Part shown: positions 1-54,140 of the stretch, piece after piece
How the letters are laid out: each line of letters opens with the position of its first letter
How positions within the stretch are numbered: position 1 is the first letter of the stretch
Notes under the pieces: generated by a model
Told to the model about the DNA's origin: nothing
Seen by the model: only the letters and a program-made list of their open reading frames with translations
The model's database searches: none
From: an uncultured Candidatus Saccharibacteria bacterium
Lineage (GTDB): Bacteria; Patescibacteriota; CPR2; UBA1875; CAIMLA01
Assembly (NCBI GenBank): GCA_964594415.1
Contig: CAZQLQ010000006.1
Coordinates: 1-54,140 of the forward strand
Length of the DNA: 54,140 nucleotides
Direction of reading: 5' to 3'
Translations under genes and position numbers: made by a program

Positions 1-470
1 TATTTTGTCATCCTGAGGGAGCGGAGCGATTCGAAGGATCTAGAGATCCCTCGACAGGCTCGGGATGACCACAGCACTATAAAAAGTGCTGGGCGAAGCA
101 GAGATACAGGTAGATCCCCGCGTGCGCGAGGATGACAAGAAGGGCAGTTCTCACATTCGTTCGAACGATAACCACGTTGTCACCCCTGGCGACATTCCAG
201 GGGTCTATACAAATAGAAAATGGATTCCTGGGCTTGAGACCAGGAATGACAAAAGATAAATAATGTCATTCCCGTGAAAACGGGAATCCAGATCCCCGCG
301 TGCGCGAGGATGACAAAAAACGCTTGAAGAGTAGTTCTCGGCTTCGCCTCGAACGATATTCTTCGAGTGAAGCGAGAAGTTACCCATTTTAGTAGTTCTC
401 ACATTCGTTCGAACGATAGAAGTGTTATCCTGAAGGAGCAAAGCGATTGTAACAGACTCCTGTATCAATC
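1..470. repeat. Mosaic cluster of short palindromic REP-like repeats (BIME-like)
   Basis: Recurring units: gttctc(acattcgt/ggcttcgcc)tcgaac at 147, 334, 395; gatccccgcgtgcgcgaggatgac at ~114 and ~291; gtcattcccg..cgggaatcca at ~265; gtcatcctgag..gaaggatct at 7. Positions 1-61 are identical to 10930-10990. Confidence 0.9.
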
Positions 471-490
471 AATAATCTACCAAGATAAAC

Positions 491-937
491 TTAGATATCT
501 GTTCCGGTGATTGCCATAATAAGCATTGCGATAGCTACAAAAATTATTGCAACATAATATTGCCATGGCTGTTTTTTGTAATATAGGACACCTAAGGCTG
601 CGAAGGTAATAAGAACCCCAGATGCATAAGAAATTGCTGGCCATTGATAAAAGGTGATACCAGATCCGACCATGATAATAGCAAATGGGACCGTTAGAAA
701 TGTCGCTTTTACTAAAGTAGAAAACTTTGTCAGAAAAGTTAGGCAGCCGAATATAAGAAAGACAATAATTGCAGCAACTGGCATCTTGATTGCTGGAATA
801 TCTCCTTCTTTAATAAATAAACCTAAGAATCCAACTATTCCTGCAACCATCATAAATGCAATGATTAGTAATACGAAGCCGAAAAACAAAACCGAAATAA
901 CTGATAAAATATTCTTCTTTGTAAGATACTTTCTCAT
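491..937 (-). CDS. Hypothetical multi-pass membrane protein
   Basis: 148-aa ORF, several hydrophobic segments, SD (aggaggagg) upstream. Confidence 0.75.
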   Translation of the reverse strand: MRKYLTKKNILSVISVLFFGFVLLIIAFMMVAGIVGFLGLFIKEGDIPAIKMPVAAIIVFLIFGCLTFLTKFSTLVKATFLTVPFAIIMVGSGITFYQWPAISYASGVLITFAALGVLYYKKQPWQYYVAIIFVAIAMLIMAITGTDI

Positions 938-1200
938 AAATCGCCTCCTCCTTTACCTCTTCTGAAAATGTCAATTATTGACAAAACTATACCAATTCCC
1001 ATAAAGCTATATCCAACAACCCTGTCGTTAATGAAAAACATTCCAGCCAAGACAAAAACAAATGCGAGAGCCGATAACCTTGATAACTTTTCCCTCTTCT
1101 TTTTCCTAGTAGAGGCTACAAGGTAGGCAATAATTGCCAAGACAATAATTGATATTAGAATATATAGTTGCGAAACATTCAAAACGCCTCCTATTATCAA
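934..1200 (-). CDS. Small membrane protein (3 TM); start uncertain
   Basis: TM1, basic linker RKKKREK, two more TMs; overlaps the next gene by 4 nt. Confidence 0.7.
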   Translation of the reverse strand: MIIGGVLNVSQLYILISIIVLAIIAYLVASTRKKKREKLSRLSALAFVFVLAGMFFINDRVVGYSFMGIGIVLSIIDIFRRGKGGGDL

Positions 1201-1217
1201 TATTATAACAGATTAAA

Positions 1218-1964
1218 TCAGTGATTCGTATCGCTTGCGGGCTCTTTTATTCTTGATTTTGCCTTGACGCATTCATGATATATAGGCGCTATCTTAAATG
1301 CCAGTATGAAAGCAAATATTATTGCAAACCCACACATTATTGAGGCTATTGCTACTCTAGCAATCGGGATCAAAATATATACTAAAGTAAGCGGCAAAAT
1401 AAAAGACAGATAGCCAATTATAAACCAGAATAATGCCCTCTTTGTCATCCTTTTCTTATTATCGGACCTGATTCCACTGAGTGCTTCCCAGATACCGAGT
1501 AATAAAAATCCAAAGTAATAATAACCGTACAACGAATGAATACTTGAGTTAATATGAAAAATGATATAATTTCCGCCACAAGTGGCACCGTTTATTGTTT
1601 CGGGAACAAACACAAAAAAGGCCACAAAAGCTATTGCGATAAAAAAACCTAGTTTTAAGAATCTGGAATTTTTGTTTAGCTTAGTTATCAGGTAATATCC
1701 GAGAACTGGCAAAAAAGTGATTACGAAAAGACCGATTCTTGACCAAAACAGGGGACTCAGTCCACCACATATCTGGTATTCAGAAAGTTGAAAAATTGCC
1801 AAGAAAACAAGAGCCAAGACGATACCGACATCAGAGCCTGCCTTACGGCTTTTTATAAATACATATATTGCCAGCCCCATCTCAATAACAAACGTCGCTA
1901 TCATTATAGGCGGTGAAAAACAATACAGCGTAGTGGTTCCCTTTTCTCTATCTTTTAGATCCAT
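1218..1964 (-). CDS. Multi-TM membrane protein, resembling a stand-alone 7TM sensor (HisKA_7TM-like) domain
   Basis: 248 aa, about 7 hydrophobic helices, FQLSEYQIC motif, SD ggagg; no kinase domain. Confidence 0.65.
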   Translation of the reverse strand: MDLKDREKGTTTLYCFSPPIMIATFVIEMGLAIYVFIKSRKAGSDVGIVLALVFLAIFQLSEYQICGGLSPLFWSRIGLFVITFLPVLGYYLITKLNKNSRFLKLGFFIAIAFVAFFVFVPETINGATCGGNYIIFHINSSIHSLYGYYYFGFLLLGIWEALSGIRSDNKKRMTKRALFWFIIGYLSFILPLTLVYILIPIARVAIASIMCGFAIIFAFILAFKIAPIYHECVKAKSRIKEPASDTNH

Positions 1965-1988
1965 TTTTCCTCCAGTATTTATTTTAAA

Positions 1989-2594
1989 TTAAAATAGATA
2001 GGGAATGATTCCTCTAGCAACTAGATTTGTAATAATTAGTGCGAATGTCAGGTCGGCTAAAATAATAATTTTGTTCATCTTCACAATAGGATATTTTATT
2101 GCCGCCAAAAAAAGAATCATAATATCGTTTGGTAAAGGTAAAATGCCAATATATATAAATGCTATTACTGGAGTAGCTTTGCCCAGCCACTCTTTACTCT
2201 TAAAAAACTTGGCGAATCCGTTTATCTTTTTATCCCATTCGCCTGTTACTAACTCCCTGCCCTTCGTCCCGATATAGAACATAATCATATCTCCAATGGC
2301 CAAACTGACTCCCGCAACAATCCCCAAGATAATCGGATCGACGCCACCCGCTACGAGAGTAATAAGCAGACCGATAAAAGTCGCCGAGCCTCCCGCCGAA
2401 AAACCACCGAAAAAAGAAACAAAAAAAGCTAATATATAACTGTTATGAATGCCTATGATATCTACAATTTGAGCCGGTCCCACCAGAGACACCAAGACAA
2501 AAACTAATACTAAAAAAGCAATCAATAATATAAATTCTAGCACCCTGCTAGTATTTTTTTTATTGATAAGACCTTGATTCATATTTCCTTGCAA
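1989..2594 (-). CDS. DedA/VTT(SNARE-associated)-like membrane protein
   Basis: Hydrophobic ORF with GxAIGD-x-x-MFYIG and PLPND motifs typical of VTT domains. Confidence 0.6.
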   Translation of the reverse strand: MQGNMNQGLINKKNTSRVLEFILLIAFLVLVFVLVSLVGPAQIVDIIGIHNSYILAFFVSFFGGFSAGGSATFIGLLITLVAGGVDPIILGIVAGVSLAIGDMIMFYIGTKGRELVTGEWDKKINGFAKFFKSKEWLGKATPVIAFIYIGILPLPNDIMILFLAAIKYPIVKMNKIIILADLTFALIITNLVARGIIPYLF

Positions 2595-2697
2595 ACCACA
2601 TCTCCATAATTATAAAAAGTATATCAGAGTTTAATTCATTGAAACAGAATCAAGGCGCTTAAAATCTATAAGTAATGAGGCTATACGAACCAATGCA

Positions 2698-3471
2698 CTA
2701 CATATACGTTGTATATAGCGCATGATAGCCAAAAAGAATACAGTTAAATCTTCTTAATACCCATGCCACTAGTAAAATTCCAGCAATAAACATAAAAGCT
2801 TGCCAACCAAAATTTACTTCATCATTTTGTTTTTCCATATCTGCAAACAGGTCGTGCATAGAAATATAAAGAAACCATCCTGCCAAAATTGCCATAAAAA
2901 TTGGAACGATATTATAGATATCCTCTTTTAAATAATAACCAATTCCTGCGCCAATTATCGTTGGAATGGTCCACAAAATATTCAGCATTAGAGCCTTTTT
3001 TCTAGTTAATCCTGAATGAATTAATTTTCCAAATACCCCGATTTCGTGAGGGATGTCACTAATAGCCAAAAAAATTGCAATTCTCAGCCCGTGAGCATAA
3101 TAGGAAGCAAAAACCGCAATCAATCCCCCAAAGATTAAGTTATGAATAATACTGGTAACTCCTAGTGAATAAATAACAGATTTTGCCCCCTTATCATTCT
3201 TGCTTTCGTGTTTCTTTAGCCAAAGTTCAAAAAGAAACACGGCAGAAATAGCAACCACAAACCATACAAGAGCGACTGTATAAATAAAAGGGATCAGATC
3301 TGGAAGGATATCCAGAAGTGCAGTAGCTAGTAATACTCCAGCTAGAAGCGGAATCAGATAGCGCATAAGCTTTTTAGTTCTTTCATTATGGAACAGAACA
3401 ATTGCGCCTCCACCAACCGAAATGACTCCATTGATAAACGCAAGTCCTAAAATAGTTATAAACTCTTTCAT
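2698..3471 (-). CDS. ZIP family metal transporter
   Basis: AGVLLATALLDILP, IIHNLIFG, DIPHEIGVFG and FLYISMHDL motifs. Confidence 0.85.
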   Translation of the reverse strand: MKEFITILGLAFINGVISVGGGAIVLFHNERTKKLMRYLIPLLAGVLLATALLDILPDLIPFIYTVALVWFVVAISAVFLFELWLKKHESKNDKGAKSVIYSLGVTSIIHNLIFGGLIAVFASYYAHGLRIAIFLAISDIPHEIGVFGKLIHSGLTRKKALMLNILWTIPTIIGAGIGYYLKEDIYNIVPIFMAILAGWFLYISMHDLFADMEKQNDEVNFGWQAFMFIAGILLVAWVLRRFNCILFGYHALYTTYM

Positions 3472-3630
3472 ATCACCCTAATTGCTTTAAAATGTTTTTT
3501 AAATAGATAAAATATAATATTGATAGTTTTAGCTGCTCTAAGTTTTAGTTGATTATCAAACAAACTGAAACAAAAAATAAGTTCGTACAATCAAAAGATT
3601 GTGAGCAAAATTTACAGATAAGCCTAAAAA

Positions 3631-4395
3631 CTATTTATTACTAATCTTCTTTGCAATCCTATCTATCCCGCTATTTTCAAACGCACGGAGAACCTCTAAA
3701 GGAATAGCGAAGATAACCGTATTTGACTGATCAGAAGAGAGATCGTTTAAAGTATTAAGCGTTCTAAGATGTAGAGCACCATCGGCTTCCGATAAGGTTT
3801 TTGCGGCTTTGGCCAAATTGGTGGAAGCAATCACTTCACCTTCTGCTTTTGTGATGACCGCTCTCTTTTCTCTTTCTGCTTCTGCTTGTTTTGCTATAAC
3901 TCTCTTCATATCTTCAGGCAAAACGACATCTTTCAAGTCAACATTATCAACCTTGATACCCCAAGGATCAGTAAGTTTATCTACAATAGTTTTTATCTGA
4001 TTTGAAACACTATCTCTTTCGGAAAGAAGGGTATCTAAGTCAACCGAGCCTACAATGTTTCTCATCGTTGTTTGTGCTAACTGAGAAATCGCATAGTAAA
4101 AGTTTTCTACTTCCAAAACAGCTTTTGAGACATCATCTACTTTATAGTAAATAACCGCGTTTATACCTACCGAGATATTATCCTTAGTAATTGCTTCCTG
4201 GTTTGGAACGTCAACAGCTTTTACCCTTATGTCTACTTTCGTCATAGATTCAATAATGGGGATGATCAATCTCCACCCCGGTTCAACTATTTTCACAAAT
4301 CTTCCAAGTCTAAACTTCACCCCTCGTTGGTATTGATTTACCTGCCTGATGCTGACCAAGATTATTCCCAAGACAATTCCCAAAAAATACCACAT
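3631..4395 (-). CDS. SPFH/band 7 (stomatin-like) protein
   Basis: N-terminal TM; QEAITKDN, AQTTMRNIVG, AKQAEAERE motifs. Confidence 0.92.
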   Translation of the reverse strand: MWYFLGIVLGIILVSIRQVNQYQRGVKFRLGRFVKIVEPGWRLIIPIIESMTKVDIRVKAVDVPNQEAITKDNISVGINAVIYYKVDDVSKAVLEVENFYYAISQLAQTTMRNIVGSVDLDTLLSERDSVSNQIKTIVDKLTDPWGIKVDNVDLKDVVLPEDMKRVIAKQAEAEREKRAVITKAEGEVIASTNLAKAAKTLSEADGALHLRTLNTLNDLSSDQSNTVIFAIPLEVLRAFENSGIDRIAKKISNK

Positions 4396-4569
4396 AATAT
4401 CTCCTTTTTATGTTTTTATTATAGCACAAGCAAAAGCGAGGACAATTCTATTCTATTTTACAATTTCAACCTTATGTATAATAATTTATAAGTATACAAT
4501 CTTGTTAAAACGAAATAATATGGAAACCGACAATACTTTATCTTATTAACTTATAACCCATAAGAAGAA

Positions 4570-5442
4570 ATGAGAATAACAAGAATAGCTAGAAGCTTAA
4601 TTAAATATTTTTCTAAATATATCTATAAGATTGTTTTAGTAATAGGATTGCTCTATCTTTTTATTTTGTTAATTTCGTACTTTTATCAAGAAAAACTGAT
4701 ATTCTACCCACAACCCATAAGAGAACAAGTCGTGGAAGCGCATAAACAAAATGGGGGAAATGTAGAGGAACTGAGCATCAGAACCTCTGATGAAAACCTA
4801 CTCAACGGATGGCTTGTCAATAATACTAATCAGAAAAAAAGTCCTTTGGTAATATATTTTGGCGGAAATTCCGACGAAGTCTCATATATGATTAGCGAAT
4901 CAAGAAAAACCGAAAACTGGGCATGGGCACTTGTAAACTATAGAGGCTTCGGTGCAAGTACCGGTACCCCAAACGAAGAAAATTTGTTCAAAGACTCTCT
5001 TGCGATTTATGATCATCTATCGGCCAGGGAAGACATCGACAACGAAAAAATAATCGTTTTTGGAAGAAGCCTAGGAACTGGGGTAGCAATGTATGTTGCC
5101 CAGAACCGAAAAGTACAAGGAGCAATACTTGCTACTCCTTATGATAGTATCACTAGCGTAGCTCAAGAAAAGTATCCCCTCTTACCTATTACCTTTATTT
5201 TGAGAAATAACTTCGATTCTCTTTCGAGGGCAGAATTTATTGAGATTCCCGTTCTAATAATTGCTGCAAAAAACGATGAAGTCATACCAATTGCTCATAC
5301 TGAAAGGTTAGCCGAAGAACTAGAAGATAATTGCGACTTTAAGACAATTGAAAATACTGGACACGAAACAATTAGCGACAGTCCCTTATATTTTGACTAC
5401 ATCAATCAGTTTCTAAAACAATTTATTTCTGAGGGTACTTAG
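4570..5442 (+). CDS. Alpha/beta hydrolase (ABHD13/Bem46-like) with N-terminal TM
   Basis: YFGGN, NYRGFG, GRSLG nucleophile elbow, D-EVIP, GHE. Confidence 0.9.
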   Translation: MRITRIARSLIKYFSKYIYKIVLVIGLLYLFILLISYFYQEKLIFYPQPIREQVVEAHKQNGGNVEELSIRTSDENLLNGWLVNNTNQKKSPLVIYFGGNSDEVSYMISESRKTENWAWALVNYRGFGASTGTPNEENLFKDSLAIYDHLSAREDIDNEKIIVFGRSLGTGVAMYVAQNRKVQGAILATPYDSITSVAQEKYPLLPITFILRNNFDSLSRAEFIEIPVLIIAAKNDEVIPIAHTERLAEELEDNCDFKTIENTGHETISDSPLYFDYINQFLKQFISEGT

Positions 5443-5446
5443 AACT

Positions 5447-5917
5447 CTAAATCTGAGCAATTATAACCGTATAGTTTTTTCCATATTTTTTGGCGCACTT
5501 CGGACAATAAACATACCACATATACCATTTTTTAATTTTAAGCCCTTTGTTCTTGGCATATTTTTCGAAGTCCGCTGTCCACTTCCCCGTATCCTTGTAC
5601 GGCCCTTCATAAACCTTGCTTAAAAATTTTCCAGACAAGGTGTTGTTTTCAGCACCTGGAATTTCTCTGTCAACAGCAAGATAGATATCCATATTTGACT
5701 TTGAGATATGGTCTGATAAACAGAGATTGTCTGGTATGGTAGCCTCAGCACTTTCAACAAGATTCACCAATTTTGTCATTGCTTTTCCAAAACCAATCGG
5801 CATATAGAGAAAGGTCCTCACTTTTCCCTTGATGAATTTCTTGTCTTTCCATTCAAACTCTTTTTCATCCCATGGCTTGGGATCAAACTTAGGGCAGCAA
5901 ACATCTTCACTTTTCAT
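5447..5917 (-). CDS. Conserved hypothetical protein (CCPKFDP...CPKCAKKYGKNY family)
   Basis: Recognisable conserved N- and C-terminal Cys motifs and KVYEGPY; SD ggagg. Confidence 0.75.
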   Translation of the reverse strand: MKSEDVCCPKFDPKPWDEKEFEWKDKKFIKGKVRTFLYMPIGFGKAMTKLVNLVESAEATIPDNLCLSDHISKSNMDIYLAVDREIPGAENNTLSGKFLSKVYEGPYKDTGKWTADFEKYAKNKGLKIKKWYMWYVYCPKCAKKYGKNYTVIIAQI

Positions 5918-6027
5918 ATTTACCTCCTTTTTTATAGTTATATTATACTATTCAAAAAACCAACTTGAAACAGATAAAAAGGAGCGACTTTTTGTCGCTC
6001 CTAATTTTTAAGAATTATTTTTTGTTA

Positions 6028-6711
6028 TTATATACCGTAAAACAAGCGAATAAACCAACCAAGTAAAGTAAATCCTTCGTCCTCGGCGTCAAGCTGGTTT
6101 GCTAAATTCAGATTTTGAAGTTCTAAAACATTAATTTGATTTTGGATCTCGGTTTTGTCGCTTTCGTTACTTAGTTTTGTCATGATTTGCTGGAGTTCCT
6201 GAATCCTTAATTGATTTTGTTCCATGACTTTCTTAACTTCTTTTATCTGCTTATAGTTGGGCCCTATAAAGAATTCGGCGAATCCAGTTCTGCTTTGAAT
6301 CTTATCCATTGCCTTATTTGCATCATCTTCTGCTTGATTTTGTTCCTTTGCAATATTTCGAATTTGATCGCCAATGCCTTGATCGTTCACACGATTCGCA
6401 ACTGTGAGCATCCCCTGGACAGCTTTCGCCACTTCACTTGAACGGCTTCCGGCAGTTTCGTTTTTTACTTCGTATTTTTGTTTGGATGCCTCAATGTCTT
6501 GCTCAGTTTGGGCCTGAATCTGTTCTTCCGTTTTTGTTTGAGTTTGGATCTGAGATTCCTCGCCTTGGTTATTAGTCTGAGCTTGAACCTGGTTTGATAC
6601 GGCATTTACGCTTTTTGTAGTTGTCGCTTGATTAGCGTTATTAGAAACAGCAAACACTACTGCAGGTAACGCAAACAAAGTTAATACAACCATGGTTATC
6701 CCTTTTTTCAT
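6028..6711 (-). CDS. Secreted/anchored Q/E-rich coiled-coil hypothetical protein
   Basis: Start refined to MKKGITM after SD ggaggga; signal peptide, QTQ-rich linker, C-terminal LLGWFIRLF. Confidence 0.8.
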   Translation of the reverse strand: MKKGITMVVLTLFALPAVVFAVSNNANQATTTKSVNAVSNQVQAQTNNQGEESQIQTQTKTEEQIQAQTEQDIEASKQKYEVKNETAGSRSSEVAKAVQGMLTVANRVNDQGIGDQIRNIAKEQNQAEDDANKAMDKIQSRTGFAEFFIGPNYKQIKEVKKVMEQNQLRIQELQQIMTKLSNESDKTEIQNQINVLELQNLNLANQLDAEDEGFTLLGWFIRLFYGI

Positions 6712-6942
6712 CTTCCCTCCTTTTATTTCCATTATTATACCCCCCCCTAAATCATAATCAATATTAATTAGTCTGATTAGCAATAGTTTCCTTAAGAAAT
6801 TTGGTCAAGATTTGAAAAATAATGGGCAGAAAGACAAAGATCAGCCCTATCAACATAACGCCAGAAGAGTCATCGGTCTATACAATATAAGTAAAAAACG
6901 GCATAAACTATCACCCTGGTTGAATAACCACCATACTAGAAT

Positions 6943-7386
6943 TTATTCTTTAGATAAAGGGGTGTGAGTACGTAGGTTAACAATTATTTGAATAATTAAA
7001 AGTCCGAGCATTATCGCACCCCCCATTTGGGAGTAGTACCTCCAAGTCATTATCACAAATCCATAATTCATCGCGTAGTACAAAAATAAGTACGGTGTTA
7101 CTTGTTTCCAATATTTCTTCATATTTTCACGGAAAGGAATTTTCCATACATAGTCATAAAGATACTCCAGAGCTAGAAATGCCAAGAATATACCCAAAAA
7201 GATACTATATCGCACCGATTGCTGTTCCTGCTGAACCAAAAATATTCCATAGATAGCCGGGATTGCCAAAATGAAATAGAGTTTCCCAACCCGTTGTAAA
7301 ATAGTCATATTCTTTCGAATCAAAAAGATGAATATTAAATATAGATTATTTATTAACCCTAGAATGAAAAATAATTCTTCTAACAT
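6943..7386 (-). CDS. Hypothetical membrane protein (leaderless)
   Basis: 147 aa, about 4-5 TM; TATAAT lies 6 nt upstream of the ATG. Confidence 0.75.
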   Translation of the reverse strand: MLEELFFILGLINNLYLIFIFLIRKNMTILQRVGKLYFILAIPAIYGIFLVQQEQQSVRYSIFLGIFLAFLALEYLYDYVWKIPFRENMKKYWKQVTPYLFLYYAMNYGFVIMTWRYYSQMGGAIMLGLLIIQIIVNLRTHTPLSKE

Positions 7387-7440
7387 ACCATAATTATACC
7401 CCTTTTATGCCAAAATGTTCCAACAGCAAATTTGGTATAT

Positions 7441-7464
7441 AAAAAATGACCTTGTTAAGCCATT
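7441..7464 (-). terminator. Intrinsic terminator candidate
   Basis: aatggc-ttaacaa-ggtcatt hairpin followed by a T-run on the minus strand. Confidence 0.5.
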
Positions 7465-7469
7465 AATTT

Positions 7470-7535
7470 ATGGTGGACTACATAAGACTTCATTGGAACC
7501 AGATTGTGAAGGAGATGTCGAAATGGCAGGAACTT
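7470..7535. other. Degenerate tRNA-Ala 3'-end-like relic / conserved short coding frame, copy 1
   Basis: atggtggac..a.gact..gaacc resembles 9401-9426; the + frame reads MVDYIRLHWNQIVKEMSKWQEL. Confidence 0.5.
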
Positions 7536-7546
7536 TGCGAAGTGAT

Positions 7547-8191
7547 TCATGAAAATAGTTCCTTGATATCCTGCAACGATACGAAATTCTTATAAGCAAC
7601 CTCTTTTAAGTATTCTTCTGACGTATGGACGCTTAGCCCTTTGCCCGTAGCGATGAAGATATCAATATCATTTTCACCATCACCGACGAAATAAATATCT
7701 TTGATTGATACACCGTTCTTATCAGCGATTTCGGTGACCTGTTCAACTTTTATCTGACCCTGTTCGTGAATCCGTTGGTCAATCCTTGAAATGATTCCTT
7801 CCTCGTCAAATATTATCTCCGCATTTGAATAATAACCGTCAGGTTTTAACCTTTTCGCAATTCCTTCGACAAAGAACTTGTTTGACCCAGAAACCAAATA
7901 TATTAAGAATCCCCTGCTTCTTAAAAATTCAAATAATTCTTCAACCCCTTCTCGAACATCAACTTTTTCATAAACCTTTTTGAGATTTTCCTGGGTGGCA
8001 TTTCCACTGTCCCTCCAAATACCAACCAGTTCCCTCTCACCCTCTTCAAAAGTGATCTTCCCCGAAAAAGTATTTTGGTAAAGTTCAACGTGCTTCACTA
8101 CGGGACAGTTTAACCCTTCCGTTAATAGCAACCAGGAATTGCCATCTATTAACGTCCCATCGATATCAAAACAAATTATCTTCTTTTGCAT
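7547..8191 (-). CDS. HAD-IB hydrolase (phosphoserine phosphatase-like), leaderless
   Basis: DIDGT motif I, VSG motif II, K, GDGEND motif IV. Confidence 0.9.
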   Translation of the reverse strand: MQKKIICFDIDGTLIDGNSWLLLTEGLNCPVVKHVELYQNTFSGKITFEEGERELVGIWRDSGNATQENLKKVYEKVDVREGVEELFEFLRSRGFLIYLVSGSNKFFVEGIAKRLKPDGYYSNAEIIFDEEGIISRIDQRIHEQGQIKVEQVTEIADKNGVSIKDIYFVGDGENDIDIFIATGKGLSVHTSEEYLKEVAYKNFVSLQDIKELFS

Positions 8192-8197
8192 AACAAG

Positions 8198-8233
8198 ATA
8201 TTAACACAAAAAGAAGCATTTCTGCTTCCTTTG
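8198..8233 (-). promoter_or_regulatory. Terminator plus extended -10 promoter module, copy 1
   Basis: Hairpin gaagc-agaaat-gcttc plus T-run, then TG-T-TAATAT, 6 nt, ATG(8191). Confidence 0.7.
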
Positions 8234-8263
8234 TTTGTTCCAACCAGGTAATCTTTGGTTAAT

Positions 8264-8329
8264 TTGTTGGACTACTTGAAAAATAGTTGGAACGATTTGA
8301 TCAAGGAGTTGAGAGAATGGGAGAAGTTG
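8264..8329. other. Relic / conserved short coding frame, copy 2
   Basis: + frame LLDYLKNSWNDLIKELREWEKL aligns without gaps to copy 1. Confidence 0.5.
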
Positions 8330-8335
8330 AACCAA

Positions 8336-8974
8336 CTATACTTTAGCGGCAATCTCAGTTAACGACGCAATTTTGTTGTCTACACCCTGATACTTATTTT
8401 TTCTGTCAATCAGTAAACCCCCCATACCAAGTTTCCTTGATGCAAGAATATCATCTTCGTGGGAATCACCGACCATCAGAGCCTCCCCTGGTTCAACACC
8501 GAGCTTTTGGAGTGCTGTGTTAAATATCCGACCATCTGGCTTGATACACTTGCAATCATAAGAAGTCACAACTACATCGAACAGATTTGAGATATTATAC
8601 CTATCTTGGAGAGACTTATAGCTCGGATAACTTGTGTTTGTTACTAACCCCAACTTATATTCTGATTTTAACTCCTTCAACACGTTTAGAGTTTCAGGGA
8701 AAGGAATGGCTAATTTGTTACCCTCAACTAAAAGACTACTCAATCCATCGACTAATTCTTCTTCGGGTTTAATGTTTAAGTCATTGAGAAGATTCACAAT
8801 TGAGTCGTTCAGTGTGTCAACTTTTTCAAGCATTAAATGCTTTTCAAATTTCTTTAAAAAATCATAATCATCAAAACTCATACCAATTATATTTGCCAAG
8901 ACGCCGAAAGGGTGTGGTGTTTTGTCGGTAAAAAATAGCGTGTCCCAACAATCAAAAATAATAGCTTTTATCAT
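8336..8974 (-). CDS. HAD-IA hydrolase, leaderless
   Basis: FDCWDT motif I, VTN, KPD, GDSHEDD; start refined to MIKAIIF. Confidence 0.9.
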   Translation of the reverse strand: MIKAIIFDCWDTLFFTDKTPHPFGVLANIIGMSFDDYDFLKKFEKHLMLEKVDTLNDSIVNLLNDLNIKPEEELVDGLSSLLVEGNKLAIPFPETLNVLKELKSEYKLGLVTNTSYPSYKSLQDRYNISNLFDVVVTSYDCKCIKPDGRIFNTALQKLGVEPGEALMVGDSHEDDILASRKLGMGGLLIDRKNKYQGVDNKIASLTEIAAKV

Positions 8975-8980
8975 AAGGAA

Positions 8981-9014
8981 ATAATAACACAAAAAGAGGT
9001 ATTTCCACCTCTTT
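8981..9014 (-). promoter_or_regulatory. Terminator plus extended -10 promoter module, copy 2
   Basis: gaggt-ggaaat-acctc plus T-run, TG-T-TATTAT, 6 nt, ATG(8974). Confidence 0.7.
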
Positions 9015-9032
9015 ATTCTAGTGGTGTAATAA

Positions 9033-9203
9033 TTAGATCTTATTATTCTTAATGTATTTGAATGTTGTGATTATGATGGGTAGAAGAACGATAATAAAAC
9101 CAAGTAATGCAACGCCTGGAGCATCATCCTTTTCACCAAATTCGAGCAGTGGCGGCATTAAAAACACTAATAACAATATACTTAAAAAAATAGCTTTTTT
9201 CAT
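9033..9203 (-). CDS. Small 2-TM protein (DDAPG motif), 56 aa
   Basis: Start refined to MKKAIF; TM-GEKDDAPG-TM. Confidence 0.65.
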   Translation of the reverse strand: MKKAIFLSILLLVFLMPPLLEFGEKDDAPGVALLGFIIVLLPIIITTFKYIKNNKI

Positions 9204-9211
9204 TAATATAA

Positions 9212-9246
9212 AGAATAACACAAAAAGAGGCATTTCTGCCTCTTTT
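9212..9246 (-). promoter_or_regulatory. Terminator plus extended -10 promoter module, copy 3
   Basis: gaggc-agaaat-gcctc plus T-run, TG-T-TATTCT, 8 nt, ATG(9203). Confidence 0.65.
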
Positions 9247-9272
9247 CTTTCCAACAATTTTTTTGGTCCAAA

Positions 9273-9345
9273 TGGTGAACCCTACCCTCCTTCGTAATAC
9301 TACGGAACGGGCAGGCAGGACTTCCTCCAGAGGCGGATAAACTTC
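9273..9345 (-). pseudogene. Degenerate tRNA-Ala 3' fragment interrupted by palindromic inserts
   Basis: tggtgaaccctac-[cctccttcgtaatactacggaacgggcaggc]-aggact versus tggtggaccctacaggact at 9402. Confidence 0.55.
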
Positions 9346-9369
9346 TCGTCCTTAGCAAAATTAACCATC

Positions 9370-9391
9370 AAAAAACCCACCACGTTGGGTG
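9370..9391 (-). terminator. Terminator candidate downstream of the tRNA-Ala locus
   Basis: accca-acgtgg-tgggt hairpin plus TTTTTT on the minus strand. Confidence 0.55.
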
Positions 9392-9401
9392 AGTTGTTTG
9401 A

Positions 9402-9497
9402 TGGTGGACCCTACAGGACTCGAACCTGCCACCTCCTCGGTGCAAACGAGGCGCTCCCCGCCCGTACCGAACGGTACGTTCGGGCGGGTACCAGATG
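9402..9497 (-). pseudogene. 3' part of the outer (split) tRNA-Ala(TGC): D-loop with 32-nt insert, anticodon arm, T arm, acceptor 3' strand and CCA
   Basis: Reverse complement catctggta[32 nt]gagcgcctcgtttgcaccgaggaggtggcaggttcgagtcctgtagggtccacca; lacks nt 1-12. Confidence 0.9.
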
Positions 9498-9501
9498 GAC
9501 T

Positions 9502-9631
9502 TAATAAAATAGAGTTTGCTGAATAATTGGTGGACCTGACAGGACTCGAACCTGCTACCTCCTCGGTGCAAACGAGGCGCTCTACCAGGTGAGCTACAGG
9601 CCCGCGTTATTCAGCAAACTCTATTTTATTA
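9502..9631. repeat. Perfect 25-bp inverted repeat (9502-9526 / 9607-9631) enclosing tRNA-Ala
   Basis: taataaaatagagtttgctgaataa and its exact reverse complement. Confidence 0.95.
9528..9603 (-). tRNA. tRNA-Ala(TGC), intact inner copy
   Basis: 76-nt cloverleaf, G3:U70, anticodon loop TT-TGC-AC, encoded CCA. Confidence 0.97.
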
Positions 9632-9635
9632 TCAG

Positions 9636-9878
9636 TTATTCTTCGATAATTTTGTTTATAAACCTTCTACCAGCCGCCGATTTAAAGTACTTTTCTCTAA
9701 TCAGCGCCTCGTTCAAAGTTTCAACTTTTTCATAGTATTTAATTTTTAATTTACCCTTCATTTTAGAAGTAGTTTTTGTGTGACCTCCGTTATGCTCCTG
9801 CAACCTTCTTTTGAGATTGTTTGTGTATCCTTTATATAAGGTGCCGATTTCGTCTTCTAAGATATATACGTAATACAT
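9636..9878 (-). CDS. Small stand-alone GIY-YIG endonuclease (YhbQ/UPF0213-like)
   Basis: YYVYIL...LYKGYT-NL-RRL-EHN...YYE...EA-IREKYFKS; conserved Y/R/H/E residues present. Confidence 0.92.
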   Translation of the reverse strand: MYYVYILEDEIGTLYKGYTNNLKRRLQEHNGGHTKTTSKMKGKLKIKYYEKVETLNEALIREKYFKSAAGRRFINKIIEE

Positions 9879-9901
9879 GCTTGATATTTTACCACAACCT
9901 T

Positions 9902-9962
9902 AGGCGCTCCCCGCCCGTACCGAACGGTACGTTCGGGCGGGTACCAGATGAGCTAAGGGCCC
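9902..9962 (-). pseudogene. 5' part of the outer (split) tRNA-Ala: acceptor 5' strand and D arm with 32-nt insert
   Basis: gggcccttagctcatctggta[32 nt]gagcgcct; acceptor gggccct pairs perfectly with agggtcc of the 9402 piece; 9902-9950 is identical to 9449-9497. Confidence 0.9.
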
Positions 9963-10169
9963 TCATCGAAATCCGCTGTCAAGCTTCTTAAATAGCTTTC
10001 ACTATTTATTTCGCTTTTACGCGATTTCTCCTCTTCCCCTAAAAATCTACGATTTTTGGGGACCCCACAGAAACGAACTAAATTTCAAAAAATTCTTAAA
10101 ACCTTTTTGTACTTTCGCAACGCTTCCTTTTTCGCAAAAATTTATAATTTTTTGCGAGATGACTTATGT

Positions 10170-10198
10170 ATTTTACTCTTTTAAAAGGATTTTTTCAA
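10170..10198 (-). promoter_or_regulatory. Sigma70 promoter upstream of the split tRNA-Ala/GIY-YIG unit
   Basis: TTGAAA-17-TAAAAT. Confidence 0.6.
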
Positions 10199-10204
10199 GC
10201 TAGA

Positions 10205-10453
10205 TTACATTGCCCCAAGAGAACCGAGTAATCCGTCATAGATGTAATCAGCAACGCCAATCATCACCAGAATAGAGACAATAATCATTAGTGTGCCGAG
10301 AATTCTATAAAAAGTATAGGTCCCTGCCGGGCCAAGGTATTCCTCCGCAAATCCTATGCGAAAAGTATTATCAACAATTTGATGCGTATACGCAACAAAG
10401 CTTGTTCCGAGTGCTATACCAATAATCCCAAAGATAAACTTTCCTATTGTCAT
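10205..10453 (-). CDS. Conserved small 2-TM protein (AEEYLGPAGTY motif)
   Basis: 82 aa, SD aggagg; family recognised as common in CPR genomes (from memory). Confidence 0.75.
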   Translation of the reverse strand: MTIGKFIFGIIGIALGTSFVAYTHQIVDNTFRIGFAEEYLGPAGTYTFYRILGTLMIIVSILVMIGVADYIYDGLLGSLGAM

Positions 10454-10578
10454 ACCCCTCCTGTTGAATTAGTTTACCCGTCGAGAAAATTTCTAATTTT
10501 CTCGATAAAGGAGGAAACGCGATAAGTTGCAGTAATTTTATTATTTAAAATTATGAAACCTGCCAGCAGTTTCCGACG

Positions 10579-10655
10579 TGGTGGGCGATCGAGGACTTGA
10601 ACCTCGGACCTCGTCATTATCAGTGACGCGCTCTAACCACCTGAGCTAATCGCCC
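10579..10655 (-). tRNA. tRNA-Ile(GAT)
   Basis: 77-nt cloverleaf, anticodon arm cgtca-CTGATAA-tgacg, encoded CCA. Confidence 0.97.
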
Positions 10656-10680
10656 GTGAAATCAATTTTCAACACATAAT

Positions 10681-10709
10681 ATTTTACCAAATAAAGGGCA
10701 ATATTTCAA
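10681..10709 (-). promoter_or_regulatory. Sigma70 promoter of tRNA-Ile
   Basis: TTGAAA-17-TAAAAT about 25 nt upstream of the tRNA. Confidence 0.65.
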
Positions 10710-10765
10710 CAAGTAAGTGAGATGTACAAAAAGTCCATCGAAAGTAATATAAGGTTTAAGATGGA

Positions 10766-11230
10766 GCAGTTCTCACATTCGTTCGAACAATAAACCCCTT
10801 GAAAAACTGTTCGTCCCGAGGACCGACTATTTTAAAAAGAAGTTCAGTTTTTCTTGAACTTTGCATCACTTTCTTTCAAGAGAAAGTGAGAAAAGAAATT
10901 AGATTCTTCGACTTCGCTCAGAATGACACTATTTTGTCATCCTGAGGGAGCGGAGCGATTCGAAGGATCTAGAGATCCCTCGACAGGCTCTCCGACGGAG
11001 TCCGACACGAACTCATCGGAGTCGTCGGACGGGATGACATAGGGAAGGAGTGGATCCCTGGAATGACGCCAGGGATGACCACAGCACTATAAAAAAGTGC
11101 TGGGCGAAGCAGAGAAATAGGTAGATCCCCGCGTGCGCGAGGATGACATAGGGAAGGAGTGGATCCCTGGAATGACGCCAGGGATGACAAAAAACATTAT
11201 AAAAGTAGTTCTCTGATTCGCCTCGAACAT
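10766..11230. repeat. Second mosaic cluster of REP-like palindromes
   Basis: Same units as 1-470; direct repeat of about 40 nt (catagggaaggagtggatccctggaatgacgccagggatgac) at ~11038 and ~11146; 10795-10839 matches 54087-54131 with one mismatch. Confidence 0.9.
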
Positions 11231-11264
11231 GATTGGCATTGTAAAGATGCGGGGGTAAACAATT

Positions 11265-11293
11265 AAAAAACTCCACACAAGGCGGAGTTTTTT
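11265..11293 (-). terminator. Bidirectional-type terminator just downstream of the 16S processing stem
   Basis: aaaaaactcc-acacaaggc-ggagtttttt. Confidence 0.7.
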
Positions 11294-11297
11294 CGGC

Positions 11298-12938
<1,641 letters not shown>

Positions 12939-13027
12939 TACTAAACTTTAGACGCATAAAAGATTACATAGCTCATTACTGAGCTGTTTTTATGCTCATT
13001 TTTTATTCATTTGTCTAAAGCAAAACA

Positions 13028-13056
13028 ATATTATCAATTTTGAGGTAAAATGTCAA
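13028..13056 (-). promoter_or_regulatory. 16S promoter
   Basis: TTGACA-17-TAATAT. Confidence 0.75.
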
Positions 13057-13103
13057 GCATAATTTAAGAAATTATTTGCCTCGAAGCCTTAACAGAAATT
13101 ATC

Positions 13104-13541
13104 TTACCTTTTCTTCTTCTTAGGAAGCCATTTTTCCTTGCGCTGAATGTTTCTAAAATCAAATATCTCTTCCTTTATTTTCTTTCTTCTGTGATAAAGA
13201 AAATAAAAATTATACCCAACGACTGTTAATAGTATCAGATAGCTCCAAATTCTCCATGACAAAGTGGCAAGACGCTCAAAACGGAAAAACCAGAATACAA
13301 GTCCTACTAATACAATACCTCCATTAACCCAAATGAACTCAGAAGCATATTTCTCGATTGGCCTATCAGTTTTTGATTGTTTATAAAAATAGAAATAAGC
13401 AAAACAAAATACATAAATAAGAAAAATATATAACCCGAGCCAATACCAAATAGCTTTTGTATCAGGAGGGACGGAGAAAAAATATTCTGTATTAAATCTA
13501 GACAAAAAATTAGTTATTTTCGTCGTCATCATCACCACCAA
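13104..13541 (-). CDS. Hypothetical 3-TM membrane protein; start uncertain
   Basis: Three hydrophobic segments, basic C-terminus WLPKKKKR. Confidence 0.75.
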   Translation of the reverse strand: MVVMMTTKITNFLSRFNTEYFFSVPPDTKAIWYWLGLYIFLIYVFCFAYFYFYKQSKTDRPIEKYASEFIWVNGGIVLVGLVFWFFRFERLATLSWRIWSYLILLTVVGYNFYFLYHRRKKIKEEIFDFRNIQRKEKWLPKKKKR

Positions 13542-13734
13542 AATAATCTATTTCCGTGTCACAGTGTGAACAATAAATTCTGCCGTCTTCGTTTATCATC
13601 CTGTTGCCGCATTTTTCACAAATAGGAGAAATAAACCCATCCTCATCATCCATAGCAGTCGCATTGTCCAGCTTAATTATTAATTCATCACCGCTTATAT
13701 TTTTCTGCTCTTCTATTCCCATATCCACCTCCAA
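13510..13734 (-). CDS. Small Zn-ribbon protein
   Basis: CEKC...CSHC, acidic tail, SD ggagg. Confidence 0.65.
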   Translation of the reverse strand: MEVDMGIEEQKNISGDELIIKLDNATAMDDEDGFISPICEKCGNRMINEDGRIYCSHCDTEIDYFGGDDDDENN

Positions 13735-13840
13735 GCTTATTATACCTAAAACCAGGCATAAATAAAGAGATTTTCAAACAATTAACGAAAAGGTCAAAGA
13801 TGACCCCTTCGTTAATAATTAGTATTTTGTACTTATTTGT

Positions 13841-15742
13841 TTATTTTTTGTTTTTACCGTTTCCGTTGCCGCCCTTTTTCTCGATCGTTACAACAGGCTC
13901 TTCTTCCTCTTCAGGTTTTTGTACCCAGAAAAGATACCCGCCTAGTGCTAGAAGGAAAATTAAAGCGATGATCCCCCAGGTAGGGAATTCTTTTTCGTCG
14001 CTTTCATTGTCCTCTCCGTCTATAGGAGCAGTGGTATCGGTTGTACTGTCAGCTTTTACTTCTCCAGTTACCTCAGTCGTATCCCCTTCGCTGGCATTAA
14101 CAACCTCACTTGTTGAAGCACTGCCAGAATAATAAGAATAAGAGTAAGTAACAGGTTTTGCCGCAGGAACAGAAATATAAACAGGCATTGTTGTGGTTTC
14201 ATTCCCAGCTGCATCAACAACAATAATCTGATATGAATAGGTCTTCCCCTTTAATACTGTACCGTCCTCAAAATAATTTACTTTTCCTGGATTAAAAGTA
14301 ACAGTTTCTGAACCTGACTTCCTGATTATTTTTATGTGATCAAAAGTCGCAGCGTCTGGATTTGTCCAACTGATTATGACGCTATTGCTAGTTTGTGAAT
14401 ACCTAATTACTAAATTGTTAGCTGCACTAGGCGCCTTGGTATCAATAGTTAGCTCTTCATCGTAAGTAGCTTTGTTCCCATAGACGTCTTCCGTGTCCAA
14501 AACTACGTCATGCAGTCCTTCTTCCAAAACATCAGCGATTTCAATAGTCCAAGTATTACCATTTATTGTAGCTTCGCCACCTATATCCTCACCGTCAATA
14601 GTAATCCACAGTGTAGCTTCCGGATCATCAATAGTTCCTGAAAGAATTGGGCTTGTACTATTAACAGCCTTGGTGACCAAAGCTGCTTTAGGAGCCGTAT
14701 CGTCAATTTTTATCGTTTGAATCTTTGAACTTTTTCCGATTATTTTTGAAGCGTCTATGTCGAATAATATATAGCTTATCTCATAGATTCCACCTTTTAT
14801 AATGTTCATTTCCTCAAAGACTATTTCTAAACCGTTTTTTATTTCTTCTTTTTCTGAAGAAAAATCTTCTGGGTTTTCTGGATATCCGATTACCAAAACG
14901 CTTGCATCGGTGATAGCAAGATCAGCTAGCTCTTCGCTGGTCGCAAGCAACTCATCAGCCTCATCACCATCAATCATTATATCTGCAGGATTGATAGCTG
15001 CTTTATCTTTTCTGGAAATTAGAGTATAAATCTTTGCCTCATCGTTACTGACATCATCATAAAGATTGCCTTTGATAGTTACCGTATCATCAAAAGATTC
15101 AGTAGCCCCATATATGGCTTCGGGAGTGGTTCCCGTAACGTCTAGGCTAGTTTCCGCAATTGTGATAACTTGAGAAACAAGGCTTTGTCCAATTTTTACA
15201 AAACCCTCTTCTACGTCATCTAAATCGGGACCAGAATATACATAATACGAGACACTATATACACCTTTTTTTGCAAAGGTTAATTTGCCTGAGTCTAGGT
15301 AGCCAAGGCCTTCTATGTCATCTTTCTTTGAATCTAACGAAAATCCATCGTCATTACCAAAAGCAATAACTAGGTCGTCAGAATCTACCAAAGCTTTTTG
15401 TTCGCTGTCTGATGATAAAACCTCTACCCCATCAGCTTCTAGATTTGTCGAGTCAATTGCAACAGGATTGGAAGGAACAGTCACATCCTTAATAACTCCA
15501 TAAATCCTAGCATCGTTTTCCTCAACATCCTCAAAAACCGTTCCCTGAACTTTCACTCCGAATTCAAATTCGGTATTGAGCCCTTGAATCAAACTGTTTC
15601 CCTCAATTGATGGAGTTACAGTCAAATTCGTCGTTGTTATAGGGGCCGAAGCATAAGCGCTACCGACACCTAGAAATGCTAATTGCATAACCAAAAGAAC
15701 ATTTGTAGCAATAGCAATTTTTCGCATTATCCCTTTTAACAT
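13841..15742 (-). CDS. Surface protein: signal peptide, duplicated acidic domain, Ig-like, FN3, S/T linker, C-terminal TM
   Basis: DDTAP..SPILSGTIDD (Ig-like), SWTNP...YSYQIIVVDAAGN (FN3), TM FPTWGIIALIFLLALGGYLFW. Confidence 0.85.
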   Translation of the reverse strand: MLKGIMRKIAIATNVLLVMQLAFLGVGSAYASAPITTTNLTVTPSIEGNSLIQGLNTEFEFGVKVQGTVFEDVEENDARIYGVIKDVTVPSNPVAIDSTNLEADGVEVLSSDSEQKALVDSDDLVIAFGNDDGFSLDSKKDDIEGLGYLDSGKLTFAKKGVYSVSYYVYSGPDLDDVEEGFVKIGQSLVSQVITIAETSLDVTGTTPEAIYGATESFDDTVTIKGNLYDDVSNDEAKIYTLISRKDKAAINPADIMIDGDEADELLATSEELADLAITDASVLVIGYPENPEDFSSEKEEIKNGLEIVFEEMNIIKGGIYEISYILFDIDASKIIGKSSKIQTIKIDDTAPKAALVTKAVNSTSPILSGTIDDPEATLWITIDGEDIGGEATINGNTWTIEIADVLEEGLHDVVLDTEDVYGNKATYDEELTIDTKAPSAANNLVIRYSQTSNSVIISWTNPDAATFDHIKIIRKSGSETVTFNPGKVNYFEDGTVLKGKTYSYQIIVVDAAGNETTTMPVYISVPAAKPVTYSYSYYSGSASTSEVVNASEGDTTEVTGEVKADSTTDTTAPIDGEDNESDEKEFPTWGIIALIFLLALGGYLFWVQKPEEEEEPVVTIEKKGGNGNGKNKK

Positions 15743-15967
15743 TTTTCCTCCTTTTATCTTTGAATCCTTAAGTTATTCTGAGAAAAGTTGAAGAATCTTT
15801 GAAATACTTCAATAAATCCAGTATAACTTTTTTTATAAACTTTCTAATACTAATAGACAATTAATGATTTGTTTTGTTTTTATTATTTATTTATTTCGGA
15901 AATAGACAAACTAAAAACCGAACACCCTCCCTCCAAGTTGTATATTTTTTGACAATAAAAACTTCGA

Positions 15968-16068
15968 GGAACTGTGATCGGTTTCACCACTTGCTATTTC
16001 CCATAGGCACTTGTGAACAACCGAGTCCAACAACAGTATCGCACCCATAAGTCAAAGCAATCACTTCC
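15968..16068 (-). ncRNA. Candidate c-di-GMP-II-like riboswitch (variant), leader of the 633-aa surface protein
   Basis: P1 ggaa-gtga/tcac-ttcc, P2 tgct/agca, TGA/GGA K-turn-like element, P3, loop tcggt..ttcac complementary to 3' gtgaa-accga. Confidence 0.55.
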
Positions 16069-16168
16069 TTATATAGATATATAGATTTGTGATTAAAATT
16101 TGTTTTTGTTTTGCTCAGGTTTTGTTTTTATTTCTGTACCCCTTGTTTCCAAAAGGTTTGTAAAATTG

Positions 16169-16196
16169 ATTATAACAACATTACAGATTATGTCAA
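16169..16196 (-). promoter_or_regulatory. Sigma70 promoter upstream of leader A
   Basis: TTGACA-16-(TG)TATAAT. Confidence 0.7.
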
Positions 16197-16264
16197 CATT
16201 CAAAACCAACTATATTTATAGAAACTGCTATCAGCTTAAACAAAAATCGGTTGGGCGAAAAGAA

Positions 16265-16432
16265 CTAGTCCTTTTTAAAAAACTTTGTTTTTGCCGTACT
16301 ATAAACTTCCCCGCCTTTCTTATAAGCCTTTCTTGGAACAGTAGAAACAGAGGAAAGCAGATTCTTTGCCTTATAGACAACAAACCTAACAGACTCTTTT
16401 CTTGATCTGTTTTCAGATGATTTTCTATCCAT
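16265..16432 (-). CDS. Putative 55-aa basic peptide (below the ORF-track cutoff)
   Basis: AAGGAGG SD, ATG, MDRKSSENRSRK...KFFKKD. Confidence 0.4.
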   Translation of the reverse strand: MDRKSSENRSRKESVRFVVYKAKNLLSSVSTVPRKAYKKGGEVYSTAKTKFFKKD

Positions 16433-16612
16433 AGGTGCCTCCTTCTTTGTTAGTTTGCTTGCTTTTATTTTACCAAGTAGCTGATAAATAACAACTAGAC
16501 AAAATTTTGTTTATTTCGTATCAGTTTTAAATACTTTTATTTTTCTAACGCAGTGTGAAGTTCTCAAGATTAATAGTTCTCGTAATCACTCAATCGGTAA
16601 TCTCTATTTTAA

Positions 16613-16632
16613 AAGGGGCCTTACGGCCCCTT
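16613..16632 (-). terminator. GC-rich hairpin after the InlB-repeat gene
   Basis: aaggggcc-gtaa-ggcccctt followed by tt. Confidence 0.7.
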
Positions 16633-16638
16633 AAGTTT

Positions 16639-18837
16639 TTATTTCTTGTTCTCTTCTTCATCTGTAAACAACCAGTAGATTGCTGTAAGAATCAGTATTG
16701 CCAATGGAACAATCGCCCAATACCATTTACAGAATATAGTGTCTTCATACCCGTCGTGTAGATATTTATGAATCAACCAAGCTGCTAAACCAAACACTAC
16801 AGGCCAGGCATATAGAAGTTTAGCTTTTCTTTCCTTGTTGTGTTCATATCCATAGTATACAGAAGTACCAGCAACAAGGATTAATAGAATAATCCACCAC
16901 CAAGGACAAGCTCCTTTATCTTCTGTAGCCGTACCCTTGACCTCCTCTGCCTTCGTAGTTGTAGTAGTCTGAGGAATTGTTGTAGTAGTTGTGGTGGTAG
17001 TTGTGGTAGCGCTAGTTACACCTGTCGTACCAGCCACTCCAGTAGCAATTACTATTGGAGTAATTGGGGTAGATGGGCTAGTCGTAGGCGTAGTAACTAA
17101 TCTCCACTGAGCAACCAACGTTTTCCCGCCTAATGGCATCGTAGATGGAAATGCCGGAGACCATCCAGTAAATATATAGCCAGGCCTTGTTGGATTTGCT
17201 GGAGCAGAAATACTTGAGCCATAGTCAGCAGTAATTGGAGCAATTTCCGAACCCCCATTTGTGTCGAAGTAGATAGTATATTTGTTCGCTATCCATTTAG
17301 CGTACAGCGTCATATTGCTTTCTACGTCATCGTTAAAGTCCCAGGCGCTTGTAAGCGCCGAGTCAGAATACCAACCGTCAAAAGTGTAGCCTGGTTTTGT
17401 TGGATCTGTTGGCTCTATAATCTCATCTCCATCTTCTACTTGCTGGCTGTCAACAGGAGTTCCACCGTTTGAATTGAATATCACCGTATATGCTTCCTTG
17501 ACCCATTTTGCGTATAGATCGGTCTCGCCTGTTACTCTCATAGTTGAGAAGTTCCATGGTTGCGCAAAAGTATTGTCGTCCAGATACCAGCCAGAAAAAA
17601 CATAGTGATTTCTTGTCGGATCTGTAGGCTTTGTAATCAATTCGTTATATATAACATCCATATCGTCTATATGCGTTCCGCCGTTTGAATGAAAATCAAC
17701 CTCATAAGTATTTATCTGCCACTGCGCGTAAAGAGTGACGTCTTGCGACATTGTTATTTCATCGCCTTCAGAATATGTAGTACCGGTCCCGTCGGCTTTT
17801 GTATTCCAGTCATTAAACGTATAACCGGTTTTATATAGTCCTGCATCATTGCCATAGACTTCAATCTCTGTGCCATAGTCATATGTCCTGTTTGAGTCAG
17901 GAACAAGACCGCCAGTATTTCCATTACCATTATAGGCAAGAATGTACCTATTGAGGCCCCATTTTGCGTATAACGTTGTATTCGCATTTACTACGTCAGT
18001 AGTAAAGTTCCAATCATCAGTACAACAAGCATCCTTGTACCATCCGATAAAGTAATAATTAACTTTTGTTGGATCTGTAGGTTTTGTAATTGTGTTTCCA
18101 TATTGAACATTCGTGATAGGAGATACGCTACTTCCTCCTTTAGAGTCAAAGGTTACAGTATAAGTGGCTTTAGCGGCTGCGTTGACATATATATTATCAA
18201 TGCTATTATAACCATCATTATTTATTGTTCCACTTCCTGCTGCCCTATGATTGCTAGAAATCTGCCATCTTAAAATCACTTTAGCCTGATTGTCTAATGC
18301 TGAAGGGAGTGTAAGATTATTCAATGCCCCGCTGTTGTTCCAGCTTGCATTAGTAATTTGATAATCACTTCCGCTCACCTTTGTCCATGTGCTTCCATTA
18401 TTTAGGCTGTAATCGATATGAAAGTCTCTAGGACCATCATTTTCACTTCTTTGCTTTGATGACAAAGTCAAAGTTTTATAGCCGGTTGTGCTAAACTCAA
18501 TATACCAATAATTAGCGTTATATCCGCTATTGTAGTCCCAATCTTTTGCTGCCGCTGCTTTGTCAGTGCCTGAATCGATACCATTCGAATCATACCTTTC
18601 CCCACTCAAATGATCGCCTTCTAGTTCACTAATTCCAACATTTGCTGCAATACCAACATCCGCATATTTATCCGCTGAACCACTTGGGAAAGTCCAACCG
18701 ACTATTGTAGTTGTCGGAACTACTGCAAACGCTGGTGTAACGCCAAGAAAAAATAAATTTAAGACCAAAAGCGTTGACGTCACCACTGCAAAAATATCTT
18801 GCATCCTTTCTTTTAGATTTTTCGTCCTTACCCTCAT
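16639..18837 (-). CDS. Surface protein with 5 InlB B-repeat (Listeria-Bacteroides repeat) domains, T-rich linker and 3-TM C-terminal anchor
   Basis: Repeats Y-x-V-x-F-x-S-N-GG...P-T-K...F-x-GWY...LYAKW; N-terminal signal peptide. Confidence 0.9.
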   Translation of the reverse strand: MRVRTKNLKERMQDIFAVVTSTLLVLNLFFLGVTPAFAVVPTTTIVGWTFPSGSADKYADVGIAANVGISELEGDHLSGERYDSNGIDSGTDKAAAAKDWDYNSGYNANYWYIEFSTTGYKTLTLSSKQRSENDGPRDFHIDYSLNNGSTWTKVSGSDYQITNASWNNSGALNNLTLPSALDNQAKVILRWQISSNHRAAGSGTINNDGYNSIDNIYVNAAAKATYTVTFDSKGGSSVSPITNVQYGNTITKPTDPTKVNYYFIGWYKDACCTDDWNFTTDVVNANTTLYAKWGLNRYILAYNGNGNTGGLVPDSNRTYDYGTEIEVYGNDAGLYKTGYTFNDWNTKADGTGTTYSEGDEITMSQDVTLYAQWQINTYEVDFHSNGGTHIDDMDVIYNELITKPTDPTRNHYVFSGWYLDDNTFAQPWNFSTMRVTGETDLYAKWVKEAYTVIFNSNGGTPVDSQQVEDGDEIIEPTDPTKPGYTFDGWYSDSALTSAWDFNDDVESNMTLYAKWIANKYTIYFDTNGGSEIAPITADYGSSISAPANPTRPGYIFTGWSPAFPSTMPLGGKTLVAQWRLVTTPTTSPSTPITPIVIATGVAGTTGVTSATTTTTTTTTTIPQTTTTTKAEEVKGTATEDKGACPWWWIILLILVAGTSVYYGYEHNKERKAKLLYAWPVVFGLAAWLIHKYLHDGYEDTIFCKWYWAIVPLAILILTAIYWLFTDEEENKK

Positions 18838-19135
18838 ATATCCCCCTTTCCTTTCCCCTCCTGCTTAATATTCTATAAATCAACTATTATCTATTAAATA
18901 AATAAAATTATTTTGAGATCTTGAAAAAGTGATAGAAAATTCGTGTATATCAAAAAATAACAGAATTTCTGTGCATTCCGCTCCTATATAAGCTCAATAT
19001 TCAGGTTTTTAGTATTTGTGAGAGCTTATGATTCGAAGCAGTCACGATATAAAAAGTATATAATTCCAATGTAAAACATTTTGCTTTTTTGTTTTTATTT
19101 CTGAAACCCTCGACAAATTCCGAAGGATATGGCCT

Positions 19136-19164
19136 GATAATACACCTAAGACCAAAAAAAGTCA
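19136..19164 (-). promoter_or_regulatory. Sigma70 promoter giving a 5' leader of about 290 nt for 16639-18837
   Basis: TTGACT-17-TATTAT. Confidence 0.55.
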
Positions 19165-19179
19165 ATAATAAAGGAAAAA

Positions 19180-19908
19180 TCAATACCCTGGGGTCGGATC
19201 GATCCTTTCAATAAAATCAGCTGAGGTGTCTGAATCGGTCCCCAAATGTTCTCTTTCTAATGAGTGACCTTCATCCACATCAATACATGCCGGGTCAAAT
19301 ATCTCAGTATCGTCTCCATAGCTAATTTGATCCACTATATCGCCTTTATCGTCCCTGAGTATCACCCGATCTCCGCTGTTGCTCATTCGATCATGACTAC
19401 CCGAAAGATTTATCTTTACAACGTTATCTTCTGTTATATTTTCCCAAAAATGCCAAGTATCATTACCATGGGATAAAAGTGCAAAGCCATAAGCCGGTAT
19501 TTCGACATTTGAATTTATAATGCTTGGCCATGAATCGCCCGAAATAGACCATTTTTTCAAGCTTATTGCAACTCCTGTCGGGTTATAGAGTTCAACCCAT
19601 TCATTATCATCCTCCCTTTCAAATCTAGAGCAATCATTATCATTAAAGATTCGGCACCCGGTATCGTAATAAACCTCGTTGATAAGCACTTGCAGCTCTG
19701 GCAATTCATTTTCTCCGGTGGTGATAATGTTATTTGAAATCGTTGCCGTATCAGAGAAGTAACTTCCAGTGGAACCAATAGTAACAGCAGCCGTAATCAA
19801 AATAATATAAAGGCATTTAAAAATATTTTTCAAATTATTTTTAGTAGAGTAACTCATTCTTTTCTTTTGTTTCGCTTTTCTCTTTCTTTTTTGTCTTAAT
19901 TTTTTCAA
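19180..19908 (-). CDS. Lamin-tail-domain protein with SipW-class signal peptide (true start probably 19857)
   Basis: GSTGSYFSD signal motif; LINEVYYD...EWVELYNP...GDRVIL...VDQISYG (LTD). Confidence 0.85.
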   Translation of the reverse strand: MKKLRQKRKRKAKQKKRMSYSTKNNLKNIFKCLYIILITAAVTIGSTGSYFSDTATISNNIITTGENELPELQVLINEVYYDTGCRIFNDNDCSRFEREDDNEWVELYNPTGVAISLKKWSISGDSWPSIINSNVEIPAYGFALLSHGNDTWHFWENITEDNVVKINLSGSHDRMSNSGDRVILRDDKGDIVDQISYGDDTEIFDPACIDVDEGHSLEREHLGTDSDTSADFIERIDPTPGY

Positions 19909-20404
19909 GCTCTTTTTTGATTTTCCCTATTTCTCCATAAATAATAATAAGAGCTGGGATAAGAATAAATAGGACAAGACCCTTTGGCGTCTTTAGGAAT
20001 GATACCGCATTGCCGATATAAGGAACGCTATAAACTACTTTTCCAATTACGTTCTCTTTAATTACTTTTTCTGAGTCAGCAGATTTATTGGCATCACCTT
20101 TGACAATATAAAAGGTTGTATCTCTTTCTTGCTCAATACCTACAATTCTATGAGTAACCGTATCTGTTTCGTTTGATATCTTAAAAGTAATAATGTCGTT
20201 TATGCTATAAACATCCTGCTTTCTGTCCAAAACTACACTGTCCTTGCTGAACTCGGGTTCCATACTTCCAGATCTCACCACAAACATTCTATAACCGCTA
20301 ATTTCAAAAGAAGAAAAAATAACAAGCAATGCCATAATAGCCAATAAAATATAGGCGATAAAGCTTACTGTATTTACTAATATTGAACCCTTTTTAATTG
20401 CCAT
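19841..20404 (-). CDS. sipW: Signal peptidase I, SipW type
   Basis: VRSGSMEP, TVTHRIV (Ser-His type), VKGDAN, GKVVYSVPYIG. Confidence 0.88.
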   Translation of the reverse strand: MAIKKGSILVNTVSFIAYILLAIMALLVIFSSFEISGYRMFVVRSGSMEPEFSKDSVVLDRKQDVYSINDIITFKISNETDTVTHRIVGIEQERDTTFYIVKGDANKSADSEKVIKENVIGKVVYSVPYIGNAVSFLKTPKGLVLFILIPALIIIYGEIGKIKKELEKIKTKKKEKSETKEKNELLY

Positions 20405-20436
20405 TTTGCTGTTTTCTCCTCTTTTATTTTTATTAT

Positions 20437-20468
20437 TATACAGCAGGGTGTTAAGGCCCTGCTGTATA
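20437..20468. other. Strong intergenic hairpin between the tasA-like gene and sipW (no minus-strand U-tract)
   Basis: tatacagcaggg-tgttaagg-ccctgctgtata. Confidence 0.75.
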
Positions 20469-20478
20469 AATACGCGAA

Positions 20479-21411
20479 TTAGGATTTGATATAATCGACA
20501 AGCCCTGTTTCAAACAAATAATCAGCTGGGTGCCAACCGATCATTTGACTACCATTGAAGTCGCTTGACTTTACTAACCATATCTTAGCATTTGAGAAGC
20601 TACCAAGATTTTGATCGAAGGTGATTGTCAGACTTCCTCCACTTGAAACACCAGTATTTAGCAAGACAGATCCTGCACCTGGCCAAGGATCATTATATTT
20701 GATCAGGGAGTAATCTCCGGCTGGCAAACCTGTTGCTGTGAATGTTCCCTTGAAGGTAGAATCCATTACCCCGTAAGATAGGGTTCCCTTGATGCCATCC
20801 TGAATAACATCCCAATTCGGCTCCCCTGTTTTATTCTCCAATACTAGGTTACCGCTTAGCTGCTCACCCATTATCTCAATATTAAACACTAGGGTTTTGT
20901 CCTGATAAGTATTATCAGCGGTATCCTTCATCTTGTAACTTTCAGTAACATACATTACATAATTTTCGGTATTAGTATCAGCAGGAAGCATTCCTAAAAA
21001 CACTTTTGAATTATTAACGCCGTTTAAAGTTACATCGTAGTTATAGATTGCTTGTTTCCAGTAAAAAATGCCGTTCTTTTTGATCTCTACCGATAGACCA
21101 TAAAGTATTTGCGTACTCAAGTTGCCAACATCATTTGGAATAATCACTTTCTTAGTTATGTTGGCGGGATTGCTTCCGTTTGCATTATCTACTTTAAGGT
21201 TGCCGTACTTTACATAGCCCGGCTTCATATCAGTCAAATAGAACGGATTCAAAACGTCACTTCCCTCATCGTTAACTACAATATCCAATGTCCCAGTTGA
21301 CAATGTATTCCCGTTTATTTCAGCCGTGTCGCTAAAAAGTGCTCCGGTTGCACTAATCGACAACGCAGCTACTGAAGCAATAGTAAACAAACTCATTAAA
21401 ATTCGTTTCAT
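20479..21411 (-). CDS. TasA/CalY (camelysin)-like protein with SipW-class signal peptide
   Basis: MKRILMSLFTIASVAALSISATGALFSDTAEINGNTLSTGTLDI, MKPG motif; start refined to the ATG after SD aaaggtgg. Confidence 0.85.
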   Translation of the reverse strand: MKRILMSLFTIASVAALSISATGALFSDTAEINGNTLSTGTLDIVVNDEGSDVLNPFYLTDMKPGYVKYGNLKVDNANGSNPANITKKVIIPNDVGNLSTQILYGLSVEIKKNGIFYWKQAIYNYDVTLNGVNNSKVFLGMLPADTNTENYVMYVTESYKMKDTADNTYQDKTLVFNIEIMGEQLSGNLVLENKTGEPNWDVIQDGIKGTLSYGVMDSTFKGTFTATGLPAGDYSLIKYNDPWPGAGSVLLNTGVSSGGSLTITFDQNLGSFSNAKIWLVKSSDFNGSQMIGWHPADYLFETGLVDYIKS

Positions 21412-21531
21412 ATTACCACCTTTCTTTTTTAAAATTAATAAATCGTTTTTGGCTTCTGTTTCAAAGCTGTCGACCATAGCTTGCCCTCAAAACAAAAACC
21501 GATCAGATTCTCTCCAGATTTAAAATATCTC

Positions 21532-21640
21532 GAGAAAATGTGACCGGTTTCATTTATATCCGTAGAAATAATTACTTACTCCACAAGAACAACTGCAATT
21601 TGCAACCTTACATTCATTGCATCAATTTTTACACATTCTC
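21532..21640 (-). ncRNA. Possible degenerate c-di-GMP-II-like leader of the tasA-like operon
   Basis: TGC-AAT-GA / GGA-GTA-AGTA core and 3' TGAAACCGG, P1 gagaatgtg/cacattttctc; pseudoknot partner poor. Confidence 0.35.
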
Positions 21641-21743
21641 TTTTTTAGTTTTTTAGCTATTTGTATTTTGATGTTATACCTAAAATTTTACCTTGTCAAT
21701 GGCAAAAAATGATGAATTTAGCAAATTTGTATAAACAATTTTC

Positions 21744-22052
21744 TTATTGGCAACTCTCTGGTCTAAAGATAAAAAAAGGGGTGCTGTCTGTAGACAGCAC
21801 CCATATTGGTACACCTATTTTAATTAATCTTTTTACTTGTTTGAATTTTTCTATTTCTTGTTTTTCTTTTTTTATCATATTTACTTTTTTCCTGAAGCTC
21901 CGCTCAACAGGATTGGGGTAATTTGCCACCAGCCTTTTAGGCTGAATCTCTTTAAAGCATTTCCTGCATATTTGGAACCCCTTTTTTGTTGTTTTGATTT
22001 GTTCCCCACAAATCCCGCAATAGTTCTTCATCCTTTTATCCGCTTTAGCCAC
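21744..22052 (-). CDS. Small Zn-finger hypothetical protein
   Basis: CGIC...CRKC; SD aggagggg, GTG start. Confidence 0.5.
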   Translation of the reverse strand: MAKADKRMKNYCGICGEQIKTTKKGFQICRKCFKEIQPKRLVANYPNPVERSFRKKVNMIKKEKQEIEKFKQVKRLIKIGVPIWVLSTDSTPFFIFRPESCQ

Positions 22053-22289
22053 AAAACCCCTCCTTTAAAGGAATAATTTAATGGAAAACGAAAGCCAGTT
22101 CTCCTTTTGTCGGGATTGGTGGGAAATTACAACTATTTTTCCTTGAAGTTTGAGTAGCAAACCAGCGGATAACTGCATAGCGCTTTTTGTCCTTCATATT
22201 GTCACGAAATCTACTTCCCGCTGATTTTATTTCGTTGGCTTCATTATGATACAAAAGACCACCTCAATTCAATTATTTACAGTTTGACA

Positions 22290-22580
22290 TTAGAGTATGA
22301 CTCTTAATACTCTTGGTTCCTCTCCATGCGTACGCTGAACCCCTATTTCTTCATTTATCAAGCTAGCCATACTTGGACTTTTTGGAACCACTGCATTGCA
22401 ATGAGGACACCTACTGTGCTTACTGGGAGATGATTTTGAATTATGACTACGACCACAGTTAGAACATTCAAACCTATAATGCTTCATGAACCCTTTTTCT
22501 AAATCTTTTGCCCAAGACACAATTCCTACTCCTTTTAAATCTAGCGGACACAATACAAAAGCTCTTACCCAGGATACCAA
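22290..22580 (-). CDS. Small Zn-ribbon hypothetical protein
   Basis: CSNC...CPHC. Confidence 0.5.
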   Translation of the reverse strand: MVSWVRAFVLCPLDLKGVGIVSWAKDLEKGFMKHYRFECSNCGRSHNSKSSPSKHSRCPHCNAVVPKSPSMASLINEEIGVQRTHGEEPRVLRVIL

Positions 22581-22670
22581 TCTCTGCCAGTAAGATTCAC
22601 AACATCCCTCCTTAATAAGTAGACTCCGCTATTCGCCCTCCTTTCACCCGAAAACAACAAGTGAGAAATT

Positions 22671-22886
22671 TCAATAATCCAACATTGCATCCTCGATCGG
22701 ACGTAGATCCTTAAACAATTTGGACGCTACAATCGGTGGTTTAACTAGAGCCCTAGACCTAGCTTTTGAAATTGCCTCTTTGATAATCAAAGTACTTGAA
22801 TCAATATAAACTGGGCCTAGATTCAGCGATTTAAGCACTAAATTTAATTGATCAAAAAGTTCTTGATCCAAGGGTATCCCCTCCAA
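22671..22886 (-). CDS. Hypothetical protein
   Basis: 71-aa ORF co-oriented with neighbours; no recognised motif. Confidence 0.35.
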   Translation of the reverse strand: MEGIPLDQELFDQLNLVLKSLNLGPVYIDSSTLIIKEAISKARSRALVKPPIVASKLFKDLRPIEDAMLDY

Positions 22887-23030
22887 CCAGATTCTCTGAG
22901 TAAATAGGACCTAGCCATAATCCCCTTCAAAAAAAAGCATAAGCACCACCCCCTCACTAATTATCAATGTTCAATAAATAAAGCTAACGCTAAATTAAAA
23001 CTAACACTCATGAAAAACCATGTCAATAAA

Positions 23031-23059
23031 AAATAAGCGGGAGGGTGAACCGCTTATTT
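23031..23059 (-). terminator. Terminator after the NTG-repeat operon
   Basis: aaataagcgg-loop-ccgcttattt followed by a T-run on the minus strand. Confidence 0.75.
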
Positions 23060-23086
23060 CTTATCATATATAATGACTAATAACTT

Positions 23087-23986
23087 CTATACGGCCTTAT
23101 GTATCTTTTGCTGATGTCTTACTCTGATTGCATAGAAAGCAAGGTAGGCAATAACAATTTCTGCAATTATTACCTTGTCATACCCTTCGGCAAACCAGCC
23201 TATTCCTGTGCCATAGTGAGCAATCGTATGAACTATCCATGCTAAATATCCAAAAACTGCAGGCCATAAATACCAGAGACCCAAAATACCTTTTGGATTT
23301 TCTGTTCTAGATAGATAAAATCCGTATCCTCCTAGAAGAACTGCTAGTGCAATAACTATTGCGATACACCAAGGACAATTTTGCTCATCCCCTATCAGAA
23401 CATTTCCAGTATCAGCTCCTTTAATATCCTCGCTTCCTAAAGCGATTATCTCATTATCAGTACTTTCATTGTCTGACTCAGCAAGAGTTTGCTCAACTCC
23501 GTCAGATCTGTATGTTGCTACAAAACTACCGGAATACCCGCTAGTATGGATATTCACGCCACCGCCACTAGTTGTAATCTTTATCGTGCCACCCGAGGGA
23601 GAAGTAATTACAGTAGTTTTGGGGTTTGTGGTAGTTGTAGTAGTAGTTTCATTGTCATTGTCGCCGTCTTCGCTATTTATAGAACAATAATTGACTTCGT
23701 TAGTAACACTTAGAGAAACGTCAATATCTCCGGTTTTTACGCTGCCATCACCGGTATTTCCGTTTGCAGTATTTTCTCCAGTACTTATCTTAAGATCGAT
23801 TTCATTATCAATTGCTGCGTTATTTTCAACCTCTATCTTAGTTCCATTTTCTACAGAAATAATTGTTTTATTTACTGAGTTATAGCCTGTAATCTCATTT
23901 GAGATGTCAGCCGCCAGAGCAACCCCCCCTACCAGAAATACAGCAAAAATTGGGATAATTAATATTTTTTTACGTTTTGTTTTCAT
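23087..23986 (-). CDS. NTG-repeat protein 3: signal peptide, 1 repeat, T-rich linker, 3-TM anchor
   Basis: ISNEITGYNSVN...STGENTANGNTGDGSVKTGD; C-terminus homologous to that of 16639-18837. Confidence 0.8.
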   Translation of the reverse strand: MKTKRKKILIIPIFAVFLVGGVALAADISNEITGYNSVNKTIISVENGTKIEVENNAAIDNEIDLKISTGENTANGNTGDGSVKTGDIDVSLSVTNEVNYCSINSEDGDNDNETTTTTTTNPKTTVITSPSGGTIKITTSGGGVNIHTSGYSGSFVATYRSDGVEQTLAESDNESTDNEIIALGSEDIKGADTGNVLIGDEQNCPWCIAIVIALAVLLGGYGFYLSRTENPKGILGLWYLWPAVFGYLAWIVHTIAHYGTGIGWFAEGYDKVIIAEIVIAYLAFYAIRVRHQQKIHKAV

Positions 23987-24044
23987 GGCAGCCTCCTTTC
24001 TAATAGGTGACCCTCACTACGGCGCCAACTTTTTATGACCCATT

Positions 24045-26213
24045 TTATGCTCCACTTTTCTTTTTTTTGCCAAAATAAACTGAAAGAAACGAAAGATAAA
24101 CTATTGTCAGAAACGCCAGAATTTGCATCTTGAATTTACCCAGCATAGACAAAAAGTTGTTAGAATCGTTTGTCTGACTAATCGTATTAACACCAAGAAC
24201 GCTACTTCCTCCATCCTGGTTGCTGTTGCTTGATGCCAGAAGAACTGCATTGTTATCATTATCAGGTAATATATTTTCTAACGCTATTGATCCGTCTACA
24301 GGAACCTTCACACCTGCCGAAGTGAATATTTTAAACACACTTGAGTCAACTGGTTCAGTAGAAATATGGATTTCTGTAGGAATTTGGGTAATCACTTGCG
24401 TTGTTGCAGTAGTTTGCGCTACCTCTTTTTCTACATCTATGTTTCCATCCCAGTCCCCAAAGATATTTACTACCAGGAATACGAACTTTTTAGCCACTAC
24501 ATTAACATTCATAATGTTTGCGATGTTGGCAAGTACATTAGAGTCACCTGTTGTTATATTCCCGTTTCCGGTATTATAGTCTGCCTTGTTATCGCCGGTG
24601 TTTGCAGTGATTGAAATATTATTAGACAAAACTCCTTCATTTTCGTTGTCTATATCAATTAAGCTTGATGCATCTACCGTTGCCGTATTTTCTGACTCGG
24701 CTCCGGTATTTTCGTTAGAAGCTGCAAGGTTGCAAACATTTTCACTATCACAACCGTTATTTACTATCCCTAGATAAGGAGACAGGAGATTTTCTCCTGA
24801 CCATTGACCCGCTACATTTACTATGAAGAAAAATATAGTATCTCCTATCAAGTTTTGATTTAAAAGGTTGCTTACACTCAATTCCGTGTTTACGTCACCA
24901 GTTTGGACCGAACCACTACCAGTATTATATCCGCTTGTGTTATCACCTGTATTATTAGCAATCTTAATATTATTTAAGACTTCTGCATTATTATCGTTAT
25001 CGATATCTAGTGCATTATTTACGTTCGCTGAAGATATATTACTCGAATCAAATCCTGTGTTTTCATTACCTGCAGTTATCGCACCACCGCTATTATTTGA
25101 ATTAATCGAATTCCCTGCCAGGCTTTTTGGTATCAATAAGTCCCCTAGCCAATCCCCAAAAATGTTTAATACGCCAACAACCCCAAGATCAGAAGCAGTA
25201 AAGGAGCTGTTAATGAAATTTAACAAGTTCAGCGATACATTAGAGTCACCAGTAGTTACGTTGCCGTCGCCTGTATTGTAACTGGCGTCATTATCGCCTG
25301 TATTTGATTCGATATTAAAATTATTTGAAGCGTTCGCATCATTATCGTTATTCACAAACGTTGAGTTGTTAGTATTGATAATGGCCGAGTTAGTAGATTC
25401 GGCACCTGTATTTTCGTTTTCTGCACCAACCCTACTACCAGTCAAGGTATATTTTTCACCAGAATTAGGGTCAACGAGATAATTACCAAATAGATTCCCT
25501 GCAACATTTTCAAAAAGGAGTTTTATCTCTCCACCAGGGAGTGCAACAAAAGCGGTATTAATCATATTTAGAATAGAGAGAATTATATTTGAATCCCCTG
25601 TCTTCACGCTTCCGCTACCCGTATTGTAGTTGGCATCGTTATCTCCGGTATTTGAAGAAACAACAAGGCCATTATTTACTTCCGCCTGATTATCGTTATT
25701 TACCACTAGTTTGCTAGCATCCAATACAACCGCCTCGTTCACTGAACCCGCTCCAGTATTTTCGTTACTAACGCCAGACTCTGTTGATTCGGATCCGCTT
25801 CCTTCAGCTAAAGTAGGAATAGTTTGTCCCGACTCAGCTCCCAGATCTCCCGCAACCTCTTCATTTAGAGGACAGGACTCTGATGGATTAGCGGTAGACG
25901 AACCAGTATCTGCCGTAGGAGCCGTATTTTCGGTAGGATTGCTTGTACCCTGGGTATCGCCGGTAGTTCCCGAATTTGTTTCCTCGCTCCCAGGCAAAGC
26001 AGGAGCTGTTGGCGAGACTGGAGTCTCAGGTGCTGTCGGAGCTACTATGACTTTCGGGGTAGTAGTTGGCGTAGTCGGTAATGCTGGACGGACTGGAGCC
26101 GCAGGCAATTGAGGAGCCTCCGAGAAGGCAAGACCTAAAGGAGCCACAACTAACAAAACAGTCACAAAAGCTGTGCCTAATCTTTTTAATCTTATTAATA
26201 ATCTTGTATTCAT
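24045..26213 (-). CDS. NTG-repeat protein 2: signal peptide, P/T-rich region, 4 repeats, C-terminal TM
   Basis: Four copies of NENTG-x-x-S-x-N...NTGDN-x-x-x-YNTG-x-G-x-V-x-TGD. Confidence 0.85.
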   Translation of the reverse strand: MNTRLLIRLKRLGTAFVTVLLVVAPLGLAFSEAPQLPAAPVRPALPTTPTTTPKVIVAPTAPETPVSPTAPALPGSEETNSGTTGDTQGTSNPTENTAPTADTGSSTANPSESCPLNEEVAGDLGAESGQTIPTLAEGSGSESTESGVSNENTGAGSVNEAVVLDASKLVVNNDNQAEVNNGLVVSSNTGDNDANYNTGSGSVKTGDSNIILSILNMINTAFVALPGGEIKLLFENVAGNLFGNYLVDPNSGEKYTLTGSRVGAENENTGAESTNSAIINTNNSTFVNNDNDANASNNFNIESNTGDNDASYNTGDGNVTTGDSNVSLNLLNFINSSFTASDLGVVGVLNIFGDWLGDLLIPKSLAGNSINSNNSGGAITAGNENTGFDSSNISSANVNNALDIDNDNNAEVLNNIKIANNTGDNTSGYNTGSGSVQTGDVNTELSVSNLLNQNLIGDTIFFFIVNVAGQWSGENLLSPYLGIVNNGCDSENVCNLAASNENTGAESENTATVDASSLIDIDNENEGVLSNNISITANTGDNKADYNTGNGNITTGDSNVLANIANIMNVNVVAKKFVFLVVNIFGDWDGNIDVEKEVAQTTATTQVITQIPTEIHISTEPVDSSVFKIFTSAGVKVPVDGSIALENILPDNDNNAVLLASSNSNQDGGSSVLGVNTISQTNDSNNFLSMLGKFKMQILAFLTIVYLSFLSVYFGKKKKSGA

Positions 26214-26240
26214 TTAGACCCCCAATTAATTTATCTGGCG

Positions 26241-26268
26241 CTGGTAAGGCTCAATTGAGCCTTACCAG
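26241..26268. repeat. Perfect 28-bp palindrome between NTG genes 1 and 2
   Basis: ctggtaaggctcaattgagccttaccag. Confidence 0.9.
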
Positions 26269-26281
26269 ACCTAATCAAATA

Positions 26282-26872
26282 TTAGTTTACCTCAACATCA
26301 CTTGTGTTTACGGTTGTACTAAAATCGATAGTTACAGAGGAATCGCCTGTTTCGACGCTTCCATCACCAGTGTTGTAACTCGCTCTATTGCCGCCAGTTG
26401 TTGCTTCTATGTAAGCATCATTTGATACGCAAGCCTTATTCTCTACTTCTATCTCGAGACGATTGTTTTCGTCAATCTTAGCGATATTTGTAGACTCTGC
26501 TCCTGTAGTTTCATTGCTGATACTATAAGAAGCGCCGCAAGTGCCACCACATCCAATGCTTTCAACATCGATTTCTGTGCCGTTAGCTTCGTTTGTAGCG
26601 GTAATGCTTACGTCTGCATCACCAGTCATCACTTCGCCGTCCCCAGTGTTTTTATTTGCTTTATTATAACCGGTAGCAACTGTGCCATTAACACCATTAT
26701 GTAGTCTAACGCTGTTCTCAACTTCGACTTCTGTCTTGTTGTTTTGGTCAACCTTAGCTACGTTTAATGAACCGTATCCGGTCTCTTCGTTACCTATAGA
26801 TGCCATTGCAAAGCCTGATAGTAAGCTTACTCCAACCCCGGCAATAGCGATTTTTTTAGCTAGATCTCTCAT
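26282..26872 (-). CDS. NTG-repeat protein 1: signal peptide plus 2 repeats, no anchor
   Basis: Start refined to MRDLAKK (SD ggagg); two repeats linked by CGGTCG. Confidence 0.85.
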   Translation of the reverse strand: MRDLAKKIAIAGVGVSLLSGFAMASIGNEETGYGSLNVAKVDQNNKTEVEVENSVRLHNGVNGTVATGYNKANKNTGDGEVMTGDADVSITATNEANGTEIDVESIGCGGTCGASYSISNETTGAESTNIAKIDENNRLEIEVENKACVSNDAYIEATTGGNRASYNTGDGSVETGDSSVTIDFSTTVNTSDVEVN

Positions 26873-27034
26873 TTCATTCACCTCCCTTCTTAAATAACTT
26901 TACCTAATCAGTTAGGAGAAATAAGATGAAGGATAATTCCTCAAAATAGTTCGCCCAACTGCCGACCGTACATTTTAGCGGAGATTTTAAAAACCGACCA
27001 TATATCTAGACGTGGTGTTACAGAGTAACTGTTA

Positions 27035-27157
27035 GAAACAAGTCGGTTTCACTATTTGCGCTTCTCTATTTTGGAGTCCTCAGTGCTAGATCTTGTGACC
27101 AATCCCTTCTGAAAAGTTTGAGTTACATAAGCCCTGAGTCAAAGGCGCCCTTATTCC
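27035..27157 (-). ncRNA. Candidate c-di-GMP-II-like riboswitch (variant), leader of the NTG operon
   Basis: P1 ggaataag/cttgtttc, P2 gcgc/gcgc, TGA/GGA, P3 ctcag/ctgag, loop TTGG-TCAC complementary to 3' GTGA-AA-CCGA. Confidence 0.65.
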
Positions 27158-27225
27158 ATATTATTAAATTTTCGAATTTCGGCTTTCATTAGTATTTTTG
27201 TTTTGGTTTTTGTCTCCTTACGAAC

Positions 27226-27255
27226 ATTATAGATACAAAAAAATCCCTATGTCAA
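27226..27255 (-). promoter_or_regulatory. Sigma70 promoter upstream of leader B
   Basis: TTGACA-18-TATAAT. Confidence 0.65.
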
Positions 27256-27357
27256 GGACTTTCTTGTGAGCCCATACAAATTAAGCACAAAATCATTTTT
27301 TTTCAGCTAAAAATCAACTAAAAATAAGCCGTCAAAATTCATAGTTTTGATTTGTTT

Positions 27358-29859
27358 TTATAGATCCAGGGATGGCTCTTCTGCATCAATTTCCTGTTCT
27401 TCAACACAAGCCACCGAGGCAATATAATCATTTTCATCTATTCGCATAATTCGAACGCCCTGGGTGGCTCTGGATATTTTTGAAATTGACTTGAGAGGCA
27501 CGCGAATTACTTGCCCCTTGCTAGAAATTACCATTACGTCTTCGCCAACTGAGGTAATCACCCGAACATCTACCATTTTTCCTGTTTTTGTGGTTACTAC
27601 TCCTGCTTTAATGCCCACTCCGCCCCTGTTATGGCTAGTGAATTGTTTTAGCTCAGTTCTTTTGCCATATCCGTTTTCCATCATAACCAAAAGCTCTGCG
27701 TCATTTATAACAATATCCATTCCAACTACTTTATCGTTTTTCTTGAGCCTAATTCCACGAACGCCCCTCGCGCTTCTTCCCATTGGTCGAACGTTTTTCT
27801 CGCTGAATCTGATCGCCTGAGCAAGGCTTGTAGCCATAATTATTTCATCATTTCCAGAGGTCTGCTTGACCCACCTCAGCTCATCACCCTTATCAAGTCC
27901 AATCGCTATAATTCCGGTCTTACGAATATTTTCAAACGCAGCAACCGAGGTTTTCTTCACCGTTCCCAATGTTGTTGCCATCATTAAAAATTTATCTTTT
28001 TCAAACTTCTCAATATTAATAATCGAAGTTACTTTCTCTTCAGGAGCAAGCTGAACCAAGTTTACGACTGGCTGACCTTTTGCTGTTCTTGAAACCATCG
28101 GAATCTCCCAAATCTTGATTTGGAAAACTCTACCAAGATTCGTAAACAACAAGAGATTGTCATGATTTCTCGTTTGAATTAGTTGCTGAACGACATCTTC
28201 CTCTTTGATCCCTCCTGTAACCCCTTTTCCGCCCCTTCCTTGAGATTTATAGGTAGAACTAAGCATCCTCTTGATATAACCACCATTTGTGAGGGTTACT
28301 ATCACATCTTCGTTTGGAATCAAATCTTCTTCGTTGAATTTATTTAAAGAATGACCGACTAGTTTTGTTCTTCTTTCGTCGCCATATTTTTCTTTGATCT
28401 CAATCAATTCGTCTTTGACTACTGCAAGTATCTTTTCTTCATGTGCAAGTAAATCCTCAAGATAGGCTATCAACTTCTGAAGTTCATTATATTCATCCTC
28501 TATCTTTTTTCTTTCAAGCCCAGCCAGGGTTCTCAGTTGCATTGCGAGAATTGCAAGAACCTGAGGCTCCGAAAAACCAAATCTGCTCATTAAGTTTTGC
28601 TTGGCTTCTTCCTGACTCGAGCTCTCCTTGATTGTCTGAATTACTTCGTCAATATTTTCAAGCGCCTTGATAAGCCCCTCTAAAATATGTGCGCGGTCTT
28701 TAGCTTTTCTAAGTTCAAACTCGCTTCTTCTTGTTACAATAATCTTCCTATGCTTAATAAACTCCTCAAGGATCATTTTAAGATTAAGAAGTCTTGGCTG
28801 AATACCGTCTACAAGAGCAATCATATTAAAGCCAAAAGACGTTTGCATCGACGTCAACTTGTAAAGCTGGTTTAAAATCTTATTCGCATAAGCATCTTTT
28901 TTGAGCTCAATAATTATTCTGACCGAAGTCTTCCTATCCGATTCGTCCCTAATATCCGAAATACCAACGACTTTCTTCTCTTTTACAAGTTCTGCAATTT
29001 TGGTAATCAAACTAGCTTTATTTACCTGATAAGGCAATTCGGAAATGAGGATATGCTGGTCTCCGCGTTTTCCCTCTTCTATTTCGGCTACTGCACGCAT
29101 TATAATACTTCCTCGCCCGCTCGCATAAGCAAGTTTGATCTGCTCGGGATCAAATATTTGTCCTCCTGTAGGAAAATCAGGACCAACAATATGCTTCATC
29201 AGATCGTCTATAGTCGCATTTTCGTTGTCTATAAGCTCAATCAAGCCGTTTACTAGCTCAGATAAGTTATGGGGCGGTATATTTGTCGCCATACCAACTG
29301 CAATCCCCATTTGGCCGTTCAAAAGCAAAACAGGAAGGCGAGTAGGGAGAATCTTTGGCTCCTTAAGAGAACCGTCATAGTTGGGTACGAAGTCAATAGT
29401 ATCCTTATCTATATCAGATAGCATTTCTTCAGCGGCCTTGGTCATTCTGGCTTCGGTATAACGCATAGCTGCAGCAGAATCTCCGTCCATCGACCCAAAG
29501 TTACCTTGTCCATCAACTAGAGGGTAGCGCATTGACCAGTATTGCGCCATACGAACCATAGATTCATAAACAGCTGAATCCCCATGCGGGTGATACTTAC
29601 CCAAAACTTCACCGACAATTAACGCAGATTTACGAAATTTGGTATTTGAACGAATCCCAAGAACGCTCATTGCGTATAGAATACGGCGATGAACCGGCTT
29701 CAAACCATCGCGAACATCAGGTAGAGCTCTCGATACTATAACGCTCATAGCGTAGTCAAGAAAGCTCTCTCGCATCTCAAGGCTTATTTCACGATCTTTT
29801 ATATATCCTATCTCTTCACCAATTGTTAATTGGTTTTCACTTCTTTCTTTTTTTGCCAT
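27358..29859 (-). CDS. gyrA: DNA gyrase subunit A
   Basis: [14 protein letters not shown] catalytic Tyr, GyrA-box QGRGGKG, CTD blades. Confidence 0.98.
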
Positions 29860-29887
29860 TACACTTCCATTTCAGATTTATTTTTAA

Positions 29888-31942
<2,055 letters not shown>

Positions 31943-32114
31943 TTATCGTTTCTTCCTTTTTTATAGCACAACCTTAACATATCACTTTTAAAAGTGATTA
32001 CACTTAATTAATTACATATGTAAAATACATACTTTTATAAGAAAAGTATACACTTATTTTATCCCTTATGCAAGGTCAATAGTGCTTAAAAAATAAATTA
32101 AAGAGTGCCAAAAT

Positions 32115-34166
32115 TTACCCCAATTGTTCTTTGAGGCTGGCAATCTCCTTATCAATATTCTTTAATTCAATCTCGTATTTTTCGAGTAATTTTTTATTCG
32201 TTTCTCTAGTTTTTATAAATTCTTCATATATTCTGTTTGAGTTCACTACAATATTGGCCTTCTTTTCTGATTTTTCATTTATTTCCTCATGAAGATTTTC
32301 TATTTTGCGAATATTCTTGTTCAGCTGTCTGTTAAGATCGTTAACGAGATCCAGGGTTCTCTTCCTGTAATTTTCTATAATTTTGTGAGCAGACTGTAGT
32401 GCTTGCATCTTGTCATTAATCGCTGCGCTATGTCTGACTTGCTTCAAATTATCCATTCTAATCTTTTGTAGCTGAAGCTCTCCAACTAAATAAGTCATAT
32501 TTGATATCAATTGGCTCAGAGCCTTTTCTTTGCTAATTTCAATAATAAATAAGCTATTCAACCCGTTTCTTATTTTAAAAGTCCTACTATAAATATCTTG
32601 GCTGCTTAATATTTCCTTTATAAGAATTTGCTTGATTCTTTCCTGTTCGACAAACAAATCAATATATCTATCAAATTCTTTTGAACCAAAAACATGAGTC
32701 AGAATTTTCCGCACAATGTTTTCGCTCAAATGTTTTTCCCTTGCTTTTACGTCAAATATTCGCCTAAGTTTGTTTTCTAAGACTAGCCTGATATGATTCT
32801 CATTTGAAATTTCAACGTCTATTTGATTCCTTGAAATAGTAATTTTTTCCTTATCATGAGCGACCTCTTTAATGCCAAGTTTGGCACAGAATCTCTTCTC
32901 AAAGTCATCAGCTTCTTTGACAAGTGAGGCAAGATAAGAGATTTCCGACATCGATGAAGCCAATTCTTCGATTTTGGGGTTTATCGAATTGTAAAGACTT
33001 AGAAATCTTGCTAAATCGGGCTGGAACAAAGAATCAATGCTAGAAAGGCTTTCTAAATTTTTGGCATAGCCATCCATTAATAAGTTGAATTCTTTGCTCT
33101 TGCTTTCTATTGAAGAAAGTTTTTCAAAATATTCAGCCCTTGAAATATCGTCAACCCTTTTTTCATTAACTATTTTTTCTGAAAAGTTTTTGTGGGTCTC
33201 GACATTTTTTTTATTTTTTTCATTTTCAACTTTTAGTTTATTAAATACTTCTCTTTCCTCTAAAGCTAGCTTGTTATTCGCATAATGAAAATTTTTGTAT
33301 CCGGTAACAATTTTGGAAAGAAGATCCTTTCTGAGGCTCGAAATAAAATTCTCTCCAACAGCAGTTACCGCGACTAATTGACCGTTTTTGCTAATCATAA
33401 TGTCATCATGCAATATACTGTCTTTTATCCGTTTTAAGACTTCTTCATTACTGTTAATCCTAATAATTTCAACTAAATCGTTTTTGGCTTTAAAAATTCT
33501 AAAATAGGTTTTCGGCACCGAATTCTCTGAATTTGAAGCAAAATACTCTTTGTTTGCAGCATCCAAAATCTCTTCCTTGGCTTTTTTAAGAATCTTATCG
33601 CCCGCAATACTTGTTGGAACCAACTTTCTTCCTCTACCCAAAACAATTTCTTTCTTTAAAAAAGCCGCATAAACGTCTTGCAGGATTGAGCTAGTTGAAT
33701 CAAGAAGCATATACAGATCGTTTGACAGATTTGGTTCTTTCGAGCTTAGAATCCTAATTAATCTTCCTTCACGATCTTCATCGTCAAATTTTTCTATACC
33801 CATTTCTGTAAAAAAAGTGTTTACCTTCGCCTTGATCAAGTTTTCGGAAGAGCCTATTAGCTCTTTCCTTGCACTTATTAACTCATCAACATACTCTTTG
33901 TACTGGACTGGTGTTTTGCCCTGTTTAGCAAGCATTGCCAACGCATCTACTATGAGGTCCACGTTTTTCCCATCACGAAGAGATTTCTTAAGATCGATAA
34001 TTTCTTTGACCACTTTAAGAACTTCCGGATCAAATAAGCTGATCTTACTAGACAATTCATTATACCTCTTATGAGCCAAAAGAAATTCTTTTTTATATGC
34101 TTCTAGCTCTGTCTTGAATTCAGGTATTAACGAACTCTCACTATTTGTATCTCTTCCCTCCTTCAA
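32115..34166 (-). CDS. Large coiled-coil hypothetical protein
   Basis: 683 aa, K/E/L-rich heptad character; starts 9 nt after the ATPase stop. Confidence 0.75.
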   Translation of the reverse strand: MKEGRDTNSESSLIPEFKTELEAYKKEFLLAHKRYNELSSKISLFDPEVLKVVKEIIDLKKSLRDGKNVDLIVDALAMLAKQGKTPVQYKEYVDELISARKELIGSSENLIKAKVNTFFTEMGIEKFDDEDREGRLIRILSSKEPNLSNDLYMLLDSTSSILQDVYAAFLKKEIVLGRGRKLVPTSIAGDKILKKAKEEILDAANKEYFASNSENSVPKTYFRIFKAKNDLVEIIRINSNEEVLKRIKDSILHDDIMISKNGQLVAVTAVGENFISSLRKDLLSKIVTGYKNFHYANNKLALEEREVFNKLKVENEKNKKNVETHKNFSEKIVNEKRVDDISRAEYFEKLSSIESKSKEFNLLMDGYAKNLESLSSIDSLFQPDLARFLSLYNSINPKIEELASSMSEISYLASLVKEADDFEKRFCAKLGIKEVAHDKEKITISRNQIDVEISNENHIRLVLENKLRRIFDVKAREKHLSENIVRKILTHVFGSKEFDRYIDLFVEQERIKQILIKEILSSQDIYSRTFKIRNGLNSLFIIEISKEKALSQLISNMTYLVGELQLQKIRMDNLKQVRHSAAINDKMQALQSAHKIIENYRKRTLDLVNDLNRQLNKNIRKIENLHEEINEKSEKKANIVVNSNRIYEEFIKTRETNKKLLEKYEIELKNIDKEIASLKEQLG

Positions 34167-34175
34167 ATGTGTTTC

Positions 34176-36632
34176 CTACAAATCTTTATTAAATTTCGCA
34201 TTTATTTCATTGTTAACTATATCACGTTGTATGCCGTACTTCAAACGAGATAATTCTTTGATTGCTTTACCCAACTCGTTATTTGGATTAGGAGGATAAG
34301 GATATCCACTCATGCTAAATGGAACGGACGGCTTTGAGCCGATAAGCACCTTTGCTATACTTGTATAATTTTCCATATTTATAAGATCGCTTTCATTGAA
34401 TATCGGCGTAAATTGTTTTGCCAGATATTCAGCATCATCGTTCCCGACTCTAAACGATATCAAGTTGCCAACGTTACCAAATACTGCATTGCGAATCTCG
34501 TCTTTCAGCTGTCCTATAAACTGGTTTGCCACAGTAAGATTTAAACGAAATTTTCTTGCCTCTGAAAGAATGGAGGCAAAGGAGTCTGTCGCAAAATTCT
34601 GAAACTCATCGACATAAAGATAGAAATCTTTTCTCTGTTCTTCCGGAATATCAGCCCTTGACATAGCTGCCATCTGAATCTTCGCTACCAAAATCATCCC
34701 GAGAAGCATCATATTCATCTCGCCAATCTCTCCCTTGGAAAGGTTTACTAGCAATATTTTCTGTTCGTCCATAATCTTTCTAAGGTTGAGTACCGATTTA
34801 TTTTGGCCGAGAATATTTCTCATTGTAGCATTTGTCATAAAAGCACCGAATTTACCGACAAACCATCCGAGCATTTCGGATTTGTGAAAATCACTTGTTT
34901 GTCCCATCTCGTTCACCCAGAAATTACGAACAAAAGGGTCCTCAACATACTTAAGTTTTTCTTTCATAAATTCATCGTCGGTAAATATTCTTGGAATTTC
35001 AATGAAGGTTCCTCCGTCAGCACCTGACATCAGAAGCAAAGCCGCATTCCTAAACCAATGTTCAAATCTTGGCCCCATTATTCCTGTATGTCCAGGGTCA
35101 TAGAGCCGATATAGCATCGCTATTGCTTCTTGGATTACAAAATCTTTCTCCTCTTGAGTTTGCGCAGAAAAAAGGTTTATGCCGATAGGACGCTCAACAT
35201 CGCTAGCGTCGAATAAAATAACATCTTCCGCTCTTTCTTTTGGAATATACGGCAAAATGTGTTCTTCTAGATCTTGTCCATGAGGATCGATGAAACAAAC
35301 TCCTTTACCTTCTTTGATATCCGAAATAATCATATTGGCCATCGTAGTAGTCTTGCCGGATCCGGTCTGTCCTATTATATAAACATGGCGGCGGCGGTCG
35401 TTTTCTGCAATGCGAATTACTTTGTCTTCGCCCCTAAAATAACTGTGACCGATTATTACTCCAGTTTCCGAAACGAAAGTGGGCGGGGCTGCTTTTTTTG
35501 ACGGTAGCCAGCGAATCCCTGGAGTAGTCACTAAATAGTTCGGCAGATGAAATATTGTTGCAAGCTCCTCGGTATTCAGTATTAATTGACGACCACCGTA
35601 AAACCAAGAAAAAATATCAGATTTGAAAAAACGATTATGAAAAAACCTAAATATATAATCGGTTGCTAATTTGTCTGCATTAACTTCTTCAAAATGAAAA
35701 CTATTCATATTTTTGTTTCCAAACTGCTCAAACGCAGAACAAATGTCTCTAACAATAGCGTCCGACCTTGTCTTTGAAGAAGTTGAGGCGATAACCCTTA
35801 TAACAGTTTCTAGATTGAGCTTGGAGGATTTTTTCTCAACCAGCTTAATAGTCTCTTCCTCCATCGGAGTCAAACGATAATTTTCTTTATCATCCGCTTC
35901 TTTTACTAGTGCAGCATCTACTAAATCGGTCATCAAAGAGGTACTTCTGTTCCCCTTTTGCATGCTTTTTGCTACTTGATTCGCCCTCATAGAATGTCGA
36001 TGACTAGTAGGTCTAAAAAGTATCTGTATCGCAGCTCCTTCCTCTTTATCTAGCTTAAATAAGGAGTTAGTAAGGCTTTCAAGCGGTTCGCTATCAAGCT
36101 CATGATAAGTTCTAAAAGGGAAATAATAAGGCTTCGTAGCAAGAAGTTCTCCTCCCGAAATGTTTTCTAGCCCCCAACCTTCGTAAAAAATATTATGCTC
36201 CTCGCTGCGCTCTATATGACAATCAGGATATTGTGCGCTTATGTTTTTTTCTACCAGATCCAAATAAGCGAAAGGTACTGCAAAGTAAAAGAATATTTCG
36301 TTGTGCTTAGCTACTATTTCGGCAGCGATATGGGGGGTACCAACAAAATAATTCCTGATAAACCTATGCCTATTATAAGTAACCCCAATATTTGAGTAAA
36401 ATGTTTCCGCAACAGAAATTACTTCTTTTAGTGCATCCCTATTATCCCTAGATTGGCCATGATTGTCTTTGGATCCACTATCCCTTGGTACCGTAATAAG
36501 AAGAGGAACCATCTTCAATGATCTTTCAATCTGTTTCTTCCAATACTTACTTCTTCGAAATACCAAAAAAGCAATAACCAATACTACCGTTAACGCCAAA
36601 AAGATTATTAATAATAATGAATAGAACTGCAT
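34176..36632 (-). CDS. VirB4/TraG/HerA-like P-loop ATPase with N-terminal TM (CPR type)
   Basis: Walker A GQTGSGKTT, IDPHG, Walker B LYVDEFQNF, SEARKF...ANQF. Confidence 0.9.
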   Translation of the reverse strand: MQFYSLLLIIFLALTVVLVIAFLVFRRSKYWKKQIERSLKMVPLLITVPRDSGSKDNHGQSRDNRDALKEVISVAETFYSNIGVTYNRHRFIRNYFVGTPHIAAEIVAKHNEIFFYFAVPFAYLDLVEKNISAQYPDCHIERSEEHNIFYEGWGLENISGGELLATKPYYFPFRTYHELDSEPLESLTNSLFKLDKEEGAAIQILFRPTSHRHSMRANQVAKSMQKGNRSTSLMTDLVDAALVKEADDKENYRLTPMEEETIKLVEKKSSKLNLETVIRVIASTSSKTRSDAIVRDICSAFEQFGNKNMNSFHFEEVNADKLATDYIFRFFHNRFFKSDIFSWFYGGRQLILNTEELATIFHLPNYLVTTPGIRWLPSKKAAPPTFVSETGVIIGHSYFRGEDKVIRIAENDRRRHVYIIGQTGSGKTTTMANMIISDIKEGKGVCFIDPHGQDLEEHILPYIPKERAEDVILFDASDVERPIGINLFSAQTQEEKDFVIQEAIAMLYRLYDPGHTGIMGPRFEHWFRNAALLLMSGADGGTFIEIPRIFTDDEFMKEKLKYVEDPFVRNFWVNEMGQTSDFHKSEMLGWFVGKFGAFMTNATMRNILGQNKSVLNLRKIMDEQKILLVNLSKGEIGEMNMMLLGMILVAKIQMAAMSRADIPEEQRKDFYLYVDEFQNFATDSFASILSEARKFRLNLTVANQFIGQLKDEIRNAVFGNVGNLISFRVGNDDAEYLAKQFTPIFNESDLINMENYTSIAKVLIGSKPSVPFSMSGYPYPPNPNNELGKAIKELSRLKYGIQRDIVNNEINAKFNKDL

Positions 36633-36657
36633 AATTCTTCTTATTTATTCCTTTTTC

Positions 36658-37017
36658 TTATTTCTTAACATCAACACCAAGGCTCTTTAAATACTTTTTC
36701 TGAAGACCCTCAACATCTTGCTCTTCTCTATATGGATTATTTTTGTCTTCCTCCATAATTTTTTCCGCTTCCTTAACATAGGAAACACTCTCTTCTTCGC
36801 CTTTTTCAATAATGACGCTGTTACCCTCATTATCTGCGTCAATTATCTCAGCACTTTGATCAATCAGTTGTTTGGCCGCTGCGACGTTGCTAGCGATTTC
36901 TTCAAAAGATACTACCGGATTTGATTCATAAGACTTTTTAAGAGTTTCGTGTTTATCGGGGACTGTTAAAGATTCCGTATCTTCTTGCCTAGCTTCTATC
37001 TTACGTTCATTTTCCAT
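36658..37017 (-). CDS. Small acidic hypothetical protein
   Basis: Start refined to MENERK after SD ggagg. Confidence 0.7.
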   Translation of the reverse strand: MENERKIEARQEDTESLTVPDKHETLKKSYESNPVVSFEEIASNVAAAKQLIDQSAEIIDADNEGNSVIIEKGEEESVSYVKEAEKIMEEDKNNPYREEQDVEGLQKKYLKSLGVDVKK

Positions 37018-37028
37018 TTCGCCTCCTA

Positions 37029-38837
37029 TTAATAATGCACTATCACCGGTGTTCCTACTGGAGCCCAATCGTAAATAAACTTTGCGACATCATAAGTAGC
37101 ATTTACACATCCATGGGAACCATTCCATTTATAATCCATACTCCCAAATGTAGTTCTCCAGTAAGCCTCGTGGATTGAATAACCCCCGCCTTTAAACCAA
37201 GTTACCCAGTGGACATTCGGCAAGTCGTAATAGTCAACGCCGGGAGTTCCTCCTGTCATTCTAGTTACCGCTGTCTTTCCAGTAACAAGCCAAGTACCAA
37301 CAGGTGTGGAATGGTAAAGGTTTCCTGTAGTGATTTTCCAACTTCCGACAGCCTCCCCTCCTTTGAGATACGCCGTCATTGTTTGAGTTGAAATATTTAC
37401 ATCGATATATTTATCCCAATTCGCAACAGTTACATATTCATAAACAACTTTTGGATCGACTACGTACGTTGGAATCTCCAATCTTACCGATTCCTGTATT
37501 GAGAGCTTATCCGCAATATTCTTGCCTAGAACCTCGGTGTTAACTGCAAGTCCGCTCTTCCCTTCTTGGATGACTGTCTGCTTATCGCCATTCTCAACCC
37601 TTATCTTTTTATTCACCGTCGCTATGTCAATCTCTGACTGTAAAAAGGAAAAATAGTTTACCATTTTAGCCGTATCTATGACCAAAGTGTACTTGGTTTC
37701 ATCAACTTTTTTGGAATAAGAAATCCACGAGGATATCGTTTCTTTGTCAGGAGAATAAATCTTCCCGTTATAAGCCAATAGAATTTTCTTATTCATTATT
37801 TTTTGTGTTTCCAGGATGGTTTCTTCGGCTGAATTATCGATGACCGCTGGCTCTACCTGTTTTGTCGCAACTGTGATCTGGGTTTGGCCAAAATTTTTTA
37901 TTGCGCTTAATACATCTGCGCTAAGTTTAGAAACAACGACCTCCCGTCCATAAACTGCCGGTATGAGTGTCACGACACCATTACTGACAGATACCTCGGA
38001 ATCCCTAGCAGTAATATTTATGTTATCTACAATTCCTTGCACAAAAGTATTTACTGCATCATTATCAATCTCATAACTTGGCTGTACCTGAAGATCAGAA
38101 CTTTTTGTGATTATCTGATCATTCACGAAAGATACTTTGTTGAATAATAGCTTTATTCTAGTGATATAATTTCCGAAGTAAGAGCTGGTTCTGCCTTTTG
38201 AATAAGCGCTAAGCGCCATAGTTTCACTATTGAAAACGATTCCTAGGTCCTCAGCCTTTGCTTGATACGTCTGGTCTGGTCCTTTTATAGTTATTACACT
38301 ATTATTTATTTTTTTCGTAATCAACCCTTGGACCTCGCTCATTGTCTTTCCACCGGCATCAATGCCCCAAACTGTAACTCCCGGGAAAACTTTATTTTCA
38401 TAGATAAACTTGTCAGCGTAAGCGGCTCCTGCTAAGGAAATCGTTATAAAGGATAAGACTATAACCGTAGTGCTCCAAGCCATAATCTTACGATGAATTT
38501 TTTTCTTTTTAGTCAAAACTTTTTTAGGTTTAGCTTTCTTTTTGCTGACTTCAGCTACGCCAAACTCTTTAAATTTTTTTTCTAAAACCTCTTTCTCTTT
38601 TTGTTCCTCATCCGTATCCCTGATTAGCATTTTCTGCTCTTCTTTCTTTAAAAAAGAAAGTAATCCCCGTGATTGTTTTTCTGCTATAATCGGCTTTTCT
38701 TGTTTGCTTTCTGCCTCAAATGAAGCTTCTTCCCTCTCAGAAACTAAACGTGAAAGCTGGAGAATATCGTCTTTAACGGACTTCGAATAATTGTGCTTTT
38801 TTATATCAAAAAATTTCTTATTTGTTTCCTGATCCAC
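37029..38837 (-). CDS. L,D-transpeptidase (YkuD) with PG-binding/VanW-like region and N-terminal TM
   Basis: IDVNISTQTM, TPVG, IHEAYW...GSHGCVN catalytic motif. Confidence 0.92.
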   Translation of the reverse strand: MDQETNKKFFDIKKHNYSKSVKDDILQLSRLVSEREEASFEAESKQEKPIIAEKQSRGLLSFLKKEEQKMLIRDTDEEQKEKEVLEKKFKEFGVAEVSKKKAKPKKVLTKKKKIHRKIMAWSTTVIVLSFITISLAGAAYADKFIYENKVFPGVTVWGIDAGGKTMSEVQGLITKKINNSVITIKGPDQTYQAKAEDLGIVFNSETMALSAYSKGRTSSYFGNYITRIKLLFNKVSFVNDQIITKSSDLQVQPSYEIDNDAVNTFVQGIVDNINITARDSEVSVSNGVVTLIPAVYGREVVVSKLSADVLSAIKNFGQTQITVATKQVEPAVIDNSAEETILETQKIMNKKILLAYNGKIYSPDKETISSWISYSKKVDETKYTLVIDTAKMVNYFSFLQSEIDIATVNKKIRVENGDKQTVIQEGKSGLAVNTEVLGKNIADKLSIQESVRLEIPTYVVDPKVVYEYVTVANWDKYIDVNISTQTMTAYLKGGEAVGSWKITTGNLYHSTPVGTWLVTGKTAVTRMTGGTPGVDYYDLPNVHWVTWFKGGGYSIHEAYWRTTFGSMDYKWNGSHGCVNATYDVAKFIYDWAPVGTPVIVHY

Positions 38838-41217
38838 TTCTTACTTTCCCTCCATTTGCTTCTATTAGCGAAATTATTTTATTGGTCACAATATCAATAT
38901 CATTTTCATTTAATGTCTTCTTTTCGCTTTGTATATCTATTCTAATAGTAATGCTCTTTTTGTTTTCACTTAGAAGCTTGCCCCTGTATATATCAATCAC
39001 TTCTGTGCTTGATACTAGCTCATCTGAAGAGTTGACGATATCCAATAAATCTTGAACATTTTTATTATTATCCACAATAAAGGAAATATCCCTTACTACC
39101 TTTGGAAATTTGCTGAATGCTTGGTAGCTTACTTCTTTAGTTTTGAAAGAGAATAATTTATCGAGGTCTATCAAGAAAACCGCTGCATCTTTTTTGATGT
39201 CGAAGTCATTCAATATCTGTCTTTTTACTTCACCAATAGAGCCTATAACAACTTCTCCCATTATGATATCGCAAGCCCTTCCCTGATTATATATAGTATT
39301 TTCGCTTGGGCGAAATTCAATTCTTTCAGACGTAAAGCTATTACTTGCCAGCAAATTATCAACCAACCCCTTAGCCACATAAAAGTCATTTCCATCTGTA
39401 TATGTTATCGGCCAGCTTATTCCTCCAATCACCCCCCCAGAAAGCCATTTTCTTTCTTCTGGAAGTTCTTTTTCACTTTTATTGACAAAAACATTACCGA
39501 TCTCAAAAAATTGCAAAGTTTCTTTATTAAACTGATTATTTCTTAAAGCCGTTAAAATACCTGGAAGCAGACTAGTTCGCATATACTCCTGGGTAGAAAC
39601 CAAGGGATTTGCAATCCGTGGAGCCATTGAGATGTTTTCCCCAATATCAATAAGTTCTTTCTTGCCGAGAAAAGAATAAGTAAGGATTTCAGTCATACCC
39701 AGAGAGGAAAGAAGTGTTCGAATCCCTTTAGTAAATTGATACATTTTATTTTGCTTAGGTATCGTATCTCCGGTGGATGGCAACGTGGAGGTAATCCTAT
39801 CGTATCCATAGATTCTTGCAACTTCTTCGTAAACATCCGCTGATACAAGAATATCTTCTCTCCACCATGGAGGTGTAACTATAAATTTATCGTTATTTTT
39901 ATCGATCTTAAAACCAAGACTAAGAAGGATACTCTCTATCTCTTCAAGAGAAATACTTGATCCTAAAAATTTATTAATTTTACCAGAATCTACTTCTAAA
40001 GAACCAGCTTCTTTCTTTTTCTCAAATACATCTATCTTGCCCGAACAAACCTCTCCGTTAGCAATTTCAGCAAGTAAATGCGCCGCATGGTCTATCGCAA
40101 TATCGGGAAGATTAAAAGGAACACCTTTTTCAAATCGAGCGACCGCCTCGGTTCGAAGACCTAACGCTCTTGCCGTTCTCCTAATTGAAGCCTTATTGAA
40201 AACAGCTGCCTCAACAAGTATATTTTTCGTATTTTCGTCTATCTCAGAATTATTTCCACCCATTACTCCCGCAATAGCTATAGGCTTCTCCTTGTCTGCT
40301 ATAAGCAACATTCCATCTGCGAGGTCTCTTTCTTCACCATCTATTGTGGTTAGTTTTTCTCCATTTTTTGCAGCACGAACGATTATCTCTGCCTTTCCTT
40401 CCTTCTGATCTATTTTGTCTAAATCAAAGAAATGAAGAGGCTGGCCAAGCGCCAACATAACATAGTTTGATATATCAACCAGGTTGTTAATTGGACGAAT
40501 TCCACACGAGCTAAGTTTTTCTTTAAGCCAATCCGGCGATTCAGATATGGTTAAGTTTCTCACGATTCTAGCCTCGTATCTTGAGCATAAACTAAAATCT
40601 TCAACAACTACATTTGCAATATCATCGGTTTTTTGATCTACTTCTCTCAAAGTTGGTAATTTCGTCTTTAGTTCTGCCTTAAGACAAACCGCAACCTCTC
40701 TTGATAATCCCAAGACGCCCATACAGTCAGGACGATTTGCAGGAATATTAACATCTATGATTTCCTCGGCTTCTAGGTGTCCACTAAGCTTATCTCCAAT
40801 TACTGATTCAGACGGCAAGACCATAATCCCATCATGATCATCACTTATCCCAAGCTCTTTTTCGCTACAAATCATACCTTCTGAATCTATACCTCTTAGC
40901 GTTGCTTTTTTTATCTCAAAATCACCGATCTTTGCACCAACCAAAGCAACAGGGACTTTTTGCCCTTTTTCTAAATTTGGTGCACCACAAACTATTTGTA
41001 GCTCTTTATCTCCCACATTTACTTGTGCCACTCTTAGCTTGTCTGCATTTGGATGTTTCTCCACTCTCAGCACTTCGCCGACAACAATATTTTCAAAACT
41101 GGCGGCAGAAAGTACTTCCTCCACCTCAAGACCAACCATAGTCAGCTTGTCTGCGATACTACCTGCGCTTTCATTTGTTTCAACAAATTCTTTCAACCAA
41201 TTATAAGGTAACTTCAT
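38818..41217 (-). CDS. pheT: Phenylalanyl-tRNA synthetase beta subunit
   Basis: KHPNADKL, CGAPN, NRPDC, RFEKG, C-terminal FPKVVRDIS (FDX-ACB). Confidence 0.98.
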   Translation of the reverse strand: MKLPYNWLKEFVETNESAGSIADKLTMVGLEVEEVLSAASFENIVVGEVLRVEKHPNADKLRVAQVNVGDKELQIVCGAPNLEKGQKVPVALVGAKIGDFEIKKATLRGIDSEGMICSEKELGISDDHDGIMVLPSESVIGDKLSGHLEAEEIIDVNIPANRPDCMGVLGLSREVAVCLKAELKTKLPTLREVDQKTDDIANVVVEDFSLCSRYEARIVRNLTISESPDWLKEKLSSCGIRPINNLVDISNYVMLALGQPLHFFDLDKIDQKEGKAEIIVRAAKNGEKLTTIDGEERDLADGMLLIADKEKPIAIAGVMGGNNSEIDENTKNILVEAAVFNKASIRRTARALGLRTEAVARFEKGVPFNLPDIAIDHAAHLLAEIANGEVCSGKIDVFEKKKEAGSLEVDSGKINKFLGSSISLEEIESILLSLGFKIDKNNDKFIVTPPWWREDILVSADVYEEVARIYGYDRITSTLPSTGDTIPKQNKMYQFTKGIRTLLSSLGMTEILTYSFLGKKELIDIGENISMAPRIANPLVSTQEYMRTSLLPGILTALRNNQFNKETLQFFEIGNVFVNKSEKELPEERKWLSGGVIGGISWPITYTDGNDFYVAKGLVDNLLASNSFTSERIEFRPSENTIYNQGRACDIIMGEVVIGSIGEVKRQILNDFDIKKDAAVFLIDLDKLFSFKTKEVSYQAFSKFPKVVRDISFIVDNNKNVQDLLDIVNSSDELVSSTEVIDIYRGKLLSENKKSITIRIDIQSEKKTLNENDIDIVTNKIISLIEANGGKVRSGSGNK

Positions 41218-41229
41218 AACACTTTCTCT

Positions 41230-42228
41230 TTAAAATTGTTCCAAAAATCGCGTATCCGGATGCCAAAAAAATCTTACATCAGGTATCCCGTACTTTATCA
41301 TTGCAATTCTCTCAACCCCCATACCGAAAGCAAAGCCAGTATACTCCTCTGGATCTATTCCCATATTAATTAGTACTTGGGGATGAACCATTCCAGAACC
41401 CAGGAGTTCAAGCCATCCCGTATAACCGCAAGATCTACAACCCTTCCCACTGCAATGAGGACAGCTTGCGTCCATCTCGGCGCTTGGTTCAGTATATGGG
41501 AAGAAATTAGGGCGAAAACGAGTCTTAGTTTCGGAGCCAAATATTTGCTTCGTAATCATTTCAAGAGTTCCTTTGAGGTCACCAAACGTAATATTCTTGT
41601 CGACAACAAGCCCTTCTATCTGGTGAAAAACCCAACTATGAGTTGCATCTTCATTTTCATTTCTATGAACTTTCCCTGGAGAAATTATTCTAATCGGAGG
41701 CTTATTTTGCTCCATGTATCTAATTTGAACTGACGAAGTATGTGTTCTCGGTAAATTGCCATTCGTGAGATAAAATGTATCCTGCATATCCCTAGCTGGG
41801 TGATCGGCATGCATATTCAATGCCTCAAAGTTATGCCAGTCATCTTCCACTTCAGGGCCATCTACAATTTCGTAGCCTAGAGAAGAAAAGATGGTAAGTA
41901 ATTCATCCATAATTCTATTAATCGGATGTATGTGACCGATATTGTAAAGTCGCCCTGGTGCAGTAACGTCAATAAAAGGCAGCTCAAGAGAGCCAAGGGT
42001 TTTTTCTTTTTCTTCAATTAAAACGTTTATCTCTTTCTGTGCATTATTTGCCAAGGCGCCTATTTCTTTTCTTTCGTTTATCTCAAGAGTACCTAGACTC
42101 TTAAGAATAGTTCCCAGTGAGCTTTTTCGCCCAAGATATTTATGCCTGACCGCTTCCATATCGCTTGATTTTGCAAGAGCAATTTCTTTCTTTGCCTCTT
42201 CAAGAATCTCTAAAATTTCTTCTTTCAT
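41230..42228 (-). CDS. pheS: Phenylalanyl-tRNA synthetase alpha subunit
   Basis: HPARDMQDTF, RTHTS, FHQIEG, FFPYTEPS, GFAFGMG. Confidence 0.98.
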   Translation of the reverse strand: MKEEILEILEEAKKEIALAKSSDMEAVRHKYLGRKSSLGTILKSLGTLEINERKEIGALANNAQKEINVLIEEKEKTLGSLELPFIDVTAPGRLYNIGHIHPINRIMDELLTIFSSLGYEIVDGPEVEDDWHNFEALNMHADHPARDMQDTFYLTNGNLPRTHTSSVQIRYMEQNKPPIRIISPGKVHRNENEDATHSWVFHQIEGLVVDKNITFGDLKGTLEMITKQIFGSETKTRFRPNFFPYTEPSAEMDASCPHCSGKGCRSCGYTGWLELLGSGMVHPQVLINMGIDPEEYTGFAFGMGVERIAMIKYGIPDVRFFWHPDTRFLEQF

Positions 42229-42344
42229 AAAAATTTCTTCTGTAAATCATTAATAATAAAATTGGCTCTCATCCATAGTAAAGAATACACTAAAAAATGC
42301 TTCCTTGTAAAGCACAAACTCATATTTATTAGCATCTAAAGAGG

Positions 42345-42743
42345 TCAGAATCTACGAGGACGATTTTCGCTACGCTTAGTCGTCGAGCCGAAGTAAATAT
42401 CTAATGCTATTAACGAAACAGCGATAATCGCTACATCCCACCAGACGAGGAGGTCAAACCAGCCAAGGAGGAGAACAGAAACAGCAAGCAAGCCGACAAG
42501 AAGTCCTTGCCTCATAGAAATCTTTCTGTTTCTGAAGATAGCTTCGTTATTTGACGCCTTTCTTCGCAATAAATAACTAACTATGCTGAAAAGGAAAAAA
42601 ATCGAAAAAAAAGCCGATATTATCAGAGTAAAAACTAAAAAATTATTTTCACCCGGAGCCGTTTTCGTCAAAATCAACAAAACAACTATCGAAAAAATCA
42701 CAAATCCGGAAAACATAAACTTTATAAAGGGCCTACTTTCCAT
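42345..42743 (-). CDS. Hypothetical 4-TM protein, leaderless
   Basis: SMRQGLL motif; TG-T-TAACAT lies 6 nt upstream of the ATG. Confidence 0.75.
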   Translation of the reverse strand: MESRPFIKFMFSGFVIFSIVVLLILTKTAPGENNFLVFTLIISAFFSIFFLFSIVSYLLRRKASNNEAIFRNRKISMRQGLLVGLLAVSVLLLGWFDLLVWWDVAIIAVSLIALDIYFGSTTKRSENRPRRF

Positions 42744-42781
42744 AAAAATATGTTAACACAAAATTGGAATATTTTTTATTT

Positions 42782-43819
42782 CTAAAAATCGCTGTTTGGT
42801 TTGTCCAGTTCGAACAATTCCGAACCGATTGATTCTCCAGTAATTTTCATTACATCCTTATCAATCTTGGCGTATTCCTTATAAGCATTATTGTAGGTGT
42901 TCACTGTAGTTCCGAGGTTATCGCCAAGCTTCTTGAAATAAGATTCATACGAACTGAGATGCGTACCTAGCTTATGAATGTTCGCAACAATATCCTTTAC
43001 AGATTCTTCTACCGCAAGTGCTCTGAGGCCCTGAAGAACGGTCTGCAGATAAGCCGCAAATGAAGTTGGAGAAACTATTATGACTTTTTTTTCCTTGAAG
43101 GCATACTCTATCAAATCTCTAGTATTTACTTTCAGAGCTCCTATTTGATTGACTAAAAGGTCATAATATATACCCTCAGACGGGATAAACATAAAAGCAA
43201 AGTCCATAGTACCTTCTTTTGGTCGTATATATTTTGCAGTTTCGTCAATTCTGTTTTTGAGATCTTGCTTAAAAGCTTTTTGAAGAATCTCTCTCTTGCT
43301 CTCATCTTTTTCTTCGATAATCTTATTGTATTTCTCAAGCGAAAACTTTGAATCAATTGGAATTATTTTATCTTTAATAAAAATTACCGCATCGACAATT
43401 TCACCGTTTTTAAAGCCATATTGCATTTTATACTGATTTGGCTGAAAAAGGTTTTTAAGTAAAGTTTCAAGATAATATTCGCCCAAGATTCCTCTTTGCT
43501 TTGGATTCTTGAGTACCTGTTCGAGCCCGTTTAATTGCTCCGCCACTCCAACAATCTGCTTATTCGTATCTTCTAGCTTCACAAGTTTTTCAGTAACATC
43601 CCGAATGATTCCAGTGCTCGAACGGAATTGCTGCTGGAGAGCTTCGGTCGTTTTATCTAATCGTTCGTGCATGCCTTGAATGTTCTGGTTTAACATAACC
43701 AAAGAAGCGTCGTCCTTCTTTCGAGATAGTACTTCTAGTTTTTGACTAATAAAATAGGCAAGCATAGCGAAACCCAAAACAATCAGGCCGACAATAATCA
43801 AAAAATAATTCATATCCAT
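42782..43819 (-). CDS. rmuC: DNA recombination protein RmuC, leaderless
   Basis: KQRGILGE, PIDSKF, FAFMFIPSE, IVSPTS. Confidence 0.93.
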   Translation of the reverse strand: MDMNYFLIIVGLIVLGFAMLAYFISQKLEVLSRKKDDASLVMLNQNIQGMHERLDKTTEALQQQFRSSTGIIRDVTEKLVKLEDTNKQIVGVAEQLNGLEQVLKNPKQRGILGEYYLETLLKNLFQPNQYKMQYGFKNGEIVDAVIFIKDKIIPIDSKFSLEKYNKIIEEKDESKREILQKAFKQDLKNRIDETAKYIRPKEGTMDFAFMFIPSEGIYYDLLVNQIGALKVNTRDLIEYAFKEKKVIIVSPTSFAAYLQTVLQGLRALAVEESVKDIVANIHKLGTHLSSYESYFKKLGDNLGTTVNTYNNAYKEYAKIDKDVMKITGESIGSELFELDKPNSDF

Positions 43820-43862
43820 AGCTTAATTCTAAGTCTATTGTTTTTATTTACAAGTAGACAAT

Positions 43863-44144
43863 TTATTTTAACTGGACTCCCTCTATCGCTTGGTCAGTCA
43901 ATATAAAATGCTCGCTCTCCGACCTGCCCTCCGTAACAATAAAAGTAGTAGAGGTAGTAGAACTAGCCGCATTTATTGATTCTTCAGATAATTTTTTATT
44001 CAAGAAGTATACTAAAGCCATACTAATACAAATAACAAGAATCAAAAGGAATATAAAAATTACAAAAAAGATCTTTTTGTATCCCTTGAAAAAATCAAAT
44101 GTTTTCCTTAGATGCTTTTTCATCTTACAAATATTACTATTCAT
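43863..44144 (-). CDS. Small single-TM hypothetical protein
   Basis: Basic N-terminus, TM, S/T-rich tail. Confidence 0.55.
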   Translation of the reverse strand: MNSNICKMKKHLRKTFDFFKGYKKIFFVIFIFLLILVICISMALVYFLNKKLSEESINAASSTTSTTFIVTEGRSESEHFILTDQAIEGVQLK

Positions 44145-44649
44145 CTTTCTTTTTTACAATATACTGAATGATTGTTTTGGGAATCTTCGCATCAGGTTTT
44201 GTAAGATAGACTTCCTCATGATCTCCAGAAATTTCATACCCATTTTCGATAATAAATTTGTGTAAATTTTTTATTGTCTGTTCCTCTTCGGTATATTTTC
44301 CCTCATACAAAACTCCAGCAACTGTGCCGCCTTTCCAGATCTCCATATTGACAGAAATATCAGGATTCTTTTGGATTAAGTCGCTTTCCGTAACATAATC
44401 CGGAATTTCAACGCCCCAAATACCAGTCCATTCATTTTTTGGCTTCAAATGGGCATCAGGCCAAAAAGCGCTTAGTTTTCCAACCTCCATTTTGATGCCT
44501 TTCGGTTTAAATGTTTTGAATTTAGTTCCATAAACAGTTCCATAAAGTGCCCCTAATGCATCCTCGGAATCATTAGGGTCTCCGATTGTCGTAACAGTAA
44601 GAACTTTTCTATCTTTTATTGTATAGATTTCCGGAATAAATGCCTTCAT
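44137..44649 (-). CDS. GyrI-like small-molecule-binding protein
   Basis: ALYGTVY, LYEGKYTEE, HEEVYLT..TIIQY. Confidence 0.8.
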   Translation of the reverse strand: MKAFIPEIYTIKDRKVLTVTTIGDPNDSEDALGALYGTVYGTKFKTFKPKGIKMEVGKLSAFWPDAHLKPKNEWTGIWGVEIPDYVTESDLIQKNPDISVNMEIWKGGTVAGVLYEGKYTEEEQTIKNLHKFIIENGYEISGDHEEVYLTKPDAKIPKTIIQYIVKKKDE

Positions 44650-44669
44650 GCTTCCTCCTTTCTCATTAA

Positions 44670-44927
44670 TTAGTTATTGATCGTAGTTGAGGGAATTATT
44701 TTTTTATTCCCTTCATCAGTTAATTGTTGAGTAAAAGATCTGCCATCGGGAGTTGTACAGATTGGGGGATACATCTCCATAATTGGGTATCCTTGATTTG
44801 CGCATTCTTCAAAGCTATCAATATTTCTTATCCTCCTATCTTTTACCCAAAATAGGATAAACCCCAACACCATAATTGCAAGCAGAATAATGACAAACCA
44901 GACTATCCCATTACTTTTCTTAATCAT
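44670..44927 (-). CDS. Small anchored protein with C-x3-GYP-x-ME-x-YP-x2-C-x2-PDG motif
   Basis: TM followed by FEECANQGYPIMEMYPPICTTPDGRSF. Confidence 0.75.
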   Translation of the reverse strand: MIKKSNGIVWFVIILLAIMVLGFILFWVKDRRIRNIDSFEECANQGYPIMEMYPPICTTPDGRSFTQQLTDEGNKKIIPSTTINN

Positions 44928-45011
44928 TACTATTTTCCCCTTAAGTTAATTATAACCTAATATTTTGTTGTTGTAGGACGGTTTTGGCGTTAAAATATTA
45001 CTGGAGACATT

Positions 45012-46751
45012 ATGAATACTTCTCTTATAAATAAACTTACAAAAATAATTCTTTGTATTTTCGTATTCGTTTTGATGCCAGCGCCCAAACAAGCCATTGC
45101 AAGATCCGTAATAACGGATTGGTATATAAAAGATATGCATTCTGACATAATAGTAAATGAAGACTCTTCACTTCTTATTACCGAAACGATTATTGCCGAC
45201 TGTGGTAATTTGCCAGATAAACATGGAATTTTTAGAATCCTACCGACTATTTATAAATCCGGGCTGAAGGCTACCAAAACTCCGGTTGAGCTTATTAGCA
45301 TTGAAGACGTTTATGGGACAAGGCTTCCCTTTACTACAATTAACGATAGCCTAAACCATACTACTACTTGGAAGATAGGAGATCCCGATGTTACTGTGAC
45401 TGGAGAAAACTCCTATGTCATTACCTATCTTGTCAAAAATACTATTCGCTTTACAAATGAAAGTTTTGACGAGTTTTATTGGAACCTTAGCGGAAATTAT
45501 TGGGATATTGAGATTGATAGCTTCTCTTCAACGATTTATTTTCCCAATTCAATAACTAAGGAAAATGCGAAACTTAACTTATACAGTGGGAAAAAAGACG
45601 AAAATACTAATATGTATTCAACCTATAAATGGGAAGATGATAATACCTTGACTATAAGTTCGACAAAAACTCTTCCCGTAAGAACCGGCATTACGGCATC
45701 GGTTACTTTCCCTAAGAACATAATCAAACCTTACGAAATAACTTTCATTGAACAATATGGTGAGTATTTATTTTTGATGCTCCCGTTCTTTTCAATTATT
45801 ATTTGTTTGCTAGTTTGGAGAAAATATGGCAAAGACCCTGTCATCAATCCTACCATCGCTCCTGAATTTGAAATTCCAGAAAACTTCTCGCCAATCGAAA
45901 TGGGAATGATATATACAGACGGAATAATGAAAAAAGAATTCATATCCGCCTCGATAATAAGACTGGCAGTAAAAAAGCTGATAAAAATTGACGAAATAGA
46001 ACCGCAGGGACTATTTGAATCAAAGGATTTCAAACTTTCCTTAATAAGTAAGGATTTTTCAAAGCTAAATATAATCGAGATAGTCTTAATAAATAAACTA
46101 TTTGGAGATGATAAAAAAGAAATTACTATTTCAAGTCAAAAAAATAAATTCTATAAAAAAGTAGAAGAAATTTCTAAACAAGTCAAAGAAGATTTATATA
46201 AGAAAAACTTACTACTGAAAAGCTCTAGAGTTCTTCAGGCAATTTTTATTGGAGTTTCTGTTTTTCTATTTTTCTTTGGTGTAGGTATCGGCTCTGTTTC
46301 GATTTTTGGCAGTATCGGGATGATGGTTTCAGCGGTTATTTTCTTTATTTTTTCATTTTTCATGACAAAAAGAAACATAGAAGGCGCTGAAATGAAAAGA
46401 AGAATTGAAGGATTCAAGCTTTATCTCCAAACTGCAGAAAGATATAGACAAAAGTTTAATGAAAAAGAAAATATTTTTGATGAATTTTTGCCATATGCGA
46501 TTATGTTCAATATGACCAAGGAATGGATTAAAAAGATGAAAATTATGTATGGAGAAGAAAAATTTAACTCTTATGCGCCGTACTGGTACACTAGCTTTAG
46601 CTCTGGTGCCTTTGACGCAAATACCTTTACTGATTCCATTCAGAGCTTATCATCTGAAATAGCATCAGACTTATCTTCTTCTCCTTCGGGATCTGGCGGA
46701 GTCGGTGCTTCCGGAGGTGGCGGTGGAGGTGGCGGTGGAGGTGGCTGGTAA
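45012..46751 (+). CDS. DUF2207 family membrane protein
   Basis: HGIFR, FYWNL-GN-W, F(K)LYL..E..LPYA, C-terminal GGGGGGGGGGW. Confidence 0.92.
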   Translation: MNTSLINKLTKIILCIFVFVLMPAPKQAIARSVITDWYIKDMHSDIIVNEDSSLLITETIIADCGNLPDKHGIFRILPTIYKSGLKATKTPVELISIEDVYGTRLPFTTINDSLNHTTTWKIGDPDVTVTGENSYVITYLVKNTIRFTNESFDEFYWNLSGNYWDIEIDSFSSTIYFPNSITKENAKLNLYSGKKDENTNMYSTYKWEDDNTLTISSTKTLPVRTGITASVTFPKNIIKPYEITFIEQYGEYLFLMLPFFSIIICLLVWRKYGKDPVINPTIAPEFEIPENFSPIEMGMIYTDGIMKKEFISASIIRLAVKKLIKIDEIEPQGLFESKDFKLSLISKDFSKLNIIEIVLINKLFGDDKKEITISSQKNKFYKKVEEISKQVKEDLYKKNLLLKSSRVLQAIFIGVSVFLFFFGVGIGSVSIFGSIGMMVSAVIFFIFSFFMTKRNIEGAEMKRRIEGFKLYLQTAERYRQKFNEKENIFDEFLPYAIMFNMTKEWIKKMKIMYGEEKFNSYAPYWYTSFSSGAFDANTFTDSIQSLSSEIASDLSSSPSGSGGVGASGGGGGGGGGGGW

Positions 46752-46763
46752 AGATTGACTTTT

Positions 46764-46793
46764 AAAAAAAGTGGCACAAAAGCCACTTTTTTT
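46764..46793. terminator. Bidirectional terminator between convergent genes
   Basis: aaaaaaagtggc-acaaaa-gccacttttttt. Confidence 0.85.
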
Positions 46794-46794
46794 G

Positions 46795-47529
46795 TCACAA
46801 CCCAGACTGGCTGTCTGAGCTTGGATTCTCTTTCATTTTTTGTAACACAATACCTTTTAGGGTTTCTGCACTAATCTTACTCATTCCTGGAATATTGATT
46901 CTATTGCCATAAGAGCCAACCCCTGCGTCTTGATTTTGATTAGTTTTAGAGACGATTGCAAAAACGTCACCCCAGTCGTATTCTTTTTTTCCTCCTAGGA
47001 TTCCCTTGCCACCACCATCTGAGGCATTCTCAATCCGGAGCGTAGCCAATCCAAATATTCTGTCAAATAAATCTTGTTTTACAAAAATATTCTGGATTAC
47101 TCCGTAGGGCAAATTATGTTGCTTCTTGGAAATTACGCCCTGCCTAACAACAAAAAACTTGTCATCTGTTGAGTAATGGAAATTTGCCCGTATTAAGGCA
47201 TTTATAATTAGAGAAACCGGAATCATCGCTATTAGATATGGGAACCAATAACCGAAGAAAATAGCTATAATTGAAACAAAAATGATAATAATAAAAGTCT
47301 TGAAAATCCATAATCTGGTTATTGGATATTCTTTTTCGGTTGCAATAATGCCTGAGGCTTGAGAGATGTTAGTAAGAGGGGTTACCGATTCAAATGCTTC
47401 TTCTATGGCGCTACTTTGCCATCCCGCCTGCAATAGTGAGCTTATTATTTTTTCTTTGCTTACACCCCTTGCAAACTCGGAGTTAATATAATTTACTGCT
47501 TCGTTGTTTTCCATTTCATTTCCTTCCAA
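46795..47529 (-). CDS. Bacterial PH-domain (bPH_2/YdbS-like) membrane protein
   Basis: RQGVI...LPY..IQNIFVKQDLFDRIFGLA. Confidence 0.85.
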   Translation of the reverse strand: MEGNEMENNEAVNYINSEFARGVSKEKIISSLLQAGWQSSAIEEAFESVTPLTNISQASGIIATEKEYPITRLWIFKTFIIIIFVSIIAIFFGYWFPYLIAMIPVSLIINALIRANFHYSTDDKFFVVRQGVISKKQHNLPYGVIQNIFVKQDLFDRIFGLATLRIENASDGGGKGILGGKKEYDWGDVFAIVSKTNQNQDAGVGSYGNRINIPGMSKISAETLKGIVLQKMKENPSSDSQSGL

Positions 47530-47532
47530 AAG

Positions 47533-48105
47533 CTATTTATTTGTTGCCTGAACCGGGGAATCAGAGGCTGAAGGCGTTGTCGCTTTTTTCCCAATTCGTT
47601 CACTCACTGTTTCTAAAAGTTCCTTCCTTAGTCCATCAGCCGCCTCTTTCTCTACTCCGTCAATATGAGCAGCCATTCCTGATGATATTGTCGCGCTCGA
47701 TAAATGCACGTCATATAGCCCAAAAATCCTATCTAATAAGTCTTGATCAACATACACATCCTGAATTCTTTCATAAGGAATTGTTATCTCACTTGGAGTA
47801 ATCGGCCCTTTTCTTATAACTATATAATCAGGTGTTAGGTCATAAAAATAAACCGCATAATACCATTTCTCATAAAAATAAATTGTAGAGGTGACTAGTA
47901 AAAAAATCGCAAAGATTACCGAATATGTTGCCCATGAAATACTTCGAATCCCCTCATCAAAGGCAGAAATCGAGCCAAAAGTAAATACAAAGATAATCAT
48001 TATTATAAATATTATCCATATATAGACCGAGGATAATGTCTTCTTTATAACTTTTTTTGTACTTAATGGGAACTGTTCTCTCGTCTTGCTTGTCACTACT
48101 CGCAT
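47533..48105 (-). CDS. Bacterial PH-domain (bPH_2/YdbS-like) membrane protein
   Basis: RKGPI...IPYERIQDVYVDQDLLDRIFGL. Confidence 0.88.
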   Translation of the reverse strand: MRVVTSKTREQFPLSTKKVIKKTLSSVYIWIIFIIMIIFVFTFGSISAFDEGIRSISWATYSVIFAIFLLVTSTIYFYEKWYYAVYFYDLTPDYIVIRKGPITPSEITIPYERIQDVYVDQDLLDRIFGLYDVHLSSATISSGMAAHIDGVEKEAADGLRKELLETVSERIGKKATTPSASDSPVQATNK

Positions 48106-48214
48106 AATTTCTCCTTTTAAAATAACATAACTACTTCAATATAATAGTTTGAATAAATAGCTTTTTCAATAAATTTTGAAAAACTTCTCTATAATTATAA
48201 AAACCATAACGACT

Positions 48215-48790
48215 TTAGATCTCCTCGCCTTTCCTGAGAACGATATGTGAAGCACCAGTAAAATCAACTAAAGTTGAAGGCTCGGATTCTAAAATACCGC
48301 CATCAACATAAAAATCAGCATTTTCTCCAAAATAATCTATCGCCTCATCTATGTCTTTTGCTGGTTTTTGCCCTTCAGGATTCGCACTTGGTGCGACAAG
48401 AGGACCGGTTTCTTGGATTAATCCGACCAGCTCACTATCATTAGAAAAACGAAAAGCGATAGAATTCGCACCCCTGTGGAGATACTCAAATTTATCCCTT
48501 TCTACAGGTAAAATTACACTTACCTTTCCTGGCCAATGTTTCTGGAGAAATTCTAATTTTTCAGCACTTAAGCTAACTTTAAATTTTTCTAAATCAAAAA
48601 AGGAACCGATAAGAACGATTAATGGTTTCTTCGAATTTCTATCCTTAATCTCGTATATTTTCTCAACTGCTTTCCCATCAAGAGCTTTTGCCACAACGCC
48701 ATATATAGTGTCTGTTGGGATAACCCCGACACCACCACTATCTAATATTTCGGCAATTTCTTTTGAATTAAAGTCTTTAAAAATTTTCAT
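48215..48790 (-). CDS. tsaC: Threonylcarbamoyl-AMP synthase (Sua5/YrdC)
   Basis: PTDTIYG, IKDR-x-x-KPL, WPG, APSAN, STLVD. Confidence 0.93.
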   Translation of the reverse strand: MKIFKDFNSKEIAEILDSGGVGVIPTDTIYGVVAKALDGKAVEKIYEIKDRNSKKPLIVLIGSFFDLEKFKVSLSAEKLEFLQKHWPGKVSVILPVERDKFEYLHRGANSIAFRFSNDSELVGLIQETGPLVAPSANPEGQKPAKDIDEAIDYFGENADFYVDGGILESEPSTLVDFTGASHIVLRKGEEI

Positions 48791-49340
48791 AAATTGTTTC
48801 TTGAATATTACGAAAAATATTTAAGCCTTCTTCAGAAACTATCGTTTCTATGAATTGTTTTTTATCAGCTTCAGAAAGAACCAAAAGATCGTCAATAGGC
48901 CAAGCTTCAAACCCAATAGCGTGACCCTCCTCAATCTCAAGGGCCTGAACTCCCTTATCATAAAAAACGGCATAAACCGCGCGAATGACATTATTAATCT
49001 TATGTGTAATTGGATCGCTCCTGTTACTTCTAAGCATTTTGATAAATATTAGATCTTCTTTTTTTACTTTTACGCCAGTTTCTTCTTCAATTTCCCTTAG
49101 CGCTGCTTTTTCGTAACTATCTCCGATCTCAACATGTCCTCCAACTGTAGCATCTAGCAGATTTGGAAAAGTATCTGCTTTTTCCGAACGGCGTTGGAAA
49201 ATAATTTCATTTCTGGGAGTAAAAAACCAAACATGAATCTCTTGATGAAGCAGTCCCTTGGAGTGAATAGTCTCTCTAGACTCTTGTCCAATGATATTGC
49301 CCTCTTCATCAACAACATTTTTTTTACGAGTATCTTTCAT
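48777..49340 (-). CDS. NUDIX hydrolase (IDI-like)
   Basis: GGHVEIGDSYEKAALREIEEETG Nudix box. Confidence 0.9.
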   Translation of the reverse strand: MKDTRKKNVVDEEGNIIGQESRETIHSKGLLHQEIHVWFFTPRNEIIFQRRSEKADTFPNLLDATVGGHVEIGDSYEKAALREIEEETGVKVKKEDLIFIKMLRSNRSDPITHKINNVIRAVYAVFYDKGVQALEIEEGHAIGFEAWPIDDLLVLSEADKKQFIETIVSEEGLNIFRNIQETIYENF

Positions 49341-49418
49341 ACTTCTCCGAACAATTCTACAAATTAATATAAATTAAAACCAAAAACCTATAATCCATTA
49401 TTTACATAGCAATATTTC

Positions 49419-49608
49419 TGATCGGGGCGGCGGGATTTGAACCCACGAGCCAATAGTCCCTTGTCTAGGACATAAAATAATATCTTGGTCGGGGATGCGA
49501 GACTCGAACTCACGACCTCAGCGTCCCGAACGCTGCGCGCTACCAACTGCGCTAATCCCCGATTTTAAATTATGTCCTAGACGCGCTACCGAGCTGCGCT
49601 ACGCCCCG
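49419..49608 (-). pseudogene. Outer tRNA-Pro-like gene whose anticodon arm is replaced by a 13-bp stem enclosing an intact tRNA-Pro
   Basis: Acceptor cggggcg/cgccccg plus A73, D arm gcgc/gcgc, T arm gtggg-TTCAAAT-cccgc; inverted repeat 49463-49475/49570-49582; ends in TCA, not CCA. Confidence 0.85.
49486..49561 (-). tRNA. tRNA-Pro(CGG), intact inner copy
   Basis: 76-nt cloverleaf, anticodon arm cagcg-TTCGGGA-cgctg, encoded CCA. Confidence 0.97.
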
Positions 49609-49716
49609 TAGCTTCATATTTTACTCCTCTAGCTTAATTTTTTGAAGTACTGAAATTCACGTTATGTGACAAATTCAGAAAACTAACCTATAATCTTAAG
49701 CTATAAGGGAGGATAT

Positions 49717-50877
49717 ATGAAAAAAACATTGGCAATATTTTTCGGTGGCCCCTCAGTAGAACACGACGTATCAGTTATTTCTGGCATTCAAGCATATAAT
49801 AACGCGAACTCAGATAAATATAATAAGATTGCAGTTTATTGGTCACGAGACGGGCATTTCTACATACCAAAACAAGCCAAAAACATAAAAGGCTTGAGCG
49901 ATTTCAAGGAACAGTTTAAGACGCTTTTTTCTGAAAAAATAAGAGTAATTCCTGATCGGAAAAGTCTTAAGATAGACCAAAAAGGTTTTAGTATTTCATC
50001 TAAATCAATTAACGTCGATGTAGTTTTGCCGGTCTTTCATGGAACTACTGGAGAAGATGGATCTGCACAAGGTCTATTTGAAACGATGAACGTGCCATAC
50101 TGCTTCTCAGGAGTAACAGCATCAGCGATAGGAATGGACAAGATCATTTTCAAATCATTAATGCAAGCAAATAAAATTCCTGTTCTAGATTTTACTTATG
50201 CTGATAAAAATAGTGGCATAAATAAGCTAATTGAAAAGTTTTCGTTTCCACTAATTGCAAAACCGGCACATCTCGGCTCCAGTATAGGAGTAAAAAAAGT
50301 TGAGAATCTAAGAGAGTTAGATGATGCGCTTAAGATTGTTTTCGAGCTTGATACAAAGGCAATAATCGAACCCTATCTTGGAAACATGTTCGAAGTGAAT
50401 TGCGCAGTCTTGGGTTCTTCCTTCAATCCAGAAAAGATCAAAACATCCGCTTGCGAACAACCGATGACCAAAGAAGAAATTTTGACTTTTGAAGATAAAT
50501 ATTTGAGAGGCGGTAAGGGAGCAAAAGGTAAACTCAAGTCTGAATCCTCTTCGGGTATGGCCAGCCTGGAAAGAAAGATTCCTGCCGATATCCCAAAAAA
50601 AACAGAGGAGTTCATCAGAGAGACAGCTAGGAAAATATTTGAGGTTTGCGGATGCTCAGGAACAATGAGAGTTGATTTTATGATAGATAAGAATACGAAT
50701 GAAATTTATGTTACCGAAATAAACACAATACCCGGTTCTCTTTCCTTTTATCTCTGGGAAGCCACGGGGATAAGTTTCCCTGAGCTAATCGATAAATTGG
50801 TGGAGATCGCTGAGAATGAATTCAATTTCAAAAGCGGATTACTTAGAAGCTACGAATCTTCTCTACTTAACGACTAG
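49717..50877 (+). CDS. ddl: D-alanine--D-alanine ligase
   Basis: GGPSVEHDVS, HGTTGEDG, KPAHLGSSIG, EINTIPG. Confidence 0.95.
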   Translation: MKKTLAIFFGGPSVEHDVSVISGIQAYNNANSDKYNKIAVYWSRDGHFYIPKQAKNIKGLSDFKEQFKTLFSEKIRVIPDRKSLKIDQKGFSISSKSINVDVVLPVFHGTTGEDGSAQGLFETMNVPYCFSGVTASAIGMDKIIFKSLMQANKIPVLDFTYADKNSGINKLIEKFSFPLIAKPAHLGSSIGVKKVENLRELDDALKIVFELDTKAIIEPYLGNMFEVNCAVLGSSFNPEKIKTSACEQPMTKEEILTFEDKYLRGGKGAKGKLKSESSSGMASLERKIPADIPKKTEEFIRETARKIFEVCGCSGTMRVDFMIDKNTNEIYVTEINTIPGSLSFYLWEATGISFPELIDKLVEIAENEFNFKSGLLRSYESSLLND

Positions 50878-50879
50878 TT

Positions 50880-52220
50880 CTAACTCCAATAAGTATCAGG
50901 CAACTCGTTCTGAATTAGAACAACATCTCTTGACTTCAGTATCCGACCCAACAATTCAGGAGTTTTTTCAGGTGAGCTAGATTCGTAAACCAGAATCTTG
51001 AAACCGCTTTCCTTAATGCCTCTTTTAATAAACCTATGAAGAGTATTTTTTGCAATAATTACGACATCTGCGACCGCAGCAATTTGCCGGCCAAATTCAA
51101 CATTAGAAGATTCTTCAAAATCTCCCTGATCTACAATCCCCCCAGTAACTAAAACCTTTCTGCCTTTTTGTTTTTTTAGATATTCAAGTGCCGATTTTGC
51201 GCTATCTGGGTTTATATTATACGTATCATCTATTATTTTAATATCCCCTTGCACCTGTTCTTCCATACGCCTTTCTAGAGGTTCTATGTTTTGAACGACT
51301 GCCATAATCTCCTTGTGGTCCATACCAAGATTTTTCGCAAGAATAATTGCGCCTGCGATATTTTGTCTAAACGATTCGTTTTTTTGCCAATTTTTATCTA
51401 TTGTCAGATTGACGTCTTTGGAACTAAAAAACTTTGGAGAACCGTCATATCCGACAATCACCCTATTTACTCCTATATTATCTCTGTTTAGAAATTGGGT
51501 CTTTTTCTTCGTAAGCTCAAGGAGTGAAATAAACTCGTTATCAATATCTTCCTGCGTACCAAAAGTATGCAAATGCTGAGGACCCACTGAAGTTAAAACG
51601 ACAATCTCGGGATTAAGCAGTTTTACAAACTTTTCAAAGTCCCTTTTATGATATTCACCAAGCTCTACAAGATATATCTCGGTATTCTTATCTAGACTGC
51701 CTAAGATATCGTCTGATATCGAAACAATGGTGTTGTGATTTTCAATTGGGGTTTGTACATTAAACTTTTCAGACAAAATTAAGTTTGAAAAGTGTCTAAT
51801 TGTAGATTTTCCGTAACTGCCAGCGATAGCGACGACTTTACACCTCGTTTCAATAAGCTTTTTCTTGGCTTTTCGAATTAGGAAGAACTTATAGACAAAA
51901 TCGATAGGAGCAAGGACTAGAGCCGCATCAAGAACGAACAATGGTATCAAAACAGTAAATAAGCCCGTAAAAATAAATCTGTTGATCAGAAAAGGGTCAA
52001 AATAAAACATCAAAAAGATTGCCGTGAAGAAGAAGGATACTGACAGCAATAAGCTTGCTTTGGCTCTGGGCGTCCAATTAATTTTTCCCACCTTTTGAAA
52101 GCCTCTTTTGAAAAATCTCTTCTTGATCCATTTGCAATATTCTTTGCAAGAGTATTCTTCCAGCTGAAGAATGTAGACAAAATCAACAAAAGGGAATAAG
52201 TTATTTAGAACTTTTTTCAT
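50880..52220 (-). CDS. murF: MurF-like Mur ligase with N-terminal TM region
   Basis: IAGSYGKST P-loop, DDTYN-x-NP, LVTGGIV. Confidence 0.85.
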   Translation of the reverse strand: MKKVLNNLFPFVDFVYILQLEEYSCKEYCKWIKKRFFKRGFQKVGKINWTPRAKASLLLSVSFFFTAIFLMFYFDPFLINRFIFTGLFTVLIPLFVLDAALVLAPIDFVYKFFLIRKAKKKLIETRCKVVAIAGSYGKSTIRHFSNLILSEKFNVQTPIENHNTIVSISDDILGSLDKNTEIYLVELGEYHKRDFEKFVKLLNPEIVVLTSVGPQHLHTFGTQEDIDNEFISLLELTKKKTQFLNRDNIGVNRVIVGYDGSPKFFSSKDVNLTIDKNWQKNESFRQNIAGAIILAKNLGMDHKEIMAVVQNIEPLERRMEEQVQGDIKIIDDTYNINPDSAKSALEYLKKQKGRKVLVTGGIVDQGDFEESSNVEFGRQIAAVADVVIIAKNTLHRFIKRGIKESGFKILVYESSSPEKTPELLGRILKSRDVVLIQNELPDTYWS

Positions 52221-52917
52221 TTATAAACCCCCTTATGACTCCACAAAATAAATTTGAGTTTTCTAGATGTGCAAAATGTCCATTCTTAGGCAAAATCTTC
52301 AACTCGGAATTTGCAATCGTTTTGTGCATTTTTTTAGCGGTACGAACCGAAACCTGGTTGTCATTTTCGCCGATAATCAGCAAAACCGGTTGATCAATTT
52401 TCTTCATAAAAGGTAGCAAGTCAAAATTGATTGCTAACTTAAATATTTCTCTCATATCGCCAGCATTTTTATAATCTTCCGAACTGATTTTATCCTTGAT
52501 GGTCTTTGCAAAAGGAACTTTTTCGCGATCAATACCGATTTTAATTGCTAAATAATTCATGGACTTGAAAAATGAGGCTTTTTTAGTGTTTGGCTCTTTG
52601 AATCCTGGAGTCCCATATAAAATCAATTTATCAATTCTTGCGTCTAGACCCGAAAGTACGATAGCAACTCTGCCCCCAAAAGAGTGTCCAATAACGGCTA
52701 GTCTCTCGATTTGCAAAAGATCAATTTGCTTCTTTACCCATTCGGCATAATCCAGAACTGTCCAAGCGTCCTTAGGGGTTGGAGCAACCCCAAAACCCGG
52801 AAATTCTAAAGTATAACAGTTAAATTCATTCTCTAAATTATGAATAACCAGATCCCAGCTATCGCTCGTTTCCATCCAACCATTTAAAAACAATATGTTT
52901 CTTTTATTTCGATTCAT
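52201..52917 (-). CDS. Alpha/beta hydrolase
   Basis: GHSFGG, GENDNQV, GHFAH. Confidence 0.9.
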   Translation of the reverse strand: MNRNKRNILFLNGWMETSDSWDLVIHNLENEFNCYTLEFPGFGVAPTPKDAWTVLDYAEWVKKQIDLLQIERLAVIGHSFGGRVAIVLSGLDARIDKLILYGTPGFKEPNTKKASFFKSMNYLAIKIGIDREKVPFAKTIKDKISSEDYKNAGDMREIFKLAINFDLLPFMKKIDQPVLLIIGENDNQVSVRTAKKMHKTIANSELKILPKNGHFAHLENSNLFCGVIRGFINEKSSK

Positions 52918-52920
52918 AAC

Positions 52921-53541
52921 TTAAAAGAATTGATTTTTTCTTTCTTCCTCAATAGTTGTCTCTCTCATGTGTCCAGGGTAAACCCTTATTTTACCGTCTA
53001 GAGAAAGTAGCTTGCTCAGACTCTCCCCCATCTCCTTTGGACTTGAATATGGCAAATCCAGCCTCCCATAGGTGTGATAAAAAAGTGTGTCCCCACTAAA
53101 AAGACTATTATCTACAAGGTAGCAAACGCCACCGATCGTATGGCCTGGTGTTGCAATAACTTTAATCCGATATTTTCCAAATATGAGCTCGTCTTTTTCT
53201 GCTATACCATTAAGCTCAGTTTTAATATCCGGTATCTCCTCCCCCCATATTTTACTTTGTCCAGCCATATCTTTAACTAGCTCGATATCATCTACTCCAA
53301 TATATACTTTTGTATCAGGAAACTCCTTCTTCAACCCGTCAACACCCATCAGATGATCAAAGTGTCCGTGTGTAAGTAAGATATATTTGAGTTTCATATT
53401 TTCAATTTTATTAAGCTCAGCAATAATCCGTTCCGACTCGTCACCCGGATCAACTATTAGAGTTTCTCCATCTAAAAGACTAGCAATATAACAATTTGTT
53501 CCAATAGGTCCAACAACAAGTTTTTTTATATTTATATCCAC
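52921..53541 (-). CDS. MBL-fold metallo-hydrolase (glyoxalase II-like)
   Basis: THGHFDH, TPGHT, FSGDTLF, YPGH. Confidence 0.92.
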   Translation of the reverse strand: MDINIKKLVVGPIGTNCYIASLLDGETLIVDPGDESERIIAELNKIENMKLKYILLTHGHFDHLMGVDGLKKEFPDTKVYIGVDDIELVKDMAGQSKIWGEEIPDIKTELNGIAEKDELIFGKYRIKVIATPGHTIGGVCYLVDNSLFSGDTLFYHTYGRLDLPYSSPKEMGESLSKLLSLDGKIRVYPGHMRETTIEEERKNQFF

Positions 53542-54005
53542 CTTATAACCAACTTTCTCTTTATTTTTCTTTTTGGATTAACTTTTCTGGGCAAGTGATT
53601 ATTGACGTATTCTTTCCAATTTGCCTTAAGCCATTTTTTTTGTTCTTTAATTTCTTTTTCTAGGCCTCTTTTTACGAGCTCTCTATCTACCGCTCCCCCT
53701 GCATGGGGATGATCATATTTCCTCACTAACGGCGAATGGAAGCCATGAGTGTAATGAGCCAACTCATGCGCGATAGTGGCAGTAACTATAAATTCCGGGA
53801 TACTTTCATCTTTGAAAAGGCTGTTTATAGTAATAATCGTTTCTGCGTGTTCTCCAAATCTTTTATTCCCTTGCTTAATCGAACCTAGCCGATTCCGAGC
53901 TTTTCTACCCCAAACAATCATCACATCATTAAGCTGAGGGACGTCAGAAAAATACTTGTCCCACACTTCATCAAGCTTCGAAAATAACCAGTTATCGTCT
54001 CGCAC
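53532..54005 (-). CDS. SprT-like zinc metalloprotease domain protein, leaderless GTG start
   Basis: HELAH...HPH motif; TG-C-TAAAAT lies 6 nt upstream. Confidence 0.8.
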   Translation of the reverse strand: MRDDNWLFSKLDEVWDKYFSDVPQLNDVMIVWGRKARNRLGSIKQGNKRFGEHAETIITINSLFKDESIPEFIVTATIAHELAHYTHGFHSPLVRKYDHPHAGGAVDRELVKRGLEKEIKEQKKWLKANWKEYVNNHLPRKVNPKRKIKRKLVIRWI

Positions 54006-54055
54006 CGCACTATTTTAGCACAAAATACTAAACTTTTCGATTACGAAGAGCGTTT

Positions 54056-54140
54056 TTAGTTCTCGGCTTCGCCTCGAACAATACCCCCCCTTGAAAAACT
54101 GTTCGTCCCAAGGACCGACTATTTTAAAAAGTTATTCTTT
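54056..54140. repeat. Start of a third REP-like mosaic cluster
   Basis: gttctcggcttcgcctcgaac plus a 45-nt block matching 10795-10839. Confidence 0.85.

Follow-up and report, generated by a model that had tools for sequence, protein, structure and literature searches.

A tRNA-Ala gene flanked by a perfect 25-bp inverted repeat lies inside a disrupted tRNA-Ala gene next to a GIY-YIG nuclease gene in Patescibacteria

Introduction

Long complementary segments that enclose a structured RNA are well known from bacterial rRNA operons, in the form of the RNase III processing stems, and from the stem-loops of intervening sequences in 23S rRNA. Integrative elements that target tRNA genes bring along a duplicated segment with which the gene is restored, and short GC-rich hairpins, such as the GC clusters of yeast mitochondria and the palindromic elements of Rickettsia, have inserted repeatedly at preferred targets, also within genes. 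UPF0213/YhbQ-like GIY-YIG proteins are widespread, and we know of no function assigned to them.

The tRNA cluster of phage T4 contains SegB, a free-standing GIY-YIG homing endonuclease which promotes the inheritance of its own tRNA-gene region (PMC2330249), and the rRNA genes of bacteria of the candidate phyla radiation (CPR) carry GIY-YIG ORFs in insertions other than group I and group II introns (PMC11270868; the term tRNA is absent from the main text of that paper). Split, permuted and multi-intron tRNA genes have been described in Archaea and red algae (PMC3218864, PMC3978253).

In this work we analyzed a tRNA-Ala locus of an uncultured Candidatus Saccharibacteria bacterium, located in a 54,140-nt stretch of contig CAZQLQ010000006.1 that is referred to here as the window. 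At this locus a perfect inverted repeat forms a stem around an intact tRNA-Ala, which stands next to a small GIY-YIG nuclease gene. Similar to the rRNA stems, the window stem encloses a structured RNA in a presumably longer transcript, and it is conserved, its boundaries being those of a conserved block; the differences are that a single tRNA is enclosed, that the design is tied to a dead cognate tRNA, that cleavage is presumed, and that the stems of many sister cassettes are shorter than two helical turns. The gene of SegB is also a GIY-YIG gene among tRNA genes, but the window protein, known from its sequence, has 80 aa and the catalytic domain only, is of the UPF0213/SLX1 type, and belongs to a chromosomal family (Patescibacteria, Bacteroidia) which is rare in viral contigs and is accompanied by a GC-rich hairpin, itself conserved, and by a partially duplicated target tRNA. 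With the CPR rRNA insertions the locus shares the bacterial radiation and the presence of GIY-YIG ORFs in structural RNA genes; here, however, the target is a tRNA, and function is preserved by duplication and replacement of the tRNA and not by removal of the insert.

As in the case of integrative elements, a tRNA is targeted, a partial duplicate keeps one copy intact and a dead fragment remains. In contrast to them, Patescibacteria have the 5' end restored and Bacteroidia the 3' end, and the nuclease element has no integrase, measures ~0.3-0.45 kb and comes with a hairpin that marks the dead copy. Split and permuted tRNA genes are likewise interrupted in the D-loop or the anticodon loop, and their flanks pair to form a helix next to the pieces, whereas our locus is bacterial, its outer gene is apparently a decaying pseudogene and the insert is a complete tRNA. 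Finally, the tRNA hairpins resemble the small mobile GC-rich palindromes in that they recur at preferred short target sequences, and differ from them in being tied to one nuclease family, to tRNA loops (21/22, 9/10, T-loop) and to dead copies.

Results and discussion

Anatomy of the tRNA-Ala locus

All the features described are on the minus strand, with coordinates given as positions of the window. The tRNA-Ala locus comes after the 16S rRNA gene (12860-11401), a tRNA-Ile (10655-10579) and an ORF for an 82-aa membrane protein, in this order; no 23S rRNA gene was found after it in the window. The inner tRNA-Ala(UGC) (9528..9603) displays the G3:U70 pair and an encoded CCA; an earlier reading of the sequence alone (the sequence-only reading) had called it intact, in agreement with both ARAGORN and Rfam (65 bits).

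A repeat search of the window showed two arms of 25 nt, 100% complementary and 80 nt apart, located at 9607..9631 (5' arm, on the leader side in the sense of the tRNA) and 9502..9526 (3' arm, on the trailer side). Along the minus strand, the nuclease ORF ends with its stop codon TAA, followed by 4 nt (CTGA), the 5' arm, 3 nt (CGC), the tRNA from G1 to the encoded CCA, 1 nt (A) and the 3' arm; the perfect 25-bp repeat and its distances to G1, CCA and stop codon had been given exactly by the sequence-only reading. No further copies of the arms were found in the window, even when 3 mismatches were allowed, and shuffled sequences gave no match. The 146-nt region, taken as RNA, folds with a z of -9.2.

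The inner tRNA-Ala is nested within a second tRNA-Ala gene, which is disrupted. The 5' piece of this outer gene (9962-9902) is composed of nt 1-21 (GGGCCCTTAGCTCATCTGGTA, 9942..9962, direct reading), a GC-rich hairpin (CCCGCCCGAACGTACCGTTCGGTACGGGCGGG, 9910..9941) placed in the D-loop between nt 21 and 22, and nt 22-29 (GAGCGCCT, 9902..9909, direct reading), which form the end of the upstream dead copy. The 3' piece (9402..9497), also a dead copy, is without nt 1-12; it comprises nt 13-21 (CATCTGGTA, 9489-9497), hairpin copy 2 (9457-9488) and, starting again with GAGCGCCT, nt 22-76 (9402-9456), through CCACCA. Past this 3' end lies a terminator-like hairpin with a T-run (9374..9395). The 32-nt hairpin in the D-loop of both pieces is an exact 32-mer that occurs twice in the window and folds with -20.3 kcal/mol, and the pieces have in common a 49-nt perfect direct repeat (9449-9497 = 9902-9950). 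When the hairpin is left out, the outer pieces (9942-9962 plus 9402-9456) make up a tRNA-Ala identical to the intact tRNA-Ala of an orthologous locus, L082 (see below). Inner and outer tRNA-Ala differ at the acceptor pairs 6:67 and 7:66, in the D-loop and in the variable region. A tRNA-Ala called by ARAGORN at 9402-9477 is a miscall of the dead 3' piece, with 24 bits in Rfam, below threshold.

The broken outer tRNA-Ala and its D-loop hairpins had escaped the sequence-only reading, as had the link between nuclease and tRNA across the family.

The nuclease, the hairpin and their tRNA targets

The gene at 9636..9878, which has its own TAA stop, encodes an 80-aa GIY-YIG nuclease of the UPF0213/SLX1-like type (Pfam PF01541, E = 2e-14). 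As in homing elements, the GIY-YIG catalytic motifs are intact: the invariant residues G17, R25, H29, E50, E62, Y64, K66 and G70 of the family alignment are all present. The catalytic domain is the whole of the protein, and the sequence-specific DNA-binding domain of homing endonucleases is lacking. PDB profile matches of the family are the UPF0213 proteins 1ywl (6e-13) and 1zg2 (3e-11) and, weakly, SLX1 (7e-4); no family was assigned to the nuclease by NCBIfam or PHROGs. More than 100 homologues were found, mostly of 78-87 aa, and they are from Patescibacteria wherever the source names the organism. Viral contigs yielded just 6 weak relatives, which suggests that the nuclease element is not mainly phage-borne.

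A scan with one genome per species gave 409 nuclease relatives, and 80 of the 409 loci, mostly from Patescibacteria, were examined. A co-oriented tRNA starts between -15 and +45 nt from the stop of the nuclease ORF in 60 of the 80 loci, and the stop codon lies inside the tRNA, as the tRNA's own U8-A9-G10, in 48 of them. The tRNA species adjoining the nuclease genes include Ala, Thr, Val, Ile, Phe, Asp, Arg and Lys. Moreover, a hairpin of the same family is located at most 140 nt upstream of the ORF start in 54/80 loci. In the canonical loci examined the hairpin sits within a partial copy of the same tRNA; these copies begin exactly at nt 1, with the hairpin after GGTA (position 21/22) or after nt 9. 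The hairpin family amounts to 89 instances in 87 sequences (86 related loci and the window), with the consensus CCCGCCCGAACG...CGTTCGGGCGGG, a usual length of 32 or 36 nt and mostly the contexts GGTA/GAGC, TA/GCTC and GTTC/GATT.

The loci of Bacteroidia are a mirror image of this arrangement, being composed of an intact tRNA, the ORF and a 3' tRNA fragment with a hairpin in the T-loop; L046 is a tandem array of such units. Several hairpins in one dead tRNA copy were seen in L025 and L006, and one intact tRNA copy is kept in every case. The association of nuclease, hairpin and tRNA argues that the hairpin and the nuclease gene are a unit living in tRNA genes. As in a homing element with its cycle of gain, decay and loss, the site relative to the tRNA is fixed (60/80 loci) and the nuclease gene can decay (in the relative L086), in a sample made up of occupied sites. 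A long perfect repeat was present in none of the 80 genome loci. In the searchable literature we found no description of tRNA-linked UPF0213 nucleases with hairpins, an absence which is no proof of novelty.

Two identities were rejected for the inserted sequences. An Rfam E-value search of 9300-10100 gave the tRNA and spurious miRNA-like hairpin matches and no ribozyme or intron, which discards a group I intron, and the decay of the hairpin-bearing copies rules out that a working tRNA is made by splicing out the hairpin.

Conservation of the arms among relatives

The closest homologues of the nuclease (69-74% amino-acid identity) are located at the same position after tRNA-Ile in loci L081-L085. 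Their layout is a dead 5' copy with one or more hairpins, an ORF ending with LGP and a stop inside the tRNA, the intact tRNA-Ala and a terminator. The sequence-only reading had asked whether orthologues keep the pairing while the sequence diverges, and the answer follows the cassette: around the tRNA-Ala of L081-L085 no complementarity was found, because the nested cassette is absent there, while the pairing is kept in L086, which has it. This locus, syntenic and from a diverged relative, was the single match when the arm (as a 22-mer) was searched in 241 million metagenome records, and its stem has 21 bp with one G·U.

When the window is compared to L086, the 82-aa ORF is 67.6% identical and the nuclease gene 69.6%, with a 105-nt deletion in L086 that removes catalytic residues, the gene being decayed there. 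The upstream dead tRNA copy is deleted in L086, and the downstream one is 73% identical (78% outside the hairpin), with 12 changes in 55 tRNA-derived nt. In contrast, identity is 25/25 in the 5' arm, 3/3 in the CGC leader, 76/76 in the inner tRNA and 23/25 in the 3' arm, that is 48/50 for both arms together amid flanks ~70% identical. The tRNA-Ile served as a control: it is 76/77 identical between the window and L086, and its flanks are unalignable from the first outside base.

The cassette is present as well in contigs of four other metagenomes (X4, X5, X6 and X8), the environments being permafrost, landfill and wastewater. The X5 and X8 contigs have 0 differences in 9607-9631 versus 15 in the adjacent 64 nt. 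Variation of the 3' arm in L086, X5 and X8 is found solely at 9502, its outermost base, and at 9518. Since 9502 differs in relatives, the 25th pair is derived; the G>A change at 9518, which reads as C-to-U on the RNA, replaces a G-C pair by G·U and is the sole internal change of the Ala stem. No true compensatory pair was seen in this stem between the window and L086 or the contigs.

The conservation of the arms amid diverged flanks indicates that they form an island of conservation with sharp limits, present at one orthologous, single-copy locus and predating the split of the lineages. On the same comparison, the outer 3' copy appears unconstrained, being merely 73% identical in L086 (78% outside the hairpin), which points to the inner tRNA-Ala as the gene under selection and to the outer one as a pseudogene. 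As a single mismatch should barely weaken a 25-bp helix, the near-perfect conservation of the primary sequence exceeds a simple demand for stability; this strictness fits a need for an uninterrupted duplex of ~two turns, not mere stability. A promoter in the 5' arm was also considered and rejected, given that it displays no convincing hexamers and that the conservation of both arms would be left unexplained.

Recurrence of stem-flanked tRNAs in dead tRNA genes

Flank complementarity was scored by aligning the 45 nt upstream of a tRNA to the reverse complement of the 45 nt downstream, for 150 tRNAs of the fetched loci and the window. In this sample, biased toward neighbours of GIY-YIG genes, a score of at least 11 was obtained at 9/150 tRNAs versus 0.15 expected from mismatched flank pairs, and a score of at least 10 at 11 of 42 tRNAs beside cognate fragments versus 1 of 108 tRNAs without them (Fisher p = 3e-6). 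Leader-trailer stems occur almost only around tRNAs nested in the wrecks of cognate tRNAs.

The window itself contains a second nested design (49422..49608), in which an intact tRNA-Pro(CGG) (49486-49561) lies inside a broken tRNA-Pro with a 5' piece at 49582-49608, a 3' piece at 49422-49462 and a defective anticodon arm. In its stem (21 pairs, 3 mismatches) GTCTAGGACATAA (49570-49582) is matched with TTATGTCCTAGAC (49463-49475). Neither an ORF nor a hairpin is present in this cassette, which among other samples was found in those of the source study only.

Stems also flank a tRNA-Val in L043, where the insertion is at the anticodon loop, a tRNA-Ile in L060 and a tRNA-Met in L056, both with the insertion at the D-loop, a further tRNA-Val in L065, and tRNA-Pro in L077, L080 and L024. 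In L080 three layers seem to be nested, each closed by a stem of its own. L006 is a weaker case (8-bp stem, score 8), with the same order as the window locus, namely ORF, stem, tRNA, stem and a dead copy from ~nt 7. In nested cassettes the arms always delimit the insert and border directly on the broken outer tRNA, and their sequences show no relation from one cassette to another, even when the tRNA species or the genome is the same. The stems of the other nested cassettes have 8-17 bp, below the length of a classical RNase III substrate, and nested replacement tRNAs without a stem were found in L018 and L068.

Extra loci obtained by searching contigs by encoded protein added no new nested cassettes; in that search, P0063 turned out to be redundant copies of one locus, not from a Patescibacteria-like genome. 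Nested tRNAs flanked by inverted repeats are not described in the searchable literature as far as we found, and again this is no proof of novelty.

A putative role of the stem in the transcript

We propose that the stem acts at the RNA level, as a leader-trailer helix of a replacement tRNA-Ala which isolates the live tRNA and is a probable site of double-strand cleavage; judging from sequence comparison and folding, we give this reading a probability of about 0.5. As in RNase III-type stems, a leader-trailer duplex of ~two helical turns encloses the mature RNA, and the pairing is maintained in diverged relatives; the ten ORFs near the locus that were scanned with Pfam are unrelated to RNase III. 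The sequence-only reading had offered two possibilities, a processing handle which releases the tRNA from the nuclease mRNA and the terminal inverted repeats of a mobile tRNA cassette. The first is the better of the two and is indirectly supported, by the conserved island, the tRNA-Ile control, the concerted changes of L077 and L080 and the G·U pattern (both described below), with RNase III cleavage itself being presumed. The second found no support in the sense of a transposon: the arms are at a single locus in 241 million records, no target-site duplication was seen at the boundaries read by eye, no recombinase or transposase was present in the neighbouring ORFs scanned, and the two cassettes of this genome have unrelated arms. 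A MITE, or any other transposon with terminal inverted repeats, is disfavored in the same way, since the inverted repeats are present but neither target-site duplication nor multiple copies were found.

An alternative that we consider unlikely, although several features of the family agree with it, is that the arms are a relic or a handle at the DNA level with no role in RNA, that is, cassette ends left by insertion or repair, through inverted duplication or a template switch, or else a hairpin or cruciform whose cutting by the nuclease would mobilize the cassette. In every nested case the arms mark the limits of the insert, right next to the broken outer tRNA; they are unrelated between cassettes and so would arise with each event; the nuclease is kin to SLX1 and the UPF0213 proteins and has no DNA-binding domain; and the element family is rich in palindromic hairpins inserted at tRNA loops. 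Nevertheless, the arms are found at a single orthologous locus of the metagenome collection, the junctions read by eye (Ala, Pro, L043, L056, L060) display no target-site duplications, and no recombinase is encoded among the ten neighbouring ORFs scanned with Pfam. Moreover, a functionless relic should decay like the adjacent pseudo-tRNA (73% identical), and the arms, 96-100% identical, do not, which favors a function in the transcript. The integration of a 453-bp circle by a Campbell-type event was rejected separately, as there is no integrase and the anatomy of the relatives points to stepwise events.

The mismatches of the stems also bear on this alternative. On the tRNA strand, the stems of nested cassettes have 10 G·U (7 without L080) and 0 A·C, few events from the GIY-YIG-biased sample, with a two-sided binomial p = 0.002 (0.016 without L080). 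A feature of duplex DNA would give G·U and A·C equally often and does not predict such a strand-specific pattern, so that the ratio of 10:0 favors a function in the transcript. The same is suggested by L077 and L080, which have the same tRNA-Pro and display concerted changes in both arms with the pairing kept. In a thermodynamic model, the inner acceptor stem of the window tRNA-Ala formed with a probability of 1.00 with the native 3' arm and of 0.41 with a shuffled one, and that of L056 with 0.99 and 0.66; no benefit of the stem was obtained for the window tRNA-Pro or L043, and L060 was worse with it. In the RNA runs searched, 4-6% of the words of the locus were present.

Under the proposed role as a leader-trailer helix, the history of the locus could be as follows. 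The native tRNA-Ala, downstream of the 16S rRNA and tRNA-Ile genes, would have been invaded by a selfish element, which joins an SLX1-like GIY-YIG gene, coding for the catalytic domain alone, to a GC-rich hairpin set in the D-loop of an incomplete tRNA copy. In this branch, another tRNA-Ala, with minor differences and with inverted-repeat flanks, would have come to lie after the nuclease gene and before what is left of the native gene. The native gene is presumably dead: truncated, hairpin-bearing and decaying in relatives. Assuming co-transcription, the composite transcript would contain near-identical pieces of dead tRNA and very stable hairpins. The near-identical acceptor/T-arm and the stable hairpins downstream may mispair or block 3' exonucleolytic trimming, which could be the reason why nested tRNAs need the helix. 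By closing off the live tRNA-Ala the helix would let it fold independently, and it would most likely be the point of the entry cut by a double-strand-specific nuclease of RNase III type, a putative cut that would free the pre-tRNA for RNase P and 3' trimming. Because the arms differ in every cassette, the inverted repeat was probably born when the cassette was inserted or the site repaired, inverted duplication being one example of a route, and properly folding cassettes would then survive. A structure-specific, SLX1-like nuclease acting on hairpins or cruciforms is a suspect for the origin of the arms.

In a broader view, which is doubtful and is put forward tentatively, Patescibacteria and, in mirror image, Bacteroidia would harbor a gene-drive-like system, in which SLX1-type mini-nucleases with a cognate GC-rich hairpin attack tRNA genes at their loops and persist or spread because the destroyed tRNA is replaced by a helix-packaged one, either duplicated or imported. 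Repeated rounds would leave tRNA genes nested like Russian dolls, apparently with three layers in L080, and the helix would be a new, dedicated way to mature a tRNA amid its dead copies. With respect to the sequence-only reading, what is new is the replacement tRNA in the wreck of the native one, the nuclease-hairpin family that targets tRNA genes and the recurrent helix-wrapped design. If the proposal is true, a selfish nuclease element can settle in an RNA gene that is essential and single-copy with no need for splicing: a spare tRNA comes from the element or from subsequent repair, and the conserved helix lets it mature. tRNA genes would then join rRNA genes as insertion-riddled in the CPR, the UPF0213/YhbQ-like GIY-YIG proteins would gain a testable role, and a natural leader-trailer stem dedicated to a bacterial tRNA would be open to RNase III and RNase P tests.

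The helix could also serve the outer tRNA, joining its halves in the manner of archaeal split-tRNA leaders so that the locus gives two tRNAs, and its geometry does place the 5' piece of the outer gene next to the 3' piece. Cleavage by RNase P and RNase Z leaves 3'-OH and 5'-phosphate, and these ends would result from the removal of the inner tRNA by both enzymes. We consider this reading very improbable: the outer halves overlap by 49 nt and each has the 32-nt D-loop hairpin, the 3' half is without nt 1-12 and below the Rfam threshold, the outer copy of L086 has 12 substitutions in 55 nt with its 5' counterpart deleted, and the anticodon arm of the outer tRNA-Pro is defective.

Perfect inverted repeats around a short segment are also the anatomy of an invertible DNA switch, in which recombination between the arms would flip the tRNA gene on and off. 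This is hardly credible here, as one orientation was found in the window, in L086 and in the contigs of seven runs (X1-X3, X4, X5, X6 and X8). Joints of inversion, excision or strand change at the arms are absent from the contigs, which may miss rare variants, and no invertase is encoded among the ten neighbouring ORFs scanned with Pfam. Flipping this tRNA-Ala(UGC) would probably be harmful, considering other copies within the window only.

Chance or an assembly artefact, such as a chimeric inverted join, is a general risk of metagenome assemblies with nothing beyond that in its favor, and we regard it as practically discarded, since no shuffle matched the arm sequence and the same structure was recovered in a JGI metagenome contig and, independently, in public runs that sampled permafrost, landfill and wastewater. 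The stem can be attributed, in our proposal, to a replacement tRNA-Ala set in the remains of the native gene, and this would also explain spurious duplicate tRNA calls in these genomes, such as the ARAGORN call on the dead copy here.

GC-rich hairpins in dead tRNA copies

The window and the related loci compared with it (L001-L086) contain 89 instances of one hairpin family, which is GC-rich (CCCGCCCGAACG...CGTTCGGGCGGG) and whose members are mostly 32 or 36 nt long; two copies lie in the window itself, at 9457-9488 and 9910-9941. Throughout this set the hosts were always dead tRNA copies located beside UPF0213-type GIY-YIG genes, the hairpins being inserted at tRNA positions 21/22 or 9/10, in the T-loop and sometimes in the anticodon loop. 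Three or four hairpins per pseudo-tRNA copy, at differing loop positions, were observed in loci L025 (~3300-3480) and L006 (~2040-2290), and a second type of palindrome, CCTGCCTGCCGGCAGGCAGG, is present in L006, L041 and L043.

Loci from Bacteroidia (L036, L046, L062, L071 and L076) displayed a mirror-image order, in which the intact tRNA is followed by the nuclease ORF and then by a 3' tRNA fragment holding the hairpin in its T-loop; at L046 at least five ORF-plus-hairpin units form a tandem array with a period of ~358 nt.

Nested tRNA-Pro cassettes

The window carries a second nested cassette on the minus strand (49422-49608), where an intact tRNA-Pro(CGG) lies inside a broken tRNA-Pro with a defective anticodon arm. 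The intact gene is closed by a stem of 21 pairs with 3 mismatches, which includes 13 perfect pairs. Both the nuclease gene and the hairpin are absent from this cassette, which may represent the end state reached once the nuclease gene has been lost. In locus L080 (~1180-1470), three layers of a tRNA-Pro locus are nested in an apparent Russian-doll fashion, each surrounded by a short inverted repeat (GAGGCTCT/AGAGCCTC, CTACGGGGCA/TGCTCCGTAG and GGGGGGTTCTTTT/AAAAGAACCCC).

Consequences for annotation

The dead, hairpin-bearing 3' fragment at 9402-9477 of the window was called tRNA-Ala by ARAGORN; such fragments may inflate the tRNA counts in annotations of Patescibacteria genomes. The predicted protein P0009, a homologue of the 80-aa nuclease, extends into ...GIAQLVEQRFCKAKVVGSSPTSG, which resembles a translated tRNA gene. 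This extension may be a further sign of nuclease ORFs abutting tRNA genes, often mis-extended by gene callers.

rRNA and tRNA neighbourhood

The rRNA arrangement is unlinked (9402-12860): the 16S rRNA is followed by a ~750 nt spacer, tRNA-Ile, an 82-aa ORF and the tRNA-Ala locus, and no 23S rRNA was found downstream within the window. The ORF (10453-10205) encodes a membrane protein and is conserved in L086, a diverged relative with the same tRNA-Ala cassette. The spacer between 16S rRNA and tRNA-Ile contains a perfect 48-nt direct repeat (11032-11079 and 11141-11188), and the motif GTCATTCTGAGCGAAGTCGAAGAATC occurs once, at 10902-10927.

Follow-up and report, generated by a model that had tools for sequence, protein, structure and literature searches.

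In this study, we analyzed a 54,140-nucleotide stretch of Patescibacteria DNA (the window) and found that a 13-kb island of surface genes (13841-27255), all on the minus strand between the 16S rRNA gene and gyrA, is a real cell-envelope gene cluster of four units, whose leader RNAs point to a new RNA switch for the Patescibacteria cell surface. Our main reading, to which we give a probability of roughly 55%, is that transcription halts by default in the leaders of A1, D and probably the TasA gene and is released by a signal, and that hairpins after the first gene favor the anchor-less subunit.

The preliminary description had counted eight genes in the island, seven for secreted proteins and one for a peptidase, and all eight were found in place, the N-terminal signal-like segments of the seven being judged by eye. 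Its four transcription units were each confirmed, but they undercount the content, since at least five small ORFs inside the island had been passed over. The flanking genes and the small ORFs are as follows:

11401-12860: 16S rRNA gene, flanking the island
27358-29859: gyrA, flanking the island
22671-22886, minus strand: small ORF, 71 aa
22290-22487, minus strand: zinc-ribbon ORF, 65 aa
21744-22052, minus strand: zinc-ribbon ORF, 102 aa, with its own terminator (21779-21802)
16265-16432, minus strand: small ORF of 55 aa, basic, preceded by a strong ribosome-binding site
13510-13722 and 13104-13541: ORFs just past the 13841 end, ahead of the 16S gene

Good ribosome-binding sites precede some of the small ORFs in the island. 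Homologues of those in the gap (21744-22886) were absent from every fetched relative locus, and these ORFs are lineage-specific.

Operon A encodes a secreted subunit, then a large anchored protein and finally a small protein with a multi-span anchor:

26282-26872, minus strand: A1, 196 aa, signal peptide, two A repeats of ~80 aa, no anchor
24045-26213, minus strand: A2, 722 aa, four A repeats with a ~117-aa period, C-terminal membrane anchor
23087-23986, minus strand: A3, 299 aa, one A repeat, Thr-rich linker
23025-23058, minus strand: terminator-like hairpin and T tract 3' of A3

The C-terminal multi-span anchor of A3 (CPW...WPxVFGxxAW) is common to protein C. Family A, defined by a repeat domain of ~80 aa rich in Asn, Gly and Thr, numbered 3768 representative clusters. 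It lacks a Pfam model, sequence and profile searches found no relative in the PDB, and AlphaFold gave an unusable model for A1 (pLDDT 35.5). The A1-A2-A3 layout was seen again in many metagenome contigs, several of them adjoining TasA cassettes. Like curli CsgA and Fap, family A is secreted, Asn/Gly/Thr-rich and made of imperfect repeats, and its operon opens with the gene of a small soluble member, ahead of anchored paralogues. In contrast, the repeats of curli and Fap span ~20-40 aa against ~80 aa here, and operon A lacks nucleator and secretion-channel genes. The resemblance to functional amyloids or beta-solenoids is only a lead.

Of the two fibre systems that had been proposed, operon B is, judged by homology, a TasA/SipW fibre-type cassette:

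20479-21411, minus strand: B1, TasA/camelysin family, 310 aa from MKRIL, SipW-type signal, no anchor
19841-20404, minus strand: B2, SipW/archaeal-type signal peptidase I
19180-19857/19908, minus strand: B3, SipW-type signal and lamin tail domain (LTD, PF00932); its start is likely ATG 19857, overlapping the B2 end

B1 itself had no Pfam match at E <= 0.01, but PF12389 was matched by 25 of 26 aligned homologues; B1 is therefore assigned to the TasA/camelysin family by transitive homology. Its family profile matched B. subtilis TasA 8AUR (E 6.5e-4) and 5OF1, and B1 carries the T-x-A-x-F-S-D-T motif, which is (nearly) invariant across the family alignment and marks a signal peptide of the SipW-cognate type. 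The NCBI label on the B1 homologues is 'TasA family protein'. The AlphaFold monomer of B1 showed two confident beta domains (pLDDT 81.7) after ~50 disordered N-terminal residues. B2 scored 98.1 bits on TIGR02228 (cut-off 51.85) and 120 bits on the SipW equivalog model, under its cut-off of 190, and a signal peptidase gene lay 3' of TasA in every relative examined. B3 scored 20.8 bits on TIGR04088, the SipW-cognate signal peptide (cut-off 19). The TasA/SipW-peptidase/LTD cassette recurs across Patescibacteria, where PF12389 homologues had already been listed (PMC9245690). As in B. subtilis tapA-sipW-tasA and the archaeal TasA-like bundling pili (PMC9245690), a secreted TasA/camelysin subunit neighbors a SipW-type peptidase, and B3, like a protein of the B. 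subtilis operon, is a second secreted protein with a SipW-type signal peptide. In contrast to B. subtilis, the subunit gene comes first and is followed by a conserved hairpin, B1 bears an extra C-terminal beta domain of ~115 aa, and the accessory protein, the product of the third gene, is a lamin-tail-domain protein, operon B giving no match to a TapA-like protein. The B. subtilis operon is under SinR-type repression, whereas operon B, with its putative fibre role, has a long leader with a terminator.

Both operons had been described as placing an anchor-less subunit first, followed by a hairpin that lacks a U tract, and this held: neither A1 nor B1 has a C-terminal membrane segment, and the hairpins are stable.

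26241-26268, minus strand: hairpin after A1, -28.4 kcal/mol, z = -5.0, no U tract
20437-20468, minus strand: hairpin after B1, -23.4 kcal/mol, z = -5.4, no U tract

The A1-A2 hairpin showed compensatory changes against L001 and L003, and hairpins were present in 11 of 15 distinct A1-A2 spacers and in 16 of the 17 TasA-SipW spacers of relatives. Fimbrial operons such as pap carry intercistronic stem-loops after the major-subunit gene. The arrangement here is similar, with a stable U-tract-less hairpin directly 3' of an anchor-less and presumably most abundant first subunit, kept in position and not in sequence. It differs from pap in envelope and assembly, with no chaperone-usher system.

The two single-gene units encode proteins that look adhesin-like and membrane-anchored, in line with their earlier designation as adhesins:

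16639-18837, minus strand: C, 732 aa, five Flg_new (InlB B-repeat) domains, Thr-rich linker, A3-type multi-span anchor; terminator at 16613-16632
13841-15742, minus strand: D, 633 aa, variable N-terminal part, Big_13 and fn3 domains, C-terminal membrane anchor
13782-13815, minus strand: hairpin 3' of D

Each unit had been credited with a near-consensus promoter and a long leader. Sigma-70-type promoters were indeed present, matching at 12 of 12 (A1, D) or 10 of 12 positions (B1, C), and the leaders extend ~250-420 nt from the inferred transcription starts.

27226-27255, minus strand: A1 promoter, TTGACA-18-TATAAT, 12/12, kept in L001 and L002
16169-16196, minus strand: D promoter, TTGACA-16-TATAAT with TG, 12/12
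21671-21699, minus strand: B1 (TasA-like) promoter, TTGACA-17-TAACAT, 10/12
19137-19165, minus strand: C promoter, TTGACT-17-TATTAT, 10/12
26873-27219, minus strand: A1 leader, ~347 nt; in order, A/C-rich 5' tract, structured domain, terminator hairpin, GGTCGGC box, long stem, ribosome-binding site
26987-27151, minus strand: A1-type RNA core; P0, J(UUUGAC), P2 with internal UGGUCAC, P3, terminator
26989-27050, minus strand: A1 leader terminator hairpin and U5
21412-21664, minus strand: B1 leader, ~250 nt
21494-21551, minus strand: B1 leader terminator hairpin and U5, homologous to the D-type terminator
21469-21475, minus strand: GGTCGAC box in a hairpin loop of the B1 leader
18838-19130, minus strand: C leader, ~290 nt; 5' hairpin and CAGAAATAAAAACAAAA; weak hairpin and U6
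15743-16162, minus strand: D leader, ~420 nt; 5' hairpin, A/C-rich tract, core, AT-rich tail
15911-16064, minus strand: D-type structured core, including the terminator 15913-15985

Promoter-like sites were not enriched in total in the region (47 observed, 47.9 by chance); a perfect TTGACA-N16-18-TATAAT occurred only twice in the whole 54 kb, at the A1 and D promoters (chance 0.05). The non-random part of the promoter signal is the quality and placement of the four sites.

The leaders had also been called related, and this applied to them unequally. The A1 and D leaders are homologous: both have a closing helix P0, a joining strand UUUGAC and a helix P2 enclosing (U)GGUCAC, and after GUGAAACC comes the intrinsic terminator AAACCG...CGGUUUUU. 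The window TasA leader shares the long terminator alone with the D type and keeps the GGUCGAC loop. The C leader has only a 5' module in common with D (5' hairpin and A/C-rich tract); an exact 17-mer, CAGAAATAAAAACAAAA, is common to both. The pattern GAAACCG-N30-60-CGGTTTTT had three matches in the window, in the A1, B1 and D leaders only (chance 0.01). The terminator hairpins are stable (z -2.5 to -6.0), and the terminator stands directly 3' of the domain, within the 5' leader and downstream of the promoter. In addition, 15 of 36 leaders of TasA and A1 genes, drawn from many lineages, carry a GGTCGR[CT] box 40-130 nt 5' of the start codon (chance expectation 0.03 per leader).

Comparison with relatives suggested that the leaders are under selection, because those of A1 and D are more conserved than their genes. 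The A1 leader was 81-90% identical to that of L001, against 61% at A1 third codon positions; across three genomes, ~165 nt of the D leader showed ~90% identity, and the D proteins could be aligned only over the last 230 aa (last third), at 37% identity. RNAalifold on plain MAFFT alignments recovered P0, P2, P3 and the terminator; among three sequences, compensatory changes affected 7 of the 35 pairs. In the D type, P2 was predicted at the same place. When a covariance model was trained only on A1-type leaders, the UBA1875 TasA leader scored 22.9 bits and all three D leaders 15.5-17.2, directly above the noise maximum of 10.8. The window TasA leader, at 8.2 bits against the upstream-domain model, fell within noise, and the C leader gave no match to the structured domain. 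In a seven-sequence alignment from ~4 genomes, fitted to the model, 93.4% of cells were paired against 77.8% in shuffles, and 18 pairs had changed on both sides against 9.0 +/- 1.9, a count reached by 0 of 500 shuffles; slid controls gave 1-7 such pairs. A conserved structured leader domain is thus backed by covariation, at moderate strength because the sequences are few. The window TasA terminator aligned stem for stem with D-type terminators, with three compensatory pairs. Judged by these alignments, one structured RNA family takes in the leaders of A1 and D together with the TasA leader from the relative UBA1875.

Searches of Rfam gave no island match at gathering score, GEMM-I/II included, and only four matches at E <= 5, all far below gathering score and none a riboswitch. 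No mutually exclusive antiterminator helix was established for the leaders; candidates found by hand (GGUCAC with GUGAAACC, or a UUUGAC-GGUCA pseudoknot) lack covariation because their blocks are invariant. The architecture resembles that of Firmicutes adhesin and pilin genes under riboswitches, in which a long 5' leader likewise holds a structured domain and then an intrinsic terminator, and several unlinked surface units bear one leader family; an example is Bc2, a c-di-GMP riboswitch that lies within the 5' UTR of a B. thuringiensis collagen adhesin gene (PMC4933901). Unlike c-di-GMP riboswitches, the leaders here match neither GEMM nor any other Rfam family, and a role for a ligand is hypothetical.

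Under our main reading, transcription from the strong promoters would by default halt at the leader terminator, and read-through would follow when the upstream domain is acted on by a signal, whether small ligand or RNA-binding protein, so that A1, D and probably TasA would rise together. In each operon, part of the transcripts would end at, or be stabilized by, the G+C-rich hairpin conserved behind the first gene, so that the anchor-less product encoded first (A1, TasA) would outnumber those encoded downstream. The further idea that the A1/D/TasA leader is a new Patescibacteria-specific riboswitch-like or protein-dependent antitermination RNA, which jointly switches a TasA fibre, an A-repeat fibre or coat and the D adhesin as a control point of host attachment, is tentative, with the odds against it. 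The attachment programme for an epibiont put forward in the preliminary description is likewise conjectural.

The leader hairpins could instead be ordinary constitutive terminators or insulators against read-through coming from genes upstream (gyrBA, the small ORFs), or dampers of strong promoters; the leaders would then sense nothing, with the upstream blocks serving mRNA stability or translation. Their form is classical (A tract, G+C stem, U tract), no alternative antiterminator was found, gyrA and the A1 promoter are not separated by a terminator in the window, and the short hairpin after gyrA in UBA1875 could simply end gyrA transcription. However, they lie downstream of the two best promoters of the window, and L027 keeps the leader hairpin despite a separate gyrA terminator ahead of its A1 promoter. 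The 100 nt 5' of the terminator are moreover conserved with compensatory changes in leaders of different genes, and conservation of the D leader far exceeds that of the D gene. We consider this explanation unlikely. We also give little credence to UUUGAC, GGUCAC and GGUCGAY being sites for a dedicated RNA- or DNA-binding regulator that sets read-through or translation of A, TasA and D, although short invariant single-stranded blocks, the GGTCGAY box in hairpin loops 3' of the terminator in many lineages and three zinc-ribbon ORFs within or adjoining the island speak for it. The zinc-ribbon ORFs had no homologues in the fetched leader-bearing relatives, no RNA-binding domain was recognized, and P0 and P2 covary, which argues that the RNA fold itself matters. 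Protein binding would amount to our main explanation with another sensor, for which the zinc-ribbon proteins are possible candidates.

A different objection is that the island is not a functional unit: surface genes may pile up in a variable region after gyrA, and the likeness of the leaders may stem from local duplication of promoter-leader cassettes. The relatives bear on both sides of this question, since synteny, which the preliminary description had wanted checked, was found for modules, which are re-linked in several relatives, but not for the whole island, which is not kept together as one block. TasA or A operons are found on their own in many cases; UBA1875 has TasA directly after gyrA with no A operon, the TasA cassettes of L004, L007 and others adjoin polysaccharide genes, TasA was missing from the surroundings of six A operons whose flanks extend 4 kb or more, and the small ORFs in the gaps are lineage-specific. 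Against this, at least four separate lineages have A-family genes inside or beside TasA/SipW/LTD operons, and in two of these lineages LTD proteins carry a fused A repeat; in L054 the A operon is followed by TasA-SipW-LTD, and in L004 and a Chisholmbacteria genome A-type genes sit inside or adjoin TasA operons. The order gyrA-A1-A2-fasciclin-D in L027, with both leader types intact, and the GGTCGAY box common to TasA and A1 leaders well beyond this lineage also argue for a unit, and we regard a mere accumulation as improbable.

Patescibacteria account for a large part of bacterial diversity; their cultivated members live attached to other microbes. Attachment in the group is known to involve type IV pili, in Saccharibacteria, and to our knowledge essentially nothing is known of how their surface genes are regulated. 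Our analysis adds a leader RNA family outside Rfam that is more conserved than the genes behind it and stands before three kinds of surface genes. It also adds the large A-repeat family with its fixed three-gene layout, repeatedly beside TasA/SipW/LTD, and a design rule common to both operon types, in which the major subunit comes first and a hairpin follows. If the leader is a switch, its signal would reveal which cue these cells perceive ahead of remodeling their surface.

All eight genes that the preliminary description had named between the 16S rRNA gene and gyrA were found in the window, where GC content is low (about 0.34-0.43) and nearly every gene lies on the minus strand. The features concerned are as follows:

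29888-31942, gyrB
27358-29859, gyrA
26282-26872, minus strand, A1, first gene of operon A
24045-26213, minus strand, A2
23087-23986, minus strand, A3
22290-22487, small CxxC...CxxC zinc-ribbon ORF
21744-22052, small CxxC...CxxC zinc-ribbon ORF
20479-21411, minus strand, B1 (TasA-like), first gene of operon B
19841-20404, minus strand, B2 (SipW-type peptidase)
19180-19857/19908, minus strand, B3 (lamin-tail-domain protein, LTD)
16639-18837, minus strand, C, single surface-protein gene
13841-15742, minus strand, D, single surface-protein gene
13510-13722, small CxxC...CxxC zinc-ribbon ORF
11401-12860, minus strand, 16S rRNA gene

Housekeeping genes, among them PheRS, L,D-transpeptidase, Ddl and Mur ligase, flank both sides of the island. 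Close relatives of the window proteins all came from Patescibacteria (CPR) metagenome-assembled genomes, and the window GyrA showed 66% identity to that of 'Patescibacteria group bacterium UBA1875' (UBA1875); the three DNA runs represented the same strain, and no variation was seen among them. On the 3' side of the 16S gene (9402-12860, minus strand), a tRNA-Ile gene and then two tandem tRNA-Ala(TGC) genes follow, with spacers of about 0.7 and 0.9 kb; the rRNA genes of the window seem unlinked, because the other 9 kb lacks a 23S rRNA gene. Promoter-like sites lie ahead of the 16S gene at 13028-13056 and 12908-12936. Two proteins are encoded upstream of gyrB (32115-36632, minus strand): one of 683 aa without a Pfam match, and a P-loop ATPase of 818 aa that weakly matches the HerA/TrwB type. 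They may belong to a DNA-transfer or secretion apparatus.

Signal peptides and membrane anchors of the island proteins were judged by eye from sequence. In A1, A2, A3, C and D, a charged N-terminus is followed by a hydrophobic stretch and an AxA-like site; the SipW-type motif (..A.FSDT..) is present in B1 and B3, the latter reaching the TIGR04088 cut-off, and B2 matches TIGR02228 (98 bits) and is a signal peptidase I of the SipW/archaeal type. As had been proposed, the first-gene products A1 and B1 are anchor-less, having no C-terminal membrane segment; such a segment closes A2 and D, and the C-termini of A3 and C are a homologous multi-span module, CPW...WPxVFGxxAW (BLASTP E 2e-10). In addition, C contains five Flg_new/InlB B-repeats and D contains Big_13 and fn3 domains. 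The multi-span module, in its longer form CPW...WPxVFGxxAW..H, comes after a Thr-rich linker in the window (23087-23400 and 16639-16950), also ends a gene after SipW or LTD genes in two relative loci (L006, 2123-3355; L007, 8016-9023), and may be a shared domain for anchoring or sorting that lacks a Pfam model.

The four transcription units described earlier are present but undercount the island, which holds further small ORFs. The 1.6-kb gap from A3 to the B1 promoter contains three of them, two being zinc ribbons and one having its own clean terminator; a 55-aa basic ORF precedes the D promoter, and between D and the 16S promoter, just past 13841, lie one zinc-ribbon ORF and one membrane protein. 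Strong ribosome-binding sites precede two of the three zinc-ribbon ORFs, one is equipped with a terminator, and homologues were found in none of the fetched relatives, including carriers of the same leaders. The near-consensus promoters proposed for all four units proved perfect for A1 and D, the B1 and C sites matching at 10 of 12 positions. Perfect TTGACA-N16-18-TATAAT occurs at two sites in the whole 54 kb, only before A1 and D (0.05 expected by chance); a simple promoter scan revealed no overall excess of promoter-like sites (47 vs 47.9 by chance). The long leaders were confirmed, with lengths inferred from the promoter sites of about 347 (A1), 250 (B1), 290 (C) and 420 nt (D). The ATG of the longest B1 ORF (21477) belongs to a conserved leader box, ATGGTCGAC (21469-21477); the true B1 start is likely MKRIL at 21411, which comes after a GGTGG ribosome-binding site and agrees with all homologues.

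The leaders had been described as related RNAs, which held for the shared A1/D domain and for the B1 terminator, but not for the upstream domain of B1 or for most of C. The pattern GAAACCG-N30-60-CGGTTTTT occurs in three window leaders and nowhere else in the window (0.01 expected by chance), and each of the three forms an extended hairpin with U5 after it. Global MAFFT alignment of the four window leaders was uninformative, and motif anchoring and added relatives were required. In the A1 type, RNAalifold on ordinary MAFFT alignments predicted P0 as the closing helix, UUUGAC as an unpaired joining strand, a long P2 helix enclosing UGGUCAC, a small P3 and the terminator, with compensatory changes at 7 of 35 pairs in three sequences, and for the D type a P2 at the corresponding place. 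When 81 kb was searched, filters off, with a covariance model built from A1-type leaders alone, the best scores directly after the training sequences were those of the UBA1875 TasA leader (22.9 bits) and of all three D-type leaders (15.5-17.2 bits), with noise beginning at 10.8 bits; the window TasA (B1) leader did not match the upstream domain (8.2 bits), though its terminator aligned stem for stem with D-type terminators, with three compensatory pairs. In the resulting alignment of only seven sequences, itself fitted to the covariance model, 93.4% of cells were paired vs 77.8% in shuffles, and 18 pairs changed on both sides vs 9.0 +/- 1.9 in shuffles (0/500 reached 18) and 1-7 in slid controls; within P2, 9 of 11 pairs covaried. 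Between the C and D leaders, the resemblance is limited to a hairpin at the 5' end and an exact 17-mer, CAGAAATAAAAACAAAA. Rfam searches at the gathering score and at E <= 5 returned nothing relevant.

Conservation of the leaders was also evident in relatives. The A1 leader was 81-90% identical, vs 61% at silent sites in A1, and the D leader was about 90% identical across about 165 nt among the window and two relative loci (L027 and L026), the D proteins of the three being alignable only in the C-terminal third, at 37% identity. D-like proteins (window 13841-15742; L027 4769-6493; L026 4244-4748) retain a signal peptide and a C-terminal fn3-stalk-anchor part; their N-terminal halves are not alignable, though the preceding leader is about 90% identical, a pattern as would be expected of a diversifying binding head. 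Beyond this lineage, the order of promoter, hairpin plus T tract and ribosome-binding site was seen by eye in most TasA leaders. R1 gave only noise on more distant TasA leaders (L006, L007, L057-L059), yet in these a promoter is still followed by a hairpin with its T tract and then by GGTCGAT. Of 36 TasA and A1 leaders, 15 contain a GGTCGR[CT] box 40-130 nt before the start codon, frequently inside a hairpin loop, where 0.03 per leader would be expected by chance. In a second lineage (L004, L051, L054), a different motif, ACCGYAAACGGAGG...T5, is common to TasA and A1 leaders. A small conserved ORF, YezD/DUF2292-like by eye (..GWGSVE..VQD.KVTQI..), ends about 40 nt before the leader terminator of an A1-like gene (L051, about 250-470; L054, about 2900-3060).

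Operon B is, as judged from sequence relationships, a Patescibacteria version of the TasA/SipW cassette, since PF12389 (TasA/camelysin) was matched by 25 of 26 aligned B1 homologues, the B1 family profile matches B. subtilis TasA (8AUR and 5OF1), and TasA is followed by the peptidase in every relative examined, the LTD protein often coming next. No direct Pfam match was found for B1 itself. AlphaFold modelled B1 as a disordered N-terminal segment of about 50 residues and two confident beta domains, and Foldseek with this model returned only generic jelly-roll and Ig-like matches and not TasA, probably due to the two-domain model; the assignment was made by profile search in place of Foldseek. 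A TasA cassette in Patescibacteria is already known from annotation, and a PF12389 survey already includes such homologues (PMC9245690). Operon B is of the same kind as known TasA/SipW systems but differs in gene order, accessory protein and probable mode of control.

Operon A encodes a repeat unit of about 80 aa (NENTGxxSxN...N.A...N...NTGDN.A.YNTG.G.V.TGD), present twice in A1, four times in A2 (117-aa period) and once in A3. For the unit, neither a Pfam or NCBIfam model nor a relative in PDB was found, A1 gave no usable PDB or Pfam match, and an AlphaFold model of A1 (14-row alignment) was discarded at pLDDT 35.5. A first genome scan with the A1 alignment picked up signal-peptide patterns and no homologues, and a word-indexed search with the repeat profile found only 7 proteins; exhaustive search was needed, and it yielded at least 3768 representative clusters at E <= 1e-3, at least 632 of them reaching E <= 1e-30; a member can carry as many as ten repeats. 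Only a few members are named, as 'hypothetical protein' of CPR2 and Chisholmbacteria, and the family resembles repeat-built amyloid or solenoid proteins only loosely. The three-gene layout (a small anchor-less protein, then one of 700-1000 aa, then one of about 270 aa) recurs in many metagenome contigs.

With z of about -5, the U-tract-less hairpins reported after A1 and B1 are strong; the sequence next to them is A-rich and contains no U tract. In 16 of 17 relatives the TasA-SipW spacer is taken up by a stable hairpin, and so is the A1-A2 spacer in 11 of 15 distinct operons; the hairpin sequence varies between loci, with compensatory changes in the A1-A2 hairpin between the window and L001/L003. 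The hairpin after the first gene belongs to the conserved design of both operon types and is not there by chance. Fimbrial operons follow a similar rule, with a hairpin after the major subunit. In the literature searched, we found no description of this shared operon design, of the leader RNA family, or of a defined three-gene module of A-repeat proteins linked to TasA/LTD.

Synteny of the island was only partly preserved. In close relatives (GyrA 92% identity), the order gyrA, leader, A1, A2 is kept; L027 has gyrA, A1, A2, a fasciclin gene and a D-like gene with both leader types, L026 has A2 and A3 and, further on, a D-type leader and D-like gene, and TasA directly follows gyrA in UBA1875. 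Besides the window, A-family genes adjoin or lie inside TasA/SipW/LTD operons in L004, a Chisholmbacteria genome (L022-L024) and L054, and in two of these four the A repeat is fused to the LTD protein. Numerous TasA cassettes and A operons stand alone in other relatives. The island is therefore not a fixed block but a set of modules that come together repeatedly. The TasA/A-family clusters of L022-L024 (8001-13739) and L054 (7267-7920) include a sortase gene; none was seen in the window's island. L022 encodes its SipW peptidase as a fusion with an LTD domain.

Our analysis showed that the window leaders are long, structured and under selection, that the promoters are strong, and that terminator-form hairpins lie inside three leaders. 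Transcription would by default terminate in the leader and a signal would permit read-through, so that A1, D and probably TasA would be raised together; at the hairpin after gene 1, 3' ends would in part be formed or protected, so that the anchor-less subunit would be made in excess. We put the probability of these steps as one mechanism at roughly 0.55. It is unlikely that the leader hairpins are constitutive terminators or insulators, and equally so that the leader binds a protein rather than a ligand, a reading that in fact falls within the main explanation. That the genes cluster without functional meaning, their promoter-leader cassettes being duplicates, appears somewhat less probable still. 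Two further candidates were rejected: leader-peptide attenuation at A1, where the short ORF has no ribosome-binding site at working distance and is not conserved in L001, and a MITE or REP-like repeat, as the element keeps one orientation to the gene, occupies orthologous positions in relatives and differs in its interior. Adhesins and pilins of Firmicutes are controlled by riboswitch-plus-terminator leaders (PMC4933901), to which the window leader may be likened by analogy, although it belongs to no Rfam family. Under signal-dependent read-through, the whole island would represent leader-attenuated control of surface-structure genes, in variant form.

Follow-up and report, generated by a model that had tools for sequence, protein, structure and literature searches.

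A Patescibacteria-specific variant of the class II c-di-GMP riboswitch fold, very probably a terminator-based ON switch, lies upstream of surface-protein genes

Does the 101-nt leader that separates a consensus promoter from an Ig-like surface-protein gene in a Saccharibacteria contig belong to the class II c-di-GMP riboswitches, and which ligand would it sense? A sequence-only reading of the window (the whole 54,140-nt stretch of DNA that we analyzed) had called this element, leader A, c-di-GMP-II-like, placed it at 15968-16068 and proposed from a U at J1/2 that its ligand specificity may differ. We found that these coordinates hold exactly (minus strand, 101 nt, from the first P1 base at 16068 to the last partner base at 15968). 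The promoter that had been called consensus matches TTGACA-16-TATAAT at 12/12 positions and carries a TG extension, and an A-rich leader of ~90 nt separates it from the 101-nt element (Table 1).

Leader A has the same order of elements as c-di-GMP-II (RF01786; 3Q3Z, from Clostridium acetobutylicum): P1, a single-base J1/2, P2, a bulged strand xxUGA, P2b, a loop UGGNCAC, a tail A-R-U-R-GUG-N-AA-CCG-N and P1', with the same pseudoknot topology. Written in full, the class II consensus is P1, A, ggC, gaUGAa, P2b, UgUAUuUGGGCACuU, P2b', gGA, Gcc, AGUgGUGCAACCGg, P1'. Its loop UGGGCAC (U37-G38-G39-G40-C41-A42-C43) has its counterpart in CGG(U)-ugu-UCAC of leader A, which lies in the 30-nt loop of an 11-bp P2b helix, and its tail (A61...G73, N74) corresponds to AGUGGUGAAACCGA. 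Also common to both are G39, A61, A69, A70, C71, C72 and G73, a terminator that competes for the tail and P1', the regulation of surface or adhesion genes and the occurrence of tandem copies.

The two differ in the strand opposite the bulge. As in a K-turn or k-junction, a three-nt bulged strand is followed by G-A beside the P2b (NC) helix; opposite UUUGA, leader A has AAAUA in place of the canonical gGA. With A-A-A-U-A as replacement, the second pair would be A.A instead of G.A, so the K-turn of leader A is presumably non-standard. A local hairpin considered for leader A, CUAU-GGGAA-AUAG, was ruled out, as two relatives (L012 and L038a) carry U->C without compensation.

Table 1. Positions of leaders A, B and C and their associated features in the window; structural roles are predicted.
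Feature	Coordinates	Strand	Details
Leader A promoter, sigma-70-type	16169-16196	-	minus 35 TTGACA 16196-16191; TG-extended minus 10 TATAAT 16174-16169
Leader A P1 5' strand, GGAAGUGA	16061-16068	-	partner UCAC-ag-UUCC, 15977-15968
Leader A J1/2 nucleotide, U	16060	-	canonical A13
Leader A P2 5' strand, UGC	16057-16059	-	pairs with GCA 15994-15992
Leader A K-turn-like bulged strand, UUUGA	16052-16056	-	canonical gaUGA; G and A invariant in 22/22 copies
Leader A P2b 5' strand, CUUAUGGGUGC	16041-16051	-	pairs with GUGCCUAUGGG 16010-16000
Leader A pseudoknot 5' strand, CGG(U)-ugu-UCAC	16013-16023	-	in the P2b loop
Leader A strand opposite UUUGA, AAAUA	15999-15995	-	canonical gGA
Leader A 3' tail, AGUGGUGAAACCGA	15978-15991	-	pseudoknot 3' strand and ligand-contact positions; Rfam-aligned
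Leader A P1 3' strand, UCAC-ag-UUCC	15968-15977	-	
Leader A intrinsic terminator	15913-15981	-	hairpin 15981-15918, UUUUU 15917-15913; dG -24.7 kcal/mol
Leader A putatively regulated gene, 633 aa	13841-15742	-	Big_13 and weak fn3 match; signal-peptide-like N-terminus
Leader C, decayed related leader	21529-21646	-	homologous P1 and terminator
Leader C terminator	21550-21499	-	U-tract 21498-21494
Leader B promoter	27255-27226	-	12/12 consensus match
Leader B aptamer, B-type	27037-27155	-	three-way junction; P1 AAUAAG:CUUGUU, J1/2 G
Leader B terminator 3' arm, GGUCGG	26999-26994	-	U-tract 26993-26989

Leader A is not alone in the window. The blocks that it was said to share with a second leader, leader B, recur as claimed: TTTGAC and TCACAAG stand in the same order in both, and the window has exactly two copies of GCAARTRGTGAAACCGA (15978-15994 and 27043-27059, both minus strand), with a chance expectation of 0.04 and two copies in 0/100 shuffles. 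After J1/2, leader B reads UUUGAC, UUGGUCAC, an extra hairpin and GCGC-A-AAUAGUGAAACCGA; gyrA lies directly upstream of it, and its orthologues (L028, L029 and L032) retain the aptamer with consistent substitutions. When the window was searched with a covariance model of six A-type copies (see below), a third element, leader C, scored 24.7 bits (E 4e-5 to 2e-3). Its core has decayed and is without UUUGAC, UGGUCAC and GUG. The gene called in the nearby ORF 20479-21477 probably starts at an internal ATG at 21411.

With leaders A and B included, 22 aptamers could be parsed on 14 Patescibacteria contigs, which hold at least 22 copies. Five true homologues (L005, L012, L016, L020 and L027) came from two pattern scans of the whole collection. 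In genome contigs, a three-block DNA pattern had 15 matches, 13 of them chance, about as estimated; the two real ones (L005 and L012) are Patescibacteria MAGs by record title. In metagenomes, where the pattern admitted GTG[A/C]AACCG, 3/12 matches were real. The regulated proteins have very few homologues (two for the leader B protein and one for the leader A protein), and the contigs of these homologues carry orthologous leaders (L028-L031). GyrA has many Patescibacterial relatives, and the synteny gyrB-gyrA-leader-secreted protein is conserved; following it gave L032-L040 and many further copies. The leader sequence was present only in DNA metagenomes.

We found that the leader A family is a Patescibacteria-specific variant with three architectural subtypes. 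The A-type (11 members, leader A among them) has an internal loop instead of a third helix, and in its P2b loops 1-4 inserted nt separate GG(U) from (U)CAC. The B-type (six members, including leader B) has a hairpin between P2b and P2 that creates a three-way junction. The D-type (three members) has the loop UAUAUUUGGUCACCUU, nearly the canonical UgUAUuUGGGCACuU. The set is completed by L039a and L039b, two complete switches in tandem with one terminator each. Per genome, there are three copies within 12 kb of the window, counting the decayed leader C, and four in L039. Where class II has the gGA strand, the A-type has AAAUA and the B- and D-types have GA plus an inserted hairpin. In the latter two, G-A directly follows the P2b 3' strand, as in a K-turn, and the hairpin between it and the P2 strand makes the arrangement presumably k-junction-like.

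Scanned at the Rfam gathering thresholds, the whole window gave 16S rRNA and tRNAs only, and no riboswitch. With permissive filters, leader A matched the full c-di-GMP-II-GAG model over 15967-16069 at 18.9 bits (E 0.63; gathering threshold 40), and leader B matched c-di-GMP-II at 17.7 bits (gathering threshold 53.5). Homologues also matched the c-di-GMP-II clan (L005a at 26.6, L005b at 23.4, L012 at 19.6, L033a at 24.5 and L039c/L039d at 18.4 bits), and the clan matches of leaders A and B and of these six were all full-length and in the same register. Scores ranged from 17.7 to 26.6 bits, all below gathering (the best 26.6 vs 53.5), with single E-values of 0.011-9. Because the Rfam models score each copy below threshold, standard annotation overlooks all of them.

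Hence, the proposed Infernal check returned full-length clan matches below threshold, and not membership by Rfam gathering score. The term c-di-GMP-II-like is justified for the architecture, which appears in the clan alignments and in the 22-member alignment, and does not extend to the scores, which are all far below the gathering threshold. Repeated full-length matches in one register by independently diverged copies are not what chance gives. Around leaders A and B, the c-di-GMP-I/GEMM-I covariance models had no match at E <= 10, and no Rfam family other than the c-di-GMP-II clan fits the leader. A weak c-di-AMP riboswitch match in L039 (19431-19559, 22.2 bits vs 38) lies within an ORF and was dismissed.

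Thermodynamics says little about the aptamer: the 101-nt element of leader A folds with z = -1.05. Full leader A reaches z = -3.78 (0/200 shuffles equally stable) because the terminator is included. Since the stability of the aptamer alone is unremarkable, the structural support for leader A is comparative. The six closest relatives, all A-type, fit the fold and are too alike for covariation, so the wider family was used: 20 distinct sequences in a core alignment (A2) with variable loops excised, hand-aligned with N padding and with the register kept by MAFFT.

In A2, 94.6% of 441 cells are standard pairs, a percentage inflated by registers that were hand-fitted to the structure, compared with 80.0% in shuffles and 35-46% in slid-partner controls. 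Both sides changed in 14/23 pairs, the covariation score was 0.465 vs 0.209, and 0/500 shuffles reached any of these measures. Two-sided changes in helices with invariant flanks are less sensitive to hand-fitting, and 13/16 helix pairs have them (4/4 counted pairs in P1, 4/5 in P2 and 5/7 among the first seven pairs of P2b). Pairing was 92.5% in P1, 90.1% in P2 and 95.0% in P2b, and P2b was 98.5% paired among A-type members. The sequences of the three helices are wholly different between subtypes; P2b, for example, appears as CUUAUGG:CUAUGGG, CUCGUUG:CAACGAG, CCCAUUA:UGGUGGG and CUUACAG:CUGUGAG.

The pseudoknot between the loop [U/C]GG..UCAC and the tail GUGA-AA-CCG was 98.3% and 97.5% paired. 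In its 5' strand, GG and CAC are essentially invariant, and the covariation comes from GUG:CAC changing to GCG:CGC in L035B (AU to GC at 42-66) and from the alternatives U.G, C-G and U-A at the outer pair 37-73. In alignment columns, 24-57 is UG in 12, CG in five and UA in two sequences, and 29-49 is AU in 19 and GC in one. An alternative register (the U after GG with A70, vs the U before CAC with A68) has two exceptions, as has the register it competes with. A2 supports P1, P2, the K-turn-like loop, P2b and the loop-to-tail pseudoknot.

We found that the fold is coupled to a terminator. In 20/22 copies, a terminator shares the tail and P1 3' strand (...ACCGGUCAC...) as its 5' arm, forms a long hairpin with the 3' arm GGUGAUCGG and ends in a U-tract. 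In leader A, the tail and P1 3' strand serve again as the 5' arm CCGAUCAC..UUCCUCGAAGUU, and the 3' arm is AACUUGGAGGGAGGGUGUUCGG, with its last base at 15918. In the minimum free energy fold of full leader A, the terminator displaces P1, and P2 and P2b persist. The ORFs downstream of all 22 copies have signal-peptide-like N-termini, in Ig-like/fn3, Listeria-Bacteroides repeat (Flg_new) and Peptidase_M73 (camelysin/TasA family)-S26 peptidase-lamin-tail-domain (LTD) contexts, the last as cassettes.

Could all of this be a chance resemblance, with leader A an ordinary structured 5' UTR unrelated to class II? The single Rfam E-values and the single-sequence z of the aptamer would fit that. Set against them are 22 copies on 14 contigs with strong covariation, one Rfam register in independent subtypes, a motif found twice in the window vs 0.04 expected, and the conservation of both terminator coupling and gene class. 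We regard a chance origin as scarcely credible; motif counts, covariation and terminator coupling effectively refute it.

Because the tail and P1 3' strand double as the terminator 5' arm, the design is that of an ON switch. Without ligand, the tail and P1 3' strand (CCGAUCAC...) would pair with the downstream GGUGUUCGG to form the intrinsic terminator, and transcription would end ~170 nt short of the gene. Once ligand is bound, this strand would be held in the pseudoknot and P1, no terminator would form, and the gene for the 633-aa Ig-like surface protein would be transcribed. We conclude that leader A is very probably a class II-fold riboswitch that acts as a terminator-based ON switch; ON is the direction it would be expected to take in vivo, and its tertiary contacts are predicted by analogy with class II.

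This logic has precedent in Clostridioides difficile, in which four class II switches are terminator-based ON switches of pilin and adhesin genes (PMC6366702). There, c-di-GMP blocks the terminator at Cdi-2-4 (pilA1) and Cdi-2-1/2-3, so that a pilin or sortase-anchored adhesin is turned ON (PMC6366702). Class II switches, tandem ones included, lie upstream of surface anchor proteins (PMC9481103). The C. difficile switches differ in phylum and in the regulated proteins: unlike them, the leader A family would control Ig-like/fn3 proteins, TasA/camelysin-like proteins with a SipW-like peptidase, and Listeria-Bacteroides repeat proteins.

The ligand is approached through the binding pocket. In 3Q3Z, c-di-GMP is contacted by A13, A14, U37, G39, U60, A61, C68, A69, A70, C71, C72, G73 and A74 (PMC7288161). 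With the Rfam consensus numbered so that the J1/2 A is 13, the consensus base equals the published contact at 9/13 positions (PMC7288161). Positions 14, 60 and 74 are variable in the consensus, and the crystallized RNA differs there; for U37 to land on the U of UGGGCAC, one insert column has to be counted, so this assignment is a best fit. Across the family, G38, G39, A61, U63, A69, C71 and C72 are invariant in 22/22 copies, A70 is kept in 21/22 and G73 in 19/22, and position 37 is U in 15 and C in seven.

These data bear on whether a small molecule decides at all, or whether the leader is a conserved attenuator on a class II-like scaffold that is governed by a protein, an sRNA or temperature. 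Such an attenuator would account for Rfam scores that are all below threshold, for relaxed pocket positions, for an aptamer that is not unusually stable alone and for leader C, which has lost the core and keeps P1 and the terminator. Against it, subtypes with fully diverged helices still agree, with few or no exceptions, at unpaired nucleotides (A61, U63, A69, A70 and the G-A of UUUGA). Conservation of this kind is what a ligand pocket and tertiary core usually show, and the conserved positions match the list of class II contacts. We consider the attenuator improbable, and a ligand-binding switch remains our preferred reading.

At J1/2, the U noted for leader A is real, as both the Rfam alignment and the structural alignment place it there. 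The altered specificity deduced from it is a weak proposition. Across the 22 copies, J1/2 is A in 10, U in seven, G in two, UA in one (L035B) and absent in two, and it flips between close orthologues: the U of leader A corresponds to A in L012 and L005a, and the G of leader B to A in its orthologues L028B and L032B. Because J1/2 varies even between orthologues, the U of leader A is no family trait; it is an individual variant at a position under little constraint.

The consistent change is elsewhere, at the x of GUG-x-AACCG, which the sequence-only reading had treated as free. This position, 68, is A in 22/22; the canonical C68 contacts the ligand (PMC7288161), and a change of G40 to U compensates. 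Position 40, the partner of 68, is U in 20/22 and A in 2/22, vs the canonical G40. Thus, where class II has a G40-C68 pseudoknot pair, the family-wide difference is a compensated change to what is predicted to be U-A, giving GUGAAACCG; U40 and A68 occur in essentially all copies, and J1/2 is not conserved. The tail triplet 67-69 (G67 A68 A69) is GAA in 22/22, and among the 12 matches of the metagenome scan that allowed GTG[A/C]AACCG, there was no true C68 version.

We think it rather probable that leader A is a class II-fold ON switch with c-di-GMP as the most likely ligand. We favor c-di-GMP because 8/10 sequence-defined pocket contacts are kept and the changed pair is compensated, and because the regulated genes are of the adhesion/surface type, as for class II switches. 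Diguanylate cyclase genes also occur in MAGs of ultra-small/CPR bacteria and are enriched in attached populations (PMC9938205). The two contacts that are not kept, C68 (A in 22/22) and A13 (A in 10/22), argue against c-di-GMP. No GGDEF, EAL, HD-GYP or PilZ genes were seen in the 54-kb window, and a scan of ~240 kb of related DNA for GGDEF/EAL/HD-GYP/DAC motifs gave none that was credible; that DNA is mostly one syntenic neighborhood and so an uninformative sample.

The same two positions are the starting point for an aptamer with the same fold and ON mechanism that U40-A68 and a relaxed J1/2 have retuned, for c-di-AMP, 3'3'-cGAMP, pGpG or some other (cyclic) dinucleotide of these reduced genomes. 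Both C68 and A13 contact c-di-GMP in 3Q3Z (PMC7288161), one replaced in all 22 copies and the other unconstrained; the lack of c-di-GMP enzymes in the window and the related DNA points the same way, as weak evidence. Rfam, moreover, separates two class II look-alikes, c-di-GMP-II-GAG (RF03169) and -GCG (clan CL00127), by changes at 67-69, and the best match of leader A is the GAG variant, with which its family has A68 in common. However, the change that distinguishes GAG and GCG is G69, and the leader A family has the canonical A69. With GAA, vs canonical GCA and GAG or GCG in the variants, the family fits neither variant triplet, and GCG was never the best clan match. A literature search found no paper on the ligands of the two variants.

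Further evidence weighs against retuning. The change of G40 to U compensates position 68, so a structural pair is maintained and not a recognition base altered; G39, A61, A69, A70, C71, C72 and G73 are kept; the gene context is classic for c-di-GMP; and variation of J1/2 among otherwise near-identical orthologues argues for neutrality. We therefore rate a retuned ligand as unlikely, though less so than the attenuator, and keep c-di-GMP as the preferred ligand.

Most known examples of canonical class II switches come from Firmicutes, for instance Clostridia; the hosts of the leader A family are Patescibacteria. Patescibacteria (CPR) are ultra-small, mostly episymbiotic bacteria, and to our knowledge almost nothing is known of their regulation. 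In the literature that we found, riboswitches in Patescibacteria appear only as a possible engineering tool (PMC11665869), and our search found no prior report of a GAA class II-like family in them. The class II kind is the known part of the finding, and the U40-A68 GAA class II-like family is the new part.

The copies are clustered downstream of gyrA, before secreted or surface proteins that include fiber cassettes with their own signal peptidase. For the class II pocket, the family amounts to a natural experiment in which C68 is changed to A and compensated and A13 is dispensable. Its short terminator-coupled ON switches could perhaps be put to use in Patescibacteria as native inducible elements. 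If the aptamer has been retuned, it would be a dedicated RNA sensor of another nucleotide signal in host-attached, genome-reduced bacteria, controlling a whole island of surface and fiber proteins beside gyrA. Should the ligand be c-di-GMP, control of attachment by a second messenger would extend into the CPR, and the family would offer a handle on how these cells choose adhesion to hosts or sediment.

Leaders A and B, the class II c-di-GMP-like variant aptamers of the window, and a third related leader, C, all lie inside an island of ~13 kb next to gyrA whose genes encode surface and secreted proteins. Pfam found no match for its 722-aa and 299-aa proteins. The synteny gyrA-leader-secreted protein is kept in the related Patescibacteria contigs L032-L039, whose GyrA identity is 72-89%.

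Leader C was absent from the sequence-only reading. We found that P1 (GAGAAUGUG...UCACAUUUUCUC) is common to leader C and the A-type leaders, which have an internal loop and no third helix, and so is the arm CUGAUCGGUUUUU of the terminator. Its core contains none of the conserved blocks UUUGAC, UGGUCAC and GUG, and its tail, which in the intact aptamers is the 3' strand with the pseudoknot and ligand-contact positions, reads GGAUAUAAAUGAAACCGG. By its sequence, leader C looks like a decayed switch. Downstream of it are encoded a 310-aa secreted protein, a protein weakly matching the S26 (SipW-like) peptidases, and one with a lamin-tail domain. In L035 and L039 the corresponding cassettes include Peptidase_M73 (TasA/camelysin) genes, and the one in L039 also carries two intact switches in tandem.

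Features of the window and of related contigs
Feature	Position	Strand	Remark
Surface/secreted gene island	about 13841-27255		directly downstream of gyrB-gyrA
732-aa Listeria-Bacteroides repeat protein	16639-18837		within island
Leader C	21529-21646	-	
Leader C terminator	21550-21499	-	U-tract 21498-21494
Leader C promoter	about 21697-21669	-	
AT-rich stretch, ~170 nt	15743-15912	-	leader A terminator U-tract to start codon
Second promoter-like site, weak	15909-15882	-	9/12 match; inside AT-rich stretch 3' of leader A
818-aa protein, HerA/TrwB/FtsK-like P-loop ATPase domain	34176-36632	-	
683-aa protein, no Pfam match	32115-34166	-	adjoins 818-aa protein
16S rRNA gene, about 1460 nt	11401-12860	-	
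tRNA-Ile(GAU)	10579-10655	-	3' of 16S rRNA gene
Two tandem tRNA-Ala(UGC)	9528-9603 and 9402-9477	-	after tRNA-Ile(GAU)
Near-perfect palindromic hairpin, TTTTACTACTTTTTCTTGATAAAAAGTAGTAGCAAAAA region	L032 7188-7256		gyrA-leader B spacer
D-type copy L033c	L033 about 15778-15925		
D-type copy L039c	L039 about 20050-20230		
A-type copy L033b	L033 17322-17432		altered tail
A-type copy L038a	L038 14305-14418		altered tail

Leader A is separated from its start codon by a very AT-rich stretch. Since the comparable stretch of leader B is conserved among its orthologues (...ACGGUCGGCAGUUGGG...CUUCAUCUUAUUUC...), it hints at an additional conserved element between terminator and RBS. In the L032 gyrA-leader B spacer, the palindromic hairpin, which is probably the gyrA terminator, produced spurious miRNA-family matches of 35.9 and 33.1 bits on the two strands.

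Elsewhere in the window, the 818-aa/683-aa pair sits between an L,D-transpeptidase gene and gyrB and is kept in relatives (DUF8128 and a faint TrwB_AAD_bind in precomputed annotation). The 16S-tRNA-Ile-tRNA-Ala run has spacers of ~0.75 and 1 kb. Since 23S rRNA was found nowhere in the 54,140-nt window, and HAD hydrolase genes follow the tRNA-Ala pair in its place, the 16S and 23S rRNA genes appear to be unlinked.

Among the related copies, the D-type aptamers L033c and L039c, whose loop is nearly canonical, each have a free-standing terminator downstream, and the aptamer tail itself is not used as an arm; the terminator 5' arms (GACCGGCACC and GGUCCGUCACC, respectively) are similar to the aptamer tail AACCGGCC. 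These two copies may be either ON or OFF switches. The conserved tail AAA is altered in two A-type copies: L033b has a 1-nt G insertion (GUGAAGACCGG), accompanied by the P1 AUGA:UCAU, and L038a has A70 replaced by G (GUGAAGCCGG). A canonical ligand-contact position is changed or displaced in both, and these two copies would be informative natural mutants.

Follow-up and report, generated by a model that had tools for sequence, protein, structure and literature searches.

A modular three-helix C-terminal tail on secreted proteins of Patescibacteria, a probable retained membrane anchor

Two otherwise unrelated secreted proteins of a tiny Patescibacteria (CPR) genome, an InlB-repeat adhesin (protein A) and a repeat protein (protein B), end in similar hydrophobic tails, raising the question of whether such a tail is a signal to be cut and discarded or a domain in its own right. 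Both genes lie in a 54,140-nt stretch of contig CAZQLQ010000006.1 (assembly GCA_964594415.1), here called the window. A preliminary description of the window had proposed a lineage-specific sorting or processing signal analogous to LPXTG or PEP-CTERM, an overall interpretation that was partly supported by the analysis below. The tail is read here, with a probability of roughly 0.6, as a retained, modular, polytopic membrane anchor with an extracytoplasmic Cys/His site and not as a disposable signal. The question bears on how Patescibacteria, which have a cell-attached lifestyle and tiny, wall-poor cells, hold adhesins and fibres at their surface.

A common C-terminal module in proteins A and B

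Both open reading frames were confirmed, and their C-terminal ends (∼100 residues, three helices) are homologous (BLASTP, E = 2e-10), as had been claimed (Table 1). The module runs, in order, through (E/D)(V/I)KG, C-P-W-W-W, a first membrane helix (TM1), a basic loop, Y-x-W-P, TM2, H-x3-H, C, TM3, and a basic end; the (V/I)KG, CPW, WP, and H-x3-H elements that had been pointed out earlier are all present in both proteins, and the profile matches of tail A scored 155 and 129 bits. Upstream of the tails, the repeats of protein A matched Flg_new in Pfam (E = 2.9e-81), and protein B, encoded by the last gene of a three-gene operon (with 26282..26881 and the gene of the 722-aa protein), had no Pfam or NCBIfam match and one relative, P0002, to which it is 64% identical.

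Table 1. Coordinates of the window features discussed in the text.
Feature	Position	Strand	Description
Free-standing three-TM protein, 145 aa	13104..13541	-	Syntenic in 7 loci; lacks the Cys/His of the tail
Surface protein, 633 aa	13841..15742	-	Big_13, fn3; single C-terminal TM; GEVKA about 25 residues before TM
Protein A, 732 aa	16639..18837	-	Signal peptide, ∼200-aa N-terminal domain, 5 InlB B-repeats (Flg_new), Thr-rich linker, 3-TM tail
Tail module of A, residues 632-732	16642..16944	-	EVKG632-635, C644-P-W-W-W, TM1, basic loop, W678-P679, TM2, H690, H694, C703, TM3, end
Secreted protein, SipW-type signal peptide and lamin-tail domain	19180..19908	-	Pfam LTD, E = 2.3e-13
SipW-type (archaeal-type) signal peptidase I	19841..20404	-	TIGR02228, 98 bits vs. 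cut-off 51.85
TasA-like secreted protein, 332 aa	20479..21477	-	First gene of the protein A operon; BLASTP cluster with TasA-like genes of L048-L051
Protein B, 299 aa	23087..23986	-	Signal peptide, one Asn/Thr/Gly-rich repeat unit, linker, 3-TM tail
Tail module of B, residues 186-299	23090..23431	-	DIKG187-190, C204-P-W-C207, W241-P242, H253, H257; no pre-TM3 Cys
Repeat protein, 722 aa	24045..26213	-	Single C-terminal TM, SVLG upstream of TM; middle gene of the protein B operon

In an alignment of 49 tails, conservation peaked at the helix ends, and the Cys and His residues that had been suspected of being functional were among the best conserved positions (column conservation: C 0.94, W 0.92, P 0.98, H 0.96, second H 0.76, second C 0.88, and G of VKG 0.79). 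AlphaFold2, given tail B with the 49 aligned tails, predicted three helices at positions 24-46, 60-76, and 88-117 of the 118-aa query (pLDDT 86, pTM 0.72), and in a full-length relative the tail was modeled at a pLDDT of about 88 behind a disordered linker; TM2 and TM3 combine conserved polar residues with a confident predicted fold. K+R counts, taken from the 22 of 62 sequences in which a crude hydrophobicity scan gave three segments, were 3.95 for loop 1 and 3.82 for the C-terminal end but 1.09 for loop 2, and the basic columns of the 49-tail alignment fall in the same places. Most full-length members (49/56) also carry an N-terminal hydrophobic, signal-like segment. Two Cys residues are always retained, and the position of the second is variable: all eight C-x-x-C variants lack the Cys before TM3, and every member without C-x-x-C has a later Cys; only one or two relocation events were needed on the tree, however, so the relocation is weak evidence for a two-Cys site.

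The module begins at the VKG motif, which proved genuine: in 41 of 62 proteins, [VI][KR]G lies ahead of the first Cys at a distance of ≤35 residues, where about 0.02 per protein (about 0.015-0.03) would be expected by chance. The spacing from motif to TM varies from 3 to 25 residues. A related motif had been described in all four anchored proteins of the island, which held for EVKG (A), DIKG (B), and GEVKA (the 633-aa protein), whereas in the 722-aa protein SVLG fits more loosely, as V-x-G, and is seen as VLG in two relatives (L049). Single-TM orthologs of the 633-aa protein in six other loci retain (E/D)VK(A/S/G), as does a 407-aa protein (C1:12935..14158). Because the motif also precedes single-TM anchors, it appears to have a function independent of the three-helix bundle, and this boundary may mark an additional, undescribed processing or cross-linking step.

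Family size and shuffling among ectodomains

To assess the distribution of the tail, a profile built from three sequences was searched against 1.84 billion proteins. The 62 matches comprised 61 true cluster representatives and one false positive, the repetitive protein P0031. The true members range from 140 to 1547 aa, and in 61/61 the tail lies no more than about 25 residues from the C terminus; with that many proteins carrying it at the extreme C terminus, the likeness of A and B is far above chance. At least a dozen types of N-terminal domain are found on tail proteins, including Flg_new (13 members), TSP_3 (10), Bact_surface_Ig-like (10), Big_13 (7), MBG_2 (5), and HYR (4), along with cadherin-like, fn3, and Peptidase_M73 domains, which bears out the shuffling that the preliminary description had expected of such a tail.

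The lineage specificity that had been suggested was likewise supported, the tail being a lineage-restricted patescibacterial module. It was recovered from 12 of 401 sampled genomes of the phylum (about 3%) and from 8 of 32 genomes of the class, with only one or two copies per genome; those of A and B are the only two in the window genome. In the phylogenetic analysis, tail A and the tail of a TasA-like protein were sisters (support 100/97). Tail A is 64% identical to the tail of P0004, with homology beginning exactly at EVKG and none before it, and the N-terminal 213 aa of protein A are 41% identical to a different tail protein, P0019. The tail is thus a modular unit swapped among unrelated ectodomains, and provides a clean marker by which a set of surface proteins can be searched for.

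Predicted anchoring and the TasA-like fibre operons

In the preferred reading, Sec export of the ectodomain would be followed by insertion of TM1 in the outside-to-inside direction, the short loop rich in Lys and Arg would be kept cytoplasmic, TM2 would lead back outside, and TM3 would return the short basic end inside, with the three tail helices packing as a bundle. The outer rim would then hold the first Cys, which precedes TM1, the H-x3-H in which TM2 ends, and the second Cys, placed either before TM3 or, in the C-x-x-C variant of protein B, one helical turn past the first. By this predicted topology the Cys and His residues would be mutually close, probably forming a metal site or disulfide-stabilised cap by which the bundle is locked. 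Most tail-bearing genomes lack DsbB and VKOR, making a catalyzed disulfide less likely, although a metal site is not thereby proven; the conserved rim lends itself readily to mutagenesis and metal analysis. A disordered stalk rich in Thr, Glu, and Pro would link the module, from (E/D)(V/I)KG onward, to the interchangeable ectodomains, which the tail would tether to the cytoplasmic membrane.

The genomic context points to fibres. The gene order tasA-like, sipW, a third gene (LTD or tasA-like), and tail gene was found in the window and in L042, L048-L051, L060, L061, L063, and L064, which makes 10 fibre-type operons, from across the phylum, that end in a tail gene. In the window, the third gene (19180..19908) occupies a TapA-like position, with the same gene order in L048-L051 and L042, and its product matched the cognate_SipW model (TIGR04088, 20.8 bits vs. 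a cut-off of 19). The commonest tail host, whose gene follows tasA-like and sipW genes, is a ∼300-aa TasA-like subunit. One 307-aa relative had the TasA fibre as its best Foldseek match (8aur_A, E = 9.9e-6; also 7ueg_A, E = 1.2e-4), one member matched Peptidase_M73 (PF12389) at 1.1e-7, and the ∼300-aa tail proteins aligned with the TasA-like proteins of the operons (alignment A7, which includes the 20479..21477 product) at an hhalign probability of 98.4%. A jelly-roll together with homology assigns the TasA/camelysin fold to these ∼300-aa relatives and not to A or B.

An 18-column N-terminal segment of the TasA-like proteins is absent from the anchored ∼300-aa proteins. [quoted passage not shown] No anchored TasA-like subunit is encoded in the window genome, so this role is proposed for the ∼300-aa relatives rather than for A or B. 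The ∼300-aa subunit was probably the original host of the tail. Protein A is in the fibre-operon slot with a swapped ectodomain, and the adhesin would have taken over both the slot and the tail of the TasA-like subunit, with protein B bearing the second tail copy.

The window operon resembles tapA-sipW-tasA of Bacillus subtilis (PMC9674648, PMC9245690) in combining a SipW-type peptidase with a TasA-like subunit and with an accessory protein whose N-terminal signal/strand is TasA-like; in both systems, a further component presumably attaches the fibre to the cell. However, TapA has a different fold and no three-helix anchor, whereas the CPR candidate combines a TasA-fold domain lacking the donor strand with the three-helix anchor, and the slot of this candidate cell-proximal component is filled by the InlB-repeat protein in the window. 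The combination provides a concrete hypothesis for how fibres are fixed to cells in TasA-type biology.

The same operons also suit a docking or oligomerization unit for surface structures, more than a passive anchor, in which the tail would, for example, build a membrane platform for TasA-like and repeat-protein fibres by pairing with other tails or with the free-standing three-TM protein, the Cys/His rim binding a partner or a metal between subunits. This alternative is unlikely. Besides the 10 fibre-type operons, the tail gene closes the three-gene repeat operon of the window and that of L065, in five loci it is followed by a small two-TM ORF, and the 145-aa three-TM family, syntenic as listed in Table 1, is possibly a distant relative of the tail, judging from a weak match to the tail profile (hhalign 74%, E = 2.7e-5, 87 columns). 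That match between membrane helices may be compositional, however, and the large adhesin-type members encoded beside gyrA have no fibre genes nearby.

Processing enzymes and known C-terminal signals

The tail shares several features with the tripartite signals (LPXTG/sortase, PEP-CTERM/exosortase, PGF-CTERM/archaeosortase, and GlyGly-CTERM/rhombosortase), namely an extreme C-terminal location on secreted surface proteins, modularity and shuffling, a short conserved motif before the first membrane helix, and a basic end. Those signals, however, consist of one generic helix in 25-35 aa and occur in many copies, whereas the tail has three helices with conserved polar residues in ∼100 aa and one or two copies. 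A PEP-CTERM-type signal does not fit the tail's length, predicted helices, and copy number. The tails contain no LPXTG-type pentapeptide, with (E/D)(V/I)KG and CPWWW in its stead, and the only LPXTG-like C-terminal signal in the genome (LPTSG, TM, and basic end; C5:2025..3500) belongs to an ordinary candidate sortase substrate. Sortase (PF04203) was found in 30 of the 32 class genomes, with no specific association with the tail, so that neither motif nor sortase distribution supported an LPXTG/sortase signal; the SipW-type peptidase was found in 3/32 and in 2 of the 8 tail-bearing genomes. A bacterial lipoprotein was rejected as well, given that the Cys precedes a C-terminal helix and that Lgt (PF01790), found in 10 control genomes, was found in 0/32 genomes of the class. 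The co-occurring processing enzyme that the preliminary description had looked to did not emerge: in about 20 tail loci, no protease or transpeptidase, multi-pass protease-like genes included, was a conserved neighbor. The analogy with LPXTG or PEP-CTERM was therefore not supported.

It is nevertheless conceivable, if rather improbable, that the tail is a true sorting or processing signal, cut or transferred by an enzyme at (E/D)VKG or at the invariant Cys, with a three-helix recognition or retention part that remains or is degraded. A processing site would be expected to show a conserved juxtamembrane (E/D)VKG, and the motif's enrichment, its coincidence with the exact module boundary, its retention in the single-TM orthologs and the 407-aa protein, and the 94% conservation of the membrane-edge Cys are all consistent with one. 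However, such an enzyme would have only one or two substrates per genome, and no protease or transpeptidase is conserved beside the roughly 20 loci; sortase, with its own LPTSG candidate, and SipW are untied to it; Lgt is lacking; and the spacing of motif and TM is loose. The polar residues conserved in TM2 and TM3 and the confident predicted fold also argue against a signal, as no tripartite signal is known to have conserved polar residues or a confident fold in such extra helices.

A self-contained sorting device is still less probable. The outer-face Cys/His would here act chemically (e.g., by an N-to-S acyl shift/thioester at X-Cys, or by metal-assisted cleavage near (E/D)VKG), releasing the ectodomain or passing it to a wall or lipid acceptor without a sortase-like enzyme, and (E/D)VK(G/A/S) would be used likewise in the single-TM proteins.

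Finally, the reading of the tail likeness as a compositional artefact of hydrophobic segments, or as a described domain missed at default thresholds, is already largely refuted and highly improbable, since its matches all fall below curated cut-offs, C, P, and H positions are invariant in 61 proteins, and Foldseek against the PDB returned nothing below E = 1. As the preliminary description had supposed, the tail matched no Pfam or NCBIfam model over cut-off and no PDB fold. MerC (PF03203) reached 19.6 bits, with tail A only, against a gathering threshold of 27.6 bits. The invert_tail model (NF058595, "lipo-invert putative C-terminal anchoring domain") resembles the tail as a putative C-terminal anchor of 113 positions, and its weak match spans the motif to TM1; compared by model only, it gave no match to tail B and, for tail A, 15.4 bits (15.7 in the genome search) where the cut-off is 37, and at a permissive E ≤ 10 it had matches in 14/14 control genomes, none over cut-off. 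FILTED (NF052597), for which a literature search found no publication, is likewise a C-terminal module (∼110 residues) of large secreted proteins that has three hydrophobic helices and also occurs in Patescibacteria, but lacks CPWWW, WP, HxxxH, and the second Cys. It had no match in the window genome and sub-threshold matches to 2 of 49 tails (best E = 1.9e-6, ∼24 bits vs. a cut-off of 40). A true FILTED member, a 687-aa frame in another genome (G036) with a tail of TM, acidic/basic loop, TM, and TM, aligned with the tail profile at an hhalign probability of only 14.6%.

A C-terminal domain shared by unrelated surface proteins

The InlB B-repeat protein (protein A) and the last protein of the neighboring three-gene operon (protein B) are unrelated apart from their final ~100 residues (BLASTP E 2e-10); no further copy of this tail is present in the genome (863 kb in 21 contigs, the window being contig C6). 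A profile of three tails recovered 62 matches at E ≤ 1e-3 from 1.84 billion representative proteins; one, a repetitive false positive, was discarded, and all 61 true matches end within ~25 residues of the C terminus of proteins of 140 to 1547 aa. The exhaustive profile search was needed to reach the family, as a word- and length-limited homologue search with the tail of protein B gave one relative only; a related-locus search with a narrower alignment (A3) yielded 4 genome loci and 10 metagenome loci. Tails occur at 1–2 copies per genome, in 8 of the 32 class genomes and in 12 of 401 genomes sampled across the phylum.

The 62 proteins of an alignment of the family (A6) carried many Pfam domains, specifically Flg_new (13), TSP_3 (10), Bact_surface_Ig-like (10), Big_13 (7), Big_3_3 (6), MBG_2 (5), HYR (4), cadherin-like, fn3, and Peptidase_M73. 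Sequence comparison shows protein A itself to be a composite: over its first ~213 residues it shares 41% identity with P0019, another tail protein, with only 43% identity in the tail. The tail of protein A shares 64% identity with that of P0004, a TasA-like protein of 297 aa, in a homology starting exactly at EVKG. In the tail tree, protein A groups with P0004 (support 100/97), apart from other InlB-repeat proteins. The tail is a genuine C-terminal domain, mobile and without annotation. The homology between proteins A and B given in the preliminary description is confirmed, and so is the shuffling among unrelated N-terminal domains whose absence it had named as counter-evidence.

A match to a known characterised domain, which the preliminary description had named as counter-evidence, was not found: no Pfam or NCBIfam model exceeded its cut-off on the tails in a listing to E = 10. 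Two NCBIfam C-terminal anchoring domains fell below threshold, namely invert_tail (15 bits against a cut-off of 37) and FILTED (in 2 of 49 tails, with a top score of 24 bits against 40). In another Patescibacteria genome, a true FILTED protein has a three-helix tail that lacks the Cys, Pro, and His motifs, and it aligned to the tail profile with only 14.6% probability; no paper that names FILTED or lipo-invert turned up in the literature search. The structure prediction suggested earlier (AlphaFold2, tail B with 49 aligned tails) gave three helices (pLDDT 86, pTM 0.72), to which Foldseek matched no PDB structure at E < 1. The tail would belong among the C-terminal anchoring modules of surface proteins.

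Predicted membrane topology and Cys/His site

We read the tail as a retained three-helix membrane anchor with a predicted extracytoplasmic Cys/His site, at a probability of about 60%. In 49 of 56 full-length members an N-terminal hydrophobic, signal-like segment is present, so the ectodomain lies outside and the first helix (TM1) must run inward. Lys/Arg residues number ~4 in loop 1, ~4 in the C-terminal end, and ~1 in loop 2 in the 22 of 62 sequences for which a crude hydrophobicity scan gave three segments, and the 49-tail column profile has the same pattern. This agrees with an inward TM1, and the outer face would then carry the first Cys, the H-x3-H where TM2 ends, and the second Cys. Conservation across the 49 aligned tails is high for the first Cys (0.94), the P-W-W-W that follows (0.82, 0.92, 0.88, 0.73), the Pro of W-P (0.98), the first and second His (0.96 and 0.76), the second Cys (0.88), and the Gly of the VKG motif (0.79). 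This bears out the Cys and His conservation reported in the preliminary description, which proposed that these residues may be functional.

The eight variants that have C-x-x-C at TM1, protein B among them, are all without the Cys before TM3, and the remaining members keep a later Cys; this complementarity is suggestive of a paired-Cys site, but was down-weighted because the tail tree reduces it to 1–2 events. Ordinary lipoprotein acylation of the Cys was rejected, as Lgt is missing from all 32 class genomes. Catalysed disulfide formation was judged unlikely: VKOR is found in 1 and DsbB in 2 of the 32 class genomes, neither in the window genome or genomes G023–G027, and both are missing from the four genomes whose tail matches rank highest. 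Their absence leads us to lean toward a predicted metal site.

In two sets of small proteins the tail may act on its own. A ~200-aa subfamily with almost no ectodomain has a divergent tail (C-x-x-W-W, then H-x3-H-x-H, then FLCFNYW), and six proteins of 163–184 aa (P0041, P0042, P0046, P0051, P0052, and P0055) carry C-P-(Y/F)-C, or C-K-F-C in P0055.

Processing signal or retained anchor

The preliminary description had likened the tail to LPXTG or PEP-CTERM sorting signals and proposed profiling for a co-occurring processing enzyme. Sortase was rejected as that enzyme because it is unspecific, occurring in 30 of the 32 class genomes against 8 for the tail. A single sortase is encoded in the window genome, along with a single candidate substrate of the ordinary kind, in which LPTSG is followed by a TM helix and a basic C-terminal stretch. 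The SipW-type peptidase was likewise rejected; it exceeded the cut-off in only three class genomes, two with the tail (G000 and G026) and one without (G011). Across ~20 loci the only recurrent neighbors were gyrB-gyrA, the tasA-like, sipW, and lamin-tail domain (LTD) genes, a small two-TM ORF, and a free-standing 145-aa three-TM protein, with no conserved protease besides SipW. Neither copy number nor size, conservation pattern, or enzyme distribution supports the analogy.

A sorting-signal reading, with cleavage of the tail, keeps a low probability, chiefly because of the VKG motif. In 41 of 62 proteins [VI][KR]G precedes the Cys by no more than 35 residues, compared to ~0.02 expected per protein. 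The motif lies 3 to 25 residues from the Cys (mode 5), marks the start of the module, and is frequently duplicated within the linker. Orthologues of the window's 633-aa single-TM protein in six loci, like that protein itself, keep (E/D)VK(A/S/G) ~20–25 residues ahead of the helix, as does a 407-aa protein elsewhere in the window genome; this makes the motif a broader trait of this lineage's membrane-anchored surface proteins. It may serve as a shedding site, provide a lysine for cross-linking, or form part of the stalk.

Association with TasA-like fibre operons

The window, L042, L048–L051, L060, L061, L063, and L064 each have a tail gene directly after tasA-like and sipW genes, with an LTD gene intervening in the window, L042, and L048–L051. 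In all these related loci, but not in the window, the tail protein comes from a family of ~300-aa proteins that contain a small beta domain. For the 307-aa member from L049, AlphaFold predicted this beta domain (pLDDT ~80), a disordered linker, and the tail (~88), and the model's best PDB matches were the TasA fibre (8aur_A, E 9.9e-6) and then a TasA-like archaeal bundling pilus (7ueg_A). TasA emerged through fold comparison, as the family HMM matched no PDB sequence; the family aligned to the operons' own TasA-like proteins with 98.4% probability.

The ~300-aa family lacks an 18-column segment (AYFSD...GNTF) that trails the signal helix in the operon TasA-like proteins. In Bacillus subtilis TasA, N-terminal residues 28–38 are the fibre-building donor strand, and TapA may provide the first strand (PMC9674648). 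TasA homologues have been noted in Patescibacteria, with the anchorage of such fibres described as unclear (PMC9245690). A TasA-fold subunit able to accept but not donate a strand, and fixed in the membrane by the tail, would form a fibre base; given the fold, the segment loss, and the donor-strand role in TasA, this is plausible for the ~300-aa proteins. These proteins are spread across the entire tail tree, and all six tail matches outside the class are of this type (open frames of 297–357 aa), which suggests that the tail was originally theirs and that its fusion to adhesins, as in protein A, is more recent.

The minus-strand gene order in the window is gyrB, gyrA, the protein B operon, two small ORFs, and the tasA-like, SipW-type, LTD, protein A, and 633-aa genes. 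In L048–L051 the tail gene abuts the LTD gene with few bases between; the gap and promoter-like site before protein A fit replacement of an original anchored TasA-like gene. The small putative ORFs had no family matches. An Rfam scan of 15700..27400 gave no match at E ≤ 0.1. A counterpart of the protein B operon (small secreted, long single-TM, and tail-anchored proteins) occurs in a distant family within the phylum, and relatives adjacent to gyrA in L049 bear single-TM anchors instead.

Features of the window, its genome, and related loci
Feature	Location	Strand	Remarks
Predicted promoter	27255..27226	-	perfect TTGACA/TATAAT; upstream of leader of repeat-protein operon
Protein B	23087..23986	-	299 aa; last of three Asn/Thr/Gly-rich secreted proteins
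Small putative ORF	22290..22580	-	96 aa; paired C-x-x-C, zinc-ribbon-like
Small putative ORF	21744..22052	-	102 aa; paired C-x-x-C, zinc-ribbon-like
Terminator-like hairpin	21802..21779	-	strong; between small ORFs and tasA-like gene
TasA-like gene	20479..21477	-	
SipW-type signal peptidase	19841..20404	-	
LTD protein	19180..19908	-	SipW-type signal
LTD–protein A gap	18838..19179		342 nt
Promoter-like site	19165..19137		10/12 matches
Protein A	16639..18837	-	732 aa; five InlB B-repeats
Terminator-like hairpin	16613..16632		strong; AAGGGGCC...GGCCCCTT; directly past protein A stop codon
Predicted promoter	16196..16169	-	perfect TTGACA/TATAAT; upstream of leader of 633-aa gene
633-aa Big/fn3 protein		-	single-TM; after protein A
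Free-standing three-TM protein	13104..13541	-	~140 aa
Sortase	C4:11028..11420		
Candidate sortase substrate	C5:2025..3500		
Protein B operon counterpart	L065 (G341:C24) 160..4070		
Protein B operon relatives	L049 744..4822		
~200-aa tail subfamily	L021 8283..8933; L022 7815..8465; L023 7773..8402; L049 11659..12252		
Two-TM ORF	L041 10530..10790; L042 1543..1800; L044 2025..2324; L045 1413..1682; L047 10448..10750		

The free-standing three-TM protein is syntenic in seven loci (the window, L021, L022, L041, L042, L047, and L049) and has a basic loop, a PY..(Y/F)AK..(F/L)W motif, and an RKEKWLK end; its likeness to the tail profile is weak (hhalign probability 74%, E 2.7e-5). The two-TM ORF, absent from the window, encodes 85–100 aa with a conserved RYS..N loop and lies directly 3′ of the tail gene in five loci.

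Follow-up and report, generated by a model that had tools for sequence, protein, structure and literature searches.

We identified, on the chromosome of a member of the Patescibacteria (CPR), a three-gene operon whose products, a free secreted protein and two anchored proteins, all carry a common repeat. The operon lies in a 54,140-nucleotide stretch of DNA, referred to here as the window. The explanation that we favor, and to which we give an even chance, is that it specifies a CPR cell-surface polymer made of a secreted subunit and anchored paralogues with a chaplin-like logic; this polymer could possibly be of amyloid nature.

CPR/Patescibacteria account for a large and mostly uncultured share of bacterial diversity. 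To the extent that their lifestyle is known, they are attached to other cells, and few of their surface structures have been identified; no CPR-specific pilus was described until 2026 (bioRxiv 10.64898/2026.03.03.709456). What is new here is a repeat family of ~2,500 clusters (50% identity) for which Pfam, NCBIfam, and PDB offer no relative, and an operon grammar in which a free subunit comes first, then a hairpin, and then two anchored paralogues, the first long and the second short and often bearing a sortase-type signal. Proteins that had been "hypothetical" become concrete candidates, open to testing, for a major structure of the envelope or of attachment.

The operon and its 76-residue repeat

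The operon consists of three minus-strand ORFs, g1, g2, and g3, with the coordinates first given for them (Table 1). Translation of g1 from the ATG at 26872 yields a product identical to P0001, and the mature protein has 172 residues, a pI of 4.05, a net charge of about -20, and a GRAVY of -0.59. The g2 product comprises a signal peptide, a Pro/Thr-rich linker, four B-type repeats, and a C-terminal TM helix followed by KKKK; a hydrophobic insert of ~40 aa follows each repeat, with a period of ~117. In g3, a signal peptide is followed by one A-type repeat, a Thr-rich linker, three predicted TM helices, and a basic C-terminus. The hydrophobic helices of g2 (one, C-terminal) and g3 (three) were called by a Kyte-Doolittle heuristic. 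As read from the sequence, all three N-termini resemble signal peptides, with basic residues, a hydrophobic stretch, and AxA. The ORFs, signal-peptide-like segments, and hydrophobic helices bear out the original prediction of three secreted paralogues, one anchor-less, one TM-anchored, and one 3-TM-anchored. The terminator that closes the operon has a z-score of -3.8, and none of 200 shuffled sequences was as stable.

Table 1. Features of the operon and its upstream region (positions in the window)
Feature	Position	Strand	Remarks
Gene A (g1)	26282..26872	-	196 aa; signal peptide and 2 tight A-type repeats; no anchor
g1 repeat 1	26573..26800	-	76 aa
g1 repeat 2	26297..26524	-	76 aa
Gene B (g2)	24045..26213	-	722 aa; orthologues P0012, P0020
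g2 repeat 1	25548..25775	-	
g2 repeat 2	25200..25427	-	
g2 repeat 3	24849..25076	-	
g2 repeat 4	24498..24725	-	
Gene C (g3)	23087..23986	-	299 aa; start of a g3-like gene after B in L001
g3 repeat	23681..23908	-	
Sigma-70-type promoter TTGACA-18-TATAAT	27226..27255	-	12/12 consensus match
Transcribed leader	26873..27225	-	~340 nt; start site inferred from promoter
Sub-threshold Rfam c-di-GMP-II (RF01786) match	27032..27102	-	treated as non-significant
Terminator-like helix in leader	26989..27049	-	AAACCGAC ... GUCGGUUU then U-run; RNAalifold consensus
Intercistronic RNA hairpin after g1	26237..26271	-	core is the 28-bp palindrome 26241-26268; no U-tract
Intrinsic terminator closing the operon	23020..23065	-	inverted repeat with 15-bp stem and U-run

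The seven repeat units (2 + 4 + 1 in g1, g2, and g3) align without gaps and have 19 invariant columns. The motifs NExTGxxSxN and NTGxGx[VI]xTGD occur at positions 31 and 123 of g1, 150, 266, 383, and 500 of g2, and 30 of g3. Because composition-corrected BLASTP comparisons between the three proteins reach an E-value of 1e-24, the repeats reflect homology and not composition. The seven Asn/Gly/Thr-rich copies predicted over three paralogues were confirmed, with a unit of 76 aa.

An exhaustive HMMER search retrieved 2,475 clusters at 50% identity with E <= 1e-3, and 1,361 clusters with E <= 1e-10. The g1-g3 proteins gave no Pfam match at E <= 1, and the 76-aa repeat matched neither an NCBIfam model nor a PDB chain; the Asn/Gly/Thr repeat is a large family without a curated model. 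Family proteins carry at most 10 repeats, and the number in A proteins differs among lineages, from 2 to 10. Flexible, Gly/Ser-rich linkers of 9 to 24 aa separate the repeats, with CxxC or CC motifs in 51 of 324 linkers, and the rare accessory domains are of extracellular types (DUF11 and dockerin).

Conservation, anchoring, and expression of the gene set

Gene A is directly followed by gene B in ~13 independent lineages, and C comes next in 8. The A-then-B loci are the window, L001/L018, L003, L004, L005, L006, L009, L011, L013, L016, L017, and L021; in L015, A is followed by a cut repeat-bearing gene. The named records with the gene set are Ca. Woykebacteria, CPR2, and Patescibacteria MAGs. 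Whether the anchor-less paralogue is conserved with the anchored ones had been set in advance as a test of the original prediction, and this conservation of A with B leaves the prediction unrefuted.

The three classes differ in architecture. Class A proteins are secreted, with tightly spaced repeats and no anchor, whereas class B proteins (~700 aa) have repeats with inserts and a C-terminal anchor; class C, often present, combines A-type repeats with an anchor. Subtype HMMs assigned the C repeats to the A type in 10 of 12 cases and the B repeats to the B type in 23 of 24. Family-wide, an anchor is carried by only 2 of 51 tight-repeat proteins, compared with a C-terminal anchor in 53 of 78 spaced-repeat proteins. 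In the tight-repeat proteins, the repeats begin at about residue 32 and the C-terminus lies ~6 residues past the last repeat.

The anchors in the window are TM helices, in whose place related loci have sortase-type signals, each preceding a hydrophobic stretch and a basic tail. For C these are LPVTG (L004, L005, and L006), LPVAG (L017), and LPAAG (L016); the B protein of L011 ends in LPVTG. Pfam scans of the neighbors and other ORFs revealed no sortase gene in the operon or the rest of the window. A sortase-assembled Gram-positive pilus, whose major subunit bears an LPXTG signal and is polymerized by a pilus sortase, was considered and rejected on the basis of this absence, the short C-terminal tail of A, and the scarcity of anchors among tight-repeat proteins.

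Both promoter hexamers are kept in L001 and L002. The perfect 28-bp palindrome that had been noticed after gene 1 is indeed present; as RNA it folds with -26.1 kcal/mol (z = -3.9), a value equalled by 0 of 200 shuffles. In 10 of 12 lineages, the same position behind A is taken by a hairpin, of unrelated sequence and with an energy of -18 to -53 kcal/mol, and the stem shows compensatory changes in L001 and L003. We rejected the palindrome as a DNA operator, since relatives hold the stem by compensatory changes while perfect dyad symmetry is lost, which indicates an RNA stem-loop. The hairpin has no U-tract, and its effect on expression is a putative one: it would act as an mRNA stabilizer or a partial terminator that raises A over B and C. 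At 4-fold sites, identity is 0.59 for g1 versus 0.36 for gyrA and 0.33 for g2, and protein identity is 80% for g1 versus 59% for g2. The hairpin, the consensus promoter, and the conserved synonymous sites of g1 together fit the production of more A than B or C, suggesting that A is expressed above its two paralogues.

The leader is 75-93% identical to that of L018, with 4-fold sites saturated in gyrA and g2 (values above). By this comparison, purifying selection on it is strong in the clade of the window. It matched no Rfam family at threshold, and its terminator-like helix is a candidate attenuator. The original prediction had described a c-di-GMP-II-like leader and proposed c-di-GMP control. 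Neither claim was supported, as the Rfam match scored 17.7 bits against a gathering threshold of 53.5 (E = 1.5) and no c-di-GMP-I or -II riboswitch was found upstream of gene A, either in 11 related loci at the gathering threshold or in 7 loci scanned permissively (E <= 10). The conserved leader is a candidate new cis-regulatory RNA, a matter separate from the surface-protein question.

Predicted structure and competing explanations

Across 685 repeats, we observed a strict two-residue periodicity, one conserved face (A/S/N/V/I) to which invariant Asn residues keep phase, and strands separated by TG or NTG turns, a pattern suggestive of a beta structure. AlphaFold predicted an all-beta fold with very long strands, at low confidence (pLDDT 63, pTM 0.36); the five models ranged from 32 to 63, with a disordered inter-repeat linker. 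For this model of pLDDT 63, the top Foldseek matches were FapC (9nqd and 9u4u) and CsgA (8enq), followed by beta-helix proteins, all of them non-significant (E 0.03-10, probability <= 0.06, TM ~0.1), including the best, 9nqd (FapC; E = 0.033, probability 0.06, TM 0.10).

In the explanation that we favor, the building block of the surface system would be the all-beta, very acidic 76-aa Asn/Gly/Thr repeat. Protein A, secreted, anchor-less, and consisting of repeats only, would be made in excess from its consensus promoter, and the hairpin right after it would protect or partly terminate the A transcript. Protein C presents an A-type repeat on a membrane anchor in the window and, in relatives, on a wall anchor of the sortase type; B is a long membrane-anchored paralogue with a hydrophobic insert accompanying each repeat. 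A would then assemble at the cell surface onto tethered C and B through homotypic repeat-to-repeat beta interactions, and the three together would give a fibre or coat, by the logic of long anchored and short secreted chaplins or of CsgB and CsgA. The predicted division into a major secreted subunit and tethered paralogues is supported in that A is conserved together with B and C, the family divides into free and anchored proteins, and A has signals that fit higher expression; that the three co-assemble and form a polymer is what we infer from it. Several observations count against a polymer. The disordered linker and low-confidence model would equally fit independent domains on a flexible string, and with a charge of -20 over 172 residues, close in-register stacking would be disfavored in the absence of neutralizing cations. 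The variation from 2 to 10 repeats among A proteins is reminiscent of stalk-like adhesins, A-type genes are solitary at three loci (L007, L008, and L019), and L011 and L013 have neither C nor the hairpin.

A strict functional amyloid or beta-solenoid fibre would be a special case of this explanation; its probability is partly shared with that of the favored one and should not be added to it, and we consider the strict form rather unlikely. Each repeat would form at least one cross-beta layer held by Asn, Thr, and Gly ladders, with A as the major subunit and B and C as nucleators in the manner of CsgB. The in-phase invariant Asn, the two-residue periodicity, the TG/NTG turns, the all-beta model with its very long strands, and the identity of the top Foldseek matches all speak for it, as do an A protein that is pure repeat down to 2 copies, the existence of tethered family proteins with one repeat only, and an operon logic like that of curli and chaplins. 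Against these stand the non-significance of those matches and the low confidence of the model, the lack of sequence kinship to curlin repeats or any PDB chain, the highly acidic and hydrophilic protein, and the flexible linkers of variable length. A two-dimensional S-layer-like or sheath-like coat, in which A would be an acidic outer lattice held by B and C as in SlaB/SlaA, draws on the same free subunit and anchored partners as the favored explanation, and the sequence evidence does not separate it from a fibre. Very low pI values, such as that of A, are typical of S-layer proteins, and the strong expression signals and the long, stalk-like B with its Pro/Thr-rich linkers also agree with a coat. 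However, Pfam and NCBIfam searches found no SLH or other known S-layer anchoring domain in g1-g3, and the small A protein of the window and the variable repeat number among lineages are unusual for lattice formers; we regard a coat as quite unlikely.

It is likewise unlikely that the three proteins act independently, as surface or secreted binding proteins with no co-assembly. The repeat would here be a module that binds a ligand such as glycan of the host cell wall, cations, or mineral; B and C would display it on stalks and A would be its soluble, released form, for instance to attach an epibiont to its host cell. Beads-on-a-string variation in repeat number and flexible linkers are compatible with such modules, and sortase-anchored repeat proteins are classical adhesins. 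The solitary A-type genes point the same way, as do the slot downstream of gyrA in L020, which holds other surface proteins (TSP_3 and Bact_surface_Ig-like), and the acidic Asn/Asp-rich composition with linker CxxC/CC motifs that could bind metal. Binding modules leave unexplained, however, why an anchor-less repeat-only gene so regularly opens the operon, with a hairpin behind it and then anchored paralogues whose repeats are of the same subtype; moreover, the conserved face of the repeat is core-like rather than binding-site-like, and the exposed face is the variable one.

Taken to its most specific form, the polymer explanation would make the 76-aa NTG repeat the unit of a new class of extracellular cross-beta or beta-solenoid polymer in CPR bacteria, in which invariant Asn/Thr/Gly ladders stack the repeats both inside a subunit and from one subunit to the next, the abundant free A is templated by C and B, and production is leader-gated, a proposal that we hold to be rather doubtful. 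In relatives, sortase-type signals would hold the templating proteins in place; in the window, TM helices would do so, and gating would fall to a new structured leader RNA of ~340 nt in the window's clade.

Comparison with known systems

The repeat resembles the RTX beta-roll only superficially, in that its NTGxNxAxx/NTGxGxVx spacing is like a 9-residue turn; the RTX nonapeptide GGxGxDxUx (Pfam HemolysinCabind) had no match in g1-g3. TasA/TapA/SipW of Bacillus likewise joins a secreted fibre subunit to a partner for anchoring or assembly, and 1.6 kb downstream in the window there is a genuine SipW-type peptidase together with its cognate substrates. The SipW-cognate signal peptide (TIGR04088) gave no match in g1-g3, which have ordinary AxA-type signal peptides, and was found only in neighboring genes (19180-19908, 20.8 bits against a cutoff of 19); the neighboring SipW system appears to be separate from the repeat operon. 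SlaA/SlaB of the Sulfolobales pair a soluble outer protein with a membrane-anchored, beta-rich stalk that has a C-terminal TM helix, but they show no homology to our proteins and do not have a common repeat domain.

Curli and Fap also combine imperfect N/G-rich repeats with a major secreted subunit and a surface-associated paralogue. A relation by homology is not supported, as the curlin repeat (Pfam PF07012) had no match at E <= 1 in g1-g3 and hhalign of a 75-sequence repeat profile against E. coli CsgA gave a probability of 0.1%. The CsgA unit has 19-23 aa and that of FapC about 35-40 aa, against 76 aa here, and c-di-GMP control is not supported for this operon. Pfam searches of the operon neighbors and other window ORFs detected no csgE, csgF, or csgG, nor any CsgG- or FapF-type secretion gene. 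CPR cells are regarded as having no outer membrane.

A comparable logic is that of the chaplins of Streptomyces, in which long ChpA-C with sortase signals and short secreted ChpD-H are made from one small beta-forming domain, the anchored members having one or two copies and a C-terminal sortase-type signal through which the polymer is held to the wall. In the present system, A is the free member and C joins A-type repeats to TM helices in the window or to LPVTG/LPVAG/LPAAG in relatives; an anchor-less A occurs with a sortase-signal C or B in L004, L005, L006, L011, L016, and L017. In contrast to the chaplin domain (DUF320; no Pfam match in g1-g3), which is ~40 aa and hydrophobic, the repeat is 76 aa, hydrophilic, and very acidic, and the genes stand in one operon with a dedicated third class, B. 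If the polymer explanation is true, the strategy of a secreted subunit with anchored paralogues was invented independently, and the repeat may offer a new self-assembling protein material.

Pam pili are reported to be CPR-restricted, previously uncharacterized surface filaments of abundant secreted proteins with a conserved operon, whose two-domain Ig-like or beta-sandwich pilins assemble by donor-strand exchange and, unlike our proteins, are not tandem Asn-rich repeats; the paper does not mention the 76-aa repeat family (bioRxiv 10.64898/2026.03.03.709456). Were the cross-beta proposal true, the operon would encode a functional-amyloid-type system of independent origin, the third alongside curli/Fap and chaplins, and, together with Pam pili, one of the first CPR-specific surface assemblies known.

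The repeat genes and the repeat family

The repeat operon consists of three co-directional minus-strand ORFs, g1, g2, and g3 (genes A, B, and C when loci are compared), which together span 23087-26872. Both halves of the motif given in the original prediction occur exactly seven times, twice in g1, four times in g2, and once in g3, and the seven 76-aa units align with zero gaps and 19 invariant columns. Because BLASTP comparisons across the three proteins reached E values of 1e-24 even with composition-based statistics, the sequences identify the seven repeats as homologous, beyond mere compositional similarity. The repeat observation, the riboswitch label excepted, is real and well past chance. 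The ATG start codon of g1 is preceded by GGGAGGTG, and a recorded 196-aa product (P0001) is identical to g1.

As read from the sequence, the N termini of g1-g3 are basic, then hydrophobic, and end in AxA (AMA, AFS, and ALA), resembling signal peptides. A Kyte-Doolittle scan detected no hydrophobic segment in g1 beyond the N-terminal one, a C-terminal hydrophobic helix followed by KKKK in g2, and three hydrophobic helices with a basic C terminus in g3, reproducing the predicted set of one anchor-less and two anchored proteins. The same heuristic flagged g2 segments 210-228 and 564-582, which are probably not transmembrane helices and correspond to conserved post-repeat inserts. The proteins are extremely acidic (median pI 4.05), and mature g1 carries a net charge of about -20. 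CxxC or CC pairs were noted in 51 of 324 linkers between repeats of the tight class (described below), including g1 (IGCGGTCGAS); such paired cysteines could serve disulfides or metal binding.

Features of the window and of compared loci (L numbers, loci in other genomes or metagenomes)
Feature	Coordinates	Strand	Description
Leader	26873-27225	-	~340 nt, precedes g1
Terminator-like helix in leader	27049-26989	-	AAACCGAC...GUCGGUUU, then U's
g1 (A)	26282-26872	-	196 aa; repeat motif at residues 31, 123
g1 linker	26527-26570		IGCGGTCGAS
Palindrome	26241-26268		28 bp, perfect
g2 (B)	24045-26213	-	722 aa; repeat motif at residues 150, 266, 383, 500
g3 (C)	23087-23986	-	299 aa; repeat motif at residue 30
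Operon terminator	23020-23065	-	hairpin + U-run
Two zinc-ribbon-like ORFs	21744-22580	-	102, 96 aa; Pfam weak, below cutoff
332-aa ORF	20479-21477	-	N-terminal motif ALFSDTAEINGNTLSTGTLDI as in 19180-19908; TIGR04088 below cutoff
SipW/archaeal-type signal peptidase I	19841-20404	-	TIGR02228, 98 bits, above cutoff
Lamin-tail-domain protein	19180-19908	-	SipW-cognate signal peptide; TIGR04088, 20.8 bits vs cutoff 19
TasA/SipW-style system	19180-21477	-	1.6 kb downstream of operon
Flg_new protein	16639-18837	-	five Listeria-Bacteroides repeats
Big_13/fn3 protein	13841-15742	-
Run of predicted surface proteins	13841-26872	-	includes repeat operon
16S rRNA	11401-12860	-
16S rRNA and tRNA genes	9402-12860	-	16S, tRNA-Ile, two tandem tRNA-Ala(TGC)
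L007	5296-5901		two-repeat member
L011	658-2154		A + B
L013	6345-8114		A + B
L019	5657-6268		two small paralogous ORFs

The family was visible only to exhaustive HMMER searching, which recovered 2,475 proteins at E <= 1e-3 among 1.84 billion representatives (1,361 at E <= 1e-10 and 260 at E <= 1e-30), with up to 10 repeats per protein. By comparison, a word-indexed homologue search with g1 returned 3 close relatives, and one with a 75-sequence repeat profile returned a single match. We found no match to g1-g3 in Pfam or NCBIfam at E <= 1, and no PDB chain matched two repeat profiles at E <= 10. Members are named only "hypothetical protein" in the source databases, and accessory domains are rare and of extracellular type (DUF11, dockerin). 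The repeat family is large, has no curated model, and is absent from the literature that we searched, where no description of it was found. Pam pili of CPR bacteria are built of Ig-like domains that assemble by donor-strand exchange (bioRxiv 10.64898/2026.03.03.709456), which excludes them as the identity of this system.

All named members belong to candidate division CPR2 or Ca. Woykebacteria, so the original prediction was correct in placing this repeat among CPR hypothetical proteins. A genome scan with narrow patterns from the g1 alignment yielded only 5 loci. One two-repeat member (L007) lies on a contig labeled as an "uncultured Gammaproteobacteria" MAG; this contig could be mis-binned, or the family could reach past CPR.

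Repeat classes, operon organization, and anchors

Class statistics were drawn from 159 proteins, in which the repeat period is bimodal (85-95 or 110-120 aa), and anchors were counted in complete proteins. In the tight, or A-type, class (n = 68), the repeats begin at about residue 32, directly after the signal peptide, and end in a tail of ~6 residues; 2 of 51 proteins have an anchor. The spaced, or B-type, class (n = 91) starts its repeats at about residue 112, after a linker, and has a tail of ~163 residues, an anchor in 53 of 78 proteins, and a conserved hydrophobic insert of ~40 aa after each repeat.

The gene directly after the A-type gene is of the B type in the window, L001/L018, L003, L004, L005, L006, L009, L011, L013, L016, L017, and L021; in L015 the A-type gene precedes a repeat-bearing gene that is cut. 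The short anchored gene C comes next in 8 lineages, and the A-type gene stands alone in three loci (L007, L008, and L019). Conservation of the anchor-less paralogue with the anchored ones, on which the original prediction had staked its fibre idea, was thus put to the test and did not refute that idea, as the A-B pair recurs in independent lineages. With subtype HMMs, 10 of 12 C repeats, g3 included, scored as A-type and 23 of 24 B repeats as B-type, a few of the test proteins having also served for training. C would accordingly be the secreted subunit with an anchor added, and B a separate class.

Two loci, L011 and L013, have only A and B and lack both gene C and the A-B hairpin. Their A proteins carry an extra C-terminal tail with a common motif (...SGEGSVNICVNGKEVK and ...SGEGKFSVSINGDDIA), which may be an alternative docking of A. 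In L019, gyrA and gene A are separated by a pair of small paralogous ORFs of 60 and 73 aa that share ...EFLP.EHL.RKY..ITG...EGIET.ADMVEEYL.

At its end, gene C carries the sortase-type signal LPVTG in L004, L005, and L006, LPVAG in L017, and LPAAG in L016; the end of gene B in L011 has LPVTG behind a wall-spanning segment rich in Pro and Glu. A hydrophobic stretch and then a basic tail come after each signal. The window anchors are plain transmembrane segments with no sortase-type signal, and scans of window ORFs detected no sortase. These signals and anchors predict that the family is located at the cell surface, and we infer covalent wall linkage in some lineages, from the sorting signals, and a membrane tether in the window.

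Transcript elements and chromosomal setting

The perfect palindrome reported after g1 was confirmed. As RNA, the window A-B spacer folds at -26.1 kcal/mol (z = -3.9; none of 200 shuffles was as stable), and 10 of 12 lineages have a stable hairpin (-18 to -53 kcal/mol) at this position, with unrelated sequences. In L001/L018 and L003, the window stem is retained through compensatory substitutions, and the hairpins have a real loop and have lost the perfect palindrome. Because relatives keep the stem by compensation, gain a loop, and lose the symmetry, the comparison argues for an RNA element rather than a dyad-symmetric protein-binding site, and we rejected a DNA operator on the same grounds. 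No U-tract follows the A-B hairpin. For this reason, we read it as a probable 3'-end stabilizer, processing site, or partial terminator that would raise A over B and C; such hairpins commonly follow major-subunit genes. The operon promoter matches the consensus at 12 of 12 positions and is kept in relatives, and gene A has a strong Shine-Dalgarno sequence. Identity to L018 at 4-fold sites is 59% for g1, 36% for gyrA, and 33% for g2, and at the protein level it is 80% for g1 versus 59% for g2. High expression of A would fit both these signals and the conservation of g1.

The leader had been called c-di-GMP-II-like. Its sole riboswitch-like Rfam match is indeed to c-di-GMP-II, scoring 17.7 bits where the gathering threshold is 53.5 (E = 1.5 in a 1.35-kb search), and no Rfam family matched at threshold. 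Scans of the region upstream of gene A in related loci, 11 of them at threshold and 7 with permissive settings, turned up no c-di-GMP class. We therefore rejected the assignment, and the proposed c-di-GMP control and the parallel argued with curli regulation are unsupported. The leader is 75-93% identical to that of L018, and neutral (4-fold) sites in the flanking genes of the pair are saturated (0.33-0.36). In its consensus fold, the terminator-like helix is accompanied by another helix, which shows one compensatory pair. A family-wide riboswitch was ruled out because blastn did not find the leader in L017, L019, or L021; a metagenome scan for the invariant core gave one chance match, on an unrelated GC-rich contig (L014). 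As judged by these searches, the leader occurs only in the window's clade and may be an attenuator or riboswitch specific to that clade, a candidate new cis-regulatory RNA.

The window is ordinary chromosome, as identified with Pfam and Rfam: gyrB and gyrA lie directly upstream of the operon, and pheS, pheT, ddl, a Mur ligase, an L,D-transpeptidase, and 16S rRNA are also encoded. The closest named GyrA relatives (~74% identity) come from "Patescibacteria group bacterium" MAGs. In L017, gyrA is likewise immediately upstream of the operon. Since the slot downstream of gyrA in L020 holds TSP_3 and Bact_surface_Ig-like proteins instead of the repeat operon, the region is suggested to be a variable surface-protein locus.

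In the window, the operon belongs to a run of predicted surface proteins that includes a Big_13/fn3 protein, a Flg_new protein, and a TasA/SipW-style system. Within the latter, the lamin-tail ORF overlaps that of the signal peptidase, and the 332-aa ORF has no match in PDB or Pfam. The two zinc-ribbon-like ORFs sit between the operon terminator and the TasA-like gene. Farther along, the tRNA-Ala genes are followed by HAD-family hydrolase genes instead of a 23S rRNA, and the rRNA genes appear unlinked.

Repeat geometry and models of assembly

AlphaFold prediction of g1 from a single sequence was useless (pLDDT 33). With a 49-sequence two-repeat alignment, the model was all-beta, both repeats sharing one strand pattern across a disordered linker, at low confidence (mean pLDDT 63, pTM 0.36; five models spanned 32-63). 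Foldseek ranked FapC (9nqd, 9u4u) and CsgA (8enq) highest in the PDB, with a group of beta-helix proteins next (Ag43, pectate lyases, ice-binding proteins, and bactofilin); as all matches had E >= 0.03, probability <= 0.06, and TM ~0.1, the ranking is a hint of local geometry and no fold assignment. Column statistics on 685 repeats, free of any structural model, revealed a strict two-residue periodicity over columns 9-75. The conserved face is made up of small residues, hydrophobic residues, or Asn (among them A9, S11, N13, A15, V17, V19, I33, N35, I37, V39, A41, V57, N70, N73, and N75), and variable acidic or polar residues line the opposite one; invariant TG/NTG turns fall at columns 7-8, 42-44, 51-53, and 59-60. 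Direct coupling analysis (DCA) with gaps was dominated by gap artefacts, and the underpowered gap-free set (335 sequences, Meff 331) yielded no more than 2 pairs exceeding the shuffle null, so that the strands may run either as a solenoid or as hairpins.

We consider a surface structural system with anchored-plus-secreted assembly the best-supported account and give it about an even chance. A would be an abundant secreted protein made of repeats alone, C essentially A plus an anchor, and B a long, insert-bearing, membrane-anchored paralogue. With A's repeat in both tethered paralogues, an economical mechanism would be for A to assemble homotypically on C and B at the surface of the cell. A strict amyloid, that is, a cross-beta fibre, would be a narrower form of this assembly, and a fibre of non-amyloid type is another possible product. 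Invariant Asn in phase with the core suits the Asn ladders of solenoid and cross-beta structures, and the in-phase Asn of the repeat would fit either; a small sandwich domain is also compatible with them, and hhalign detected no relation between the repeat profile and CsgA. We regard the amyloid as unlikely. Independent binding proteins or adhesins that do not assemble are a shade less probable, and an S-layer-like two-dimensional coat is slightly more doubtful again.

The operon logic of the original prediction, secreted plus tethered paralogues, is upheld with the recurrent A-B pair, and its c-di-GMP component is not. Membership of g1-g3 in the chaplin, CsgA/CsgB, or FapC/FapB families fails on sequence. 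In system logic, the closest parallel is the chaplins, with short secreted and long sortase-anchored paralogues built on one domain, followed by CsgA/CsgB and FapC/FapB.
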